Below are positions 1 to 59,595 of a stretch of DNA of 59,595 bases, piece after piece; positions within the stretch are counted from its first letter, which is position 1; the number at the start of each line of letters is the position of its first letter. The notes beneath the pieces are model-generated. The model searched no databases. It worked only from the letters and a program-made list of their open reading frames with translations, and was not told where the DNA came from. The translations under genes were made by a program, and so were the position numbers. This DNA is from a virus (taxonomy: Duplodnaviria > Caudoviricetes), in the IMG/VR virus record IMGVR_UViG_3300009183_000106, positions 1 to 59,595 of that record, one strand, 5' to 3'.

Positions 1-2291
1 ACCCCACACCTGTAACGACTAATTCACCTACTCCGTCAATGCAACTTACTGATGGTTATTTCAGTGGAACGTCATTGAATGTTAGTGATAGTGTGGTCGC
101 GGTGGTTAGGGCAACTAATACAGGCAACCAATCACACACAATAACTTTGGTCACTGAAGGTTCACAACATTATTCATATGCGGTTTCAACAATACCAACA
201 CAACAAGGTTTAACCTGCGATACTTTAAGTGGTTGTAGTGTTATTCAAACAATTCAAACTAATATTTCAAATAAGTTTGATAAAAGTGGGGGAACAGTAT
301 CGGGGGACACAACATTCACAAATGGATTAACCGCAACTACAATATCGGGTACAACATTTTATGGTGACGGAACAAACTTAACAGGTGTTGTTAAAGGTTC
401 AGGTACAACAAATTATATACCAAGATGGACAGGAACAACAGGATTAGGTAATAGTTCAATTACAGATGATGGAACTACCGTAGGAATAGGTGGGGGAGCA
501 GCCGTTACAAAGTTATATGTACAAGGTGATGGTACTCAAACTTATGCAATACAAGCAACAACACCTGCGGTTGGAGGATATGGTGTTTATTTTTATAGTT
601 ATAATGGTGGAAAATTTGAAGGTTTTGGAAATGGAAGTTCTGCAACAAGTTACGGTGTATTTGCAACGGCACAAGACAGTATAACAAATATAGGCGTATA
701 TGGTATTGCTAGTGTTGATAGTTATGGTGCAACTACCAATATTGGTGGACGTTTTTTAGCACAATCAGCTACTAACAATTATTCATTACAACTTGAGGAT
801 GGTACAGAAGGACTTAATAAAGTGTTGATATCCAAAACCTCTGATGGTAAATCCAATTGGAGTTCAAATTTAACAGGGTTAACATCAGTATCCGCAACAA
901 CAGTAAGTGCAACAACATTAACTTTAGTTTCTGCGAATGTACCACCAACCCCATCTGTCTCAACACCATTCATTGATGATTATACTAGGGGTACCCTTTC
1001 CCCAGGAGGAACACCATCCCTAACATACACAAACACAAATACAGGTACAGGAAATGCCACAATAGTAACTAATTATTTGAATATTGCTAATGGGGGTACT
1101 GCCGGACAATCTTACACAACAGTTCCTCTTTCAGGATTTGGTTCACCATTTAACCCAACATTATCAAGTAATAACTCATTATCTACAATTGAGTGGACTT
1201 TCAATTTAAGGACTAATAGAGCGTCAATATTTGCGGGATTTGGGGCTTCCTCATACGCAGGGGCGGTTGTGTTAGCAGGATCAAACACTAACTTACAAAG
1301 TACGGGTAGTGGTTACGCATTAGTCTATGGTACGACAGGTACACGAAATTGGAAACTTGTTAAATATAATAATGGTCTTGCGGGGACTCAAACAGATATT
1401 ATTACTGGTGGTCTTTTCGCAGGTAACACAAATTATGTCAGTGCTAGAATTGTATACACTCCATCAACAAATACTTGGTCATATTACTTTAGAGATGATG
1501 GAGCATCTGCATGGGGTGATCCAACAACAACAAGTACATTAATAGGTTCTGCGGTTGATAGCACATACACCTCAACACTTATGAGTGTGTTTGGGGTATT
1601 CTTCAATTACTCTACTGCAGCATCACAAAATTTACAATTTGATAATTTAAGAGTACAACAAAGTGTAAGTGCAAGTGCAACTACTATAGACCAATTAACA
1701 TTAAAAAATAATAGTGGTACTGAGGTTTTCAAAGTAAAAGATGACGGTACAACAACTATCGCAGGAACTGTAACATCGTCAATCGGTTTCTTTGGGTCTT
1801 TTTCAGGTACTTACACAGGTAATGGAAGTTCTTTAACTTTAGGTCAATCAGGTATAATGGTTACGGGTACCTCCCAATTAAATCTTACAAGTGCAACAAC
1901 TGCGTTGACTTTAATTCCAGGTTTATCAACAACATTTACAGTTTCGGGTCAAACAATGGTCTACATACAGACAAATGGTGGTGTTAATACACTTGCAACA
2001 ACTTCAACAGGTGGTTCGGCATTAGATGTTGCGATTTTAGTTGATGGTGCGGTATTATCAGCAGGTGGATATCAAAGAATGTATGCGGATAACCCAACGG
2101 CAGCGGCACTTGCTAACGTTACGAACTGGGTTGCCAATTGGAATACTTCAGTAATACTTACTTTAGCCGCAGGATCACATACAGTTGAAGTGGATGCGGT
2201 CTATGTTCAGGGATCTTCCGCATCTGTTAGTGGGATTGCCAATTCAATAAAACAAGGAACATTAACAGTAATGGTTTTAAAAAATAATTAA
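1..2291 (+). CDS. Tail-fibre-like / virion surface protein, 5'-truncated (G/T/S-rich, lectin-like central domain, C-terminal beta-sandwich)
   Basis: Frame is open upstream of the Met at 39 (PTPVTTNSPTPS), so the gene begins before the window. Fibre-like motifs KFDKSGGTVSGD, FYGDGTNLTGV, GSGTTNYIPRWTGTTGLGNSSI, KVLISKTSDGKSNW. Confidence 0.65.
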   Translation, partial: PTPVTTNSPTPSMQLTDGYFSGTSLNVSDSVVAVVRATNTGNQSHTITLVTEGSQHYSYAVSTIPTQQGLTCDTLSGCSVIQTIQTNISNKFDKSGGTVSGDTTFTNGLTATTISGTTFYGDGTNLTGVVKGSGTTNYIPRWTGTTGLGNSSITDDGTTVGIGGGAAVTKLYVQGDGTQTYAIQATTPAVGGYGVYFYSYNGGKFEGFGNGSSATSYGVFATAQDSITNIGVYGIASVDSYGATTNIGGRFLAQSATNNYSLQLEDGTEGLNKVLISKTSDGKSNWSSNLTGLTSVSATTVSATTLTLVSANVPPTPSVSTPFIDDYTRGTLSPGGTPSLTYTNTNTGTGNATIVTNYLNIANGGTAGQSYTTVPLSGFGSPFNPTLSSNNSLSTIEWTFNLRTNRASIFAGFGASSYAGAVVLAGSNTNLQSTGSGYALVYGTTGTRNWKLVKYNNGLAGTQTDIITGGLFAGNTNYVSARIVYTPSTNTWSYYFRDDGASAWGDPTTTSTLIGSAVDSTYTSTLMSVFGVFFNYSTAASQNLQFDNLRVQQSVSASATTIDQLTLKNNSGTEVFKVKDDGTTTIAGTVTSSIGFFGSFSGTYTGNGSSLTLGQSGIMVTGTSQLNLTSATTALTLIPGLSTTFTVSGQTMVYIQTNGGVNTLATTSTGGSALDVAILVDGAVLSAGGYQRMYADNPTAAALANVTNWVANWNTSVILTLAAGSHTVEVDAVYVQGSSASVSGIANSIKQGTLTVMVLKNN

Positions 2292-2292
2292 T

Positions 2293-2640
2293 ATGAATTA
2301 TACAGATTGGAATATATTAGTAATAACCCTTTATCAAAACGGGGTAACAATACATAAAAGTTCAACCATGAGAGTTGACATTGAAAAGATGGATAGTTTA
2401 ATGGTTAAAACATTATTGATTGATGTTTTATTTATGATGACATCCGAAACTTTTAAAACTCAAACTAACTCAGATTTACCCTTAAATTGTAATAATTGGG
2501 ATGAAATGAGTCTATCGTTATTTTTATATGATAATGAATATAAAAATATTATTTTAAACAGATCAGAATTTACAAGTGACTTACTTGAATCAAATGATTT
2601 TTTATATAACAAATATATTGAATTATTGGGAATAGTATAA
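2293..2640 (+). CDS. Hypothetical protein, possibly a fibre-associated chaperone
   Basis: 115-aa ORF starting 1 nt after the fibre stop; function suggested by position only. Confidence 0.55.
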   Translation: MNYTDWNILVITLYQNGVTIHKSSTMRVDIEKMDSLMVKTLLIDVLFMMTSETFKTQTNSDLPLNCNNWDEMSLSLFLYDNEYKNIILNRSEFTSDLLESNDFLYNKYIELLGIV

Positions 2641-2679
2641 GTAAATCTTACTTAGGTTTACTATTTGATCTAATGTAAA

Positions 2680-2686
2680 TATTTAT
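2680..2686 (+). promoter_or_regulatory. TATTTAT promoter-like motif
   Basis: 5 nt before the ATG at 2692; TTTACT lies 17 nt upstream; same motif precedes about 20 genes. Confidence 0.55.
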
Positions 2687-2691
2687 GGTAT

Positions 2692-2931
2692 ATGTTAGTA
2701 TTACAAATTGATAGTATCACAGGAACAACATTACCCTATATTATATATGTGTGTGACGTATATGGAAATCAATGTGCGGTTCTATCATACATAAACACTC
2801 CAATACCTCCATCAATAACGTTAAACATACCTTCCCAATTTAATAACGTTCCGGCAATAGGAATTAAAATAATTGACGCAAATGGTTGTGAAGAATTTTC
2901 CATATTAAATTGTGGTGAGGGATCTTTTTGA
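2692..2931 (+). CDS. Small Cys-containing protein, stand-alone paralogue of the N-terminal domain of the mucin-like protein
   Basis: PYIIYVCDVYGNQC...IKIIDANGCEEF aligns with [14 protein letters not shown]...[12 protein letters not shown] of ORF 3021. Confidence 0.7.
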   Translation: MLVLQIDSITGTTLPYIIYVCDVYGNQCAVLSYINTPIPPSITLNIPSQFNNVPAIGIKIIDANGCEEFSILNCGEGSF

Positions 2932-3020
2932 TGGTCAAAAATAACATCGTAAATAATTCACACCAATTATAATCCACAATAAGATTTTGGAATTATATAG
3001 GTGTTGATATTTATTATCAA

Positions 3021-6000
3021 ATGCCGTATCAAATAACATTAACAGTATCGACAGGAACACCACCATATAATATTTTTGTATGTGATGTAACAAACACGTA
3101 TTGTTATTATGCGACGACATTTGGTGGGGGGACAACGACTTTTTATTCCCCATCACCATTAGATGAAACAACCCCAATTTTAGTAAAAATAATAGATTAT
3201 CAAAATTGTGAAACATTCCAATACTATCAATGTGTTCCAACTAATACCCCAACCCATACACCAACATTAACCCCAACCGTAACGGGTCCTTGTACTTGTT
3301 GTTGTCTTGCGGTTAGTTGTAATAATATCAATGGGGGATCTTTTACATATACAGATTGTTTTGGAAATGTAATTGGTAATGTTCTTGTTGCCGGTAATTC
3401 AATTGTATATTATTGTGGTAGTAATGTAACAAATTTAAATAATGTTATTTTAAATTATGGGTTACCATGTATTGATAATAGTTGTGTTTTACCAATACCA
3501 ACCTTAACCCCAACACCAACGGCAACATTAGCCTCTACATCAACGCCAACACCAACGACTACATCAACTAATACCCCAACATTAACTCAAACGTTAACTT
3601 CAACGCCTACAAACACCCCAACATTAACTCAAACGTTAACTTCAACGCCTACTAACACACCTACGTTAACACCTACTAATACCCCTACATTAACACAGAC
3701 ATTAACTCAGACGTTAACACAGACACCTACAAACACACCTACAAACACACCTACGTTAACTCAGACATTAACACCGACTCAGACATTAACACAAACTTTA
3801 ACACCGACTCAGACATTAACTCCGACTAACACACCTACGTTAACACAAACTGTAACTTCCACCCCTACTAATACACCAACGTTAACAAAAACATTAACAC
3901 CAACACCAACTAATACTCCGACTTTAACACAGACATTAACTCCAACTAATACCCCTACGTTAACAAAAACATTAACGCCTACCCCTACTAATACTCCGAC
4001 GTTAACAAAAACATTAACGCCTACCCCAACTAATACTCCGACGTTAACTAAGACTTTAACACCAACCCCAACTAATACGCCGACATTAACTAAGACTTTA
4101 ACGCCTACACCAACCAACACACCTACGTTAACTCAAACTGTTACCCCTACACCAACCAACACTCCGACGTTAACTAAGACTTTAACACCAACGCCAACTA
4201 ATACACCAACGTTAACTAAGACTTTAACTCCGACCCCTACCAACACACCTACGTTAACCCAAACGTTAACCCCAACCCCTACTAATACGCCTACGTTAAC
4301 CCAAACGTTAACCCCAACTAATACTCCAACTTTAACACAGACATTAACACCAACGCCAACCAATACTCCTACATTAACAAAAACATTAACCCCAACACCA
4401 ACCAATACAACTACATTAACTCAAACATTAACCCCAACCAACACACCTACGTTAACTAAGACTTTAACCCCTACACCTACTAACACTCCGACGTTAACTC
4501 AAACTGTAACGTCTACTCCGACCAACACACCAACATTAACTCCAACGTTAACAAAAACTTTAACCCCAACACCAACTCAGACTGTAACTCAGACTGTAAC
4601 TCAGACTGTAACTCAGACTGTAACTTCTACGCCAACTAATACTCCGACGTTAACTCAAACGTTGACAACAACTCCTACCAATACTCCGACGTTAACAAAA
4701 ACTTTAACCCCAACACCAACGTTAACTCAAACTTTAACTCAGACGTTAACTCCAACGCCTACATTAACACAAACCGTAACTTCTACACCAACAAATACTC
4801 CGACCAACACACCAACATTAACTCAGACTTTAACACCTACTAATACTCCGACGTTAACACAAACAGTAACTTCTACACCAACTAATACCCCTACATTAAC
4901 ACAGACTTTAACACAGACTTTAACTTCAACCCCAACTAATACTCCGACATTAACATTAACACCAGGATCAACACCTACTCCTACACCTACAATTACATTA
5001 ACCTCAACACCTACTAATACTCCGACATTAACAGGAACATTAACACCAACCCCTACTAATACTCCAACATTAACTCAGACGGTAACAAAAACTTTGACAC
5101 CAACACCTACTAACACACCAACGTTAACTCAAACTTTAACTCAGACGTTAACTCCAACACCTACAAATACTCCTACGTTAACTCAGACTTTAACTCCAAC
5201 TCCGACTAACACACCTACATTAACTAAGACCTTAACACCAACGCCAACTAATACATCTACATTAACTCAGACTTTAACTCCAACTAATACTCCTACATTA
5301 ACTAAGACTTTAACACCAACTCCGACTTTAACCCAAACTTTAACTCCGACTAATACTCCTACGTTAACACAAACTTTAACTCCGACCCCAACTAATACTC
5401 CTACGTTAACCCAAACTTTAACCCCAACCCCTACTAATACACCTACATTAACTCAGACATTAACTCCAACTAATACTCCGACATTAACGCAGACTGTAAC
5501 TTCTACACCAACTAATACACCTACGTTAACAAAAACTTTGACACCAACACCTACTAACACACCAACGTTAACCCAAACTTTAACGCCTACACCTACTAAT
5601 ACACCAACATTAACTCAGACGGTAACAAAAACTTTGACACCAACACCAACAAATACTCCTACGTTAACCCAAACTTTAACTCAGACGTTAACTCCAACAC
5701 CTACATTAACTAAGACCTTAACACCAACACCAACAAATACTCCGACTTTAACCCAAACGTTGACACCTACTAATACACCTACGTTAACAAAAACTTTGAC
5801 TCCAACTCCTACTAACACTCCGACTTTAACACAAACATTAACTCCTACTCCGACTAATACTCCTACGTTAACTAAGACTTTAACACCAACACCAACAAAT
5901 ACTCCAACATTAACTCAGACGTTAACGCCTACGCCAACTAATACACCTACGTTAACTAAAACTTTAACACCTACACCAACTAATACACCTACGTTAACCC

Positions 6001-7601
6001 AAACGTTAACGCCTACCCCAACTAATACCCCAACAAAAACTTTAACACCAACACCAACATTAACCCCAACACCAACGTTAACAAAAACTTTAACACCTAC
6101 TCCTACTCCAACATCAACATCAACATGTTTTAGTTATACTTTAACAAATACTGGTGGAAATTTTGGACCAAGTTCCGTATACACATTTACACCTTGTTGT
6201 ACCAATATTAATTCATCACCAGTAACTTTAAATCCGCTCGGAGTCGAGTTTACCGAAGTTTGTTCAAGTACAGTACCTGTTTTAACATCTGGGTTTGGAT
6301 CTATCACTTTAAACGGTACTTGCGAGTATTGTGGAACATGCTATTGTTGGGATTTAACTAATAACAATGACGAGTTGACCACATTTACTTATGTTAATTG
6401 TTCAGGGGATACCGTATTGCAAGATGTTAATGTTGGGTCGACAATATCCGTTTGTTCTTCAAGTTATATATCATCAACTGCAATAACAACAGCTACTCGT
6501 AGAGGAAATTGTTCAGGTGGAGTTTGCCCTACACCAACACCAACACCTACTAAGACTTTAACTCCTACACCGACTAATACTCCTACATTAACATTAACAA
6601 AAACATTAACGCCAACACCAACATTAACAAAAACATTAACACCAACTCCGACTAATACTCCAACTTTAACACAGACATTAACCCCAACGCCAACAAACAC
6701 CCCAACTTTAACTAACACTCCAACTCCTACGTTAACTCCGACGTTAACGCCAACAAGAACACCTACATTAACTCCGACGTTAACGCCAACTAAAACATTA
6801 ACGCCAACGCCCACTAGTACTGTACCAGCATTTGTTGGTTTATCCGCTTGTGACCCAATATTTTCAATAGGTAATAATCCCGGGGTTGGATATAATTATT
6901 TTTCTTATAAAGTGTCAACAAATTTAACTCAGAAGATTCTGACACCAATTGTTATTTCATACAATATAGCTCGAACAAACAATAGATTTTGGTTAGAAAA
7001 TGGTAGTTCATCTACGGTAACACAAATTAGGGAATATAGTTTAGTAGAAAGCCCATACAGCGTATCATTAATTAGAACGATACCGGTTAATAATACCTCA
7101 GTGGGGGTTGGATATAATGGATATTTCGCGCTGAATAACACGACTTTACTTGCTAGTAGTGGTTCATATCCTTCATCATTGTATTCCATAGATATAACAT
7201 CGACAGCGGTTACTACATTTAAATGGAATACCCCAGCAACAAGAGCGATTACCGCTAATATTCTCTATACAACAAACGGTAGAGTTTTATATCTTAATAT
7301 GGATACTTCAGCGTCTCAAATAACTTATATAACCCAAAAAGTGTATTCAACAGGTGTTCAAGAGTTTGATGTTCAAATCGGATCCGCTGGAGATACTTTT
7401 CGAAATATGTTCCAAGAAGGTAATTCAATTTACGTCACAAAACTCACAGGACAAGTTTATAGAGTTAACCCATCAAACCCAACACCATTAACTTTAGTTG
7501 GGTCAGTTACTGTTGTTGATCCTTCTCTCTTAGGTGGTGCGGCACAAACAAGTAGTTGTATTACAATACCAATACTCCCATCTTCTTGGGGTACAGTATA
7601 A
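3021..7601 (+). CDS. Mucin-like Thr/Pro-rich repeat protein with Cys-rich modules and a C-terminal beta-rich domain (probable virion surface protein)
   Basis: 1526-aa ORF; about 870 aa of TPTNTPTLT(Q/K)TL-type repeats; Cys modules [23 protein letters not shown]; TATTTAT at 3008-3014. Confidence 0.8.
3495..6122 (+). repeat. Degenerate coding tandem repeat, (Thr-Xaa)n
   Basis: ACN at nearly every second codon; units such as actaatactccgacgttaactaagactttaaca with free synonymous variation. A shorter block lies at about 6527-6820. Confidence 0.95.
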
Positions 7602-7765
7602 CAAACCGAAAATTGGTTAAAGAAAATGGTTTAGATTATAAATAATAAAAAAACTTTATTTCTTTAACATCACATCCCAAAATACAATATGGGGGGTTGG
7701 TTGTTAATTTAACAAATCTATTTATTTTAAATAATTTCACATTATTTTTTTCTTAAAAAAGAAAT

Positions 7766-9013
7766 ATGAGAATTTTTGTGCAAATTGCATCCTATAGAGA
7801 CCCACAGTTAATTCCAACAATAAAAGATATGTTGGATAAAGCAAAAAAACCAAAAAACATTAGTCTTGGTATTGCAAGACAATTCCACCCTGAAGATGGT
7901 TTTGATGATCTGTCAGAATATGAAAATGACGATAGATTCAGAATCTTAAATATTCCTTATACGGAATCAACGGGAGTATGTTGGGCAAGACATTTAACCC
8001 AACAACTTTATAAAGGTGAGGAATATACTCTACAACTTGATTCTCATATGAGATTTGAACAAGATTGGGATGACACCTTAATTAAAATGATCAAACAACT
8101 ACAGAAGAAAGGACATAAAAAACCTTTATTAACGGGATATGTTTCTTCTTTTGATCCTGATAATGACCCACAAGGTAGAGTTAAAGAGCCGTGGAGAATG
8201 TCTTTTGATAGATTTACACCTGAGGGTTGTGTGTTCTTTTTACCTGAAACAATACCAGGTTGGAGCAAACTAAAAAGTCCAATTCCCTCAAGATTTTATT
8301 CGGCACATTTCTGTTTTACTTTAGGTCAGTTTAGTACGGAAGTACAACATGATCCTGAGTTTTATTTTCACGGAGAAGAGATTTCAATTGCGGTAAGAGC
8401 ATATACTCACGGATATGATCTATTCCACCCACATAAAACAGTCATTTGGCATGAATACACTCGTAAGGGTAGAACAAAACAATGGGATGATGATAAAGAA
8501 TGGGGTAAACGTAATGAAAGATGTCATCAGAAAAATAGACAATTATTAGGTGTTGATGGTGAAACTCCCGATAGTGATTATGGTATCTATGGTTTAGGAA
8601 CAGAAAGAACCGTACAGGACTATGAAAAATATGCAGGACTTTTATTCTCAAAAAGAGCGGTACAACAATATACTTTAGATAAACAATACCCACCAAACCC
8701 TTATAACTATAGTTCTGAAGAGGAGTGGAAAGAGTCATTCTCCTCAATCTTCAAACATTGTATTGATGTTCATTATGGTAGTATACCTGAACCCGATTAT
8801 GATTTTTGGGTGGTGGCATTCCATAATTCAAAGGACGAAACATTATATAGATTAGACGCTGGAATCGATGAGATTAATAGAATGAAAAATGATCCTGATG
8901 GTTATTGTAAAATATGGAGAGAATTTAATGCCACAGATAAACCAACCTATTGGGTGGTATGGCCTCACTCAGTATCAAAAGGGTGGTGTGATAGATTAAC
9001 AGGTAACTTATAA
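7766..9013 (+). CDS. GT60-family polypeptide / Skp1-hydroxyproline N-acetylglucosaminyltransferase homologue
   Basis: Motifs IFVQIASYRDPQL, GVCWAR, LQLDSHMRF (DSH), FHGEEISIAVRAYTHGYDLF, WHEY. Confidence 0.85.
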   Translation: MRIFVQIASYRDPQLIPTIKDMLDKAKKPKNISLGIARQFHPEDGFDDLSEYENDDRFRILNIPYTESTGVCWARHLTQQLYKGEEYTLQLDSHMRFEQDWDDTLIKMIKQLQKKGHKKPLLTGYVSSFDPDNDPQGRVKEPWRMSFDRFTPEGCVFFLPETIPGWSKLKSPIPSRFYSAHFCFTLGQFSTEVQHDPEFYFHGEEISIAVRAYTHGYDLFHPHKTVIWHEYTRKGRTKQWDDDKEWGKRNERCHQKNRQLLGVDGETPDSDYGIYGLGTERTVQDYEKYAGLLFSKRAVQQYTLDKQYPPNPYNYSSEEEWKESFSSIFKHCIDVHYGSIPEPDYDFWVVAFHNSKDETLYRLDAGIDEINRMKNDPDGYCKIWREFNATDKPTYWVVWPHSVSKGWCDRLTGNL

Positions 9014-9031
9014 AAATAAAAAAATAATTAT

Positions 9032-10372
9032 ATGAATTTAAAAATTGCAATTGCTCAGTTCTACACTTCTAACGTATCTTACGGTAAATACACAGAAGAA
9101 ATTAATAAAAAATATTGTGAAGAACAAGGGTATACATATCACGTTGAGAAAGATGATAATAAAATAAACACCGAATTGGAAGGAAGATCCGCAACATGGT
9201 ATAAACCAAAATTCATTGCTGAGGTTTTTGAAACCCATAACCCCGATTATGTTTTATTTTTAGATGCGGATGCTATTGTTTCCGACCCATCAAGAAGAAT
9301 TGAGGAGTTTATTGAAGAAGGATTTAACATTATATGTACAGAAGATTACGGTCCAAGTGTTATAAATGCTGGTGTGTTCTTATTAAAGAATAGTGATTGG
9401 ACTAAAATGATATTAAAAAAATGGTGGGATGTTTGTGATACGTTAACAGGTGGACCTAATAATGAATTAGGTTTTTATAAAACAGGTTTATGGCATGACC
9501 AAACTTGTTTTGGACATCTTATTACTAGTAGGTTAGACTCCAAAGATAATATTAAGGTTATAACTAATAAAGTTCTTAATGGTAGGATATATAAACATTC
9601 CGTTAACAACAATTTTATTTTCCATGCGTTTTCATATGGAGATCAACCATATAGAACTTTTGACCACATTTATAACACGGTCTTTAATATTAATACCGAT
9701 GAAAGAGAAAGTATGAGTAATATTGCAAAAAGATACCCAACAGACAAAGATTTTACCCACAATTATTTTAATTCAGTTTATGAAAGATATTTTTCTCCAA
9801 TCAGAGATGAAGTTAAAAAGTTTTGTGAGGTTGGTGTTGGTGGTTTTTGGGAAGAAGCAGGATGGGTTCCCGGCAATTCATTACGTGTGTGGGATGAGTA
9901 TTTTCCAAATGCTGAAATCTTAGGTTTAGATATTAATTCTTTTAACTTAACTAGTCAAGGTAAAGTTGTGGTTGATTATATTGATCAATCAAATAAAGTA
10001 CTTGTTGATGAATACGCATCAAAAATATCTGAATATGATATCATTCTTGATGATGGATCTCACGTTATGTATGATCAACAAATTACAATGTCGGCATTTT
10101 TTAAATCACTTAAGAGTGGTGGTATATTTGTGATGGAAGATCTTCACACAAGTCCTGAGGTAAGAATGCCAGAAAAGAATGCGATATGGAATTGGGGTGA
10201 CCCAACTAAGATAACAACATTAGAGATGTTGGAAAGTTTTGTTAACACAGGTAAAATTATTTCTGATTACCTATCTGAAGAAGAAAAACTTTATTTAGAA
10301 GAAAATATTAGTTCTGTGGATATTTTTACTGTGGCACCTACAAGTATAACATCTATCATCTATAAAAAATAA
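9032..10372 (+). CDS. GT34 (GMA12/MNN10-like) glycosyltransferase fused to a class I SAM-dependent (sugar O-)methyltransferase
   Basis: N-terminal WYKP, VLFLDADA, INAGVFLLKNS, HDQT; C-terminal TDK..HNY, EVGVG, GLDI, DQS, IILDDGSH, GGIFVMEDL. Confidence 0.8.
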   Translation: MNLKIAIAQFYTSNVSYGKYTEEINKKYCEEQGYTYHVEKDDNKINTELEGRSATWYKPKFIAEVFETHNPDYVLFLDADAIVSDPSRRIEEFIEEGFNIICTEDYGPSVINAGVFLLKNSDWTKMILKKWWDVCDTLTGGPNNELGFYKTGLWHDQTCFGHLITSRLDSKDNIKVITNKVLNGRIYKHSVNNNFIFHAFSYGDQPYRTFDHIYNTVFNINTDERESMSNIAKRYPTDKDFTHNYFNSVYERYFSPIRDEVKKFCEVGVGGFWEEAGWVPGNSLRVWDEYFPNAEILGLDINSFNLTSQGKVVVDYIDQSNKVLVDEYASKISEYDIILDDGSHVMYDQQITMSAFFKSLKSGGIFVMEDLHTSPEVRMPEKNAIWNWGDPTKITTLEMLESFVNTGKIISDYLSEEEKLYLEENISSVDIFTVAPTSITSIIYKK

Positions 10373-10375
10373 TTT

Positions 10376-11353
10376 ATGGTTATAGTTGTTTTATATTGTT
10401 ACATGGTTGATGATTGGTACGATAGGTTATCAAAACAACTTCAAAGAGTTCAAGACAGTTCATTATATGATGAACTTAATGAATTCCATTTAGTTGTTAC
10501 AGATATTAATCAAAATCAAAAAGAGATACTTGATAATTTATTAATTAAATACCCAAAAATTATTTTAGATTATAATACTCGTAATGATTACGAAAGTCAT
10601 GCTCTTTCTAAAATTGATAATATTGCGAGAACATATGGTGATTGTAAAATTTTATATTTTCACACTAAAGGGGTGTCTAACAAATATAAAAATTTAGTAA
10701 CAAATGAACCCTATGATCTAAAAGTTGATGGTATTAAATGTTGGGCAGAATTATTGGAGCATTTTGTTATTGACCACTGGAGAGAATGTGTTAATAAATT
10801 AGATGAATACGATACTGTTGGTGTAAACAATGTCGGTAATTGGTGGTGGGGAAATTTTTGGTGGTCAAATTCAAAACACATAAAAAATAATATACCATTT
10901 GATCAGTATTTTGGGGGATCAAGATGGCAATGCGAATCTTGGTTACACGAATCAAATAAAAACATTGATGACATTAAATACTTTCAATTTCACCACTTTA
11001 ATTACGACCCTTATTATTCAGTCCTACCAAAATACTTTTACGATAATACAGACATATCTAATTTAGAAATTAAAGTTATAGATTCAAAATTTGGATATTT
11101 TGCCGAACAAAGGGATGAAGGTCGAGGATTAAGTGAAAATGAAGACAATATTGTTGATGTAACAAATAAAGTTATTGAACTATTAAAACTTTCGGATAAT
11201 AAAACTTTTGGTTTTTTCCCTGAACAATCTTTTATTGGGGATCACCCATATAAAGGTAACGATAAATCAATTAGGATTTTATTTAAAACAAATATAGATC
11301 CTGAAAAAACATACACCTTAACCTCTTATCACCAAAATATAATAAAATTATGA
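10376..11353 (+). CDS. Putative glycosyltransferase-like protein
   Basis: YE..AL, ILYFHTKGVS and GNFWWSNS motifs seen in glycosylation clusters; operon context. Confidence 0.6.
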   Translation: MVIVVLYCYMVDDWYDRLSKQLQRVQDSSLYDELNEFHLVVTDINQNQKEILDNLLIKYPKIILDYNTRNDYESHALSKIDNIARTYGDCKILYFHTKGVSNKYKNLVTNEPYDLKVDGIKCWAELLEHFVIDHWRECVNKLDEYDTVGVNNVGNWWWGNFWWSNSKHIKNNIPFDQYFGGSRWQCESWLHESNKNIDDIKYFQFHHFNYDPYYSVLPKYFYDNTDISNLEIKVIDSKFGYFAEQRDEGRGLSENEDNIVDVTNKVIELLKLSDNKTFGFFPEQSFIGDHPYKGNDKSIRILFKTNIDPEKTYTLTSYHQNIIKL

Positions 11354-12459
11354 AAAAAATTCTATTTTTAATTCTAACTTCAAAAACCCACAACCATAGG
11401 GGTGAAATAAATATTGATCGGGTGGATTTAACTAGAAAATTAGACGCAATCAATACTTGGGTTGGCGATGTTTTAGATACAGATAATGATGTTATTTTTT
11501 TTGATGGTGAAAATAAAGAGGTATCATTTGATGAAAATAGTAAAACATTACACCTAACTGATTATGACGGATATGAAGATGGGGTTACTTTAAGTAAATT
11601 ATTTCCCAAAGTTAAATCGGCATTAAAATGGGTGTATGAAAATAAAGAGTTTGATACTTTATATATATGTGATGATGACATTTATATAAATTTACCTGAG
11701 TTTTTAAAAATAAGTTTCAATCATGACTTTATGTCTAATGGTTCATTAGGTGGGGGAGGATTTTTCTTAAACAAAAAGGCAATAAAATCAATTATAAATT
11801 ATGAAAATACTCATCATAAACATTGTGATCAATTAATATTTGATGTTATTAATAGTGATAATACATTAACAAAATCATTTAGTAATGATAGATGTTGCCC
11901 TTTTTATATTCCGGGAGAATTGTATTCGACAATACATTATGTGACAGGAAAAAGATCTTATTTTTTACATAATATTTTTAAATTTTACCATGAAAATGGA
12001 TATACAAATAGAAAAATTATTTTAGGTGGTGGTTTAGACTCCTACCATAAAAATAAAATTGTAAGTTATGAATCATTAGTTGGTAGAAAAACATCAAGAT
12101 GGTACGATTTTACTGTAGATTCAAATAATTGGGAATACCATAGTGGTTACGCTAGAAGTACGGTATCTGTTAATAATCTAAAAAACTTTTGGCCTTACGG
12201 AGAAAGAACCACAAAATTCTTCGTAGTTAATTTTGATAATTTATTATCAGATTATATCAACACTAATTTATTTTACCCAAATTTAGAATATATTATTAAT
12301 AAATGTGAAGAATCACTAATAGATAATGGGAATGTATTTCTAATGTCCGAAAAAAATGAAAATATAAATGGTTGGGTAATAGATAATGATATTAAAATCT
12401 CGCATAAACTAAATTTTGAATTATTAAATAATTGTAATTTTTATAGAAAAATTAAATAG
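11350..12459 (+). CDS. Putative GT31 / Fringe-like glycosyltransferase
   Basis: L..KV...LKW, YICDDDIYINL and GGGGFFLN motifs; ATGA overlap with the upstream gene. Confidence 0.65.
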   Translation: MKKILFLILTSKTHNHRGEINIDRVDLTRKLDAINTWVGDVLDTDNDVIFFDGENKEVSFDENSKTLHLTDYDGYEDGVTLSKLFPKVKSALKWVYENKEFDTLYICDDDIYINLPEFLKISFNHDFMSNGSLGGGGFFLNKKAIKSIINYENTHHKHCDQLIFDVINSDNTLTKSFSNDRCCPFYIPGELYSTIHYVTGKRSYFLHNIFKFYHENGYTNRKIILGGGLDSYHKNKIVSYESLVGRKTSRWYDFTVDSNNWEYHSGYARSTVSVNNLKNFWPYGERTTKFFVVNFDNLLSDYINTNLFYPNLEYIINKCEESLIDNGNVFLMSEKNENINGWVIDNDIKISHKLNFELLNNCNFYRKIK

Positions 12460-12460
12460 T

Positions 12461-14155
12461 ATGAATAAAAATATAACATTAGTTACAGGTCTTTGGGATA
12501 TGGGTAGAGGTAACCTTGATGGATGGGCAAAAAGAGATTTTGAATATTATAAAACTAGATTCTTTGAGTTTTTAGAAACAGATGTACAAATGTGTATTTG
12601 GATACCTAAAGATTTGGAGGAAGAAGTTTTAAAGATACGAGGTGATAGACCAACTAAAATTTTTATAAAGAATTTAGAGGATTTTAAAACTTGGAACCCA
12701 TTTTTTAGTAAGATCCAAGAAATACGTAATACTGATAGTTGGAGAAATTTTGCGGGTTGGTTGAAAGATTCCCCACAGGCGACATTGGAATTTTATAATC
12801 CGATGATGTTCACAAAAATGTTTATGTTAAATGATTCATCAATTATAAACCCATTTAATTCTGAATATCTTTTTTGGATTGATGGTGGCTTAACAAATAC
12901 GGTTAGTTCAGGTTATTTTATTAAAGACAAAGTTTTAGATAATTTAGAGAATTATATGTTATCATTAGATAAAGAATATGTTCATATAACCTATCCTTAT
13001 GAGGCTAATGATGAAATTCATGGGTTTGAAAGAAGTGGTATGTCAAAATATTGTGGTACTGACTATGTTAATTATGTAGCAAGAGGTGGTTTCTTCGGTG
13101 GTCATAAAAATACAATCCATAATATGAATACATTATATTATGGGATAATGGAATCCACATTAAAGGATAATTTAATGGGTGCGGATGAATGTTTATTTAC
13201 AATATTATGTCATAATCACCCTGACTTAATTCATAGGTTTAAAATTGAAGGTAATGGATTGGTATGGCCGTTTTTTGAAAATTTAAAAAGTTTTGAACAA
13301 CCTATTGATGTTGAAACTAAAATAAAAAATAATGATGTTGTTGGTAGTGAAATAGGATTATATGTAATTACATTTAATTCACCAAAACAATTTGAAACTT
13401 TAATTGAGTCTATGTTGGATTATGATCCATCATTTCTAACTAAAACTAAAAAATATCTACTTAATAATTCGACAGACTTATCAACAACTGAAAGATATAT
13501 TCAACTGTGTGACCAATATGGGTTTGAACATATTAAAAAAGATAATATTGGTATAACAGGTGGTAGACAATTTATTGCAGAACATTTTAATGATCAAAAT
13601 AATTTAAGTCATTATTATTTCTTTGAGGATGATATGTTTTTCTACAATGGTTCTGAAATAACTTGTAAGAATGGATTTATTAGAAAAATAAAAAACATAT
13701 TTGACAATACTTTAAAAATTATTAAAGAAGAGAAATTTGATTTTTTAAAGTTAAACTTTACAGAATTTTATGGTAGCCATAATAAACAATGGGCTTGGTA
13801 TAATGTTCCACAATCATTTAGAGAATCCCATTGGGTAAATAACCCAAGATTACCTGAACATGGTTTAGATCATAATTCACCTAATTTAGAATTTAAACAC
13901 ATTAAATCTTACAATGGAATACCATATGCTACAGGTGAAATATACTTATGTAATTGGCCAATAGTAATGTCAAAAGAAGGTAATTATAAATGTTATCTCA
14001 AAACAAAATTTGGTATGCCTTACGAACAAACTCTTATGTCTCATTGTTACCAAGAAATGGTAAAGGGTAATATAACGGGTTCTGTGCTACTTGCAACGCC
14101 AACTGATCATAATAGATTTGATTTTTATGATGGTAGTTTAAGAAAAGAATGTTAA
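12461..14155 (+). CDS. HtrL/YibB-like glycosyltransferase domain fused to a GT-A-like domain
   Basis: ITLVTGLWDMGR, NPFNSEYLFWIDGG, GGFFGG; C-terminal NIGITGGR, YYFFEDDMF. Confidence 0.7.
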   Translation: MNKNITLVTGLWDMGRGNLDGWAKRDFEYYKTRFFEFLETDVQMCIWIPKDLEEEVLKIRGDRPTKIFIKNLEDFKTWNPFFSKIQEIRNTDSWRNFAGWLKDSPQATLEFYNPMMFTKMFMLNDSSIINPFNSEYLFWIDGGLTNTVSSGYFIKDKVLDNLENYMLSLDKEYVHITYPYEANDEIHGFERSGMSKYCGTDYVNYVARGGFFGGHKNTIHNMNTLYYGIMESTLKDNLMGADECLFTILCHNHPDLIHRFKIEGNGLVWPFFENLKSFEQPIDVETKIKNNDVVGSEIGLYVITFNSPKQFETLIESMLDYDPSFLTKTKKYLLNNSTDLSTTERYIQLCDQYGFEHIKKDNIGITGGRQFIAEHFNDQNNLSHYYFFEDDMFFYNGSEITCKNGFIRKIKNIFDNTLKIIKEEKFDFLKLNFTEFYGSHNKQWAWYNVPQSFRESHWVNNPRLPEHGLDHNSPNLEFKHIKSYNGIPYATGEIYLCNWPIVMSKEGNYKCYLKTKFGMPYEQTLMSHCYQEMVKGNITGSVLLATPTDHNRFDFYDGSLRKEC

Positions 14156-14892
14156 AGTATTTTATTACTCTTCCTTAAATTATCTTCCGCCCATAGAGGT
14201 TGAAGATTAGTATAATGACAAAGTTTATAAATTTCTTCTTCGGTATTTGCGGACGATAATGGTATTATGTGGTCTATGTGTATGTACTTACCCATTAAAT
14301 CCCAAGTCATCCCTTCGGTAAATTGGTTTTCAAGGTGTTCTTTAAGAAACTTCGGAGAACAACCTACAATATCAAACGTTTTATTTTGTTTTATAATATT
14401 GTTATTTTTTAGAAAAGTATAGATTCTACCTCTTACATTATGTGATAAACGATAAATTGGGTTATTTATTTTTTTAGTTTTTAAAAATTCATTACGTTTT
14501 TCTCTATTAATATTATTATATTTTTTATTATATTCTAAACGTTTTTCTCTATTATTATAGTAATATTTTGTGCTGAGGGTTCTGAATTTTTCTAAATTTT
14601 TTTCTTTATTTTCGTGATAATGTTTTTTAACTCTTTCTATAAGAACTTCTTTATTATTTTGATAATATTTTTTAACGTAATTAGGATTTTTTTCACGAAA
14701 TTTTTTATGATAATCGGGATTATCTATTTTCCATAATTTTAAATATGTTTTATTTTCATTTACTCTTGTTTTTGTATAAATAATTTTACATTCTTTACAA
14801 GAACTATAATAACCATCTATTTTTGATTTATCCGTGTAAAACTCACAAACCTCTTTTTCTTCTTTACATTTACTACATATCTTTGTTTGCAT
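14152..14892 (-). CDS. HNH endonuclease with N-terminal Cys4 zinc finger (homing-endonuclease-like), copy 1
   Basis: CSKC...CKEC; HIDHIIPLSSA...LCHYTNLQPLWAEDNLRKSNK. Confidence 0.85.
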   Translation of the reverse strand: MQTKICSKCKEEKEVCEFYTDKSKIDGYYSSCKECKIIYTKTRVNENKTYLKLWKIDNPDYHKKFREKNPNYVKKYYQNNKEVLIERVKKHYHENKEKNLEKFRTLSTKYYYNNREKRLEYNKKYNNINREKRNEFLKTKKINNPIYRLSHNVRGRIYTFLKNNNIIKQNKTFDIVGCSPKFLKEHLENQFTEGMTWDLMGKYIHIDHIIPLSSANTEEEIYKLCHYTNLQPLWAEDNLRKSNKIL

Positions 14893-15028
14893 AATACTCT
14901 ATTAATAATTTCTCTAACAATCTTGATTTATTTGTTTTTTCTTTAACCATACGATTAAATAAACGAGGATCTAAACTTATTCCAAACTTAACCTTTCTGT
15001 CTTCAACTAATTTTAATTTTCTTCCCAT
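14873..15028 (-). CDS. 51-aa ribbon-helix-helix-like DNA-binding protein upstream of HNH copy 1
   Basis: MGRKLK...KVKFGISLDPRLF...NKSRLLEKLL; start placed at 15028, 5 nt after TATTTAT; paralogue at 30884. Confidence 0.65.
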   Translation of the reverse strand: MGRKLKLVEDRKVKFGISLDPRLFNRMVKEKTNKSRLLEKLLIEYYANKDM

Positions 15029-15115
15029 ATTATATAAATATCGCAAAAAATTAAAAAGTATCACTTTTTTTAAATTAAAATAAAAAAATCAAGTATTTAT
15101 ATATAAAACAATTAA

Positions 15116-16402
15116 ATGGAGTGGTACATAAAAAAAAATGCTACGTTACCCGTTTTAAAGATGCAAGTCGTTAAAGACGGTAGAAGTGATTATAATAAGA
15201 TGATGGAAATGATTGTGGAATCTTCTATCTTTTTTTCAATGGTAGATACTGAGACGGGGATTCCAAGAATTGTTACTAGACCCGCTGGATTTGTTGAGAA
15301 AACATTAATGGATCCTAATGCTGAGTATGAATATTATGTTTATTATCAATTCACATCAAATGACACAAGAAAAGTTGGGAGATATGAAGGCCAGTTCTTA
15401 TTAAGAAATTCAGATGGTACATTAATTTTACCTATTAGAGAAAAACTATATATAAACGTACAGGAAAGTTTCATTGCTGATGATCTTCCGTATGAGTCTT
15501 GTTATGTTGTTGAGTTCCCTTGTTGTGCAAGTATCCCAACAACATCTACAACAACCACAACCCCTTGTCATAGTTGTGGACCATGTTGTCCTCCAACACC
15601 AACCCCTTTAACAACAACCACAACCACAACCCCTACTCCAACATCAACACCTCCTGAAAATGTTGTTTATGATTTATCTATAGATGTGACAGCTGGTTCT
15701 ATTGTTGTTGATTGTGTGTTGACATGTGATCGACCTGTTGATCAACTTGTGACATTAGAGGTTAATACTATTTTAGATTTGTTGTCTGGAGGTTCAATTA
15801 ATATACCGGCAACGGTATCTATATTACCAAATGAATTGTCAGGAACTATTCAGGTGATTAATACTGATTATGATTACTCTGATTTAGGGGAGACTGGGTA
15901 TTTTGAGACTGGTGAAGTAAATGTGAGTGGGTTAACTTATAACCTTAATGGGGTTTTGAATCATTTCATTGTTACTCCAACACCAACTCCGACTAATACG
16001 ACTACACCAACTGTAACCCCAACAAAGACTTTAACTCCTACACCGACTCCTACACCAACAACATTAAACGATAATTTAATTGTTTATTATGGTAAATTGG
16101 AAAAATTATTTGTTGATTCAAATGATATGGTAGATTTGGGTATTTTGGAGACTAAAAATATTAAAAATGTATATTTATCTTACGGTATGATACCAGGGTA
16201 TTGTTATGTGGTTGTTCCTGAGATATTGGATCAGCCGGTACACTTTAAAAACAGTGTTGATGGATGTAATGGATTTACCATTCCGTTCGCAAGACTTGAC
16301 GACATTAGTGTATATGACTCAAATGGTGTTGCCAGTGTATATTATGTGTATAGATCTTATGTGTCAACAAGTTCAAGTGTTGATGTATGGGTTTGTGATT
16401 AA
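15116..16402 (+). CDS. Virion structural protein with BppU-like N-terminal domain and Thr/Pro linkers
   Basis: IKKNATLPVLKMQVVKDG...YYQFTSNDT..VGRYEGQF; Cys cluster; two TP-rich tracts; TATTTAT at 15094. Confidence 0.6.
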   Translation: MEWYIKKNATLPVLKMQVVKDGRSDYNKMMEMIVESSIFFSMVDTETGIPRIVTRPAGFVEKTLMDPNAEYEYYVYYQFTSNDTRKVGRYEGQFLLRNSDGTLILPIREKLYINVQESFIADDLPYESCYVVEFPCCASIPTTSTTTTTPCHSCGPCCPPTPTPLTTTTTTTPTPTSTPPENVVYDLSIDVTAGSIVVDCVLTCDRPVDQLVTLEVNTILDLLSGGSINIPATVSILPNELSGTIQVINTDYDYSDLGETGYFETGEVNVSGLTYNLNGVLNHFIVTPTPTPTNTTTPTVTPTKTLTPTPTPTPTTLNDNLIVYYGKLEKLFVDSNDMVDLGILETKNIKNVYLSYGMIPGYCYVVVPEILDQPVHFKNSVDGCNGFTIPFARLDDISVYDSNGVASVYYVYRSYVSTSSSVDVWVCD

Positions 16403-16418
16403 AAAAAATTATATGTAA

Positions 16419-16913
16419 ATGTCAGAATTTGAATTACTAGGAGGTATTGGTGTAATGGGCTTTATAAGCCCGATGGATACAAGAGACTCTTATGCTGTTA
16501 TTGACCCAATTTATGGTATTGATGGACTTAGAAATGTTCATTCGATCCATGATTTAAATACCATTCCGTTTCTGAGAAGAAGGTCGGGTATGATTGTGGG
16601 GGTTAATGGTGGTGAGAAGTATTTCAAGTTAAAAAAGATTTCATGGATAAATGATATTACTGATTGGGTTGAAATTGATTTAACTAAAATCATTTATATA
16701 GATAAGGAGATTCCTTATGGAGTAATTGATGGAATTAACGATATTTTTGAATTATCTTCTGACCCAATTCCCAATTCTGAGCATTTATTCTTAAATGGGT
16801 TATTAAATGATTCTGGTATAGATGAGGACTATTTAATTGAAGGTAAGACCATTAAATTTTCCATTCCGCCTGATATTGGCATGAAAATAAGATGTAGTTA
16901 TCGCAGTTTTTAA
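16419..16913 (+). CDS. Putative virion structural protein
   Basis: IPFLRRRSGMIVGV motif and C-terminal LFLNGLL...DY...I.F module, shared with the end of ORF 17319. Confidence 0.55.
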   Translation: MSEFELLGGIGVMGFISPMDTRDSYAVIDPIYGIDGLRNVHSIHDLNTIPFLRRRSGMIVGVNGGEKYFKLKKISWINDITDWVEIDLTKIIYIDKEIPYGVIDGINDIFELSSDPIPNSEHLFLNGLLNDSGIDEDYLIEGKTIKFSIPPDIGMKIRCSYRSF

Positions 16914-16965
16914 TGAGATTGTAGATATTTATAGTTAAGTGAAATAACAAAAAAGTAAAGACTAA

Positions 16966-17214
16966 ATGAATATTAATATGAGTGAGATTATAACCTATGT
17001 AACATCCGATTTATATTTAACCGCCTATCTAAAGACTATGGGGTATAAATTAAAGGTTGAGAAAGTTAAAACAAAATCAAACTTTATTTTTGAATCTTCC
17101 CCCGAGCTACTATCACATGTAGATGAGTATTTAACCGAAATGGGTTCCTGTGAACCGTTGGCGTACACAAACGCAATCAAGAACATTAAAAATTTATTGT
17201 ACAACAAAAAATAA
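16966..17214 (+). CDS. DUF5659-like small protein
   Basis: TSDLYLTAYL..GY.L...FIFE...P..Y..AIKNIKNLLY pattern recalled for this family. Confidence 0.55.
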   Translation: MNINMSEIITYVTSDLYLTAYLKTMGYKLKVEKVKTKSNFIFESSPELLSHVDEYLTEMGSCEPLAYTNAIKNIKNLLYNKK

Positions 17215-17318
17215 ACATTTTAATTAATGTGTTTTTTTTTGTTAATGACCCTTTAAACCGGGTTGTGCAAAATTTCTATGTCCTTAAAAAATAAATAAAT
17301 AATTAAAAACAAATTTTT

Positions 17319-20300
17319 ATGTCAAATACTAAAATTGTATTAAATAGACAGTCTGATTTAATATTGGACAACGCGGAAATTACATCACCAGTTGGTATCG
17401 TCTTAGCTGACATCGCTGGAGCTACTGATGCAATATCTGCTGAAGAATCATTAAGAGTAGCTGCGGTAGCTGCTGAAGAATCAATGAGAATAGCTGGTGA
17501 TGTTGAAGTAACTCAACTGGTAAGAAATGAACGAGATACTCGTGTCGCTGCTGTATCTACTGAAGAGTCTGCTCGTATCGCTGGTGATTTAAACCTTCAA
17601 AACCAAATCGACAATGTACTGTCTAATGTTGATGGTGCTGCTTTGGATTCATTAACGGAAATCGTTGGAGCTTTCCAATCTGCTGATGATGATTTGAATG
17701 GTGCTATCACACTTTTAGCTAACACTGCAAGTTCTGCATTGTCAACTGAAGTTGAAGCTCGTATCTCTGATGTTGACGCTGAACAAGCAAGAGCTGAATC
17801 AGCTGAAGCTGTATTGACTGCTGATTTATCTGCTGAAAGATCTGCTAGAATTCTTTCTATAGCTGCTGAAGTTGAAAAAGAAGTATCTAAAAGAATCGCT
17901 GATGTTGATGCTGAAGAGTCTCGTGCTAGCGAAGCTGAAGAAATGTTAGCTGCTGATTTATCTTCTGAAGTTGCTGCTCGTGAAGCGGCTATTTCTGCTG
18001 AGTCATCAGTTAGAAGAGAAAATGATGAGGCCGAAGAGTCTCGTGCTATCGAAGCTGAAGGTTCATTAGCTACAGTTATCGCTGCTGAACACAGTGAACA
18101 CATCGCAAACGAATTATCTATCGTTACTGCAATGGATGCTGCTGATTCATCTGAAGCATCTGCTCGTATCGCTGGTGATGCATCATTAACTGCTGATTTA
18201 GCTGCTGAAGGTGTTCGTGCTGGAAACGCTGAAGGCGTATTAACTGCTAATTTAGCTGCTGAAGGTGTTCGTGCTGGAAATGCTGAAGCTAGTTTAGCTA
18301 CTGATTTAGCTTCTGAAATCATGAACAGAGGTAATGCTATTGATAATGAGCAATCTGCAAGAATCGATGGTGACCAATCACTACAAAACCAAATTGATTT
18401 CATCACAGACAACACTGATGCTGCTGCAATTGATTCATTAACTGAAATCGTTGCTGCTTTCCAAAGTGCTGACGGAGAAATCAATGGTGCAATTACTACA
18501 TTAGCAGATGCTGCTGGTGCTAACTTGTCAACTGAGGTTGCTCGTGCTACAAGTGTTGAAGGTGTATTAACTGCTGATTTATCTACTGAAGTTGCTGCAA
18601 GAGAAGCTGCTGTTTCTATGGAAGAAGCTGCTCGTATTGCTGCTGAGTTAGTTTTAACTAATAGTTTATCTGTTGAAGTTGCTGCACGTATCGCTGATGT
18701 TGATGTTGAAGAAGCAAGAGCAATGGCTGCTGAGTTAGTTTTAACTAATGATTTATCCGCTGAAGTTGCTGCTCGTATCGCTGATGTTGATGCTGAAGAG
18801 TCTCGTGCTATGGCTGCTGAGTTAGTTTTAACTAACAACTTGTCTACAGAAATGTCTGCACGTATTGCTGACGTTGATGCTGAAGCATCTCGTGCTACTG
18901 CTGCTGAAGGTATATTAACTGCTGATTTATCAAGTGAAGTTGCTAACAGAGGAACAGCTGTAACTGCTGAAGCTTCTTACAGAGTTGCTGGAGATTTATC
19001 TCTACAAAACCAAATTGACTTCATCACAGAAAACATCGACCCAGTTGCTATCGATTCATTAACTGAAATCGTTGCTGCTTTCCAATCTGCTGATGGTGAT
19101 ATTAACGGAGCAATTACAGAATTAGCTGATGCTGCTGGTGCTAACTTGTCAACTGAAGTTGCTCGTGCTACAAGTGCTGAAGCTGTATTGACATCTGATT
19201 TATCAAGTGAAGTATCTGCAAGAATTGCTGATGTTGATGCTGAAGAGTCTAGAGCTACTGCGGCTGAGTTAGTTTTAACAAACGATTTATCTTCTGAAGT
19301 ATCAAACAGAATTGCTGACGTTGATGCTGAAGAGTCTCGTGCTACTGCTGCTGAGTTAGTTTTAACAAACAACTTGTCTACTGAAGTTTCTAACAGAATT
19401 GCTGACGTTGATGCTGAACAAGCAAGAGCTGAAAGTGCTGAAGCTGTATTGACTGCTGATTTATCAAGTGAAATGTCTGCTCGTATCGCTGATGTTGATG
19501 CTGAAGAGTCTAGAGCTATGGCTGCTGAAGATTTACTTGATGGTGACCTTCGTTCTGAAATGATGAACAGACAAATTGCTGTTGATGCTGAAGCATCTTA
19601 CCGTGTTTCAGGTGATTTGTCACTTCAAAACCAAATTGACTTCATTACATCTAACGTTGATGCTGCTGCAATCGATTCATTAACTGAAATCGTTTCTGCG
19701 TTCCAATCTGCTGATGGTGATATCAACAACGCAATCACTACATTAGCTGATGCTGCTGGTGCTAACTTGTCAACGGAAGTTGCAAGAGCTGAAAGTGCTG
19801 AAGCTGTATTGACTGCTGATTTATCAAGTGAAGTATCTAATAGAGAATCTGCTGACACTAGTTTAGCTGTTGCTTTATCTATTGAAGTGTCTAAAAGAAA
19901 TGATTTAGGACAAAGCGTTTATTCTGAAGTTTCTAACAGAACTGCTGACGTTGATGCTGAAGAATCAAGAGCTATCGCTGCTGAAGGTGTTTTAACATCA
20001 GATTTATCTTCTGAAGTTGCTAACAGAGAAGCTGCAATATCTGCTGAAGAATCAATGAGAGTTGAAGCTGACGCATCTATCGCTGCTGAATTGTCTTCTG
20101 ACATTGCTGGATTAGCTGATGTTGATGGAACAACTATCGTTCTTAACGGTGATACTAACCAAATCGAATTGGCTGACGAAGTTGCTGCTGGTGCTGGTGG
20201 AAATAGAACGTTCTTAGGTGAAATAGATATCAAAACAATCTTGAAAGTAGGTGGTGTTGATGTAATGGCTGAAATTAGTTCAGAAATTGCAAGAGCTGAA

Positions 20301-20765
20301 GCTGCTGAAGCGTCTATCGCTGAAGAATTGTCAACTGAAGTATCTTACTTAATAGCTAACACAGATTTAGGTTCAATCGATTCATTCGCTGAAATCGTTT
20401 CTGAATTGTCTAATGAGATTGCAAGAGCTGAAAGTGTTGAGGGTTCAATTGAAACTTCTGTTAACAACTTGTCAACTAACACTGAGATGTATGTAGATGA
20501 TAATAGACCTACAATGCTTGGATTCAAACAAGACCCTGATGGTGCAGTCTCAGCATTCACATGTAATGTTGAAATTGAAACACAAATTGTATTCCTTAAT
20601 GGTATAATGCAACTTGAAGACCAAGATTACACTATTGCTTCTGTTGCTGGAGCGAAAGGCGCAATGAATACTGAGGTTACATTTGCTTCTGCACCAGCAG
20701 CGACAGATAGAATCAATATCTATGGTGTTTCTAACAAGATTCGTCCATTTTTAGGAATAAATTAA
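17319..20765 (+). CDS. Long acidic Ala/Glu-rich coiled-coil fibre protein
   Basis: 29-aa repeats (EVAARIADVDAEESRATAAELVLTNDLSS) interrupted four times by LQNQID...(L/I)DSLTEIVxAFQSAD; C-terminal VFLNGIMQ...DYTI module. Confidence 0.75.
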   Translation: MSNTKIVLNRQSDLILDNAEITSPVGIVLADIAGATDAISAEESLRVAAVAAEESMRIAGDVEVTQLVRNERDTRVAAVSTEESARIAGDLNLQNQIDNVLSNVDGAALDSLTEIVGAFQSADDDLNGAITLLANTASSALSTEVEARISDVDAEQARAESAEAVLTADLSAERSARILSIAAEVEKEVSKRIADVDAEESRASEAEEMLAADLSSEVAAREAAISAESSVRRENDEAEESRAIEAEGSLATVIAAEHSEHIANELSIVTAMDAADSSEASARIAGDASLTADLAAEGVRAGNAEGVLTANLAAEGVRAGNAEASLATDLASEIMNRGNAIDNEQSARIDGDQSLQNQIDFITDNTDAAAIDSLTEIVAAFQSADGEINGAITTLADAAGANLSTEVARATSVEGVLTADLSTEVAAREAAVSMEEAARIAAELVLTNSLSVEVAARIADVDVEEARAMAAELVLTNDLSAEVAARIADVDAEESRAMAAELVLTNNLSTEMSARIADVDAEASRATAAEGILTADLSSEVANRGTAVTAEASYRVAGDLSLQNQIDFITENIDPVAIDSLTEIVAAFQSADGDINGAITELADAAGANLSTEVARATSAEAVLTSDLSSEVSARIADVDAEESRATAAELVLTNDLSSEVSNRIADVDAEESRATAAELVLTNNLSTEVSNRIADVDAEQARAESAEAVLTADLSSEMSARIADVDAEESRAMAAEDLLDGDLRSEMMNRQIAVDAEASYRVSGDLSLQNQIDFITSNVDAAAIDSLTEIVSAFQSADGDINNAITTLADAAGANLSTEVARAESAEAVLTADLSSEVSNRESADTSLAVALSIEVSKRNDLGQSVYSEVSNRTADVDAEESRAIAAEGVLTSDLSSEVANREAAISAEESMRVEADASIAAELSSDIAGLADVDGTTIVLNGDTNQIELADEVAAGAGGNRTFLGEIDIKTILKVGGVDVMAEISSEIARAEAAEASIAEELSTEVSYLIANTDLGSIDSFAEIVSELSNEIARAESVEGSIETSVNNLSTNTEMYVDDNRPTMLGFKQDPDGAVSAFTCNVEIETQIVFLNGIMQLEDQDYTIASVAGAKGAMNTEVTFASAPAATDRINIYGVSNKIRPFLGIN

Positions 20766-20791
20766 TCCATAACACTTAACACATAAAGATA

Positions 20792-20817
20792 ATGGGAGGA
20801 TGAAATACTCCTCCCAT
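20792..20817 (+). other. Intergenic stem-loop without U-tract
   Basis: atgggagga-tgaaatac-tcctcccat. Confidence 0.6.
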
Positions 20818-20836
20818 ACCTTAAAAAATAAAACAA

Positions 20837-21211
20837 ATGATAGAAGTACCTTTAAAAATAGAAATTAAAGAAAGTCCAAATAAAGGACTTGGTGTGTTTG
20901 CGAAGGAAAAAATCTTAAAAGATGAAATCATTGAAATATGTCCTTTAATTAAATTAGATGTACCTCATAATTCAGATGTTTTAGATGACTACAGATTCTA
21001 TTATCCAAGAAAAACGGCAAAAGATTATGTAGTTGTGTTAGGGTATGGGTCTTTGTATAATCATAACGACCAAAACAACGCTGATTGGAGAGATGGAAAA
21101 CCAATGACATTTGAATTTTTTGCAACTAAGGACATTGAACTTGGTGAAGAAATTTATTTAAAATACGGTGGACCAGAATACTTCAAACAAAGGCCAAAAG
21201 ATTGGTTGTAA
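20837..21211 (+). CDS. Stand-alone SET-domain protein-lysine methyltransferase
   Basis: SPNKGLGVFA, GYGSLYNH...NA, FFATKDIELGEEIYLKYG. Confidence 0.9.
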   Translation: MIEVPLKIEIKESPNKGLGVFAKEKILKDEIIEICPLIKLDVPHNSDVLDDYRFYYPRKTAKDYVVVLGYGSLYNHNDQNNADWRDGKPMTFEFFATKDIELGEEIYLKYGGPEYFKQRPKDWL

Positions 21212-21228
21212 TAAAACAAACACATAAT

Positions 21229-21261
21229 GGGGGAGGTTTACCTCCCCTATTTATGTTTTTT
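21229..21261 (+). terminator. Intrinsic terminator after the SET gene
   Basis: ggggagg-ttta-cctcccc followed by tatttatgtttttt. Confidence 0.65.
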
Positions 21262-21294
21262 AAATAAACAATTAAAAATTAAAAAATAAAAAAA

Positions 21295-22830
21295 ATGACA
21301 CAGAATAAACTTAGAGTGAAAGGTGTTAATAGTGGTGGTGGAGTTATTTTACCACAATTAATCACTTTCACAAAAGCGGATTACGGAACTGATGTTGATG
21401 TGATATCACAATACTTAACGTTGAAACGTGGGAATAATGCTGGACTGTTTAACACTAATGAAGGGGCAACATATAATGGTACTTTCGAAGGCGGTAAAAA
21501 TCATCTATGGTGTGTGGCAAATGAAGGGGACTTTACGTATGATAGTTATGTGGATTTGTGGAATACATTTGACCCATCAACAATTGACATAACTCAATTA
21601 CAATCTGATTACGAGAATGGTGGTAACCTATTTGATTTTAGTGACAAATCAATGGTTCCTTGGGGTAGGGTTCATAATAGTATGCCTCTTGAAATGTTAA
21701 ACAAAGAAATGATTATGTTGGATGTACTTGATGGTAAATTCTATAAAGTAAAATTCACTCAATGGACTAATGGAGGTGCTGGTGGTGGATTATCTTATAC
21801 TAGACAATTGTTTTATTCAGTACCGGAGGTTCTAGTGGTGAACCTAACTCTACCATTTAATGCTAATGATGGAGATACAATTGATGGACAATTCGGGTCT
21901 TCAACAGGGTATTATAAAGTTGAATATTGGGATGGGACATCTGAGGTATTAGGTGATGGTAAAGTATACGATTCAATTTCAATGAAAGCCGATGGAATAT
22001 CATCATTCTATAAACAATTCAATAGTTCAGACTTAAACAATGGACAAATAGTAATAACTAGTTGCACTTCATATGGGTCACCATCTGGAGACATTATTTT
22101 TGTCGCATTAACTAATCCATGTTATGGTAATTTTGATGTGAATAGTCTAACTAACTTAACTTATTTACATGTTCAGAATAATGAATCACTAACATCACTT
22201 AACGTATCTAGCTTAAGAAACTTAACGTATTTAGATATTAATGATAACCAATTAACTGAGATTTTATTTCCTCAGTTAATTCCATTGGGTGGGGTTATGA
22301 TGATTCCAGAGTTAAAAAGTTTACAGGTTATTGGTAACCCATTACTAACAACACTTATTGGTTTAAATAATTCTAACTTAACAAGTTTAAAAATTGAAAA
22401 TAACAACTCATTAACATCTCTTGATGTGAGTGGTTTATCTAACTTACCAAGTTTAGAGATCAATAGTAACACATCATTAACATCACTTGATGTAACTGGT
22501 TTAATTAACGCAACACTCTTAAGAGTTTATGATAACACATCATTAACATCACTTATTGGTTTAACTGATTTAACTAACTTAACAAGTTTATTTGTTTATT
22601 ATACATCATTAACATCACTTGATATAACTGGTTTAAGTAATTTAATATATTTACAAGCTCGTGAAAATCCATTTGGCGGTACTGGTTATGACAATTTGTT
22701 AATTGAATTGGATACTAACGGTACTTCAGGAGGAACTTTCGCAGCTGGTGGTAGTACGTTTAATAGAACATCTGCTAGTAACGACGCGTTTGCTAATTTG
22801 ATTGACAAAGGTTGGTCTTTGGATATGTGA
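21295..22830 (+). CDS. Leucine-rich-repeat protein 1 with N-terminal non-LRR domain
   Basis: About 22-aa LRRs (LTSLDVSGLSNLPSLEINSN); N-cap ITSC...SGDI and C-cap RTSASN...GW shared with ORF 23090. Confidence 0.85.
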   Translation: MTQNKLRVKGVNSGGGVILPQLITFTKADYGTDVDVISQYLTLKRGNNAGLFNTNEGATYNGTFEGGKNHLWCVANEGDFTYDSYVDLWNTFDPSTIDITQLQSDYENGGNLFDFSDKSMVPWGRVHNSMPLEMLNKEMIMLDVLDGKFYKVKFTQWTNGGAGGGLSYTRQLFYSVPEVLVVNLTLPFNANDGDTIDGQFGSSTGYYKVEYWDGTSEVLGDGKVYDSISMKADGISSFYKQFNSSDLNNGQIVITSCTSYGSPSGDIIFVALTNPCYGNFDVNSLTNLTYLHVQNNESLTSLNVSSLRNLTYLDINDNQLTEILFPQLIPLGGVMMIPELKSLQVIGNPLLTTLIGLNNSNLTSLKIENNNSLTSLDVSGLSNLPSLEINSNTSLTSLDVTGLINATLLRVYDNTSLTSLIGLTDLTNLTSLFVYYTSLTSLDITGLSNLIYLQARENPFGGTGYDNLLIELDTNGTSGGTFAAGGSTFNRTSASNDAFANLIDKGWSLDM

Positions 22831-22844
22831 TAACACAATCAAAA

Positions 22845-22872
22845 AACACCAAGGTAGAAATATCTTGGTGTT
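22845..22872 (+). terminator. Stem-loop with GAAA tetraloop after LRR gene 1
   Basis: aacaccaaggta-gaaa-tatcttggtgtt. Confidence 0.6.
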
Positions 22873-22908
22873 ATTATAACAATAAACAAATGACAAAAAA
22901 TTAAAAGT

Positions 22909-23061
22909 ATGGAAAAAGAAAGAAAGGTAAAATCCTTGATGCCATTTAAGATGTTAAAACGTTTTAAAACGAATGGAGAAGCTGAGTTGGAAACTCTTGG
23001 ACTTAATAATAATAGAATGGGATTCAAACACCCAGAATTTCCAAAGTTTGATAAAAAATAA
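22909..23061 (+). CDS. Small basic hypothetical protein (50 aa), not in the ORF track
   Basis: Translates MEKERKVKSLMPFKMLKRFKTNGEAELETLGLNNNRMGFKHPEFPKFDKK*; fills the gap between the LRR genes on the operon strand. Confidence 0.45.
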   Translation: MEKERKVKSLMPFKMLKRFKTNGEAELETLGLNNNRMGFKHPEFPKFDKK

Positions 23062-23089
23062 TAATAAACAATTAAATAACTAAAAAATT

Positions 23090-25153
23090 ATGGCAACATT
23101 CATAACATCCAAATCAGTTGGAGAAACAATCTACATTTCTGTTCATGCAACTGGATATTGGAAATATAATCACGATGGAAGTGATTCAAGTGTATTTGTA
23201 AGTGGGGAACAAACAATCTCAGTAACAAACGTAAACGGTGAATTCACAATTATATCATGTGATTCAGATGGTAATGTAAGTGGGAATATAACTTATTTGG
23301 ATTTATATAATAACCAATTAACATCATTTGACGGAACTGGTTTAACAGGTTTAACTATTTTGGGTTTATCTACTAACCAATTAACATCATTTGACGGAAC
23401 TGGTTTAACAGGTTTAACTTATTTGTATTTACAGAGTAACCAATTAACATCATTTGATGGAACTGGTTTATCTAGTTTAACTACTTTGGAATTAACTAGT
23501 AACCTCTTAACATCATTTGACGGAACTGGTTTATCTAGTTTAACTGAGTTGCATTTAAGTGGACCTAGAGGTGGTGGTGGGACACTAACCTCAGTTAGTA
23601 ACCTTCCATCTAGTTTAACTAACTTGTATTTACAAACTAACCAATTAACATCATTTGACGGAACTGATTTATCTAGTTTAATTACTTTGAATTTAAATAA
23701 TAACCAATTAACATCATTTGACGGAACTGATTTATCTAGTTTAACTGGTTTGTATTTAACAGGTAACTTATTAACATCATTTGACGGAACTGGGTTATCT
23801 AGTTTAACTGATTTACGTTTACAAGGTAACCAATTAACATCATTTGACGGAACTGGATTATCTAGTTTAACTAGTTTGGGTTTACAAATTAACCAATTAA
23901 CATCATTTGACGGAACTGGTTTATCTAGTTTAACTGATTTGGAGTTACAAAATAACCTCTTAACATCATTTGACGGAACTGGTTTATCTGGTTTAACTTA
24001 TTTGGGTTTAGGTAGTAATCAATTAACATCATTTGATGGAACTGGATTATCTAGTTTAACTAGTTTGAATTTAATGGGACTTAAAAGTGGTGGTACATTA
24101 ACTTCGGTTAGTAACTTACCATCAAGTTTAACTAATTTACTTTTAAATAGTAATCAATTAACTTCATTTGACGGAACTGGTTTATCTAGTTTAACTTATT
24201 TGGGTTTAGATAATAACCAATTAACATCATTGGATGGGACCGGATTATCTGGTTTAATTGAGTTGTATTTACAATATAACCAATTAACATCATTTGACGG
24301 AACTGGATTATTTAGTTTAACTACTTTGGTTTTAAATAGTAACCAATTAACATCATTTGACGGAACTGATTTATCTGATTTAACTGTTTTAAATTTAGAT
24401 AGTAACCAATTAACATCATTTGACGGAACAGGTTTATCTAGTTTAACTGGGTTGAATTTACAGAGTAACCAATTAACATCATTTGATGGAACTGGTTTAT
24501 CTAGTTTAACTAGTTTGAAGTTATATGGTAACCCACTTACAACATTTATTGGTGGGGACATGGGTCAAATGAGTGAGTTGAATTTAAATAATTTACAATT
24601 AACATCATTTGATGGAACTGGATTATCTAGTTTAACTTCTTTGGAATTAAATAGTAACCAATTAACATCAATTGATGTGACTGGTTTATCAAGTTTAACT
24701 TATTTGGTTTTAAATAATAACCAATTAACATCATTGGATGTGACTGGTTTATCTGGTTTAACTTCATTAAATTTAAGTGGTAACCAATTAACACCATCTG
24801 TAAACAATCAAGTCTTACATCAACTTAATCAAAATGGAATAATTGAAGGTAGTTTTCAATCTAGTGGTGGAAGAACATCAGCAAGTAACGCTGATTATGA
24901 TAACCTAGTAAGTTTAGGTTGGTATTTTGAAGGTTTAGATTTAATCATTGTTGGAAGTGGTAAACTAAGAGTAAAAGGAGTTAATAGTGGTGGAACTCCT
25001 CCACCCCCAACACCACAACCATGGGATGGCGGAACGATTTATAACATTGGTGCTGTCGTAACCCTTTCCAGACAAACTTGGAATTGTATCCAATATGCTC
25101 CAGCTGGTTACGGTCCATTTGGTGGATATATTGATGTTTATTGGACTTTATAA
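23090..25153 (+). CDS. Leucine-rich-repeat protein 2 (about 24 x 21-aa LRR) with C-terminal CBM5/12-like module
   Basis: NQLTSFDGTGLSSLTxLxLxx repeats; tail WDGGTIYNIGAVV....TWNC...P...W after a Pro linker. Confidence 0.85.
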   Translation: MATFITSKSVGETIYISVHATGYWKYNHDGSDSSVFVSGEQTISVTNVNGEFTIISCDSDGNVSGNITYLDLYNNQLTSFDGTGLTGLTILGLSTNQLTSFDGTGLTGLTYLYLQSNQLTSFDGTGLSSLTTLELTSNLLTSFDGTGLSSLTELHLSGPRGGGGTLTSVSNLPSSLTNLYLQTNQLTSFDGTDLSSLITLNLNNNQLTSFDGTDLSSLTGLYLTGNLLTSFDGTGLSSLTDLRLQGNQLTSFDGTGLSSLTSLGLQINQLTSFDGTGLSSLTDLELQNNLLTSFDGTGLSGLTYLGLGSNQLTSFDGTGLSSLTSLNLMGLKSGGTLTSVSNLPSSLTNLLLNSNQLTSFDGTGLSSLTYLGLDNNQLTSLDGTGLSGLIELYLQYNQLTSFDGTGLFSLTTLVLNSNQLTSFDGTDLSDLTVLNLDSNQLTSFDGTGLSSLTGLNLQSNQLTSFDGTGLSSLTSLKLYGNPLTTFIGGDMGQMSELNLNNLQLTSFDGTGLSSLTSLELNSNQLTSIDVTGLSSLTYLVLNNNQLTSLDVTGLSGLTSLNLSGNQLTPSVNNQVLHQLNQNGIIEGSFQSSGGRTSASNADYDNLVSLGWYFEGLDLIIVGSGKLRVKGVNSGGTPPPPTPQPWDGGTIYNIGAVVTLSRQTWNCIQYAPAGYGPFGGYIDVYWTL
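23290..24795 (+). repeat. 63-bp coding tandem repeat (LRR array)
   Basis: Near-identical core aaccaattaacatcatttgacggaactggtttatctagtttaact. Confidence 0.95.
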
Positions 25154-25169
25154 TTAATATTAACACAAC

Positions 25170-25200
25170 AAAAGAAGGGACTCAATCGAGTCCCTTTTTT
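25170..25200. terminator. Bidirectional intrinsic terminator between convergent genes
   Basis: aaaagaagggactc-aatc-gagtccctttttt. Confidence 0.8.
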
Positions 25201-25218
25201 ATATCATAGAAATGATAT

Positions 25219-26418
25219 TTATTTTAAGTTTTTATACAAATTTGTTTTCGGATTATATTCCAAACCATCATTACCCCCATTAAACAAGTTATAAATTAAT
25301 TTATCATATGTTTTAACCAATTTCATATTATCCGCATGATATCTCATCAATACCTTATCGTTACGTTCATTATAGGAATCAATATTTTTATCATGCTCAG
25401 TTAATATATAATCCAATTGTTTAGCACCATCAACGGTATCTGAACCTTCATAATAATAACCCAAATCTTTACACATCGGAGCGTTATGTAATACAGGATA
25501 TCCCATATACGCAGCATCCAAATAAATGTAATTTAATGGATTTAATATTTGATGACAGATTAATACGTCAATATGTTGGGTTAATATAAATGCTGTTTGG
25601 TATCTACTTTCAGATGTTATTTTATTGTCTTTAAATAAATCAAAAGTCCTAATCATACCCATGAACTCCTTGTGTTTGGCAACTTTCTCGGAATTGGTCA
25701 ACATTAACTTATCTATATGTTCTTTACCAATCTCACCTCGATAAGACTCTTCGGAAATCATTGCTGGTATAAGACAAAATTTAACCATGTTAAGGTTCGG
25801 TTCCATCACACCCAATCGTTTCTTTTCTTTACCGATGTTGTATCGATAATCTTTTTTAAATGAACCCTTTTTAAATCCTTTTTCAATATCAACAAGAGCC
25901 TCTAGTAGATATTGGTGATGCCATATGAAAGGAACGATAAACGCTTTAGACCGATATAGGGTATGATAATAACCACAATTAGTTTCATGTTGTTGAGGTA
26001 TATACCATATTTCATCATATGCTTCATCGAATTGATATGCTTTATTCTCATCTTCTTTAAATAGAATGTTCTCAGCACTTAGAATATAATTGTTACCGCA
26101 TTTGTATGCAATTATTTTTTTATTCGGTTTTGATTTAAACTTCTCAATTTCAGATTTATTAATCTGAGCTCCCATAACGATTAACAAATCCATGTCTTCG
26201 TAGTGATCCCTAAAGTTACAAATGTTAACATCGGTTAAATAACTTGGTTTAGTCGACCAATCAACATCGATTGTGTTTAATAAAGTTATTTCATATTTCT
26301 CATTCGAGTTTTTTAACAACTTAGTTAACATCAATATGTTTTGTTTAATTCCGTTTGTCCAAATCGACTCTTTATTATCTTTTAGACCGAGTGTAATTCC
26401 AATTTTTAAATTTTTCAT
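25219..26418 (-). CDS. DUF2827-like protein (probable GT-B-fold glycosyltransferase-like)
   Basis: IGIT....SIWTNGIKQN, MEPNLNMVK, HQILNPLNYIYLDAAYMGYPVLHNA, LGYYY. Confidence 0.7.
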   Translation of the reverse strand: MKNLKIGITLGLKDNKESIWTNGIKQNILMLTKLLKNSNEKYEITLLNTIDVDWSTKPSYLTDVNICNFRDHYEDMDLLIVMGAQINKSEIEKFKSKPNKKIIAYKCGNNYILSAENILFKEDENKAYQFDEAYDEIWYIPQQHETNCGYYHTLYRSKAFIVPFIWHHQYLLEALVDIEKGFKKGSFKKDYRYNIGKEKKRLGVMEPNLNMVKFCLIPAMISEESYRGEIGKEHIDKLMLTNSEKVAKHKEFMGMIRTFDLFKDNKITSESRYQTAFILTQHIDVLICHQILNPLNYIYLDAAYMGYPVLHNAPMCKDLGYYYEGSDTVDGAKQLDYILTEHDKNIDSYNERNDKVLMRYHADNMKLVKTYDKLIYNLFNGGNDGLEYNPKTNLYKNLK

Positions 26419-26990
26419 TTTGTTATATTTACGTGTTTGTTTATAAATTTTAATACTACTTCATCTTTTATTTCTTGCGTCGGAGCATGTACCCACAACC
26501 ATAAAAATGATGTCTCTAAGTCCGACATCTCTTTTCGTTTTAATAAAATAACCTCCATTATGTTTTCCACATCTTCACCTTCCAATTCGACATCGATATT
26601 TAACTCAACACATATCATATATAACTCAAGTAGGTTGTTATCTGCATATGATTCCTTGGCTTTAATATATGTATCTAACATTTCTTCAGAATCTATTTTA
26701 TCAGGATGCGTAACTTTTACGATGTCCCTATAGATTTTTTTCATCTTACGTTTGGTGTGATCATTGACGTTTTTAATTTTGGGTTCCTTTTCTACCTTAT
26801 CTTTAGGTTCGGTAGGTATTTCAGGTTCAGGTGACGACACACCCAACTCTTTTTTCTTATCCTCTATCGATTTTAAAAACTCGCTACGGTTATCTCCAAT
26901 TACTTCCCTTTTATATTCGTCATCAATCAACAAGAAATTATATTCCTGTAGTAGTTTTTTAATCTCTAATTTTTTTATTTTATCACTCAT
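26415..26990 (-). CDS. J-domain (DnaJ-like) protein
   Basis: KKIYRDIVKVTHPDK with HPD motif. Confidence 0.75.
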   Translation of the reverse strand: MSDKIKKLEIKKLLQEYNFLLIDDEYKREVIGDNRSEFLKSIEDKKKELGVSSPEPEIPTEPKDKVEKEPKIKNVNDHTKRKMKKIYRDIVKVTHPDKIDSEEMLDTYIKAKESYADNNLLELYMICVELNIDVELEGEDVENIMEVILLKRKEMSDLETSFLWLWVHAPTQEIKDEVVLKFINKHVNITK

Positions 26991-27027
26991 CCACCAATGG
27001 TGTTTTTAAATTTATCGTCCTGATACT

Positions 27028-27056
27028 ATAAATATTAGAGATAGCCGGATATTTAT
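27028..27056. promoter_or_regulatory. Back-to-back divergent TATTTAT motifs
   Basis: ATAAATA at 27028-27034 (minus strand, for 26990) and TATTTAT at 27050-27056 (plus strand, for 27071). Confidence 0.6.
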
Positions 27057-27070
27057 AGTAAAAAGGTGTT

Positions 27071-27262
27071 ATGAAAATATTATTACATATATTCCATTTG
27101 GTTCCGATTATCGGGCTTGGAATTTTAGGGTTTCTTTATCCAGGGTGGTATCAAGATGGTTACTTAGATGATTTATACCCTAGAATTGGGGCGTTCGTAG
27201 CTATTTACGGTGGGTTTATCGGATCATTAATATGGTATATACAAAATTTCAAGAACTTATGA
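27071..27262 (+). CDS. Small two-TM membrane protein
   Basis: Two hydrophobic segments in 63 aa. Confidence 0.6.
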   Translation: MKILLHIFHLVPIIGLGILGFLYPGWYQDGYLDDLYPRIGAFVAIYGGFIGSLIWYIQNFKNL

Positions 27263-27645
27263 TGGTACTTATTGGATTGTTTTGTTTCATATTGGCTGGC
27301 ATTTTTGAAGGGATAATGGATACATTACAATTTCACTTTTCGGGTTCACCATTTTTTAATTTTAAAAATAAACTTTTTTGGAATCCAGAGATTTCTTGGA
27401 AAAATAAATATAAAGATGGCGATCCAATGGGTGGACCTAAATTCCCGTTCTCAACGAATCTATTAGTGGGGCTTACCGATGGATGGCATCTATTTAAATT
27501 GTTAAGGACATTTTTTATCTTCGCTGGTGTATTTTTCATTTTTATCCCCTGCCAAACAACAATGATATGTTTAATGTATGTATTTATATCAAGAATAGTA
27601 TACGGAGTGGCATTTAGTTTATCTTACGATTATTTATTTAAATAA
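27259..27645 (+). CDS. Membrane protein (SWKNKY / TDGWHLFK type)
   Basis: Hydrophobic segments; likely start at 27259 through an ATGA overlap with the upstream stop. Confidence 0.6.
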   Translation: MMVLIGLFCFILAGIFEGIMDTLQFHFSGSPFFNFKNKLFWNPEISWKNKYKDGDPMGGPKFPFSTNLLVGLTDGWHLFKLLRTFFIFAGVFFIFIPCQTTMICLMYVFISRIVYGVAFSLSYDYLFK

Positions 27646-27649
27646 CATT

Positions 27650-27933
27650 ATGGAATTTTTTATAGGAAAGGACTCATCATTACCCATTTTAAAAATGGAT
27701 GTTGTTAAAGACGGTAGAACTGACTCGTCAAAAAACTTCTATGACAGTATGGTGAATTCAAAAGTTAGGTTTTCAATGAAAAACTTTATATAAATGTACA
27801 AGAAAGTTTCATTGCGGACGATCTTCCGTATGAATCTTGTTATGTTGTTGTTGATAAAGTTATGAAATATGAATTTGGTATTGGTTGGAGTGATATTACC
27901 GATAGTTATAACACTGGATTACCAATTGACTAA
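27650..27933 (+). pseudogene. Internally deleted, frame-broken paralogue of the gene at 15116
   Basis: 27650-27793 MEFFIGKDSSLPILKMDVVKDGR...RFSM matches the 15116 N-terminus; 27781-27850 in another frame encodes KLYINVQESFIADDLPYESCYVV, identical to the 15116 protein. Confidence 0.8.
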
Positions 27934-27954
27934 TTAAAAAAAATAACAAATCAG

Positions 27955-27986
27955 TTGATAAGAGTAATTTTTACTCCTATATTTAT
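27955..27986 (+). promoter_or_regulatory. Sigma70-like promoter (TTGATA-N17-TATATT) overlapping a TATTTAT motif, upstream of DNA polymerase
   Basis: -35 at 27955-27960, -10 at 27978-27983; spacer holds the inverted repeat gagtaa-ttt-ttactc. Confidence 0.55.
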
Positions 27987-27993
27987 TTTACGA

Positions 27994-28018
27994 AGGTAAA
28001 TGCCGACCTAATTCGGCA
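27994..28018 (+). promoter_or_regulatory. Candidate H-type pseudoknot / hairpin in the DNA polymerase 5' leader
   Basis: AGGT-aaa-TGCCG-ACCT-aatt-CGGCA. Confidence 0.5.
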
Positions 28019-28046
28019 GCTAATAAACCAACTAAAATAATTTATA

Positions 28047-30830
28047 GTGATAACACAAGAAGAAATTAAAAGTTTCCTAGAAGGGAACGATCCAGAGGAA
28101 CATATTGTTTCCGTAGAGTTTGATTACGTATCGGACCACATTTTCAAAATTAAAGAAGTACCTGGTAAAGGTAAAATTATACAACAAGATTCACTAATAG
28201 CGTTTGCTTGGGTTGGTGATCTACGTGGTCTTAACTTTTACGAAGGGTCCAAAGCATTGCAAAAACAGGCTATGGGCAAATACGGCATCCTCATAGAAAA
28301 ACTCCGAACAGATGGTAATGAACGATTAGAAGAAGGATTAACTTTTATAGTTAAATCCATTAAGGGGTATCGATCATTAACTCAATTTTTCCGTGATGGT
28401 GGAATTGACCCCTGGGGTGAAAAGGCAAAAGATAAAATCTTGATGGTCTCTCCTGTAGAACAATACCTCATCTCAAAGGAGAAACGATTATTCAAAGGGT
28501 TTGATGAATACAATGACATTACTAGATTTGTATTTGACCTTGAGACGACCTCATTGGAACCAAAGGATGGTCGTATCTTTATGATTGGAATGAAAACAAA
28601 TAAAGGATTCCAAAAAGTTATTGAATGTTCAAACGAAGATGAAGAGCGTGCGGGACTTGTGGAATTCTTCAAAACAATAGATCAACTTAAACCATCAATC
28701 ATTGCGGGTTATAACTCAGCAAACTTTGACTGGTTTTGGATATTCGAAAGATGTAAGGCATTACATTTAGATATTAAGAAAATTGCAATCTCAATGAACG
28801 CAAAGAAGACGATATCTCAAAAAGAATCAATGTTAAAATTAGCAAATGAGGTTGAGAGATTTAATCAGGTACAAATGTGGGGTTATAACGTAATTGATAT
28901 TATTCATTCAGTTCGTAGATCACAAGCAATCAACTCAAACATTAAAGAGGCCGGTTTGAAGTATATTACCAAGTTTATTGATGCCGAAGCAAAAGATCGT
29001 ATCTATATTGACCACACAAGTATTGGTTCAATGTATGCAGAAAAAGATGAGTATTGGTTAAATGTAGAAAATGGTAATTACAAAAAGGTTGGTATTGACC
29101 CAAAGGTAGATGAGATATGCGTAAGACGGGGGGATATTTACCTTAAAACAACGGGGGACGACATAGTTGAGCGTTATCTTGATGATGACCTTGAGGAAAC
29201 GTTGATTGTGGATGACGAGTTCAACCAAGCAACATTTCTATTGGCATCGTTGGTTCCAACAACATATGAGAGAGCATCCACAATTGGAACAGCGACTCTT
29301 TGGAAAATGGTAATGTTGGCATGGTCATATAAACATGGATTAGCAATACCACAGAAAAAAGAAAAAAGAAACTTTGTTGGTGGATTATCTAGATTATTAA
29401 AAGTTGGGTATTCTAAGAACGTATTAAAGCTTGATTACTCCTCACTATACCCATCCATTCAGTTAGTTCACGACGTGTTCCCTGAATGTGATATAACGGG
29501 AGCAATGAAGGGGTTATTAACCTATTTCCGTAACTCTCGTATTATGTATAAGAACTTGGCAGCAGAATATAAAACCATAGATAAGAAGAAATCAACATCA
29601 TACGATCGAAAACAATTGCCGATTAAGATTTTTATTAACGCATTCTTCGGATCATTATCCGCTCCACACGTATTTCCGTGGGGCGACATTGATAAGGGAG
29701 AACAAATAACAACAACGGGAAGACAATATTTAAGACAAATGGTTAAATTTTTTACAAAACGAGGTTATACCGCATCAGTGTTAGATACTGACGGTGTTAA
29801 CTTTTCATTACCGGAAGGTGGTGTTGATGACCGTGTTTATATTGGTAAAGGAAATAACTCTTTAATTGTAAAAGGTAAAACATATATCGGTTATGATGCT
29901 GATGTTGCAGAGTTTAACGATATTTTTATGAAGGGGGAGATGTTTTTAGATTGTGATGGGACTTGGGATTCTTGTATTAACTTGGCTCGTAAGAACTATG
30001 CGACGATGGAACACAATGGTAAAGTCAAATTTACTGGTAATAGTATTAAGTCCAAAAAAATGCCAAAATACATTGAGAAGTTTTTGGATAAGGGTATTAA
30101 ACAATTACTTAGAGGTGAGGGAAAAGAATTTATTGATTGGTATTATGAATATATTCAAAAGATATTTGACCTAAGAGTTCCGTTGGCAGAGATTGCATCA
30201 AAAGCAAGAGTTAAAATAAGTGTTGAGGATTACATTAAACGTAGTAAACAAACAACAAAGTCGGGTAGTTTAATGTCAAGACAGGCTCATATGGAACTTA
30301 TTATTAGAGATGGGATACAATCAAATCTTGGTGATACGATTCTTTATGTGAATAACGGAACAAAGGCATCTCACGGAGACGTTCAAAAAGTTAATGAAAA
30401 AATGACTAAGAAGGAAGTGGATTTATTTTTTGATATTAATGGTAGTAAACCTATTTTGGGGTCTCACGTCCAATTAAATTGTTATCGTATTGAGCCGTCC
30501 GATTTAGAAAATAACCCTGAGATGTTGGGAGAATATAACATACAAAGAGCCATTGCAACATTCAATAAACGAGTGGAACCATTGTTAATCGTATTTGATA
30601 ATGAGGTTAGAGATACGTTATTAGTTAAAAATCCGGAGGATAGAAGTTTTTATACTTCAGGACAATGTGTGTTAACAAATGGCAACCCATTCAATCCTGA
30701 AGACCAAGATGATTTGGTTGATCTATTAACCATAACCCCAGAAGAATTATCTTTTTGGGATAATGTTGGTATTAGTCCTGACCATATATATGACTTAGCA
30801 GAGCCTGGATGGGAAGAACATATTAACTAA
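28047..30830 (+). CDS. polB: Family B DNA polymerase with 3'-5' exonuclease
   Basis: Exo FDLETT and GYNSANFDW; motif A LDYSSLYPS; motif B KIFINAFFG; motif C DTDG; KNYA; GTG start. Confidence 0.95.
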   Translation: MITQEEIKSFLEGNDPEEHIVSVEFDYVSDHIFKIKEVPGKGKIIQQDSLIAFAWVGDLRGLNFYEGSKALQKQAMGKYGILIEKLRTDGNERLEEGLTFIVKSIKGYRSLTQFFRDGGIDPWGEKAKDKILMVSPVEQYLISKEKRLFKGFDEYNDITRFVFDLETTSLEPKDGRIFMIGMKTNKGFQKVIECSNEDEERAGLVEFFKTIDQLKPSIIAGYNSANFDWFWIFERCKALHLDIKKIAISMNAKKTISQKESMLKLANEVERFNQVQMWGYNVIDIIHSVRRSQAINSNIKEAGLKYITKFIDAEAKDRIYIDHTSIGSMYAEKDEYWLNVENGNYKKVGIDPKVDEICVRRGDIYLKTTGDDIVERYLDDDLEETLIVDDEFNQATFLLASLVPTTYERASTIGTATLWKMVMLAWSYKHGLAIPQKKEKRNFVGGLSRLLKVGYSKNVLKLDYSSLYPSIQLVHDVFPECDITGAMKGLLTYFRNSRIMYKNLAAEYKTIDKKKSTSYDRKQLPIKIFINAFFGSLSAPHVFPWGDIDKGEQITTTGRQYLRQMVKFFTKRGYTASVLDTDGVNFSLPEGGVDDRVYIGKGNNSLIVKGKTYIGYDADVAEFNDIFMKGEMFLDCDGTWDSCINLARKNYATMEHNGKVKFTGNSIKSKKMPKYIEKFLDKGIKQLLRGEGKEFIDWYYEYIQKIFDLRVPLAEIASKARVKISVEDYIKRSKQTTKSGSLMSRQAHMELIIRDGIQSNLGDTILYVNNGTKASHGDVQKVNEKMTKKEVDLFFDINGSKPILGSHVQLNCYRIEPSDLENNPEMLGEYNIQRAIATFNKRVEPLLIVFDNEVRDTLLVKNPEDRSFYTSGQCVLTNGNPFNPEDQDDLVDLLTITPEELSFWDNVGISPDHIYDLAEPGWEEHIN

Positions 30831-30883
30831 AAATTAATAATAAAAGTTTGAATTTTACTAAAAACCAAAATATTTATATATAT

Positions 30884-31039
30884 ATGGGACGACCTAAAAA
30901 AGAAGAAAAGGATAAAAAAATTAAAGTTGGGATTTGTATGGATAGACAACTTTATAAAAAAGTTATGGAAAATGGTGGTAAAGTGTCCCAAATAATAGAA
31001 AGTATAGTTAGAGAATATTATGGATACAAAGATTTGTAG
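30884..31039 (+). CDS. 51-aa ribbon-helix-helix-like protein upstream of HNH copy 2
   Basis: MGRPKK...KIKVGICMDRQLY...KVSQIIESIV; start 6 nt after TATTTAT (30871-30877). Confidence 0.65.
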   Translation: MGRPKKEEKDKKIKVGICMDRQLYKKVMENGGKVSQIIESIVREYYGYKDL

Positions 31040-31646
31040 TAAATGTAAGGAGAAAAAAAATATTTGTGAGTTTGGTAAAGATAAAACAAGAAAGGGTGGA
31101 TATAGTTATTTATGTAAACCTTGTTTAATTGAAAAAAGTTTCACTTATAAAAAAAATAATCGTGAAAAGGTTTTAAATGGTTATAAGGACTATCACAAAA
31201 AAAATGGTGAAAAAATAAAGAAGTCAAGAAAAGAATACGTAAAAAATAATCAGGATAAAATATTGGAATATAAGAAAAAATATTATTCGGAAAATAAAGA
31301 ATATTTTTTAAATTGGGAAAGAGAAAAACGAAAAAGTGATCCATTATTTAAACTATCCGGTAATATGCGTAAAAGAATTAATTCCTTTGTTAAGTTATCT
31401 AAATTTGATAAAAAAACCAAAACATTTAATCTTATTGGGTGCAATCCAATATCTTTAAAAGATTTTTTAGAGAAAAAATTCATAGAGGGAATGTGTTGGG
31501 GTAATTATGGGGAATGGCATATTGACCATATAATTCCATTATCTTCGGCAAAAACAGAAGAAGAGATCTATAAATTATGTCATTATAGTAACTTACAACC
31601 ATTATGGGCAATTGATAATTTAAAAAAAGGGTCTAAAATACTTTAG
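31020..31646 (+). CDS. HNH endonuclease with N-terminal zinc finger, copy 2
   Basis: CSKC...CKPC; WHIDHIIPLSSA...LCHYSNLQPLWAIDNLKKGSK. Confidence 0.85.
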   Translation: MDTKICSKCKEKKNICEFGKDKTRKGGYSYLCKPCLIEKSFTYKKNNREKVLNGYKDYHKKNGEKIKKSRKEYVKNNQDKILEYKKKYYSENKEYFLNWEREKRKSDPLFKLSGNMRKRINSFVKLSKFDKKTKTFNLIGCNPISLKDFLEKKFIEGMCWGNYGEWHIDHIIPLSSAKTEEEIYKLCHYSNLQPLWAIDNLKKGSKIL

Positions 31647-31993
31647 GTAATTTTTATTCCATCAGACGAAAGTACATACCAATTACCCTGAACAAATTGA
31701 AATTGGACACAAGCTCCTTTTTCTAACAACAGTTCATCCCACTCCTCATCAATTTTACCTGTGTTAGGTTTAATTAAAACACTAACCAGTGATTTTATAA
31801 TAATACGATTGGTGGTTTCAGAGTTTAATAAAATTTCTGATCCACCGATTGTTTTAACAATAATTAAATCCTCACCATTAGTGGTGTAATTCTTTTCTAA
31901 TAAAATTAAATTATCGTATTTGGTATTATCTTCTATGACGATATTCTGTTTCATTATGGTTTTTCTTATCGGTATTTCTTTAATTATTGGCAT
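31643..31993 (-). CDS. Hypothetical beta-rich protein
   Basis: 116-aa ORF starting 1 nt after the stop of the neck-protein gene. Confidence 0.6.
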   Translation of the reverse strand: MPIIKEIPIRKTIMKQNIVIEDNTKYDNLILLEKNYTTNGEDLIIVKTIGGSEILLNSETTNRIIIKSLVSVLIKPNTGKIDEEWDELLLEKGACVQFQFVQGNWYVLSSDGIKIT

Positions 31994-31994
31994 A

Positions 31995-33119
31995 TTAAAT
32001 AACGTATATTTGTCTTGGCATTGCCCTAAACTTAAGTGACTTATTTAAATTCTCAGCAATTAATGCCTCACGTTCCATTACTTTTTCAGGTTTCAATCTT
32101 GTTAATCTACCCTCAGCACCAATTAATTCATCAATCAATTTTGTTTTTTCATCTTTTGCTTCCGTTGCCAATGCGGCATAATCCATAGTTAAATCACCAT
32201 CAGGTGTTTTAAGGTTACCGCTAAATTTACCTCTTACTCTTGCTAGCGTTTCTTTACAATAAGCAATAAACCATCGTCTAACCCAAATTTGAGATGGGTT
32301 ATTAAGATCTACCCAACTAAGTTTGTCGTATGGTACATCAGACGGTAATTTAATAATATCGGGATTATTTTTTAAACATTCGTCTCTATCCGCAGGTCCA
32401 ACATCATAATACCAATACCAAACTCTACCTTTCATCATTGTAGAATTACCAAAGTCAAATTTACCTCCAGGTGTGTTCATTAAGTGAACCGCCTTTTTAC
32501 CTCCTGGTAATGCGGTTACTCTATATGTTAAATCCCCCGAAATAATTCTTTTCTGAATATTAATCTCTTGCATTCTCAATAACATATCAAACGCTGGCAT
32601 CATAAAGTAACTTCCTGCCATGTTACCCATTTGTGCAAATCCACCCGCTCCTCCGATACCACCACCGAATTCTCCGAATCCAAATCCAGCACCAAACATT
32701 GAACTATTTAAAGTTGCTGGTGTGAACCATAATAACTCATTTAATTCTCTATTTTCAGGAATTTCATAAACTTGTTGACCATGTACTAATTGAATGAAGT
32801 CTTTCTTTAATACCGAATCGCCTCCAGTCTGTAAACCTACAATTTTGGAATATGCATATGTGTATCGTGTTTCATAATCTAAACTTCTTGTTGTAAACGC
32901 TTTTGATAATGATTGGGTGTCCAAGTTTAAATTATACAAATTAGTCCACTGAGATTCAGTTAACCAATCTTGGATGTATTGAGAATATTCATCAATAGAA
33001 AATTCAAGAAGAGTGTCCATTTGTTCCTCCTCCAATTCTACACTTCTAAGTGGAGCACCTAAAACGTGTTTCACTTTTTTGTATAGGTCACTTCTTTCTG
33101 GTTCGTTAATTATTGACAT
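31995..33119 (-). CDS. Neck / head-tail adaptor protein (T4 gp13-like)
   Basis: LGAPLRSVELEEEQ N-terminus, WVRRWFIAYCKETLARVRGKF, PDGDLTMD. Confidence 0.7.
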   Translation of the reverse strand: MSIINEPERSDLYKKVKHVLGAPLRSVELEEEQMDTLLEFSIDEYSQYIQDWLTESQWTNLYNLNLDTQSLSKAFTTRSLDYETRYTYAYSKIVGLQTGGDSVLKKDFIQLVHGQQVYEIPENRELNELLWFTPATLNSSMFGAGFGFGEFGGGIGGAGGFAQMGNMAGSYFMMPAFDMLLRMQEINIQKRIISGDLTYRVTALPGGKKAVHLMNTPGGKFDFGNSTMMKGRVWYWYYDVGPADRDECLKNNPDIIKLPSDVPYDKLSWVDLNNPSQIWVRRWFIAYCKETLARVRGKFSGNLKTPDGDLTMDYAALATEAKDEKTKLIDELIGAEGRLTRLKPEKVMEREALIAENLNKSLKFRAMPRQIYVI

Positions 33120-33144
33120 ATAAGTTTTATTTATAAATATCTTA

Positions 33145-34233
33145 TTATTTTGTTCTTAACAAATATAATTCGTTAACAAATTTCCAATTAACGTGATTCC
33201 AAAAATTATTTATATATTCATCACGTTTATTACGATATTTTAGATAGTATGCGTGTTCCCACACATCAAGACCTAACAATGGATAACCACCATCCTTAAC
33301 GACATTCATTAATGGATTATCTTGGTTAGGTGTGGAAATAATTTTTAATCTATTATTTTTAGTTAAAATTAACCAAGCCCACCCTGATCCAAATTGATCT
33401 TTAGCAACCTGATTAAATTCGTCTTTTAATTTTTTAATATTTCCGTATTGTTTTGTGATTTTTTCATATACTCCACCACTTGGTTTTTGTTTAGTTGGGC
33501 TTAACATTTTCCAAAAAAGTGCGTGGTTAAAGGCTCCACCTGCATTATTTCTAACCTTAGTGTCATATTTACTAATGTTTTTAACTATGTCTTCCAATTC
33601 AACCTCACCTTTTTTATTTGCAAGAGCATCGTTTAATTTTTTAACATAACCTTTATAGTGTTTGTTGTAATGAACGTCCATAGTTTCAGGATCCACAAAT
33701 TGTTTCATAGATGAATATGAATACGGTAATTTTTCAATACCAATTTTTTTCATCTCCATTAAAAAATCTTTCTTAATATTTTGTTTTTCTGAAATTAAAA
33801 TTTGTTCATTAATAAGATTAATTTTATTGTTAATACCTTTTAATCCTTCAAAAACAAATTCATTAAATTGTGGATATTCTTCTTCAAACATTTTGATTAG
33901 TCGACCAGCGTAGGCATTTGCTTCATCTTCATTCTGACCCCCAATGTTTGGGCCTTGTTCTCTTTTAAGAATATCTCTTTGATAAGAATGAACCCACTCA
34001 TGAGCCAATGTTCTCATTATATCACGATTTAATCTACCATCAGTTAAGACTTTAATACCATCTTTAGGATGTTGACTACCTGTAGTCATATTACTTGTTT
34101 TTTTCCCCAAAAATTGAATAGTAATATCATCCTTTAATTGATAATTCCTTTGTAAGAATTTAATAAAGGTGTGAATTAACTCGTTATACTTTGGATCAAG
34201 TCCTGAATCTATACGTTTGATACTTACTTTCAT
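33145..34233 (-). CDS. sodA: Mn/Fe superoxide dismutase with N-terminal HExxH metallopeptidase-like domain
   Basis: LPYSY, HYNKH, NNAGGAFNH, FGSGWAWL, NQDNP, DVWEHAYY (GG and Q signatures favour Mn type); N-terminal TLAHEWVH...EDEANA. Confidence 0.9.
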   Translation of the reverse strand: MKVSIKRIDSGLDPKYNELIHTFIKFLQRNYQLKDDITIQFLGKKTSNMTTGSQHPKDGIKVLTDGRLNRDIMRTLAHEWVHSYQRDILKREQGPNIGGQNEDEANAYAGRLIKMFEEEYPQFNEFVFEGLKGINNKINLINEQILISEKQNIKKDFLMEMKKIGIEKLPYSYSSMKQFVDPETMDVHYNKHYKGYVKKLNDALANKKGEVELEDIVKNISKYDTKVRNNAGGAFNHALFWKMLSPTKQKPSGGVYEKITKQYGNIKKLKDEFNQVAKDQFGSGWAWLILTKNNRLKIISTPNQDNPLMNVVKDGGYPLLGLDVWEHAYYLKYRNKRDEYINNFWNHVNWKFVNELYLLRTK

Positions 34234-34264
34234 TATTGATAAATATTATCAATAACAAAAAGAT

Positions 34265-36028
34265 TTACCTTCTCTTATTAATTAAACCAAGTATTTCCTC
34301 AACAACATCACCAACGTTTTCAGGTTGTTCGTCCCCCATAACGGTTCTAATGACTTCTTTTTTACGATTTAGAATGTCATATACCGCACCTTCTATTGTG
34401 TTTTCATATAATGGGTAATAAACAAGTACATTTGATTTTTGACCATAACGATACGCCCTATCTTCAGCCTGAGCGTGTTCGGCGGGAACAAATGATAGGT
34501 CATTCATAATCACAACCTCAGCAGCAGTTAAGGTTAATCCAACACCCGCAGCCTTTAAGTTACCAACAAACACTTTAATTTTATCGTTCTCCTGAAACTC
34601 ATCAACCGCATTTTGACGATGAGGTTTGGAACAACTACCATCTAAATAAACTGCTTGTTTTCCAAAATGATTATAGATTGTTTGTAAAGTATCAGTAAAA
34701 TTGGTAAAGATTATAACTTTCTTACCTTGTTCGATAATGTTCTCAACAAATTCAATTGTTTGTTTTGTTTTTTCATTTGCAATGATCTTACGTACCTTCA
34801 TTAATTTTGAGAACTGAACGGTAAGTGACGATGACTCATCCTTTTTATTGTCAAACCATTCATAATATTCCCCCATCAACTCTTCATACTCTTTAGATTT
34901 CAAACGAAGATATACAGGAGAAATGATTTTATCAGGAAGATCTAACACATCTTCTTTTAATCTACGAAGTATTTGTTTTGAAGTTCGGTCTCTTAATTCT
35001 TCCAAATTAGATGCCCCCGTTACATTCCAAACTTTTCGTTTACCTGCCATAAATTGATAACCTTGACAATAACGAATTGCGTAAGCCATCCAATTTTGTG
35101 CAACGGGTGATTCAATAATGTTTAGTAAGTTATAATAGTTCATTGGTCGAGAAGTCATTGGGGTTCCCGTTAATAACCAAACTCTTTTAATGTCCTTAAC
35201 AAAATGGTTAATAATCTTTGTTCGTTGAGCTTGGGGATTTGATATCATATGTGCCTCATCTAAGATAACCAACTCAAATTCCGATTGTTTCAACAATGAC
35301 GTACCCTTTTTTTCCATATCATGGAAGTTTTTAAGAATGTCATAGTTTACGATAACAAAATCAGACTCAGTTGAAAATTTCTTCCCCTCTGCAATATATA
35401 CAGGTCGATCAGTGTAGTTTTCAATCTCACGTTGCCAGTTAATCTTTAATGATGCTGGACATATGATTAATATTTTCTTTGCACCTGTCTCTAAAGCCGC
35501 AATAATAGTTGCGGTCGTTTTACCAAGACCCATATCATCAGCAAGAATGAATCGTCTTGATCCTGCCAATTTTTCTACCGCTTCTTTTTGGTGTTCCAAT
35601 GGTGGTCGGTGGTCGTATTTAGAGTAATCTACCTCAACTTTCTCAACGTTGTGAGTTTTTATTAATGAAGATTTAGGAACCCAAAATTCTGTTAAAGGAT
35701 CCTTCTCAAAAAATTTACCCCAAATATGATATGATTTTTCTTTCTCAACTAATAATTTTTCAATGTAGATTTTTTCTGGTGTTTCCATCAGATATCTTTC
35801 TTCGGTAAACTTTTTTGCGAAATACGTATCAAGATCGACCCACTTACGAGCAATCTTAGGGACCGTATCGTAATAATTTATAATGTAATCAGATTGAGTC
35901 CTTGTTGGATAAAACTTTTTGTTAGTTTCTTTTTTTGCTTTTAAGTACAATATATGGTTGTTGGATCCCGAATACGAGTCCAATAACGACAAAGCCTTAT
36001 GCTCTATTAATGATGGGGTAACGTCCAA
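34265..36028 (-). CDS. SNF2-family helicase (SMARCAL1/HARP-like)
   Basis: ILADDMGLGKT, ICPASLKINW, DEAH, LTGTP, GVGLTLT, QAEDRAYRYGQ; probable TTG start at 36028. Confidence 0.9.
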   Translation of the reverse strand: MDVTPSLIEHKALSLLDSYSGSNNHILYLKAKKETNKKFYPTRTQSDYIINYYDTVPKIARKWVDLDTYFAKKFTEERYLMETPEKIYIEKLLVEKEKSYHIWGKFFEKDPLTEFWVPKSSLIKTHNVEKVEVDYSKYDHRPPLEHQKEAVEKLAGSRRFILADDMGLGKTTATIIAALETGAKKILIICPASLKINWQREIENYTDRPVYIAEGKKFSTESDFVIVNYDILKNFHDMEKKGTSLLKQSEFELVILDEAHMISNPQAQRTKIINHFVKDIKRVWLLTGTPMTSRPMNYYNLLNIIESPVAQNWMAYAIRYCQGYQFMAGKRKVWNVTGASNLEELRDRTSKQILRRLKEDVLDLPDKIISPVYLRLKSKEYEELMGEYYEWFDNKKDESSSLTVQFSKLMKVRKIIANEKTKQTIEFVENIIEQGKKVIIFTNFTDTLQTIYNHFGKQAVYLDGSCSKPHRQNAVDEFQENDKIKVFVGNLKAAGVGLTLTAAEVVIMNDLSFVPAEHAQAEDRAYRYGQKSNVLVYYPLYENTIEGAVYDILNRKKEVIRTVMGDEQPENVGDVVEEILGLINKRR

Positions 36029-36086
36029 AATTTTGTTTTTTATAAAAATAACAATAAAAAAGATATTTATCAATAAATACGACAAA

Positions 36087-36599
36087 ATGGCAAATAGAGT
36101 TCCTATAACAAGACTAGGGAAATTTTTTGGTGATAATGATTTTAACCTTGAGATTGAGATGGGTCAAGAATGGTTAATTGGTGATATGAATTACACTTGT
36201 GTACTTTATAGAGTTGATAAAGTAAAAACCAAAATTGACGATGTATATGGTGAAACAGTTAAAGATGGTATTAAATTTTTACCCCCTGTTGAGTTTAATG
36301 CGTATGTTGGAATTGCAGCACCTGAAAACAAATTATTAGGTTCCACTAAAATGGATCAATTTGAACCAGGTAATATCACAATGTCTGTTTATTTAAAAAC
36401 TTTAGAAGATTTAGAGATAGATATCCAATTTGGAGATTATGTGGGTTATTATGATACAGAAAGTTTTGTGAGATACTATACGGTGGTTAATGATGGTCGT
36501 GTCACTTCGGATATAAAACATACTTATAAAGGATATAAACCTTTTTATAGGACAATAATAGGGTCACCTGTTGGTCCAAACGAATTTAGAGGATTATGA
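36087..36599 (+). CDS. Putative neck / head-closure protein (gp14-like)
   Basis: Likely start MANRVP at 36087 after TATTTAT (36064); DDVYGE motif; synteny. Confidence 0.55.
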   Translation: MANRVPITRLGKFFGDNDFNLEIEMGQEWLIGDMNYTCVLYRVDKVKTKIDDVYGETVKDGIKFLPPVEFNAYVGIAAPENKLLGSTKMDQFEPGNITMSVYLKTLEDLEIDIQFGDYVGYYDTESFVRYYTVVNDGRVTSDIKHTYKGYKPFYRTIIGSPVGPNEFRGL

Positions 36600-36743
36600 A
36601 AATAATAATAATAACTGAGGAGCAAGAAGAATTGTTAAAAAATAAAGTTAACAATTTAATTGGTAAAAAAGTAATGTGTTATTACGACTTACACAGACAT
36701 TGAAATGATTAACATTAAAGATAAAATATTTTTAATAAACTAA
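36596..36743 (+). pseudogene. Probable internally deleted gene remnant
   Basis: 35-aa ORF MKIIIITEEQ...KKVMCYYDLHRH* (36596-36703) coupled by ATGA to the upstream gene; an out-of-frame tail IEMINIKDKIFLIN* ends just before the next ATG. Confidence 0.5.
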
Positions 36744-36744
36744 T

Positions 36745-37782
36745 ATGGGGTTACCTAAAAAAATAAAAAAAGATATACCATTAATACCTAAGAAGACACT
36801 TCTTCCTAGACGACATGAGATTGCCGATATGATTTCGGAAGACGGTACTTATTTACCTAAAAGTTTATTACATGCCGATTTAGATAGAGGATTTTTAGAT
36901 TTTGTTAAAGACGGACTTAAAACTGTGGTTGAGGGAAAAACCGTACCAATGGTAGATGTTTTAATTACAACACAAAATTGGGCTCAGTTTGTTGAGACGT
37001 GGGACTTTGAAAATATTGACAAGAATGTTGAACCACCATTTATTACGGTGATCAGAACGCCTGAAGTTAAATATGGTAATAACCCTGCGGTTATGTATAA
37101 TATTCCAAACAGAAGATTATATTATTACGCTAAAGTACCAACTTGGGATGGGCAACGTCACGGAATGGATATTTACAAGATCCCACAACCTGTACCAGTT
37201 GATATAAAATATACCGTTGCAATTGTTTGTAATAGGATGAGAGAGTTAAATAAATTCAACCAAATTGTATTAGAAAAATTTGCATCAAGACAAGCGTACC
37301 AAACAATTAAAGGACATTATATTCCAATTATTAATGATGATATTGTCGATGAATCAATTATGGATTTGGAAAAGAGAAAAGTATATATTCAAAAATATAC
37401 TTTCACAATGATGGGATTCTTAATAGACGAAGATGAGTTTGAGGTACAACCCGCAGTTACAAGGATATTCCAAATGTACGAAACGGAAAGTAAAATCAAG
37501 AAAAGAAAACCTAAAAAGGAAGTTCCTAACTCACCCCTAACCGCAACCTTTGTATATTCAGATGTTGACATAGAAAAGGAGGAAATGTTTAATTATACCG
37601 TAAATATGCGTTTTATGGATAGTGACAATGTTGATACCTATTCTGTATTCATTAATGATGATTATTATGGTGATGATATTAATGAAATACAAGTTAACAA
37701 TGGGGATGTAATTAAAATAACAATTGATAAAAAAATTGGTGGACAACCATCGTCAATAGTATTTAACGAGGAGTTAATTTAA
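36745..37782 (+). CDS. Putative tail terminator / completion protein (gp15-like)
   Basis: IPQPVPVDIKY motif; immediately upstream of the tail sheath. Confidence 0.55.
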   Translation: MGLPKKIKKDIPLIPKKTLLPRRHEIADMISEDGTYLPKSLLHADLDRGFLDFVKDGLKTVVEGKTVPMVDVLITTQNWAQFVETWDFENIDKNVEPPFITVIRTPEVKYGNNPAVMYNIPNRRLYYYAKVPTWDGQRHGMDIYKIPQPVPVDIKYTVAIVCNRMRELNKFNQIVLEKFASRQAYQTIKGHYIPIINDDIVDESIMDLEKRKVYIQKYTFTMMGFLIDEDEFEVQPAVTRIFQMYETESKIKKRKPKKEVPNSPLTATFVYSDVDIEKEEMFNYTVNMRFMDSDNVDTYSVFINDDYYGDDINEIQVNNGDVIKITIDKKIGGQPSSIVFNEELI

Positions 37783-37943
37783 TCCTCCCCGTATATATCT
37801 TTTTTTTCCTTACATTTTTCAAAAATAAGGTTCTCTAAAAACCGATACATTTTAATCCCTCTTTTATCACAATACTTCTTTAAAGTCTCGTGTGATTCAA
37901 CTGAAATCTTCAAGTTTTTTATCTTCTTAGTATCTTTATCCAT
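37779..37943 (-). CDS. Small ribbon-helix-helix-like DNA-binding protein
   Basis: KIKNLKISVESHETLKKYCDKRGIKMYRFLENLI; minus-strand TATTTAT at 37980-37986. Confidence 0.65.
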   Translation of the reverse strand: MDKDTKKIKNLKISVESHETLKKYCDKRGIKMYRFLENLIFEKCKEKKDIYGED

Positions 37944-38066
37944 AGGTAGAAAAAAGGCAGAATAAAATCTTACCAAAATATAAATAGTTTCGAATAAGTA
38001 AAGTTTTTCGTCAAATTATCAATATTTATATAATAAATAAAATTAAAAACAAAAATAAATTAAATT

Positions 38067-41000
38067 ATGGCAACTAACGGTAAAGTATTCGTATCACCTG
38101 GTGTATATACTTCTGAAGTGGATTTAAGTTTTGTGGCACAAAGTGTGGGGGTTACCACATTAGGTATTGCTGGCGAAACTTTAAAGGGTCCGGCTTTCGA
38201 ACCGATATTCATCAAAAATTATGAAGAATTTCAAACTTACTTCGGAGGGACATCCGCAGAAAAATTTATAAACACACAAATCCCTAAATATGAAGCGGCT
38301 TACATTGCAAAATCATATTTACAACAATCTAATCAATTATTTGTAACAAGAGTTTTAGGGCTTTCTGGTTATGATGCAGGACCATCTTGGTCTATTATAA
38401 CTCAAGCGAATGTTGATCCTACCACTATTGATTTTTATTGTGAAACACCACAAATAGTTGATTGTTTACCTTATTGTGATCCTGCTGATTATAAGATTAT
38501 ACCTTATACTGTAGGATTTACGGGGTGTACAAACTCACAATCAACAATTAGTTATACAACTAGTTTCCCTGATGAAATTGAAACTCTTTTAACTACTCAA
38601 TTTGAACAATTTAATGGAGATGTGTCAACACTACAAACTCAAATCAATAATATGGTTTTTGACGTGTTAACAGATGCTAACCCATTTACCGCACAAACTA
38701 ATACAATCGATTATTTTGGAACAATTTATGGTCCTGATTACGACGTTTTATCAACGGTATTTACTAATGAAACTAATGTTTATGGTGTACCTTCAGTATC
38801 AAGTACTGAAACTAGTTATGAATCACCATATAATGATCCTTGGTATTATTCATTGTTTTCTAACAATGGTAATAATAGTTATTCAGGTTTTTCATTCTTC
38901 GCTTATGTTGACGATTTAAGTTTAGTTCCGGTAACAACAACAACGACAATAGCGTTCACACCGACACCAACACCGTCGGCGGTTAATCCATGTGCAACTG
39001 CAACACCGATGACATCACCTACACCTACGCCAACCGCAACTAACACTAATTGTTATACAGGTACAATTAATGGTTCAATCTATTATTATACAGGTACGTC
39101 ATACACTAATTTTGATAATTTAGTTGTTGGAACATTAAGATCAAGAGGAATTGCAACATATGAGAATTCAACAAACCCTGTGTTTGAGGTAACAAATATC
39201 AACAACGTAAATTTAAATATGTCAGGACAATATTTAGGTGTTCTTAAAAACCCATATTTACCATTCGTTGTTAATGTAACAAATGATGATGGAACTTCAT
39301 TCTCTTTTGAGACATCATTCGCAACTTCAGATTCTCAGTACATTTCTAAAGTATTTGGAGCAACTAACTTCCAAAAACCAAGAAAGAATGTTCCTTTATT
39401 CTTAGAGGAAAGATTCCAAGCGTTGTTAAACTACGGATGGAATAAAGGTTTCATTAGAGGTTTAAGTTCAGAATTAATCGCATTAGATTCCGCACAAAGT
39501 GGACAACAAGATAGTATTGGGTGGTACTTAGATAGATACCAATCACCAAACACCCCTTGGATTGTATCTGAATTAAGAGGTACTAAAGTATTTAACTTGT
39601 TTAGATTCTACTCAATTTCTGATGGTAACTCAGCAAACTCTGAAATTAAAGTTTCACTTATCAATATGTCATTCTCCAATGGAACGTTTGACGTAATTGT
39701 AAGGGACTTCTATGATTCAGATGCTAACCCTACAGTTTTAGAGAAATTCACAAATTGTAGTATGAACCCAAGTCAAAATAATTTCATCGGTAAAAAAATC
39801 GGTTCATTAGACGGAGAATTCGCATTGATCTCTAAATTTGTAATGGTTGAAATGAATGAAGATGCACCTGTTGATTCATTACCTTGTGGTTTTGACGGAT
39901 ATACATTCAGAGAATATGATGGTGTAACACCTCCATTCCCTGTATATAAAACTAAATATGATTACCCAGGAGAAATTGTTTACAATCCACCTTTCGGTTT
40001 TACAAATGGTAATGATGATTCAATTAGATCAAATGGTGATAACGTTAGAAGAACTTATTTAGGTTTCTCTAATAACATCGGATTTGATACCGACTTCTTC
40101 CAATACAAAGGAAAAAGAGCACCAATTGATTTATGTAATGTTGATGGGGTTGAGTGGTCATACCAAACAAGAGGATTCCACATGGATAAAGATGCTAGTG
40201 TTATCGAAATAGGACCATTTTTTGCAACAAGTGGAACACCTAAATATTATGTTGGTGATGCTACATTCCAACAAGAACCTACAAACGAAACAAGTCCATA
40301 TTATAGAATTTATTCAAGAAAATTCACAACAATGTTCTATGGTGGTTTTGATGGATGGGATATCTATAGAGAATATAGAACAAACGGAGACAGATATGTA
40401 CTTGGTAGAACAGGATTCTTAAATGGGGCTTGTCCTTCACCAAGATATCCAGACGCTAAAGGATGGGGAGCATTTAAACAAGTGTCAATCGGTGACGGAA
40501 CTCAAAGTTTCGCAAATACTGACTACTACGCTTACTTATTAGGAGTTCAAACATTCTCTAACCCTGAAGCGGTAAACATTAATGTATTTGTATCTCCTGG
40601 TATTGATTATGTAAATAATAGTGACTTAGTTGAGGCGACAATCGATATGATTGAGAACAACAGAGCTGACTCATTGTATATTGCAACAACACCTGACTAC
40701 AATATGTTCTTACCTTCAACTACAGGTGGTGATGGATTAATCTACCCACAAGAAGCGGTTGACAACTTAGAACAAACAGGAATTGACTCTAACTACACGG
40801 CTACTTATTACCCTTGGGTGTTAACTCGTGATAGTGTGAACAATACTCAAATCTATATCCCAGCAACGGCTGAGGTAACGAGAAACTTAGCGTTGACCGA
40901 TAACATTGCATTCCCTTGGTTCGCAGCGGCAGGTTACACAAGAGGTATTGTAAACTCAATTAAAGCACGTAAGAAGTTGACCCAAGAAGATAGAGATACT

Positions 41001-41408
41001 CTATATCAAGGAAGAATTAACCCAATTGCAACCTTCTCGGATGTTGGTACAGTAATATGGGGTAACAAAACTCTTCAAGTTAGAGAGTCCGCTCTTGATA
41101 GAATTAACGTAAGAAGATTATTACTACAAGCTCGTAAATTGATTTCTGCAGTTTCTGTGAGATTGTTATTCGATCAAAACGACGAACAAGTAAGACAAGA
41201 CTTCTTAAATGCGGTTAATCCGATCTTAGATGCAATCAGAAGAGATAGGGGTCTATATGACTTTAGAGTTACTGTTTCAAGTGACACTGAAGACTTAGAC
41301 AGAAATCAAATGGTAGGTAAAATCTATATCAAACCAACTCGTTCTTTGGAGTTCATAGATATAACATTCTACATCACTCCAACAGGAGCATCGTTTGATA
41401 ATATCTAA
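38067..41408 (+). CDS. Contractile tail sheath protein
   Basis: FVSPGVYTSEVD, PWFAAAGYTRG, RINPI, WGNKTLQ, RINVRRLL, IKPTRSLEFI. Confidence 0.95.
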   Translation: MATNGKVFVSPGVYTSEVDLSFVAQSVGVTTLGIAGETLKGPAFEPIFIKNYEEFQTYFGGTSAEKFINTQIPKYEAAYIAKSYLQQSNQLFVTRVLGLSGYDAGPSWSIITQANVDPTTIDFYCETPQIVDCLPYCDPADYKIIPYTVGFTGCTNSQSTISYTTSFPDEIETLLTTQFEQFNGDVSTLQTQINNMVFDVLTDANPFTAQTNTIDYFGTIYGPDYDVLSTVFTNETNVYGVPSVSSTETSYESPYNDPWYYSLFSNNGNNSYSGFSFFAYVDDLSLVPVTTTTTIAFTPTPTPSAVNPCATATPMTSPTPTPTATNTNCYTGTINGSIYYYTGTSYTNFDNLVVGTLRSRGIATYENSTNPVFEVTNINNVNLNMSGQYLGVLKNPYLPFVVNVTNDDGTSFSFETSFATSDSQYISKVFGATNFQKPRKNVPLFLEERFQALLNYGWNKGFIRGLSSELIALDSAQSGQQDSIGWYLDRYQSPNTPWIVSELRGTKVFNLFRFYSISDGNSANSEIKVSLINMSFSNGTFDVIVRDFYDSDANPTVLEKFTNCSMNPSQNNFIGKKIGSLDGEFALISKFVMVEMNEDAPVDSLPCGFDGYTFREYDGVTPPFPVYKTKYDYPGEIVYNPPFGFTNGNDDSIRSNGDNVRRTYLGFSNNIGFDTDFFQYKGKRAPIDLCNVDGVEWSYQTRGFHMDKDASVIEIGPFFATSGTPKYYVGDATFQQEPTNETSPYYRIYSRKFTTMFYGGFDGWDIYREYRTNGDRYVLGRTGFLNGACPSPRYPDAKGWGAFKQVSIGDGTQSFANTDYYAYLLGVQTFSNPEAVNINVFVSPGIDYVNNSDLVEATIDMIENNRADSLYIATTPDYNMFLPSTTGGDGLIYPQEAVDNLEQTGIDSNYTATYYPWVLTRDSVNNTQIYIPATAEVTRNLALTDNIAFPWFAAAGYTRGIVNSIKARKKLTQEDRDTLYQGRINPIATFSDVGTVIWGNKTLQVRESALDRINVRRLLLQARKLISAVSVRLLFDQNDEQVRQDFLNAVNPILDAIRRDRGLYDFRVTVSSDTEDLDRNQMVGKIYIKPTRSLEFIDITFYITPTGASFDNI

Positions 41409-41429
41409 TCAGACAAATAATTTAAAGGA

Positions 41430-41460
41430 AAAGGGGAATTCGTTCCCCTTTTTTTATTTT
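41430..41460 (+). terminator. Intrinsic terminator after the tail sheath
   Basis: aaaggggaa-ttcg-ttcccctttttttatttt. Confidence 0.85.
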
Positions 41461-41478
41461 CATAGTATTTATTAATGT

Positions 41479-42318
41479 ATGAGAAATTATCATAAAATTA
41501 TTGTTAAACAAATTATTAACGAAATTATAGAGGAAAGACAAACACCGGTAATGAAATACTATGCGTTTGACTGGGATGATAATCTTATGTTCATGCCAAC
41601 AAAAATTTACCTTAAAGATGATAACGGTAAGAGTGTTGGGATGTCAACTGAAGATTTTGCAGAATATAGAACTGAGATTGGTAAAGAACCTTTTGAGTAT
41701 GAGGGTCACACCATAGTATCTTTTGATGAAGAACCTTTCAGAGATTTTAGGGTGTCGGGAGACAAAAAATTTATATCGGATGCGATGTCCGCACCAACAG
41801 GTCCGTCATGGGATGACTTTGTGGAAGCAATTAATAGTGGGTCAATATTCGCAATTGTTACGGCAAGAGGTCACACACCTTCTGTATTAAAAGAGGCAGT
41901 TTACGAATTAATTAAACAAAATAAACATGGGTTGGACTCAAATCAGTTATCAAAAAATCTTTTAAAATATAGAGATTTAGCAGATGAAGACAAATTATCT
42001 AAAGATCAACTAATACGATCTTACTTAGATATGTGTCGTTTTCACCCTGTGTCTTTCGGAGACGGTTCTGCAACTAACCCCGAACAAGGAAAAATAGATG
42101 CAATGGAGGAATTTGTTACTTATGTGAAACATTTATCACATTCATTACAACAAAAGGCATTTATGAAAAACAAGATTAGTAATTACTTTACACCATTTAT
42201 TGGATTTTCAGATGATGATGTAAGAAATGTAGAAACTATGAAGAAACATTTTGATAAAAAAGAAGATAATATATTAAAGACTTATTTAACCGCAGGAGGA
42301 CAAAAGAAATTATATTAA
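41479..42318 (+). CDS. HAD-superfamily phosphatase-like protein
   Basis: YYAFDWDDNL (DxD), IVTARG, conserved K, GFSDDD. Confidence 0.65.
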   Translation: MRNYHKIIVKQIINEIIEERQTPVMKYYAFDWDDNLMFMPTKIYLKDDNGKSVGMSTEDFAEYRTEIGKEPFEYEGHTIVSFDEEPFRDFRVSGDKKFISDAMSAPTGPSWDDFVEAINSGSIFAIVTARGHTPSVLKEAVYELIKQNKHGLDSNQLSKNLLKYRDLADEDKLSKDQLIRSYLDMCRFHPVSFGDGSATNPEQGKIDAMEEFVTYVKHLSHSLQQKAFMKNKISNYFTPFIGFSDDDVRNVETMKKHFDKKEDNILKTYLTAGGQKKLY

Positions 42319-42438
42319 CTAGTTTATCTAGTCTAGTATAAGAATATGTTCAAAAAAAATGGAAGTAAATAGAAAAATTTTATTATCGTGATATTTATAA
42401 TAAAAACTAAAATAAACTAAAAATTAAAATAAATAATT

Positions 42439-42927
42439 ATGGCTGATTTGTTAATGAAAATGCCTATTCCTTACGAACCTAAACGTGAAAACCGTTGGAT
42501 TTTAAGATTCCCATCATCACTTGGTATTAATGAGTGGTATGTGGAAAGTACCGCAAGACCTAAATTGAAAATTGCTTCAGTTGCAATTCCTTTCTTAAAC
42601 ACTGAAACATATGTTGCGGGTAGATTCAATTGGGAAGAAGTTACAGTTAAGTTTAGAGACCCAATTGGTCCTTCAGCGTCTCAAGCGGTTATGGAATGGA
42701 TTCGTCTATGTGCAGAGTCTGTAACAGGTCGTATGGGTTATGCCGCAGGATACAAGAAAAATGTTGATTTGGAAATGTTAGACCCAACAGGAGTTGTTGT
42801 TGAGAAATGGATTTTAGAAGGGGCTTGGTTGACAGGATATGATGGTGGATCGTTAGATTATTCAAGTGATAAGATTGCGGGAATTTCTTCAAGTATTCGT
42901 ATGGATCGTTGTATTTTAGTATACTAA
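42439..42927 (+). CDS. Tail tube protein (T4 gp19-like)
   Basis: YEPKRENRW, VAGRFNWEEV.V.F.D, LDPTGVVVEKWILEGAW; position after the sheath. Confidence 0.85.
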   Translation: MADLLMKMPIPYEPKRENRWILRFPSSLGINEWYVESTARPKLKIASVAIPFLNTETYVAGRFNWEEVTVKFRDPIGPSASQAVMEWIRLCAESVTGRMGYAAGYKKNVDLEMLDPTGVVVEKWILEGAWLTGYDGGSLDYSSDKIAGISSSIRMDRCILVY

Positions 42928-42945
42928 AAAAATTTACTTTTAATA

Positions 42946-42981
42946 AAAACCGTGTACATTTATGATGTATACGGTTTTTTG
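42946..42981 (+). terminator. Intrinsic terminator after the tail tube
   Basis: aaaaccgtgtacat-ttatg-atgtatacggtttttt. Confidence 0.7.
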
Positions 42982-43012
42982 TGCAATAATAAATTAAAAA
43001 AATATAAAAAAA

Positions 43013-43777
43013 ATGGATCAAGACACAATTGATCATGGGCAAATGGATTTTAACTTACCACATGACGTGGTGACACTACCTTCAGGTGGTTTATTCTATA
43101 AATCAAAAAAGAAAAGTGTTAAGGTTGGTTACTTAACTGCAAGTGATGAAAATATTTTAGTTAATATTGATTCAAGAAAATCTATTAATGATGGTGTTGT
43201 TTTACTCTTAATAAGAAATAAACTTTATGAGAGGGACTTAAGACCTGAAGAATTAATGGAAAGTGATATTGAAGCAATCCTTTTATTTTTACGTAATACA
43301 TCATTTGGACCTGAATACACAATAAGTACAGTTGATCCTATTAGTGGTCAAGTATTCGAGGCATCAATAATGTTAGATGAGTTAAATCTAACAAAACCTA
43401 AAGTACAACCTGATGAAGATGGTACATTTACAGTTAAATTACCACAATCAAAAGCTGATGTCAAACTTAAAATGTTAAGTTTATACGATACAATTGAAAT
43501 ATCAAAAATAGTCGATTCATACCCAAAAGGATATGTTGCACCTACTATAACAACAAGATTAAATAAAACCATTTTAGAATTAAATGGTAGTCCTGATCGT
43601 AATGAAATAAGCGTATTTTGTCAAAATATGCCAATTGGCGATTCTAAGTTCATAAGAAATTTCCTTAAAGAAAACGAGCCGAGATTGGATTTGAGGAAAA
43701 CAGTTTACACCCCATCTGGAGAAAAAGTCGATGTTAGCATCAACTTTGGGGTGGAGTTTTTTCGGCCTTTCTTCTAA
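43013..43777 (+). CDS. Baseplate hub assembly / tail assembly chaperone (T4 gp26-like)
   Basis: VTLPSGGLFY, LTASDENIL, LRNTSFGPEY, C-terminal FGVEFFRP. Confidence 0.75.
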   Translation: MDQDTIDHGQMDFNLPHDVVTLPSGGLFYKSKKKSVKVGYLTASDENILVNIDSRKSINDGVVLLLIRNKLYERDLRPEELMESDIEAILLFLRNTSFGPEYTISTVDPISGQVFEASIMLDELNLTKPKVQPDEDGTFTVKLPQSKADVKLKMLSLYDTIEISKIVDSYPKGYVAPTITTRLNKTILELNGSPDRNEISVFCQNMPIGDSKFIRNFLKENEPRLDLRKTVYTPSGEKVDVSINFGVEFFRPFF

Positions 43778-43919
43778 TCACCCAAAATTTTTATTAGACG
43801 AGTTCTATTACTTGGCAAAATTCCTAAGAATTTCATACAAGGAGTTTTTAATACTCCCAACCTATATTAGGAAATACCTATTAGATAAGATAGTGGAGGA
43901 AAATACACCCAAAACTTAA
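43731..43919 (+). CDS. Small chaperone-like ORF, candidate +1 frameshift extension of the upstream gene
   Basis: Overlaps the upstream 3' end in the +1 frame; LLDEFYYLAK...SYKEFLILPTYIRKYLL; slippery TTT TTT CGG at 43757-43765. Confidence 0.65.
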   Translation: MLASTLGWSFFGLSSNHPKFLLDEFYYLAKFLRISYKEFLILPTYIRKYLLDKIVEENTPKT

Positions 43920-43948
43920 TACTTAAATATTTATTATAAAAACTAATT

Positions 43949-45916
43949 ATGGGTTACCGTTCAATAGAAGAAATATATAGTGCTGGATTATCAATTGATG
44001 CAACAAAAAAGGCGGTTAAGGAATATAATGCCGCGTCAAACAAAGCTAGTTACAATTCGGGAAAAGAAAGTGTTAATAGTAGTGGTAGTAATAGTGATTA
44101 TGATGAGGATAGTGAGGATGCTTTAAGTGATACAAAAGCTAAAGCAACGTCACTTAAAAATGTTTTTGATGATGTGGGAAAGGCAGGTAAGGATATAATC
44201 GCAGCGTTAAATCCAACCGATTTTAGTGGTGCGAATTACTTAATGAAAAGAGGTCAAGAATTAGCGAACGACATGGGTATTGGTAAGACTAGGATGTCAG
44301 AAATGAAAACCACAATTGCCGATGCTATTCCTGAAATGTTAAAATTAGGTATAACAACTGGTAACGCATTCCAAATTATAAGAGACGTACCGGCAGCACT
44401 TGGTGTTAATACAACTATGGGTACTGAGGCACTTAGAGAAATGGGAGCCGCCGCTCAAGTAAGTGCAGTTTCAACAAAACTATTAGCACAAGAATTTAAA
44501 GGTGTTGGTATGTCATTATATGATGTTGGTGATAGAATGGCTGAAGTTGCAAATTATGCTAAAAGTGTTGGTGTAAATGTAAAGGCAGTTTCCGCCGAAG
44601 TGGTAACTAATTTAAAACAATTAAATCTATTCAACTTTAGTAATGGTGTTACAGGTTTAGCAAAGATGGCGTCACAGGCAACTATGTTAGGAATTGACAT
44701 GGAAAAAACATTTAGACTTGCGGAAAGTTTAATGTCACCTGAAAAGGCAATTGAGATGTCGGCAGCATTACAACGTTTAGGGGTTTCAAGTAGTGCGTTA
44801 TTAGACCCATTGAAGGCGATGGATTTAGCTCAAAATGACCCTGAGGCATTACAAAAAGAAATGATTAACGTTTCTAAAGAATTTACCAAATTAAAGGCGG
44901 ATGGTTCAGGTTTTGAAATTTTACCTGGAGCAAAACGTAGATTAAGAGAAGTTGCGGAAGCGATGGGTATGAGTGCATCTGAATTGGCAAATATGTCAAT
45001 TAAGAGTGCTGACTTGGACATGAAGATGAGTAAAATTAAATTCCCAAGTTTAGCGTCATCTGAAGAGGATAAAATGTTAATTGCCAATATGGCACAAATG
45101 AAAGGTGGTGAGGCGGTACTCCAAATTAAAAACGAGGTCACTGGTAAAATGGATGAAATTAATGTTAAGGATTTAACTGCGGATCAAATTACTAAATTAA
45201 AAGAACAAGAGGCAGATCAAAATAAAACTATTGAACAATTAGCAATAGATCAGTTAGACGTTTTACAATCTATTGATGCTAAAACGGGTAGTGCGGTAGC
45301 CGCAGTTTCATATGGTAAGGCAACCACACCGGCAATGGATAGGTTTTATAACACAATGAATGTTCTTAGGGAAGAAACGGTTAAAGTGGTAACATCAGGA
45401 CTCAATACAGGAAACGTTAGAGAGGGATATAAAGGTGTAACAGAACCTTTAGAGTCGGGAATTATTGATGTCCTTAAAGGAAATGCTAGTTTTGAATCAT
45501 TAACAAGTGTTGTATCTGAGTTAACTACTAATGTAAGAACGACATTAGCGACTATTGCTGAAGGAGCAAAAGATAATTTAATTAATTCAGGACAAAATAC
45601 GATTAATAGAGTATCGGAAATATATAGATCAACAGGAAAAGTTGATGCGACGAATATAAAGGTTGATCAAGATCACCCAATTATTAAAAAATTGGGAGAC
45701 TATATAGATCTACTAAAACCAGGTGTACCTACGGAAACAAAAACAACGGTTAGTGGTGAGGTTAAACATACAGTTGAATTTGGTGGAACTGGAATGAGCG
45801 CTCAAGAAGAAGCGTCTTGGAATAAATATATGGATAAGTTTTTACAAGACCCTAATAAAAAGGCGGAATATTTGAAATGGGTTGCAACTTCAAACTCAGG
45901 GTTACTTAATAAGTAA
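43949..45916 (+). CDS. Tape-measure-like protein
   Basis: Helical A/M/K-rich sequence following the chaperone pair. Confidence 0.6.
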   Translation: MGYRSIEEIYSAGLSIDATKKAVKEYNAASNKASYNSGKESVNSSGSNSDYDEDSEDALSDTKAKATSLKNVFDDVGKAGKDIIAALNPTDFSGANYLMKRGQELANDMGIGKTRMSEMKTTIADAIPEMLKLGITTGNAFQIIRDVPAALGVNTTMGTEALREMGAAAQVSAVSTKLLAQEFKGVGMSLYDVGDRMAEVANYAKSVGVNVKAVSAEVVTNLKQLNLFNFSNGVTGLAKMASQATMLGIDMEKTFRLAESLMSPEKAIEMSAALQRLGVSSSALLDPLKAMDLAQNDPEALQKEMINVSKEFTKLKADGSGFEILPGAKRRLREVAEAMGMSASELANMSIKSADLDMKMSKIKFPSLASSEEDKMLIANMAQMKGGEAVLQIKNEVTGKMDEINVKDLTADQITKLKEQEADQNKTIEQLAIDQLDVLQSIDAKTGSAVAAVSYGKATTPAMDRFYNTMNVLREETVKVVTSGLNTGNVREGYKGVTEPLESGIIDVLKGNASFESLTSVVSELTTNVRTTLATIAEGAKDNLINSGQNTINRVSEIYRSTGKVDATNIKVDQDHPIIKKLGDYIDLLKPGVPTETKTTVSGEVKHTVEFGGTGMSAQEEASWNKYMDKFLQDPNKKAEYLKWVATSNSGLLNK

Positions 45917-45983
45917 TAATAGGAAATTCTTAAAATTATGTTTTCTATAAAAAAATTCTCAAGGTATTTATTAATAAAAAAGT

Positions 45984-48900
45984 ATGTCGGATAGTACATT
46001 ATCGTTTGCATCTTCGTCAAATTTCAGGGATATATTATTAGCCCGTAATTTACAACCGTATTCGGTACCAGGATCTTATTCACCTAGTAGTAATAGTGTT
46101 AATTACGAAACTAATTTATCTGTTACAAATGTAATTGACTCACCAAACGCTTTAATTTCCACAAATCAACTTGCCGATAGTATGTATTCACTTAATGAAT
46201 ACGGACCTGAAGGTGGTTACGATGGGAAATATTCTGTGCCGGGAGCACCACTACCTGTGGACTCAAACTCAGGACCATACGCACCTACCGATACGGTATT
46301 AGATTTAGTTAATGAGTTTTATATTGATGCAGCATACGTACAAAACATTTACGGACCTGAAGGTGGTTACAAAGATTTAGTTATTATAACCGATGTGGTT
46401 GGTAATCCTAAAATGTACACACCATATTGGGATCCCTCAACGTTTGTAACATCATCCTATTCACCATACGAGATAATTTTCAGTAATAACCCAACTGGAA
46501 CTAACGGTCCATTATCTCAAGATACATATTTAGCAAAGATTGGTGCGGCACAACTTAAAAGTTTATTTGAGGAGAGAATTGCAAGTGAATTATTACAAGC
46601 GAGTGTTGGAAGTGTTAATTTAGATTCACTACAAGATCCGTTTAGTGCAAGTATGGTTGCGACAGGTAAACAACCATTCTTCACAAAAAATTGGAGAATT
46701 ACAGTACCTGAAAATCCAATTAAAGCGTCAGTAACTTTGGCAAATAGATTATCGGGAACATATTTTCCTGTATCATTTATTCCTGGCGACTATTTTGATG
46801 AATCGTTTATTGATAACCCACAAACTGAGGCGGCGTTAAATGTTGTAAATAATTTAACAGGTGGATTCTTGGGACCAATCTTAAATAAATTTAAAAACCC
46901 ATCTGAAATATTTGTTGCAAACACAGGGTTTGGACAAAGATCTATATTATTCTCAAGTTTAGATTATAACAAATATAGACCGGCATATAATAGAGGGGTA
47001 ATTCAAGGGGCAACAAGTGCAATTGATAGGTTATTCGATCAAGATAAAGCACAAAGTGGAGGATACTACGTGGGTAGTCCAAATTCTGAACCTTCTCAGA
47101 TTGATTCACCCGCAAATCAAATTCCAATTGGTAAAAATGGTAGACAAGTACAAACTATTGTTTATGGTCCACAAGAACTTGGTATTCTATATGAAGGTAA
47201 TGAGGCTCAATTACAATTTGGTTTAAAAGGAAAATCATACACCGATGGTGGTGGTATTGATGGACAATTTATTTGGACATCACCAAAATATAAAGACAAT
47301 GCAGGATTTAAAGTCGGTCCTGGTGGGGTTGTCACAAAATTAGATAACGAATTTGAAACAATAAAAAGTGATTATGGAAGATACCAATCAACTGATATTA
47401 AATTCAAAGGGGATTCAATTTTAGATAAAACACAAAGACTTATTGAATCTGCGGATCAAGTACAAGGGCAAGCAAGATTAAAACACGTAGGTAATGCGAT
47501 TAACCAAGTGTCTAAGGTATTCAACGATGGATACAAAGAGATGACAAAGGGTTCTATGGTATTATCTTATACAGATCAAGCCGATGGGTCTCAAGCGGGT
47601 ATTGAGTACTGTAGAGTTTTTCAAAAGGACACACCTTACTTTACATATGCTGATTTACAAAAAAGTGATGGTATTACAACGGAAGGTAGAAAATTTTCAT
47701 ATTCTGTATTGGATAATACATATAATCTTAACATTGCCCCAATTAAGAATCCGGGATCAACAAATATTGTAGATAACAAAGTTAAAAAATATATGTTCTC
47801 TATTGAGAACTTAGCGTGGAGGACTTCAGATAGGCCTGGATTTACTTACGACGATTTACCTGTTTGCGAAAAAGGACCAAACGGTGGTAGAGTCATGTGG
47901 TTCCCACCTTATGACATTTCATTTAGTGATGATAGTACTCCTGAGTTCTCGTCAACTAATTTCTTGGGAAGACCCGAACCAATTTACACATATAAAAATA
48001 CTTCAAGAAAGGGTAGTATAAGTTGGAAGATCGTTGTCGATCACCCCGCAATTATGAATACCATTATTCAGAAACAATTGGCGGGAGTTGCAAAAGAAAG
48101 AGTGGATTCAATCGTTAATTCATTCTTTGCTGGATGTGTTAAATATGATATGTATGAATTAGGAATTAAATTTAATACGATACCAACAAGAGATTTATTT
48201 ACATACCAACAGATATTAAATAACCCAAGATTAACAAATGAAGAGTTGGGTCAAGTTGCATTTGAGATGCCTGTTGACCAAGCGGCAAATGCATCTATTG
48301 TTGAAACGACTGCCCCGGTCATACAATCAAATACCATAACTAACTCAACATCTTTAGTTGATGGTAGTGATGAATTAAAAGAATTTATAAATAAGGCATT
48401 TTATTTTGAAAATGATTGTCCTGAATGTTATGGCTCATATGCAACAACCTCATCAAAACCATTTGATAGTTGGTATGATTCATATATTCCTAAACAAAGT
48501 ACAACATATGTAACAAAAGCTCCGGCAACAGTTTATGTTGGATCAGAACCGTATGCCAAAGAAGGTGTGCAGACATTTTTTAATGATGTTATTAAAGAAA
48601 ATTTTAATAAGTTAAAAGGTGAATTTTTAACTAAATTAAAAGAAGTTATTATTGATAAAGGTGGTACAGTTGAATTAACTTTGGTAGGTTCAGCATCGGC
48701 ACCTGCAACGGTAGGGTATAATAAAAAATTATCACAAAGAAGAGTAGATAGTGTACAAAAATGGTTTAAAAATCAAAAACTTGGGGATAAACTAATAAGT
48801 GAATTACCTGCAGGTAAATTTAACATTAAAATTGCAACATCGGGAGAAACTGAAGTTGTGACTGTTGGTGCAAGTGTGGGTGGTAATGGAAAACCAATTA

Positions 48901-50960
48901 ATTGTACGACTAACATAACTTTAACTCCATCTGCAAACCCAAATGGTGGTGATATTCCGGGAGTTCCTTCTAATAGTGCAGCACAATGGTGGTCAGTACC
49001 GGCAATGGCTTGTAGACGAGTTGCTTTATCGGATATTAAAGTTATGGTTCCACCTGAAACAAAACCTGTGGTAACGACAAATGAGATAACAACAGATCCG
49101 GATAAAGCAAAAGTTCCTGGTGATCCATCTAACACAATTAAACCAAGTCCTAATTTAACAATTGAACAAAAAATTAAAGATGGAATCTCTAAAAAAATAT
49201 TAAGATTTTTATTCTCAGAATGTGATTACTTTGAGGTTATTAAAAAAACTGATCCTATGGTGTATGATAGTATCAAACAAAAAATTAAGTACTTTAATCC
49301 TGCATTCCATTCAACAACACCTGAGGGATTAAATGCAAGATTGACATTCTTAAATCAATGTATGAGACCTGGTCAAACAATTCCTGTGATTGGACCTGAT
49401 GGCAGACCAAAATACAATGATGCGTTAAACACATCATTTGGGGCACCTCCGATCTTAATTTTAAGAATGGGTGACTTTTATAATAGTAAGATTGTTCCAA
49501 CATCATTGTCTATTGCTTATGACCCAATAACATTTGATTTAAATCCTGAAGGTATTGGTGTACAACCAATGATTGCTAAAGTAACATTATCGTTTAACTT
49601 TATTGGTGGTCATGGACTTAAAGAACCTGTTGAAGAATTACAAAACGCATTATCGTTTAACTATTATGCAAATACAGAAATTTACGACGAAAGAGCGACG
49701 GCAACCGAAAGTACTGAGGCAAGGGACAAATACATGGTTGAGAAGATATTGGTTAACCAACCAAAGGTAACAACCTCTGATGTTGTAAATCAACAACCAA
49801 AAAGAGGTGGAGAATCAATTGGAACAATATCAGGTGAAGAAGATATTGATTACACTAAATTTGTCAAAGACTATTGGAATAGTACTAAAGAATATTTTGA
49901 AACATATGTTAATATTAATGCAACAATTGGTAAAAACTATAACATAGGTATTTTAGATTTATTATATGCCGATAGAGATTATTCTAAAGGTACTGCGGAG
50001 TTTACTCCTGAAATAGAAGTCCCAATTTATGGTAAACCAAGTAATGTTGAAGACAAATTGGATAAATTATTTGATAAAGTTAATGGGGATATTTCAAATA
50101 GAACTGATCCTTTTATGCAAATAGTTGTTAACAATGATCAATCTATAACTAATAGTGACAAGAGAGAAATTGAAAATAAATTAAAAGAATATGTGACAGG
50201 AATTAAACCTGATTTTATCACAAATGTTAGTAACAGTGTAAACGATTTAGTTTTATTACAACAGGACTATATTCAATATATAAGAAAGGCAAATTTGGTA
50301 CTATCAAAAACTGACGGAATAATGAATTCAAATAATGAACCTGATGTATATGATATTTCAGGGGTTACGGATTCATTTACTCAGTTACAAACTTATTTGA
50401 AAAAAATAACAGATAAACATATTGAATTTTACGGACCTGAAAACGTTGTGGAAAAAGACGATTTATTATATTTAATTGAAGATCATTATAAAAAAACATC
50501 GTGTACATTTGATGATGCAAGTGCAAGTTTAGGTGGTACCGATGTGGCAAATAGAAGAGATATTATCGTAAATAGCGATGAAAAAAATAGATTTTATCAA
50601 GTTATGGCCAATATATTTAATGATGAAAATAGTAGAAATGAATTAAAAACTTTTATACTTAATGGTCAATATGGTAATATACAAGAAGTTACTAAAGTTG
50701 TTGACCTTGCGGTTAGTCAATGTGCAACTCTTTTTAACCTTTATACTGATTTTAATAAAACCAAATATGATGGTATTAAAAATAATCCATTGTATAAAAC
50801 ATTAATGATTCCACCAATAGAAGATACTGTTAAATTTGGATTAACGTATAAAAAAGTTAGTGGTACATCACAACAAAAAAAGAATATAAAAGAATTATAT
50901 TCAAATGTGAATGTGGACAATAAAGAAAAAACCTTTGATGGTAAAATTAAATTTAATTAA
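45984..50960 (+). CDS. Large baseplate / tail-tube-initiator-like protein with an OmpA-like domain
   Basis: FLGRPEPIYTY, PPILILRMGDFY, QPMIAKVTLSF; internal FYFEND...GSAS...YNKKLSQRRVDSV...CRRV. Confidence 0.65.
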   Translation: MSDSTLSFASSSNFRDILLARNLQPYSVPGSYSPSSNSVNYETNLSVTNVIDSPNALISTNQLADSMYSLNEYGPEGGYDGKYSVPGAPLPVDSNSGPYAPTDTVLDLVNEFYIDAAYVQNIYGPEGGYKDLVIITDVVGNPKMYTPYWDPSTFVTSSYSPYEIIFSNNPTGTNGPLSQDTYLAKIGAAQLKSLFEERIASELLQASVGSVNLDSLQDPFSASMVATGKQPFFTKNWRITVPENPIKASVTLANRLSGTYFPVSFIPGDYFDESFIDNPQTEAALNVVNNLTGGFLGPILNKFKNPSEIFVANTGFGQRSILFSSLDYNKYRPAYNRGVIQGATSAIDRLFDQDKAQSGGYYVGSPNSEPSQIDSPANQIPIGKNGRQVQTIVYGPQELGILYEGNEAQLQFGLKGKSYTDGGGIDGQFIWTSPKYKDNAGFKVGPGGVVTKLDNEFETIKSDYGRYQSTDIKFKGDSILDKTQRLIESADQVQGQARLKHVGNAINQVSKVFNDGYKEMTKGSMVLSYTDQADGSQAGIEYCRVFQKDTPYFTYADLQKSDGITTEGRKFSYSVLDNTYNLNIAPIKNPGSTNIVDNKVKKYMFSIENLAWRTSDRPGFTYDDLPVCEKGPNGGRVMWFPPYDISFSDDSTPEFSSTNFLGRPEPIYTYKNTSRKGSISWKIVVDHPAIMNTIIQKQLAGVAKERVDSIVNSFFAGCVKYDMYELGIKFNTIPTRDLFTYQQILNNPRLTNEELGQVAFEMPVDQAANASIVETTAPVIQSNTITNSTSLVDGSDELKEFINKAFYFENDCPECYGSYATTSSKPFDSWYDSYIPKQSTTYVTKAPATVYVGSEPYAKEGVQTFFNDVIKENFNKLKGEFLTKLKEVIIDKGGTVELTLVGSASAPATVGYNKKLSQRRVDSVQKWFKNQKLGDKLISELPAGKFNIKIATSGETEVVTVGASVGGNGKPINCTTNITLTPSANPNGGDIPGVPSNSAAQWWSVPAMACRRVALSDIKVMVPPETKPVVTTNEITTDPDKAKVPGDPSNTIKPSPNLTIEQKIKDGISKKILRFLFSECDYFEVIKKTDPMVYDSIKQKIKYFNPAFHSTTPEGLNARLTFLNQCMRPGQTIPVIGPDGRPKYNDALNTSFGAPPILILRMGDFYNSKIVPTSLSIAYDPITFDLNPEGIGVQPMIAKVTLSFNFIGGHGLKEPVEELQNALSFNYYANTEIYDERATATESTEARDKYMVEKILVNQPKVTTSDVVNQQPKRGGESIGTISGEEDIDYTKFVKDYWNSTKEYFETYVNINATIGKNYNIGILDLLYADRDYSKGTAEFTPEIEVPIYGKPSNVEDKLDKLFDKVNGDISNRTDPFMQIVVNNDQSITNSDKREIENKLKEYVTGIKPDFITNVSNSVNDLVLLQQDYIQYIRKANLVLSKTDGIMNSNNEPDVYDISGVTDSFTQLQTYLKKITDKHIEFYGPENVVEKDDLLYLIEDHYKKTSCTFDDASASLGGTDVANRRDIIVNSDEKNRFYQVMANIFNDENSRNELKTFILNGQYGNIQEVTKVVDLAVSQCATLFNLYTDFNKTKYDGIKNNPLYKTLMIPPIEDTVKFGLTYKKVSGTSQQKKNIKELYSNVNVDNKEKTFDGKIKFN

Positions 50961-50962
50961 AA

Positions 50963-51286
50963 ATGAATTTACAATATTATAATAGATATAATGAGTTTTT
51001 AATAAATGGACAACAAACAGTTGTACCATATATAAATTTACCTGCAAAAACAACTGATAAAAATTTCATATACAAAGTCGGACAATCAAGGTTGGATAAG
51101 GTATCGTTTCAATTTTATAGTACACCTTATTTTGGGTGGTTAGTACAAATGGCAAATCCACAGTATAGTGGGTTAGAATCAAACATACCCGATGGGGCAA
51201 TTTTAACAATACCATTCCCCCTTGTTAAATCATTACAGGATTATAAAAATGAATTAGATAATTATTTCTTCTATTATGGTAGATAA
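50963..51286 (+). CDS. Baseplate wedge LysM/gp53-like protein
   Basis: RLDKVSFQFY....GWLVQMANP...IPDGAILTIP. Confidence 0.75.
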   Translation: MNLQYYNRYNEFLINGQQTVVPYINLPAKTTDKNFIYKVGQSRLDKVSFQFYSTPYFGWLVQMANPQYSGLESNIPDGAILTIPFPLVKSLQDYKNELDNYFFYYGR

Positions 51287-54200
51287 AGGTGAAAACATAT
51301 TGGTGGAATTTGATTATGACAACATTACCTTAATAGACCCAAACAAAATTGTTGATAGCGAAGGTAAGGTTAGTGACAGATTAGTTAAACATGAGAACCT
51401 TGTGTTCTATGCTAATCTTGAGTGTAGTGTATTACCAAGAACTAAATTAGCGTTAGGATCGGCATTAAATGATTCAGTTAGAACTGTTTCCGTAGGTAAG
51501 ATTAATTTCTTAAATCCTGGAAACAAAACGTTTATGGATAACCGATATACCGATGAGATTACAGGTAAAGGATCTGTTCAGGGACAAGGCGTAAACCAAC
51601 CAAAATTAAATGCGGTTCAAAACCCAAACAAATCAGACGACTTCTATCTTACTCAGAGTATGTACTCAAATGGTACACCTGGAGCGGTGGATAATGGTTT
51701 ATTAGGTATAACTGATATACAGGTTGCGATTGACACAAGTTTCTTACCTACCGTAACTGTTCAATTAACAGATATTAAAGGAAGAGCATTATTTGAAGGG
51801 GGGAACAATTCGCCTTATTCTGCGTTTTTCCAATTACCATACCCAATGTTTTATTTAACATTAAAAGGGTATTATGGTAAGGCAGTTAGATTACCATTAA
51901 TGTTACAATCATTTACATCAACCTTTGATAATACATCAGGAAACTTTAAAATTACATTGAAATTTTTTGGTTATAAGTATACTGTGATGTCTTACGTGAA
52001 TTGGGGAGCTATGATGGCAGTACCACATATGTACAATAATTTTGTTTCAACCACACAGGTAAGTACAAACACCACCACAGGGTCTAATCTTGATGCGGTA
52101 TCACAAAAACCTGTTAGTAGAGGTTATCAAAAAATGAAAGAATTATACTCCGAGTATAAATCAAAAGGATTAATTGATGACGATTTTCCTGAGATAACAG
52201 TAACGCAATTGAAGGCTCGTCTAGATAGATTTATTAAAAACATATTAGAAAAATTTACCAAAGAAAATTTGGGATCAATAACAGAATTAGATAATTTTCA
52301 AACTCAGTTAACTGAATTTCAGAAAAAAGTATTTTTTTATGGTGATTCATGGTTTGAAACATACATGGATAAAACAACTTCATATAGTTTAAAAGACACT
52401 AAAGAAGTTGTTTATACATATAAAAAAGAATATTCAGATCTTAACAAACAAGCTGAGGCGGAAACTAAATTGGCGGGTATTTTTACTGAATACCAAAAAT
52501 TATTTGAAAGTAATAGTGTTGCAGGAAAAAATGGTAGTTATACCGCTGGAGGTAAAACCACAAAAAGTGAGGTACCTATTAATGCCACTGTTGAAAAATG
52601 TTATGCAAAAATTAACCCACTTACGGATATTGATTTTGCAAAAACATATGAGGAAAGAACAGGCAAACCCGCAAAGACACAAACTGAATTAGATACGTTC
52701 ATTACTGTTAACTCAATTGTACCAGGAACTAAGTTCTTTGTGTTTGAAGGTACGGATCACTTTATTGATATAACAGAAAAGGCGGCTAAAGAATCATCAA
52801 CACTTAGACGACAAATTGAAGAAAAAATAACTGAAAATCTTAACGAACAATTAAGTAATAAAGACACTGGGGTAGGGTTTAAACCATCTATTAGAAACGT
52901 ATTGGCAGTTTTCTTTGCACAAGGTGAGGCATTTATTCGTTTAATGGATGATGTACATTCTAAGTCTTGGGATTTAAGAGAAAATAAATACAGACGACAA
53001 GCAATCTTTGGAAGTAATAGTACCGCAATGAGTGTGGACGTTAAATCCTCAACTCAAAATAATGAACCAATATATCCTTGGCCTCAGGTTATAAAAGAAA
53101 CTTTAGGTGACGATAAACAAGAGAAATTTGAAATTGTTTATCCTGGTGATAAATCTATTGCAACAATGACAAAGGCGTATATTCCTGAAATATGGCCTGA
53201 GGTTGAATTTGTTGAGGAATTTATTAAAGGTTATACTGATAGGGTACCTAAAAAACCTGATTATGGTGATGAAACTAATGTGGTTACAAGACCAAATAGA
53301 TTAAGTTTAAATGCTCTTGATTTCCCAGTAACAAATGAAGTATTCCAAAACAAAGAAGAGATAAAATTCTTTTATGAAATTTATGAAAGAATTATGATTA
53401 ACACTTATTATTCTAAATTAAATAGACAATCGGGGTATGATGCAAGTATCTTTATGGTTGAGGCTGAAGATGAAAAAATTAACATATTAAAAAGTTTAGG
53501 TAATGATAATCCATTCTTAATTCAAAAGTTAAAACAATACTTAATTGATCAAAACAATTTCTTAACATTTTTAAGACACATTTCAAATCAAGGGGAGGGA
53601 GAAAGTTGGCAAAAATTTATAAGAGGAGAATTTACAATAAATTACCTTAAGAATAAAACAAATGTACCATTTGAATTATTTAACCAAGAAATATTAACAA
53701 ATGAAAGATCCCAGCCAAATGTATCATTAACAGATGAATCAAAAATAATTGATTACATTGGGAATCAAACATCGAATAATGAGTTTGATTTTTCTGATAT
53801 GTACCCTATCACCAATCTAAATTGGTGTAATACTTATCTTGCGGATGGTAAATCAATTGAAAACGTTAATTTGGCGTATAATACTAAAGATGTATTATCA
53901 TATAATACTACACATAAAACAATTTGTAATTTTAATAACGACGACACTAACGAAAAGAAAAGACCTATAACAAACTTTAATTATAAATCGGATGTTTTTA
54001 GTCAAAATATTGATGATACCACCACTATTAATTTCAAAACATTCTATAATAATAGAAAAATTGAAGAACAGTTTACGACTGAAGGGAATTTAAATTATTT
54101 TAATTATGACGGGTATTTAACCGAGACTCAGACAACTTCAATCTTGAATACACCTTATTTTATAAATGCAATTCAAAATGGGGTATACAATTTTAGGTAT

Positions 54201-57200
54201 AAACCAAATGATTTATCATCATACAAACAAGCGGCTTATCTATTCTTGAATAGTTTACCGTTAGCAAGTCTTAGAGAAAAATATAGATCGTATAATGAAC
54301 CTAATGATTTAAGTTACATCTTATCAACCATTAAAAAATTCGGAGCGGTACATAAATTACCATACGCTTGGGTCGTTAAATACGGATCAATTTGGCATAG
54401 ATATAAAACTTGGAATGATACGGGGGTTGATATGTTAGATGAGGTTTGGAAAGACTTTGATTATTTGAGTAATTATGATCCTGTAACATCGGCATCAACA
54501 AAAGTTTATTCTTTAAATATTGAAGGATTCCAAAACAACATTGTTTTAGAAGATACGGTATCTGCAACACCAAGTTTAATTACATATAACTCAACAACTA
54601 TGAATACAGGGTTTTTCCCTAAGTTGTATGATGATATGAATGTATTCTTACAAGGGTTACAATTATTTTCGGAAGCAACACAATTGAACGGTACTTGTAG
54701 TATTGTTGGAACAACGTTAGATGTATATACCATAAATGATAACAACTTGGGCGCAGGTCAGGTAATTGCAGGACCTAATGTTGAAGTAAATACAACTATT
54801 GTGTCTCAAATAAATGGTACAACGGGAGGTATTGGTAAATATGTTGTTGATATATCTCAAAATGTGTCAATATTAAACGGTACTTGTGATATTAATGGAA
54901 CAACAATGGACGTTTTAACGTTTAGTGGTGGTACATTATCTATCGGTCAAATTATTTCAGGACCAACTCTTGCTCTTGGAACTAAAATTGTTAGTCAAGT
55001 AAGCGGTACTACGGGTGGCGTTGGTCAATATAATATTGACATATCCCAAACACTTACGGGTGAAAACTTTAGTGTGGTTACACCAAATAATTTTTATGTT
55101 ACTAATTCGACAACAGGTGGTTATTCACAAACTGAAATACAATCATTAATTAATGATGGTAAAATGGTAATGACAACTAATCAAGACGGTAAGATTATTG
55201 GAACAAGTGGTTTTGACCCTAGTGATAATAATAGATCATTAAAGGTTACTCCTTGGTCAACAATTGTTAAAACTACCGAAGGTGATAAGTATTTTGTAAT
55301 GCCGTCTTTTGGTTATACAAAAAATCAAACAAGTGATGAGTGTTTTAAAAATAACAAAATGAAAGTGGAGGTATCAAGTAATCCTGCGGTGTTTAATGGG
55401 TCCGTTAGATTATTTTGGGGATCACCAAACTATGGTTATTTTGATAATACAAAAATCTCAAAACCAAATCCTGATTCATATTTAAAGGAAATTCTTAACG
55501 ATAAAAAAACACAACAAAACTTCTCATTAAATGGGGATAACACAAAATACGATAAGATATCTGAAATGTTTACAACATTTGATACGGAAATATTAGATTA
55601 CTTTGAACAAGAATTTTTAAACTTTAGTAGATCAATTTATGATTATAAGACGTTAGTACCAAGTGATAAAGATGTTGAAACAGAGTCTGAAAGGTCATAC
55701 AAAAACTTCCAACTATTAATGAGAGAGTTATTAGTTGTTGAGAAACCGTCAACTCTTAATTCTGAGGGGATGATTAAATCTGTTATTGAAAAACAAAAAA
55801 CAACATTTCAGGGAATACTAACTAATTTCTTAGAGTATAATGTTGTATTAAAGATGGGTAACCCATCTATGTTTGACAGAAGAACATTCTTAACATTCTC
55901 TACTAAATTTTTAATTGATCCAGTGTCATATCAAGGATACAATCAAGGAACAACAGGTAGTTTACCATCAAATGGTGGGACTATTACATTGGCACAATCT
56001 AAAACCGCAAACCCTGAAACATGGAAAACTTTAGAGAAGTATGTTGGATTTTCCGAAATACCTGAGTTAGTTTATTCCGATAATGGTTCATATATTACGG
56101 ATTTCTTTATTGACTTGAACGTACAATTTACCGAAAAAAACATTCAAGACTTTGCTCCGTTGATCATGTTATATGCAACGCAGAAACTTAATAATTTTGA
56201 AGTTCCAACAAATAATGTTGGAATACCAAATCCTGTACCTACACCTGTACCAAGTCCTCAAACACCTGGTGATTTATTGACTATTACAACACTTAAAGAC
56301 ACTAAAACAATTTCTGTGTATAAATTTGGACCACAAAAATATGGTGTTTATAAAGACACTAATGGGACAATTTTATACACAGGACTACCTGTGAGTGCAT
56401 CATTGTACCCATTAAATACACCTATTATTAATGCGATTATTATAAGTCAATATACTGCAGGTTTATCATCAACCCCAACTGATCCTCAATACATTGTTAG
56501 TACCGTTAATATAACTTCTTCGCAAGTTACAACAACTACAACTACTCTTCCTATTGTACAAAATTTAGGTAATAATGTCGATGGTATTAAGTTTTATGGT
56601 CTTATGGACGAATACCTTGATAAATCTGAAACTTATCTTAAAAACGTCATTTCAAATCTAATGACAGGTGTAAGAGCAGGGTTACCAAACATTACTATTG
56701 AAGGCGATAAAGGTAATAAGTCACAACTTGAGGGTGAACAAACAAGAGTTGAGATGTGGGAGACATTCAAAGCATTTAATGATACTTGGGTTGCCGGTGG
56801 TGACTTTAAAACAAAAACATTATTTGAAGATGTACTATTATTTGATAGAGCAAGTAGAGATGTTGGACAAAAAGTATATGTGGATATCTTTAAGATTAAG
56901 GATTTAATTGAGGGATCATTATATAAAAACAATATGTTAGACATTATCTCAACAATACTTACAGAAAATAATTTCACTTATTTCCCATTACCGGCTTATG
57001 CTAATTTCTATAATGCACAAGATGCGGAAAAAAATCCTGTACCGAGAAGTGAAGGATCAACTGAGTTCGCCAATTCATTTTGGGGTACGTTCTTAAATGT
57101 AGATTACAGAAACACATCACCTAAGTTCTTGTGTTACTACGCAAACAAACCTAGTCAATATGTGGACATGAAAGATAATGTTGACTATAGATTTAGAGAT

Positions 57201-58418
57201 GATGCGTTTGATCTTAGAAGGGCAAGTGATAATCCATTAGTTGAAAATCAATCTAATAAAAAAAATTGGGATAAATCAAATAAAGTTGTTGGATTTAATA
57301 TAGACATTAGTAATCAAAATCAACAAATATTTAAAAACTTCAGTGTTGGTCAAGACGTTGGTAAACCTACAGCGGAATCTTTGGAGATGTTAAATCAAAT
57401 GGCAAACCAAAGTAGAAACAGAAGTACTGGATCACAAAACGTATCCTTATATAATCTATATAGAAATAGAAGTTACGAATGTTCTGTAGATATGTTGGGT
57501 AATGCACTTATTCAACCGATGATGTATTTTAATGTGAGAAACATACCTATGTTCTCAGGACCATATATGATTACATCGGTAACCCATCAAATTAGTGACG
57601 GTGAATTTAGTACAACTTTTAAAGGTACAAGACAACCTTTTTATAGTTTACCTAAAATTGATAGTTTTATACAATCCTTAAGTTTAAATATAATTTCTAA
57701 ATTACAAGAAGAAGTAAAGGCAAATGAAGAAAAAATAAAATCTTCAAGCGAAAATGTTATTTTCCAAAAAAATAATGTAGTTTCAAATGTAACTGGTACT
57801 GATACAATAACTAAAAATCAAGATTGTTCGGATAAAATTTATAATGGTTATGTTGGATATACACCATTAGATAATCCAACTATGACACAAATTTCATATA
57901 AGGACTTTAGAAAATTACTTGATGATAGGATTGTTGCAAATGGAACCCCTAAAACAACCACTTCAAATGGGGTAACAAAACCTACGGATAATTTTACTAA
58001 TTTATCGGTTTATTTATTTTCATTTATATACTTGGATTCGGCATCATCAAGTGGGATGAAAGCGTATGAAAATAATTATAGTACAATTAATTTAACTGAG
58101 GCTTATGGCGGATCTCAATTTGCGTCGTCGGTGAATAAAAAATATTTTTGTTTATCAAGAGGGACAAATTTGAATATCCCAATAGTTTCATTTGTTTCTA
58201 ATGAAAAATTTATTGACTTTGCAATTTCTAAATTTAAAGATAGGTTGTCTTTAATTAATAATAATGTTCCTTATGAACAAGACATTGTTAAATTATATGT
58301 GACTAAGTATCCTAACGTACAACCTGATAATGTTTATACCGAAATGACCGAACAAGATAAAAATACATTACAGAATAAGGCAAAACAGGCAATAAATTTA
58401 TATAAATCATTAAATTAA
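51276..58418 (+). CDS. Very large baseplate hub-like structural protein
   Basis: 2380 aa; N-terminal GITDIQV...DIKGRALFE, C-terminal RSYECSVDMLGNALIQPMMYF...SGPYMITSVTHQI...F.T.F.G.R. Confidence 0.65.
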   Translation: MVDKGENILVEFDYDNITLIDPNKIVDSEGKVSDRLVKHENLVFYANLECSVLPRTKLALGSALNDSVRTVSVGKINFLNPGNKTFMDNRYTDEITGKGSVQGQGVNQPKLNAVQNPNKSDDFYLTQSMYSNGTPGAVDNGLLGITDIQVAIDTSFLPTVTVQLTDIKGRALFEGGNNSPYSAFFQLPYPMFYLTLKGYYGKAVRLPLMLQSFTSTFDNTSGNFKITLKFFGYKYTVMSYVNWGAMMAVPHMYNNFVSTTQVSTNTTTGSNLDAVSQKPVSRGYQKMKELYSEYKSKGLIDDDFPEITVTQLKARLDRFIKNILEKFTKENLGSITELDNFQTQLTEFQKKVFFYGDSWFETYMDKTTSYSLKDTKEVVYTYKKEYSDLNKQAEAETKLAGIFTEYQKLFESNSVAGKNGSYTAGGKTTKSEVPINATVEKCYAKINPLTDIDFAKTYEERTGKPAKTQTELDTFITVNSIVPGTKFFVFEGTDHFIDITEKAAKESSTLRRQIEEKITENLNEQLSNKDTGVGFKPSIRNVLAVFFAQGEAFIRLMDDVHSKSWDLRENKYRRQAIFGSNSTAMSVDVKSSTQNNEPIYPWPQVIKETLGDDKQEKFEIVYPGDKSIATMTKAYIPEIWPEVEFVEEFIKGYTDRVPKKPDYGDETNVVTRPNRLSLNALDFPVTNEVFQNKEEIKFFYEIYERIMINTYYSKLNRQSGYDASIFMVEAEDEKINILKSLGNDNPFLIQKLKQYLIDQNNFLTFLRHISNQGEGESWQKFIRGEFTINYLKNKTNVPFELFNQEILTNERSQPNVSLTDESKIIDYIGNQTSNNEFDFSDMYPITNLNWCNTYLADGKSIENVNLAYNTKDVLSYNTTHKTICNFNNDDTNEKKRPITNFNYKSDVFSQNIDDTTTINFKTFYNNRKIEEQFTTEGNLNYFNYDGYLTETQTTSILNTPYFINAIQNGVYNFRYKPNDLSSYKQAAYLFLNSLPLASLREKYRSYNEPNDLSYILSTIKKFGAVHKLPYAWVVKYGSIWHRYKTWNDTGVDMLDEVWKDFDYLSNYDPVTSASTKVYSLNIEGFQNNIVLEDTVSATPSLITYNSTTMNTGFFPKLYDDMNVFLQGLQLFSEATQLNGTCSIVGTTLDVYTINDNNLGAGQVIAGPNVEVNTTIVSQINGTTGGIGKYVVDISQNVSILNGTCDINGTTMDVLTFSGGTLSIGQIISGPTLALGTKIVSQVSGTTGGVGQYNIDISQTLTGENFSVVTPNNFYVTNSTTGGYSQTEIQSLINDGKMVMTTNQDGKIIGTSGFDPSDNNRSLKVTPWSTIVKTTEGDKYFVMPSFGYTKNQTSDECFKNNKMKVEVSSNPAVFNGSVRLFWGSPNYGYFDNTKISKPNPDSYLKEILNDKKTQQNFSLNGDNTKYDKISEMFTTFDTEILDYFEQEFLNFSRSIYDYKTLVPSDKDVETESERSYKNFQLLMRELLVVEKPSTLNSEGMIKSVIEKQKTTFQGILTNFLEYNVVLKMGNPSMFDRRTFLTFSTKFLIDPVSYQGYNQGTTGSLPSNGGTITLAQSKTANPETWKTLEKYVGFSEIPELVYSDNGSYITDFFIDLNVQFTEKNIQDFAPLIMLYATQKLNNFEVPTNNVGIPNPVPTPVPSPQTPGDLLTITTLKDTKTISVYKFGPQKYGVYKDTNGTILYTGLPVSASLYPLNTPIINAIIISQYTAGLSSTPTDPQYIVSTVNITSSQVTTTTTTLPIVQNLGNNVDGIKFYGLMDEYLDKSETYLKNVISNLMTGVRAGLPNITIEGDKGNKSQLEGEQTRVEMWETFKAFNDTWVAGGDFKTKTLFEDVLLFDRASRDVGQKVYVDIFKIKDLIEGSLYKNNMLDIISTILTENNFTYFPLPAYANFYNAQDAEKNPVPRSEGSTEFANSFWGTFLNVDYRNTSPKFLCYYANKPSQYVDMKDNVDYRFRDDAFDLRRASDNPLVENQSNKKNWDKSNKVVGFNIDISNQNQQIFKNFSVGQDVGKPTAESLEMLNQMANQSRNRSTGSQNVSLYNLYRNRSYECSVDMLGNALIQPMMYFNVRNIPMFSGPYMITSVTHQISDGEFSTTFKGTRQPFYSLPKIDSFIQSLSLNIISKLQEEVKANEEKIKSSSENVIFQKNNVVSNVTGTDTITKNQDCSDKIYNGYVGYTPLDNPTMTQISYKDFRKLLDDRIVANGTPKTTTSNGVTKPTDNFTNLSVYLFSFIYLDSASSSGMKAYENNYSTINLTEAYGGSQFASSVNKKYFCLSRGTNLNIPIVSFVSNEKFIDFAISKFKDRLSLINNNVPYEQDIVKLYVTKYPNVQPDNVYTEMTEQDKNTLQNKAKQAINLYKSLN

Positions 58419-58456
58419 TTTTATTGAATAACCAGATATTTATAAATAAAACTATT

Positions 58457-58681
58457 ATGAACACAAAATTAATATTAGACAACTACTTGGGTAAAAACAC
58501 AAGAGTGTCAGAGAAAGATAAAGGTAATGGGTACAAAGAAGTTTGTGACCTAGATACGGGGGATTGTTACACACTTAGAATAAAAGACGGATTAATTGAA
58601 CGAGTTGATAATACTATGAATACGTTTAAAAAAATTCAAGTCGAAACTAAAACAGGAATAAAACAATTATTAAACGGATAA
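58457..58681 (+). CDS. Hypothetical protein
   Basis: Likely start MNTK at 58457 after TATTTAT (58437); VCDLDTGDCY motif. Confidence 0.65.
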   Translation: MNTKLILDNYLGKNTRVSEKDKGNGYKEVCDLDTGDCYTLRIKDGLIERVDNTMNTFKKIQVETKTGIKQLLNG

Positions 58682-58683
58682 CC

Positions 58684-59361
58684 ATGGCAATAGATCAAAA
58701 AATATTAAACGAAATAAGTAGATTTAATTCTATTAACAAATACATAATGGAACAAGCCGATCCTTCTTTGGATCCTGCTTTGGCACCACCCGCTGATCCT
58801 GCTTTGGCACCACCCGCTGATCCTGCTTTGGCACCACCTGTCGATCCTGCTTTGGCACCACCCGCTGATCCTAATGCGGTTGTACCACCACCACCGGCAG
58901 CACCTATTGATGTTGCAACCGATCCTGAAGTTGAGGAACTTGGTGATGATGGTGAAGAAGAAGGTAACAAAGAAGAATTAGATGTTACTGATCTTGTTAC
59001 AAGTCAAAAAAATATGGAACAAAAACAAGAAGAATATTTTGATAATTTATTTGCACAATTAAAAACTCTTGAGGAAAAATTAGGTGAAATGGATGGTTTG
59101 GTAACGACCATAAATAACTTAGAGGCTAAGTTTGATAAATTTAGACCTAAAACACCACAAGAAAAATTAGAATTGAGAAGTTTAGATTCAGGACCATTTA
59201 ACCAAAAATTATCAGATTTCTTTGAAGATAAAGAAGATGATATGGTAAAATCAGGTAAAAATGAATATGTTTTAACAACTGACGATGCTAATAATTACTC
59301 TACAAATGATATTGAAACATCATTTAACAATTACGACGACGAAGACACAAATATGATGTAA
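58684..59361 (+). CDS. Acidic Pro/Ala-rich coiled-coil protein, possibly head scaffold / internal protein
   Basis: KILNE...YIMEQ N-terminus, DPALAPPA repeats, coiled coil, TPQEKLELRSLDSGPFNQKL. Confidence 0.6.
   Translation: MAIDQKILNEISRFNSINKYIMEQADPSLDPALAPPADPALAPPADPALAPPVDPALAPPADPNAVVPPPPAAPIDVATDPEVEELGDDGEEEGNKEELDVTDLVTSQKNMEQKQEEYFDNLFAQLKTLEEKLGEMDGLVTTINNLEAKFDKFRPKTPQEKLELRSLDSGPFNQKLSDFFEDKEDDMVKSGKNEYVLTTDDANNYSTNDIETSFNNYDDEDTNMM
58771..58872 (+). repeat. 24-bp tandem repeat x4 (DPALAPPA)
   Basis: gatcctgctttggcaccacccgct repeated almost perfectly. Confidence 0.9.
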
Positions 59362-59366
59362 CACTT

Positions 59367-59404
59367 TTGAAGGGGGACACCAGTGTCTCCCTCAAAATTT
59401 TTTT
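59367..59404 (+). terminator. Probable intrinsic terminator
   Basis: ttgaagggggacac-ca-gtgtctccctcaa followed by a T run. Confidence 0.65.
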
Positions 59405-59414
59405 AAATACCTTA

Positions 59415-59443
59415 TTGACTACCCTACTTATTATAACTATATT
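59415..59443 (+). promoter_or_regulatory. Sigma70-like promoter TTGACT-N17-TATATT
   Basis: -35 at 59415-59420, -10 at 59438-59443, upstream of ATG 59474. Confidence 0.6.
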
Positions 59444-59473
59444 TTCTACGTAAACCTTTAATTAATATATACA

Positions 59474-59595
59474 ATGGCGACAAACAATGTTTTAGATGCA
59501 GTTTTGGCTCAGTATGAGAGTTCAAAACAAAGTGGTTCTTCTTCCACTTCAAAATTCACACAAGAAGAAAGAATGAAAAAGTATTTCGCAGCAAT
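59474..59595 (+). CDS. 3'-truncated ORF, probably a gp32-like single-stranded DNA-binding protein
   Basis: MATNNVLDAVLAQYESSKQ...TQEERMKKYFAA runs off the window; product assigned from recalled N-termini of related phage SSBs, only 40 aa visible. Confidence 0.45.
   Translation, partial: MATNNVLDAVLAQYESSKQSGSSSTSKFTQEERMKKYFAA

Follow-up and report, generated by a model that had tools for sequence, protein, structure and literature searches.

The freshwater IMG/VR record IMGVR_UViG_3300009183_000106 comprises 59.6 kb, analysed here in full and called the window, and covers ca. 20% of the genome of a jumbo phage of the myovirus type. Its DNA polymerase shares at most 24.5% identity with that of the best isolate relative, and the Xanthomonas and Stenotrophomonas phages with a GT60 glycosyltransferase (see below) are not among its matches. 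An earlier note on this DNA had pointed to a Thr-rich gene followed by a GT60-led operon, and translation of the six open reading frames confirmed this observation together with their coordinates, all on the + strand. These six genes, the segments of the first one and the two genes downstream are as follows:

3021..7601, + strand: P0001, TP-repeat fibre-like protein of 1526 aa, proposed main acceptor (from composition, repeats and homologues)
3021-3515 (aa 1-165): P0001, conserved N-terminal domain, short TP linker and Cys-rich module
3516-6134 (aa 166-1038): P0001, strict (T-x)n repeat
6135-6527 (aa 1039-1169): P0001, two small Cys-rich modules
6528-6812 (aa 1170-1264): P0001, second TP stretch
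6813-7601 (aa 1265-1526): P0001, variable C-terminal globular domain
7766..9013, + strand: P0002, GT60-family glycosyltransferase (PF11397), proposed initiating polypeptide HexNAc-transferase
9032..10372, + strand: P0003, GT34-like glycosyltransferase (N-terminal half) with a SAM-methyltransferase-like domain (aa about 229-378)
10376..11353, + strand: P0004, DUF8361-family protein carrying a YFHTKG motif, presumably an enzyme of the glycan pathway
11350..12459, + strand: P0005, glycosyltransferase of the GT31 fold, DDD motif at aa 108-110, putative beta-1,3-type extender
12461..14155, + strand: P0006, HtrL_YibB domain (aa 4-262) with a GT-A-like C-terminal domain, downstream bracket
14152..14892, - strand: HNH/endonuclease-VII-like gene (phrog_1035, E 2.9e-16) between the operon and P0007
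15116..16402, + strand: P0007, second TP-linker protein, proposed second acceptor (from N-domain homologues and TP segments)

The first enzyme gene starts 164 nt behind P0001, and the five enzyme genes are tightly packed: P0002 and P0003 are 18 nt apart, P0003 and P0004 3 nt, P0004 and P0005 overlap by 4 nt, and 1 nt separates P0005 from P0006. Other fibre-like genes around the operon encode an S/T/G-rich protein of 750 aa and a coiled-coil repeat protein of 1148 aa. For comparison we used 80 related viral contigs or loci from IMG/VR with 47 distinct GT60 variants. The HNH/endonuclease-VII-like gene has homologues in only six of these loci and is probably a mobile homing endonuclease outside the glycan pathway.

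P0001 contains 569 Thr, 217 Pro and 185 TPT triplets, and the 873 residues of its (T-x)n repeat include 436 Thr and 430 T-x-T pairs in strict alternation. The gene carries a DNA tandem repeat with a 42-nt period (ca. 54 copies, matches only 67%) and has a GC skew of -0.70 across positions 4001-6000. Pfam searches of P0001 returned no family except one low-complexity match, the matching phrog_15511 has no assigned function, and neither P0001 nor P0007 obtained a structural annotation from Pfam or PHROGs. The N-terminal part of P0001 recurs in 55/80 related loci, in 47 of them on the same strand upstream of the GT60 gene, and its C-terminal part in only 4/80. Its relatives are modular and combine the N-terminal domain with TP linkers and small Cys-rich modules; going by this architecture, P0001 seems to belong to a modular fibre/adhesin-like family, with a hugely expanded linker, rather than to be the dedicated mucin-like "coat" of the earlier note. 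Judging from the length per residue, the extended stalk could reach roughly 200-270 nm. Its strict T-x alternation could alternatively form an ordered fibre of beta type for which no glycan is necessary. P0007 is composed of a conserved N-terminal domain of ca. 138 aa, found downstream of the gene for the HtrL-glycosyltransferase protein (HtrL-GT) in 68/80 related loci, and globular parts with Thr/Pro-rich linkers in between (around aa 140-180 and 285-320); TP segments are present in 17/40 distinct homologues, and the sole hint that its N-domain may be part of the virion comes from a baseplate protein matched without significance (E 0.31).

The lead enzyme P0002 matches PF11397 ("GlcNAc", GT60 family) with E 2.7e-73 and 247.9 bits (cut-off 21) as well as phrog_24687 with E 7.4e-168. 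Residues D92 and H94 of its D92-S93-H94 motif, as well as the distal H229, remain unchanged across 39 diverse homologues; the protein ends in a beta-rich C-terminal extension of ca. 90 aa. Its predicted structure (AF2 model, pLDDT 95.8) most closely and specifically resembles GT27 polypeptide GalNAc-transferases (ppGalNAc-Ts), which account for all matches listed at ranks 1-35 by Foldseek (E about 2e-10) and for ranks 1-29 in VIA-align (Z 19.3-22.5 over 260-280 residues), followed there by other GT-A enzymes with Z of 17.9 or less.

Among the companion enzymes, P0003 (homologues in 15/80 related loci) combines Pfam matches of its N-terminal half to PF05637 (GT34, E 7.1e-14) and PF03314 (E 4.4e-13) with a match of aa 229-378 to the methyltransferase family phrog_21658 (E 3.4e-21). 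The sole family label of P0004 is DUF8361, a protein-atlas lead with a score of 0.98; searches in Pfam, NCBIfam and PHROG gave no match, nor did a profile search for a PDB relative. We found 184 homologues, many of which sit behind a fused GT34 domain in proteins of 545-550 aa, and presume a role in the glycan pathway; DUF8361 is present in 8/80 related loci, and 30 homologues all retain Y94, H96, K98 and G99. P0005 (5/80 loci) has no Pfam match, and the best PDB matches of its AlphaFold (AF2) model (pLDDT 93.7) in Foldseek are GT31 enzymes (E 6.5e-7 to 5e-5), topped by CHSY3/CHPF, B3GalT6, B3GNT2, B3GalT5 and C1GalT1. Its DDD motif is conserved among homologues (D110 invariant, D109 in at least 90%), one of which is fused to GT34 (P0044). 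P0006 matches PF09612 (HtrL_YibB, E 1.7e-19, aa 4-262) and, below that model's cut-off, TIGR02192 (E 5.1e-16). Its C-terminal half is invariant at N306/P308, N336-S337-x-D339 and E389-D390-D391 (NNSTD ... EDD) in 10 homologues that include those of phages XacN1, Xoo-sp13 and RAS14. The enzyme assignments of the earlier note hold: GT60 for the lead gene, both by family and by its ppGalNAc-T-like model, GT34 plus methyltransferase for P0003, a genuine YFHTKG motif in P0004 and, as far as the model goes, a GT31-like P0005. For P0006 the HtrL part stands, and the GT-A-like nature of the other half is suggested by its conserved motifs only, family and PDB searches of this half having returned no match. 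A hydrophobicity scan of the five enzymes and the TP proteins detected no 19-residue transmembrane-like window (maximum Kyte-Doolittle mean 1.48), which fits the "no signal peptide" of the earlier note.

Across the 80 related loci, the GT60 and HtrL-GT genes are the sole constant genes and bracket a hypervariable cassette of glycan enzymes; the latter lies downstream of the former on the same strand in 79/80 loci, at a distance ranging from -9 to 6317 nt. Cassettes of relatives contain a HAD + NTP-transferase fusion, DegT, GT25, GT10, GT11, GT2 or GT7C, and the genes that the earlier note took for extenders and cappers represent just one version. By our own criterion, TP segments occur in the gene directly upstream of GT60 for 24 of 43 evaluable variants (absent in 19) and in the conserved downstream gene for 17 of 40 (absent in 23). 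With background rates of 4/351, 10/306 and 8/183 genes in three near-whole related genomes, TP segments are ca. 15-50 times commoner in the genes flanking the module. Related genomes have 4 to 10 scattered genes with TP linkers each.

We then counted TPTxTPT coding sites, using the reversed pattern as control. All 71 sites of the window fall into the two genes flanking the operon (67 in P0001, 4 in P0007, 0 elsewhere in the 59.6 kb) and the reversed pattern has 0, so their clustering is not due to chance. All of the eight GT60-bearing genomes (five IMG/VR records, XacN1, Xoo-sp13 and RAS14) have between 15 and 108 sites with 0-2 for the reversed control, and none was found in 10/10 well-known large phages without GT60, a hand-picked, non-random set of 3.18 Mb in total. 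A PF11397 scan agreed (absent in these 10 TP-negative phages, present in 5/5 positives). In reverse, 16 of 48 IMG/VR records picked only for a TPTxTPTxTPT site encode a GT60 homologue (28-75% identity), compared with 4 of 50,697 records of isolate phages. The other 32 have none, including six of the nine records that are at least 90% complete, and TP linkers hence do not require GT60. Since the compared genomes are interrelated, the association rests on few independent lineages and not on 8 or 16 events. The co-occurrence of GT60 and TP-repeat genes that the earlier note had anticipated is thus seen both in relatives and in an unrelated phage lineage.

This second lineage comprises jumbo phages of Xanthomonas and Stenotrophomonas that share the gene order GT60 - carbamoyltransferase - one or two ORFs - HtrL-GT, adjoining baseplate genes and a giant ORF. 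Its member XacN1 has the same bracket as the window (ORF334, the GT60 homologue, to ORF330, the HtrL-GT) and 51 TPTxTPT sites, but its GC content is higher, a carbamoyltransferase takes the place of GT34, DUF8361 and GT31, and the genes beside the module are not TP-rich, with the motifs located elsewhere in the genome. At least two glycoproteins are reported for XacN1 virions, for which the authors propose ORF328/ORF334 (PMC5852040).

The coincidence of GT60 with Thr-Pro stretches suggests that these phages probably glycosylate their own fibre proteins, and the reading that we favour, with some reserve, is that the operon at 7766-14155 is a phage-encoded cytoplasmic O-glycosylation module for TP linkers of fibre-like virion proteins. 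The GT60 enzyme would add the first sugar, putatively a HexNAc, to Thr in T-P or T-x-T contexts, and lineage-variable transferases (here GT34, DUF8361 and the GT31-fold enzyme) would then extend the glycan. The methyltransferase domain fused to GT34 would modify a sugar by O-methylation, and the conserved HtrL + GT-A protein would carry out a step that all variants share. Flanking P0001 and P0007 would be the nearest acceptors, with modification in trans of the TP linkers encoded by genes elsewhere. The earlier note had the enzyme identities and the GT60/TP co-occurrence right, but its glycosylation reading was too narrow regarding substrate, enzyme set and coat: the "own substrate" next to the operon stands as a candidate acceptor, though P0007 and the scattered TP-linker genes are likely ones as well.

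Mucin-type O-glycosylation of eukaryotes is initiated by GT27 ppGalNAc-transferases and, in Dictyostelium and Trypanosoma cruzi, by GT60 pp-alpha-GlcNAc-transferases. The phage operon shares a PF11397 lead enzyme with predicted ppGalNAc-T catalytic fold, DxH and distal His, candidate acceptors with dense Thr/Pro arrays and a GT31-fold extender, GT31 being the family of the core-1 synthase C1GalT1. It differs in the strict T-x repeat of the acceptor, the C-terminal extension of P0002 and the companions HtrL + GT-A, DUF8361 and GT34-methyltransferase, which the eukaryotic pathway lacks. Furthermore, the phage enzyme has no signal or membrane anchor and would therefore act in the bacterial cytoplasm and not in a Golgi. 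Like the GT60 enzymes described in a review, P0002 is without an evident ricin-type lectin domain.

Phage precedent comes from mycobacteriophage Che8 and relatives, which use their own glycosyltransferases to decorate structural proteins of the virion with a glycan shield (Freeman et al. 2023 as described in PMC11256854), though in a different host phylum and on major capsid proteins instead of long TP linkers. Chloroviruses (capsid) and Mimivirus (fibrils) likewise encode cytoplasmic glycosylation with clade-specific glycans (PMC5852040 and abstracts), but have eukaryotic hosts and other acceptors and linkages; Nucleocytoviricota often have relatives of DUF8361 and the GT31-like protein (protein-atlas leads), and the passages and abstracts consulted on giant-virus glycosylation mention no initiation by a GT60 enzyme in combination with TP repeats. 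In bacterial cellulases (e.g., of Cellulomonas), Pro/Thr "PT-box" linkers are reportedly O-glycosylated and protease-protected. Similar to the P0001 family, they alternate Pro and Thr between small modules like beads on a string, but these proteins are secreted and glycosylated by the host, while in the phage a linker of ca. 870 residues is paired with viral, cytoplasmic enzymes.

GT60 and GT27 acceptor sites show a preference for Pro. Known acceptors are also described as Thr/Pro-rich in a review. This speaks against a scenario, unlikely in our view, in which the operon has virion or other phage proteins as its targets but modifies them off the TP linkers, with the latter as spacers or ordered T-x fibres and the association as a lineage signature. 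The strict T-x alternation unlike typical mucin domains, the near-complete TP-motif genomes without GT60 and the glycoproteins of XacN1 despite a module without TP-rich neighbour (PMC5852040) would fit such a scenario. Yet, the association recurs across lineages with GT60s of 28-48% identity and unrelated replication genes, and genes with TP segments are enriched immediately up- and downstream of the module.

HtrL_YibB is named after the LPS-core locus of E. coli, and considering this name and the GT25 "LPS biosynthesis" enzymes of some cassettes a polysaccharide target would fit equally well. We find it similarly improbable, however, that the operon remodels host surface polysaccharides (LPS, O-antigen or capsule) during infection, e.g., for superinfection exclusion or to prevent re-adsorption of progeny, and adjoins TP-rich fibre genes merely in a shared variable "host-interface" region. 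The cassette is hypervariable among close relatives just like O-antigen loci, and Iyer et al. ascribe to variable multi-glycosyltransferase clusters of jumbo cyanophages a role in modifying outer polysaccharides (PMC7824862). On the other hand, this scenario does not predict the genome-wide GT60/TP association, glycoproteins are reported for XacN1 virions (PMC5852040), and the predicted fold of the lead enzyme is nearest to polypeptide-modifying GT27 and not to polysaccharide synthases. Neither a flippase or polymerase nor an initiating phosphoglycosyltransferase or a membrane segment was detected in the operon, and Pfam scans of operon and neighbours found no Wzx/Wzy-type or lipid-carrier genes.

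Phage glycosyltransferases often shield phage DNA from restriction by attaching sugars, including multi-sugar glycans, to hydroxymethylated bases (bioRxiv 10.1101/2023.12.21.572611), and a thymidylate-synthase-family gene of related genomes could be a hydroxymethylase, but we regard such DNA hypermodification by the operon as very unlikely because this gene lies >160 kb from the cluster in genome G001 and has no counterpart in the window, the modelled fold of P0002 has polypeptide transferases as its kin and the cluster sits among fibre-like and not nucleotide-metabolism genes (a Tet_JBP search gave no match, with its positive control likewise unmatched).

If O-glycosylation of TP linkers is indeed the function of this operon, its product would be a protease-resistant, extended and hydrated "bottle-brush" linker on virion appendages.

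CheckV rates the 59,595-base IMG/VR record as ca. 20% complete, which puts the whole genome at roughly 300 kb. At a G+C content of ca. 32%, the window codes for a helicase and a DNA polymerase of family-B type and, besides these, for a long tail sheath protein, a baseplate hub and a protein resembling head-tail adaptors, which makes it part of the genome of a jumbo myovirus. The DNA polymerase matched 12 of the 50,697 isolate phage records compared, the best of them at 24.5% identity. The part of this genome treated here is listed below (TP, Thr-Pro-rich); all reading frames called in the earlier note were found at these positions.

3021-7601: P0001, Thr-rich TP-linker protein of 1526 aa
P0001, N-terminal region of 165 aa: Cys-rich modules
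P0001, aa 166-1038: long Thr-rich repeat
P0001, aa 1039-1169: two more small Cys-rich modules
P0001, second TP stretch
P0001, C-terminal part: globular domain of ca. 260 aa
7766-9013 (+): P0002, GT60 family protein
9032-10372 (+): P0003, GT34 and methyltransferase-like halves (GT34-MT)
10376-11353 (+): P0004, DUF8361 protein
11350-12459 (+): P0005, predicted GT31-like protein
12461-14155 (+): P0006, HtrL_YibB half and putative GT-A-like half (HtrL-GT)
15116-16402 (+): P0007, second TP-linker protein

Threonine makes up 569 (37%) of the residues of P0001, next to 217 prolines, and the core of the protein is a strict (T-x)n repeat (x = P, L, N, Q or K) with 436 Thr in 873 positions (50%) and 430 T-x-T pairs. 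The underlying DNA has a 42-nt period and about 54 copies that match at only 67%, so that the repeat has been kept in the protein while diverging in its nucleotides and is not a product of recent slippage. A dense Thr/Pro domain that could serve as acceptor is thus encoded next to a candidate initiator, as in a mucin-type system, and the two also co-occur at the level of genomes (see below). Members of the gene family upstream of GT60 are composed of an N-domain of ca. 68 aa, TP linkers of ca. 25 aa to ca. 1000 aa, small Cys-rich modules and C-terminal domains that are unrelated between members; judged by its sequence, P0001 is an extreme expansion of this modular family. At several related IMG/VR loci (L002:5655-9941, L062:8512-9939, L042:7305-9947 and others), Cys-rich modules of ca. 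55 to 65 aa for which no family match was found are repeated between the TP linkers like beads on a string. Neither Pfam nor PHROGs provided a structural annotation for P0001, P0007, P0008 or P0009, and matches to phrog_15511 are probably low-complexity artefacts. The N-terminal domain of P0007 may resemble the N-terminal Ig-like domains of baseplate or fibre proteins; its best structural-database match is weak (a "baseplate hub gp25" chain, E 0.31), and eight homologues gave no Pfam match. No transmembrane-like segment was detected in any protein of the region.

Along the operon, the first three genes are 18 and 3 nt apart, the third and fourth overlap by 4 nt, and the last two are separated by 1 nt; since a promoter and terminator scan of 2500-16500 gave no excess over shuffled sequences, we describe transcription units by gene spacing alone. 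The enzyme identities that the earlier note had proposed for these five genes largely withstood family searches and structure prediction. Its GT60 call for the lead gene agrees with a match of P0002 to PF11397 (E 2.7e-73, 247.9 bits, cut-off 21), with a family search in all six frames of the window and with a predicted fold of GT27 type; the protein also belongs to phrog_24687 (E 7.4e-168). The best PDB matches of its AlphaFold model (pLDDT 95.8) are exclusively GT27 polypeptide GalNAc-transferases (ppGalNAc-T), which occupy ranks 1 to 35 among the Foldseek matches listed (E ca. 2e-10) and, as catalytic domains, ranks 1 to 29 in VIA-align (Z 19.3-22.5, rmsd 3.4-3.9 Å over 260-280 residues), beyond which other GT-A enzymes follow and Z drops to 17.9 or less. 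Across ca. 39 diverse aligned homologues, D92 and H94 of a DxH motif (D92-S93-H94) and the distal H229 are invariant and, by analogy only, may be Mn ligands; the predicted structure combines a GT27/GT60-type GT-A fold with this DxH and distal histidine. According to a published account, GT60 enzymes are relatives of GT27 that have no ricin-like domain (PMC8724618). In a 1.8-billion-protein library, the GT60-like family comprises 4775 clusters at E <= 0.001, and many of its proteins (P0050-P0062 and others) have 800-2461 aa with two to four tandem GT60 domains.

Of the extender candidates, P0003 conforms to its earlier reading as GT34 plus methyltransferase, with an N-terminal GT34 half (PF05637, E 7.1e-14, 52.6 bits versus a cut-off of 23) and a methyltransferase-like C-terminal half (phrog_21658, E 3.4e-21), and the YFHTKG motif pointed out in P0004 is indeed conserved among homologues. 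The family label of P0004, DUF8361, comes from a protein-atlas lead and denotes a virus-rich family; many of 184 homologues carry a GT34 domain ahead of the DUF8361 part, and searches of Pfam, NCBIfam and profile against PDB support no enzymatic class. For P0005, the proposed likeness to GT31 is borne by the predicted fold (pLDDT 93.7), for which GT31 enzymes fill the first ten Foldseek ranks (E 6.5e-7 to 2.9e-5, TM 0.36-0.55), among them B3GalT5/6, B3GNT2 and the core-1 synthase C1GalT1, and by a retained DDD motif with invariant D110; by sequence, there was no Pfam match and no significant profile-versus-PDB match (E 0.26-0.69; B3GNT2 E 0.66). Elsewhere, GT34 is fused to DUF8361 (P0285-P0318) and to a GT31-like part (P0044) in viral or metagenomic proteins, and these fusions tie the three middle operon genes to one pathway. 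The reading of P0006 as HtrL plus GT-A stood in its first part, given that the N-terminal half is HtrL_YibB (PF09612, E 1.7e-19, 70.9 bits versus 24.1). With a score of 59.2 against the cut-off of 264.9 for the NCBIfam HtrL equivalog, P0006 belongs to this family without being orthologous to E. coli YibB; NCBIfam gave nothing further than HtrL. Its C-terminal half appears GT-A-like only by motifs (conserved NNSTD and EDD) and found no match in Pfam, NCBIfam or PDB sequences by sequence or profile. Sequence-only PDB searches yielded nothing usable for P0002 and the C-terminal half of P0006 (single sequence and profile) or for the profiles of P0004 and P0005.

IMG/VR contains at least 454 stretches coding for close relatives of P0002, and all locus counts refer to the best 80 of these 454. 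An HtrL-GT gene lies 3' of GT60 on the same strand in 79 of the 80 loci (gap of -9 to 6317 nt), with a homologue of the P0007 N-domain after it in 68, and the N-terminal region of P0001 occurs in 55, being encoded upstream of GT60 on the same strand in 47. Homologues of the window's three middle genes are infrequent (GT34-MT in 15, DUF8361 in 8 and GT31-like in 5 of 80 loci), and other relatives place a fusion of HAD and nucleotidyltransferase, a DegT aminotransferase, GT25, GT10, GT11, GT2 or GT7C between the GT60 and HtrL-GT brackets. The conserved unit thus consists of a modular TP-linker gene, GT60, a variable glycan cassette, HtrL-GT and a second TP-linker gene; that close relatives differ in their cassettes points to an exposed glycan under diversifying selection.

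Several other genes of the window deserve mention. An HNH gene on the - strand (14152-14892), whose homologues are confined to 6 of the 80 loci and which shares 4 nt with the end of the HtrL-GT gene, looks like a mobile homing-endonuclease insertion; together with 31020-31646 (+) it forms a paralogous HNH / endonuclease-VII-like pair (phrog_1035, E 2.9e-16 and 6e-21). An Ala/Glu/Ser-rich protein of 1148 aa (17319-20765, +), probably a fibrous component of the virion, consists of long repeats that are coiled-coil-like and almost identical (for example ADVDAEESRA...AAE.VLT.DLS.EV) and had no notable family match in Pfam and PHROG searches. Adjoining these fibre-like genes is a SET-domain protein of 124 aa and lysine-methyltransferase type (20837-21211, +; PF00856, E 1.3e-12), followed by two leucine-rich-repeat proteins (21295-22830 and 23090-25153, both +) that are possible host-binding candidates, the second with 12-14 repeat units (PF12799, E 9.2e-58) and a weakly CBM5/12-like C-terminus (E 0.031). 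The tail sheath gene (38067-41408, +) encodes 1113 aa, of which only about the last 290 match the sheath family, leaving ca. 800 N-terminal residues unaccounted for, and two giant reading frames 3' of the baseplate hub (45984-50960, +, 1658 aa; 51276-58418, +, 2380 aa) are essentially without PHROG match.

The co-occurrence of GT60 with TP-repeat genes among relatives, which the earlier note had expected, is found at the level of both loci and genomes. After collapsing the 80 loci to 47 distinct GT60 proteins and excluding four without an upstream gene and seven without a downstream homologue in the stretch, a TP segment is present in the gene directly upstream of GT60 in 24 of 43 evaluable variants and in the downstream, P0007-type gene in 17 of 40, over a background of 4/351, 10/306 and 8/183 genes in three near-whole related genomes. 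These three genomes also have TP segments in genes distant from the cluster, so the flanking genes are not the sole acceptor candidates. The coding motif TPTxTPT occurs 71 times in the window (67 in P0001 and four in P0007; reversed control pattern, zero), 15-108 times in each of five GT60-bearing IMG/VR genomes, and 51, 51 and 22 times in XacN1, Xoo-sp13 and RAS14, three of only four isolate phage records with a GT60 homologue. It is absent from Atu_ph07, SCTP-2, phiKZ, phage G, RSL1, P-SSM2, RaK2, T4, KVP40 and S-SSM7 (8/8 versus 0/10 genomes), and PF11397 was detected in 5/5 positives and in none of these ten controls, a convenience sample of well-known large phages used in place of close GT60-negative relatives because the DNA polymerase of the window has no close isolate relative. 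In the reverse direction, 48 of the 50 longest-contig loci among at least 80 TPTxTPTxTPT loci listed were searched, and 16 of these 48 IMG/VR records, picked by that site only, encode a GT60 homologue (28% to 75% identity), a share that is 10 of 16 for records of 100 kb or more but just 3 of 9 for those with a rated completeness of 90% or higher; six near-complete genomes (G006, G010, G017, G022, G031 and G045) have the site and no GT60 homologue. The association is strong without being obligatory, in a set of genomes of which many are related to one another.

A second, independent lineage with this module is formed by the Xanthomonas and Stenotrophomonas jumbo phages around XacN1, in which GT60 is followed by a carbamoyltransferase, one or two ORFs and an HtrL-GT homologue (39-40% identical). 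The GT60 to HtrL-GT bracket is thus the same as in the window, but the cassette contains a carbamoyltransferase, and in XacN1, where the module adjoins baseplate-wedge genes and a 3313-aa ORF, none of the genes bordering it is TP-rich. TP motifs of XacN1 are found instead at the end of ORF325, in ORF232-237, in ORF369-372 beside tail-sheath genes and in ORF384. The XacN1 authors reported virion glycoproteins and proposed as their source two glycosyltransferases encoded by the phage itself, ORF328 and ORF334 (PMC5852040); ORF334 is the GT60 homologue. For the putative transfer of alpha-GlcNAc from UDP-GlcNAc to Thr, Ser or hydroxyproline of a polypeptide, these glycoproteins are the sole indirect support.

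Taken together, we think it probable that the operon equips the phage to O-glycosylate its own proteins with soluble enzymes in the cytoplasm, starting with GT60 at threonines within TP or T-x-T stretches. Gene and fold identities and co-occurrence aside, we infer each step of this scheme. Modification would take place before or during assembly, with the glycan begun by GT60, extended or modified by the cassette enzymes (in the window GT34, DUF8361, a GT31-fold enzyme and a methyltransferase) and subjected by HtrL-GT to a step common to all cassette variants. The product would be stiff, hydrated and protease-resistant linkers in modular fibre-like proteins, and P0001 would form a very long stalk with small Cys-rich modules on it and a distal domain that varies.

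Remodelling of a host surface polysaccharide by the operon would fit the HtrL and GT25 labels and the way in which jumbo-phage glycosyltransferase clusters are interpreted, as modifiers of outer polysaccharides, in an earlier study (PMC7824862). The fold kinship of the GT60 enzyme and the missing membrane or lipid-carrier functions speak against this reading, which also leaves the TP association unexplained, and we regard it as unlikely. Equally unlikely in our view is a glycosylation of phage proteins at sites other than the TP linkers. DNA glycosylation is highly improbable: it finds no support in gene linkage, with no gene for a base-hydroxymethylating enzyme in the window and a thymidylate-synthase-family gene, seen in three of five related records searched, unlinked to the cluster. 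A Tet_JBP family search gave no match but missed its own control too and carries no weight either way.

Glycosylation of phage proteins by a phage-encoded line, as favoured here, has precedents. Virus-encoded glycosylation is well studied in giant viruses, and phage-encoded virion glycosylation is known in mycobacteriophages, with a capsid "glycan shield" as the best-described case (PMC11256854), besides the earlier suggestion for XacN1 (PMC5852040). In the open-access literature searched, we found no link of GT60 or PF11397 to phages or to glycosylation of TP linkers. We tentatively propose, as a broader idea that may well not hold, that jumbo phages of two or more unrelated lineages, among them a freshwater clade of low GC and the XacN1 group, perform a eukaryote-like mucin-type O-glycosylation in the bacterial cytoplasm, in which a GT27/GT60-type polypeptide HexNAc-transferase and swappable extenders would build up the TP linkers of virion appendages into bottle-brush glycoprotein stalks with lengths of hundreds of nanometres. 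The glycans of such "phage mucins" would diversify between close relatives like O-antigens.

If true, GT60 presence could serve as a genomic marker of glycosylated virions and, in combination with TP linkers, as a simple predictor of them, and the enzymes, which resemble the eukaryotic starters of mucin synthesis, would bear on the origin of GT27/GT60 initiators. Because they would be soluble, act on polypeptides in the cytoplasm and come with natural repeat acceptors, these O-glycosyltransferases could be useful for glycoprotein production in bacteria, and the system would be tractable in cultivable relatives that already show virion glycoproteins. A sizeable, widespread group of jumbo phages in the environment would then make heavily O-glycosylated, mucin-like appendages, which would change views on the virion surface of aquatic phages, their adsorption and stability, and their resistance to proteases and grazing.

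Follow-up and report, generated by a model that had tools for sequence, protein, structure and literature searches.

Phages are known to obtain varied binders by routes that include the swapping of fibre tips and the mutagenesis of C-type-lectin folds by diversity-generating retroelements (DGRs). In lampreys, VLRs are leucine-rich repeat (LRR) solenoids whose diversity lies in the residues of the concave face; their germline gene is incomplete and is filled in somatic cells with segments from donor cassettes. TAL effectors consist of near-identical DNA repeats with a few hypervariable residues that set specificity; each repeat is helical, reads DNA and has two variable residues.

Other described systems are closer to the locus reported here. 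A tandem LRR locus of Flavobacterium psychrophilum, as described in PMC10392669, encodes proteins with 2-14 bacterial-type LRRs of about 22 residues, in which several hypervariable positions lie on one face of the solenoid. The number of genes and repeats depends on the strain, the flanks are conserved, signs of recombination are described and TAL effectors serve as the benchmark (PMC10392669). The WD, ANK and TPR repeats of fungal NLRs combine high internal conservation, number polymorphism and selection at binding-surface positions, according to PMC4986451. The account in PMC5006420 gives the substitution of template adenines as the hallmark of DGRs. LRR proteins are also described in phages: the DUF7941 proteins of Goslar have carbohydrate-binding domains and a proposed role in host recognition (bioRxiv 10.64898/2026.04.21.720040), and a LRR protein in the tail module of a vibriophage is presented as putatively involved in host recognition (PMC10945359).

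The window analyzed here is the complete 59,595-nt IMG/VR record IMGVR_UViG_3300009183_000106. Its source is a large uncultured phage of lake water, a jumbo myovirus; the completeness estimate assigns about 20% of the genome to the window and up to 63% to the records of relatives (two of them at 63%). An ORF of 687 aa was called on the plus strand (23090..25153, stop codon included), with matches to the Pfam families LRR_4 (E=9.2e-58, 191.4 bits) and LRR_8 (E=1.5e-43, 146.8 bits), the cut-off being 27 for both. Its product is predicted to be a LRR solenoid protein: the AlphaFold2 model contains a confident solenoid at residues ~70-570 (pLDDT 80-95), and Foldseek matched it to SHOC2, InlA, InlJ, LIC10831 and TLRs with E values of 1e-10 to 1e-13. 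In this single-sequence model the N- and C-terminal domains have low confidence. The N-terminal domain (aa 1-66, 23090..23287, plus strand; pLDDT <50) is conserved in relatives, and its motif WKYNH occurs in 51 out of 66 homologues examined. The LRR array of 24 units (23288..24820, plus strand) was delimited by segmentation and is supported by Pfam, the solenoid model and Foldseek. It is followed by a C-terminal cap region (24794..24949, plus strand) with a helix at aa 569-582 and then a conserved stretch ending in GW, common to the relatives and to the LRR gene upstream. Sequence comparison detected next a conserved tag, GSGKLRVKGVNSGG (GKLRVKG; 24953..24994, plus strand), which also stands at the start of ORF 21295 and, in the relatives, at the start or end of other cassette proteins. 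A Pro/Thr-rich linker, identified from sequence (24995..25021, plus strand), leads to a C-terminal CBM5/12-like domain (aa 645-687, 25022..25150, plus strand) that was recognised through the homologous domain in relatives. In the window the domain scores 20.1 bits, with half of the PF02839 profile covered (gathering cut-off 26.2), while in four of the five relatives scanned the domain scores 27.4-33.2 bits, above the cut-off, and in the fifth 25.9.

The phage proteins share with the F. psychrophilum proteins, as described, the hypervariable solenoid face, the changing repeat number and the conserved flanks. The F. psychrophilum proteins sit on the bacterial cell surface and carry a signal peptide and a type 9 secretion signal, whereas the phage protein has neither; it adds an N-terminal domain of its own, the GKLRVKG tag and the CBM5/12-like tail, and a single ORF may comprise several fused modules. 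The first-pass annotation had called the protein VLR-like, which is apt as an analogy of fold and variable face and fails for the way in which VLRs are built. The phage ORF is complete and inherited, with two Cys in 687 aa and caps that are not Cys-rich, and no incomplete gene or VLR-type donor cassettes were seen in the window, whose LRR DNA otherwise consists of one further intact gene.

Tandem Repeats Finder detected one array (23289-24797, period 63, 23.6 copies) inside the intact ORF. Segmentation resolved 22 regular units of 21 aa (63 nt) and two irregular ones of 25 aa (23540-23614) and 24 aa (24056-24127), both on the plus strand. Codons 3, 5, 7 and 8 of each unit are hypervariable, with amino-acid entropies of 2.99, 2.90, 2.50 and 2.21 bits, respectively, whereas none of the remaining 17 positions exceeds 1.51 bits, and the four-residue signatures are distinct in 22/22 units. 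Entropy and segmentation thus agree with the earlier description of a LRR array with four hypervariable codons per repeat, and the residue strings quoted there (YDYN, IGST, YYQS, TETS, DRQG, SGQI, EYQY) are exactly those of the sequence. In the AlphaFold2 model each LxxLxLxxN unit has one beta-strand, which spans repeat positions 3-8 and thus includes the variable positions; the four variable residues are predicted to be solvent-exposed on the concave beta-sheet. TAL effectors follow the same logic of near-identical repeats with hypervariable residues, in a different fold.

The scaffold of the units had been described as frozen, which is overstated although its synonymous conservation is genuine. 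Mean nucleotide identity of the scaffold is 0.85 for all 22 units and 0.91 for a core of 18 (0.50 for the variable codons), scaffold pS within the array is 0.20-0.23, i.e. above zero, and mean pairwise amino-acid identity between units is 0.67 (22 units) and 0.75 (18 core units). Synonymous codons mismatch at a frequency of 0.129, against 0.559 expected from the codon usage of the window itself. Position 4 is TTG in 18/22 units, whereas positions 1, 6, 11 and 19 together hold 84 Leu codons, of which 83 are TTA (Fisher p = 7.6e-17). The synonymous conservation of the scaffold therefore far exceeds codon bias, and since position-specific synonymous codons, often rare ones, have been retained, the units trace back to a single 63-nt ancestor. 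The surplus of NNT codons noted at first pass is also genuine: they make up 71/88 of the variable codons, with 44.5 expected from the amino acids and the background codon usage, and 0/200,000 simulations reached 71. The variable codons other than NNT number 17/88, and Asn is the commonest variable residue (19/88).

Selection was assessed with the synonymous sites of the scaffold as the neutral yardstick. The method of Nei-Gojobori gave a pN of 0.566 at the four codons and a scaffold pS of 0.234, a ratio of 2.4 (2.8 for the 18 core units). Parsimony on a tree placed 19, 18, 16 and 13 non-synonymous changes at codons 3, 5, 7 and 8, with 1, 0, 2 and 0 synonymous ones, so that the non-synonymous rate of the four codons is 2.1-3.3 times the synonymous rate of the scaffold (Poisson p 1e-5 to 0.012). 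For 51 units from two genomes the ratio at the four codons rose to 2.7-3.8 (p 1.6e-10 to 4.4e-6), and at the other 17 codons it never exceeded 1.45. A test within the four codons alone, which hold few synonymous sites, is not significant (binomial p 0.08-0.6). The excess of non-synonymous change sought by the per-codon check is present at exactly codons 3, 5, 7 and 8, and these codons are under diversifying selection. The first-pass annotation had offered T-ending bias plus gene conversion and positive selection as an alternative origin of the pattern. Its T-ending and selection components come close to the data, but gene conversion is insufficient because the third base is conserved (T in 71/88) beside scrambled first and second bases.

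Near-identical units, number polymorphism and diversifying selection at a few surface positions liken the array to the fungal NLR repeats as described; the repeat-number polymorphism and the selection at binding-surface positions by which the latter are characterized are both present in the phage. Fold and host differ, and the account in PMC4986451 reports no LRR motifs in fungal NLRs. The threshold of 85% identity over 100 aa used there lies above the amino-acid identity of the phage array (0.67-0.75), which shows no ongoing concerted evolution, unlike the fungal NLR repeats.

The pattern extends over the family. In 489 repeats from 66 homologues, positions 3, 5, 7 and 8 reach 2.9-3.7 bits, and the remaining positions left free in the search pattern 1.2-1.6 bits. 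In one relative (L001), 29/29 signatures are distinct and none is in common with the 22 of the window; shuffling of cassettes, as from a shuffled library, thus finds no support in these two genomes. Scaffold pS relative to the window is 0.19 (0.186) for L001 and 0.43-0.56 for L003, L006 and L007, and a constraint on the scaffold at the DNA level was rejected on account of this climb in the more distant relatives. pN at the variable codons is ~0.56-0.60 in every comparison. As scaffold pS within the array (0.199) equals approximately that between the window and L001 (0.186), there is no sign of ongoing homogenisation. Between these two genomes pS is 0.15 in DUF2827 and 0.76 in PolB, and they share a recently exchanged block, recent only in relation to the rest of the genome. 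Proteins of the relatives contain from one module (224 aa) to six (1569 aa counted from the first Met), with ~2 to 24 units per module, and proteins found in multiple relatives often end in a CBM5/12 domain.

Independent assemblies of the relatives agree closely: L001 and L002 differ at 1 base in 7792, L003, L004 and L005 at 0-2, and L007, L008 and L009 at 5-15 in 12654, with 0 in the repeats. For the repeat array of the window itself, no further assembly turned up against which the order of units could be confirmed. A search of the phage collection returned a single short match, to Tenacibaculum phage PTm1 (8% of the query), and bacterial genomes gave distant LRR-only matches, the closest being 29-40% identical; from these distant relatives, Bacteroidota would be a guess at the host. 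With the Goslar and vibriophage proteins, as described, the phage proteins have in common the combination of LRRs with carbohydrate-binding domains; near-identical repeats or hypervariable positions do not figure in the accounts of those proteins that were available, and sequence kinship with the phage LRR is lacking. The run search pointed to lake and freshwater metagenomes (Logan contigs), which share at most 0.13 of words. The four runs aligned to the window consist of fragmentary Logan contigs of 100-300 nt with many joints, and their uneven cover is uninformative.

The LRR gene lies in a variable cassette containing the fibre gene, the LRR genes, DUF2827 and a J-domain-like gene. Upstream, ORF, repeat and profile searches detected a paralogous LRR protein of 511 aa (21295..22830, plus strand), composed of an N-terminal tag, a ~270-aa domain, 22-aa LRRs and a C-cap like that of 23090..25153. 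A long repetitive protein of 1148 aa (17319..20765, plus strand) is called fibre-like from its repeats and context only; a PDB sequence search with it gave no match, and comparison with the Atlas gave weak leads to phage tail-fibre clusters, with scores of 0.78-0.88 (all <0.9). Its homologue is found immediately 5' of the LRR gene or genes in relatives. The right border of the cassette is a conserved DUF2827 gene (25219..26418, minus strand; E=1.6e-98), and the order fibre gene, at least one LRR gene, DUF2827 occurs in the window and in L003-L009. Glycosyltransferase-like genes also adjoin the LRR gene in relatives. The non-structural genes around it are SET, PolB and J-domain-like, and the sheath gene is 13 kb away. 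No signal peptide was found in the 687-aa protein, and the profile search matched it to no structural-protein family.

The ORF probably encodes an inherited LRR adhesin, likely displayed on the virion, whose evolution proceeds through duplication of repeats and diversifying selection. One ancestral 63-nt unit would have been amplified into the array. At codons 3, 5, 7 and 8, ordinary point mutations of bases 1 and 2 would then have been fixed by diversifying selection, while base 3 of these codons and the remainder of the unit were kept as inherited; an inherited third base next to two selected ones would produce the NNT pattern without a retroelement. Recombination between near-identical scaffolds would alter the number of repeats and modules. 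Within the cassette of the neighbouring fibre gene, the protein would be displayed on the virion and may mediate attachment to a variable host or particle surface, with the CBM and the tag as constant anchor and the LRR face as variable reader. The surface residues were driven apart by selection, most likely for the binding of changing targets.

Instead of acting on the virion, the LRR face could work inside the infected cell, capturing or decoying host proteins that vary, for example defence sensors. The missing signal peptide and structural-family match, together with the SET, PolB and J-domain-like neighbours, would suit such an intracellular binder, and an arms race with host proteins would likewise drive diversifying selection. 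The C-terminal CBM5/12-like carbohydrate-binding domain speaks against it, as does the position of the gene, which in relatives stays next to a long fibre gene and to glycosyltransferase-like genes; we regard it as unlikely. It is still less probable that selection plays no part, the four positions being unconstrained and saturated and gene conversion or codon bias holding the scaffold uniform. A pN of ~0.56-0.60 everywhere does resemble saturation, and the test inside the four codons alone is not significant, but neutral sites cannot outpace synonymous sites one or two bases away, where the third base is T in 71/88. Neither can conversion tracts skip bases 1 and 2 and yet homogenise base 3 and the intervening Leu codons, and the equal scaffold pS within the array and between genomes argues against ongoing homogenisation. 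Codon bias predicts the mismatch of 0.559 and not the 0.129 observed, and it leaves the position-bound rare codons unaccounted for. That short-read metagenome assembly produced a chimeric or mis-ordered array is conceivable for a repetitive sequence with conserved stretches of 45 nt, the more so as related sequences in the lake runs come in pieces of 100-300 nt that have many joints. The frame is nevertheless intact across 24 units, every unit has a unique signature, two or three separate records of a relative give the same array, and mis-ordering could not generate the per-codon pattern; we give this explanation hardly any weight.

The first-pass annotation had linked the NNT codons to adenine mutagenesis of AAT by a DGR, in which a reverse transcriptase (RT) would copy an AAT-bearing template and miswrite its adenines into the four codons of every repeat. 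The NNT excess itself (71/88 vs 44.5) and the first rank of Asn (19/88) are what this would produce. The phage protein also resembles DGR proteins such as Mtd of the Bordetella phage, as described in PMC5006420, in being a phage binder with few diversified codons and an AAY-like pattern, although its fold is LRR and not C-type lectin. The substitution spectrum speaks against this origin: the 16 scaffold adenines per unit are conserved like the other bases (Mann-Whitney p = 0.65), with non-consensus fractions of 0.082 (A), 0.119 (C), 0.117 (G) and 0.068 (T). Moreover, 17/88 variable codons are not NNT, and 13/88 specify Q, E or K, residues that are not obtainable from AAY. An RT could lie in the remainder of a genome of which the record holds only ~20%; PF00078 was found in 0/6 records (the window and five relatives, 62-106 kb, 20-63% complete). 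When three units were compared with the window by blastn, the only match outside the ORF with E<0.05 was the upstream coding LRR gene (66-80% identity), in agreement with the earlier remark that the window has no RT or template repeat. In contrast to the Mtd-type proteins described, the differences here are fixed among the paralogous repeats, do not change across samples and are spread over 24 units instead of one C-terminal variable region, and the arrays are identical among independent assemblies of relatives. Differences in related lake contigs show no adenine bias either, which is weak evidence. With neither RT, template nor adenine specificity found, the DGR proposal is not supported, and we consider it extremely improbable. 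There is barely more chance that the NNT signature was written by a targeted mutator, and not by selection alone, either a DGR-like retroelement in the unsequenced 80% or an unknown process; if this were true, the first two bases of four codons would be rewritten in each unit, and the phage would have a multi-site binding repertoire on a LRR scaffold, on the scale of VLRs.

The preferred reading, an inherited adhesin under diversifying selection, would add a third route to varied binders in abundant freshwater jumbo phages, namely a LRR solenoid of near-identical units with four selected residues in each. The same regime has been described in the bacterial LRR surface locus and in fungal immune receptors, and thus seems to return in three widely differing contexts. 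With a unique four-residue signature per unit, these natural consensus-scaffold binders may be a ready test system for the coding of LRR specificity, and the conserved tag and CBM tail may reveal how LRR modules are mounted on the virion. The variable residues are rich in Y, N, D, S and G, a composition compatible with both an adhesin and an intracellular binder. The upstream LRR gene carries a 66-nt repeat array of its own (22373-22645), and a GC-rich, terminator-like hairpin with T-runs was found between the convergent LRR and DUF2827 genes (25175..25196).

The leucine-rich repeat (LRR) protein of the window (23090-25153, + strand, 687 aa) matches Pfam LRR_4 and LRR_8 strongly. Tandem Repeats Finder detected one array at 23289-24797, with a period of 63 and 23.6 copies, which was segmented into 24 LRR units: 22 of 21 aa and two irregular ones (25 aa from 23540 and 24 aa from 24056). 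An AlphaFold2 model built from the single sequence has a confident solenoid over residues about 70-570 (pLDDT mostly 80-95), its main strand covering repeat positions 3-8. Foldseek matches of the modelled solenoid include SHOC2, internalins A and J, Leptospira LIC10831 and Toll-like receptors.

At repeat positions 3, 5, 7 and 8 the amino-acid entropy reaches 2.99, 2.90, 2.50 and 2.21 bits, compared with at most 1.51 elsewhere, and the four-residue signature is different in all 22 regular units. Nucleotide identity of the scaffold, composed of the other 17 codons, is 85% over the 22 units and 91% over 18 core units, versus 50% for the variable codons, confirming the hypervariable positions on a conserved scaffold described in the first-pass annotation. 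Codon bias was ruled out as the cause of this uniformity: synonymous-codon mismatch is 0.129, versus 0.559 predicted by the window's own codon usage. Codons are set by position, Leu being TTG at position 4 in 18 of 22 units and TTA at positions 1, 6, 11 and 19 in 83 of 84 cases (Fisher p = 7.6e-17), and Thr being ACT at 2 and 17 and ACA at 12. The scaffold also retains AAC, GAC, GGA and TCT, contrary to the genome's codon preference. Position-specific rare codons and low synonymous mismatch show that the units share one 63-nt ancestor. The related viral locus L001 uses the same scaffold codons, and its scaffold differs from that of the window (pS 0.186) about as much as units differ inside either array (0.199 in the window, 0.173 in L001), so there is no genome-specific homogenisation. 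Against the more distant relatives L003, L006 and L007 scaffold pS rises to 0.43-0.56; recency, and not constraint at the DNA level, thus explains the "frozen" scaffold.

The best reading of the array is that strong diversifying selection acts on four concave-face residues per unit. Nei-Gojobori estimates gave a pN of 0.566 at the four variable codons versus a pS of 0.234 at the 17 scaffold codons, a ratio of 2.4 that increases to 2.8 with the 18 core units only. By parsimony on a FastTree tree, codons 3, 5, 7 and 8 underwent 19, 18, 16 and 13 non-synonymous and 1, 0, 2 and 0 synonymous changes. The suspected non-synonymous excess was thus found, at 2.1-3.8 times the scaffold synonymous rate: per-site rates at these codons are 2.1-3.3 times that rate (Poisson p 1.1e-5 to 0.012), and extending the count to 51 units (29 of L001 added to the 22 of the window) gives ratios of 2.7-3.8 (p 1.6e-10 to 4.4e-6), while none of the remaining 17 codons exceeds 1.45. 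The neutral yardstick here is the scaffold synonymous sites; a test inside the four codons alone, of low power, gave p 0.08-0.6. Variable-codon pN is 0.56-0.74, at or near saturation, in every comparison. An alternative is that the four sites are merely unconstrained, with homogenisation keeping the scaffold uniform. We argue against this explanation, because gene conversion cannot homogenise third bases and the intervening single Leu codons and yet spare bases 1 and 2.

The first-pass annotation had also read an NNT excess at the variable codons as a possible sign of adenine mutagenesis by a diversity-generating retroelement (DGR). The excess is real, with 71 of 88 codons versus 44.5 expected, a count reached in 0 of 200,000 simulations. 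However, 17 of the 88 codons are not NNT and 13 encode Q, E or K, which is impossible from AAY, and adenines of the scaffold (16 per unit) vary no more than other bases (A 0.082 versus C 0.119, G 0.117 and T 0.068; p = 0.65). According to PMC5006420, DGRs are defined by a reverse transcriptase (RT), a template repeat close by and differences specific to adenines. PF00078 (RT) was absent from all six records searched, namely the window and five relatives (62-106 kb, with a completeness of 63% for two). When three units were compared with the window by blastn, the only match outside the ORF beyond chance ones of 26 nt or less was the coding upstream LRR gene (66-80% identity), and no template repeat was found; both searches agree with the earlier remark that the window holds no RT or template. 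Where a relative is represented by more than one record, moreover, the arrays are identical: between L001 and L002 there is 1 difference in 7792 bases, 3 bases away from the end of a contig; among L003, L004 and L005 there are 0-2, and among L007, L008 and L009 5-15 in 12,654, none inside the repeats. A DGR mechanism, failing on RT, template and adenine specificity, was rejected as the source of LRR diversity; a very slight probability is kept for it because the record, although it is the whole IMG/VR entry of 59,595 bases, is only a fragment (estimated completeness about 20%). Under diversifying selection, the third base of NNT codons would be inherited from an AAT-, AGT- or GAT-like ancestral codon, with changes fixed at bases 1 and 2 and base 3 left untouched.

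Ten related viral loci were found. The LRR locus is a variable cassette, bordered in the window by a long repetitive fibre-like gene (17319-20765) on the left and a DUF2827 gene (25219-26418) on the right. The latter adjoins a J-domain-like gene (26415-26990, - strand, 191 aa), with a DnaJ match below threshold (E = 0.0062) around an HPD-containing stretch. The window cassette holds genes of 511 and 687 aa; L001 and L002 have a single ORF of six modules (1569 aa from the first Met), L006 a 600-aa gene and another LRR gene, L003-L005 two single-module genes of 242 aa, and L007-L009 one 224-aa gene with a single module of N-domain, 3-5 LRRs and C-cap. Divergence between window and L001 is mosaic (24192-26418 versus 28047-30830): pS is 0.15 in DUF2827 (98% amino-acid identity), 0.76 in PolB and 0.9 in ORF 26415. 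The two phages, although diverged elsewhere, have therefore recently exchanged a block that runs from the LRR gene's 3' end through DUF2827.

The last 43 residues of the 687-aa protein match CBM_5_12 below threshold (20.1 bits), and four of five relatives scanned match above it (27.4-33.2 bits), including a 74-codon open frame (stop to stop) of L010 with only the tag GKLR[VI]KG and the CBM. This tag stands ahead of the linker and CBM in the 687-aa protein, at the end of short LRR proteins in L003 and L007, and at the start of window ORF 21295, of a 718-aa protein of L006 and of an 849-aa protein of L010. Its carriers include LRR proteins, an L010 protein of another repeat type and the tag-plus-CBM frame, and its position in these cassette proteins, which otherwise differ, is N-terminal or close to the C-terminus. 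The two window copies (21307 and 24962) differ at synonymous bases, so conservation of the tag is at the protein level; the peptide may serve for docking. Tag and CBM would be a constant mounting or anchoring part, and the LRR face a putative variable reading part.

Of 7999 candidates scored in a large protein search, 2511 reached E <= 1e-10, the closest being metagenome proteins of 378-1174 aa. The first 66 by id among 120 listed proteins contain 489 repeats with the same four hypervariable positions (2.9-3.7 bits), versus 1.2-1.6 bits at four other positions left free in the search pattern; the N-domain motif occurs in 51 of these 66 proteins, the tag in 43 and the CBM motif in 9. Relatives in bacterial genomes (three Bacteroidota and one Gemmatimonadota MAG) are LRR-only and 29-40% identical, and a search of phage records with the LRR protein gave one short match. 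No description of this family was found in full-text literature on LRRs with DGRs, phage receptor-binding or tail fibre proteins, Flavobacterium phages or jumbo phages. The nearest described case is a Flavobacterium psychrophilum locus, for which PMC10392669 reports up to 19 tandem LRR surface proteins of 2-14 repeats each, with hypervariable positions grouped on a single face and with recombination among the copies. The evolutionary regime also matches that of fungal NLR WD, ANK and TPR repeats, which are highly conserved internally, polymorphic in number and under positive selection at the binding surface (PMC4986451). Phage Goslar (preprint) and a vibriophage (PMC10945359) are reported to have LRR domains in presumed host-recognition proteins, described without the window's repeat pattern. 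The earlier "VLR-like" label holds as an analogy and nothing beyond it. The 687-aa protein is best understood as an inherited LRR adhesin, probably displayed on the virion, which would evolve both by duplication of units and modules and through strong diversifying selection at four residues on the concave face of each unit.

Gene content marks the window as part of a large myovirus, with tail tube and baseplate hub genes, family B DNA polymerase, an SNF2 helicase and a cluster of glycosyltransferase-like genes. The tail sheath protein (38067-41408, + strand, 1113 aa) has sheath domains at residues about 822-1111 only, its N-terminal part of about 800 aa being without family match. A SET-domain protein (20837-21211, + strand, 124 aa; PF00856 E = 1.3e-12), with a homologue in L006 (76% identity), lies between the fibre and LRR genes. 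An Fe/Mn superoxide dismutase fusion (33145-34233, - strand) matches both Pfam domains and has an extra N-terminal extension of about 160 aa without family match. Two HNH / endonuclease VII-like genes, one adjoining the glycosyltransferase cluster (14152-14892, - strand) and one beside PolB (31020-31646, + strand), are paralogues and probably homing endonucleases. Finally, a 1526-aa Thr/Pro-rich protein (3021-7601, + strand) carries roughly 1000 residues of mucin-like 14-aa repeats of the TPTNTPTLT[KQ]TLTP type (about 3573-6797; 42-nt period, about 54 copies), flanked on both sides by Cys-rich domains. Directly 3' lie glycosyltransferase-family matches (7766-9013 and 9032-10372) and, likewise downstream, an HtrL_YibB match (12461-14155); repeats and adjoining genes together suggest a heavily glycosylated phage surface protein.
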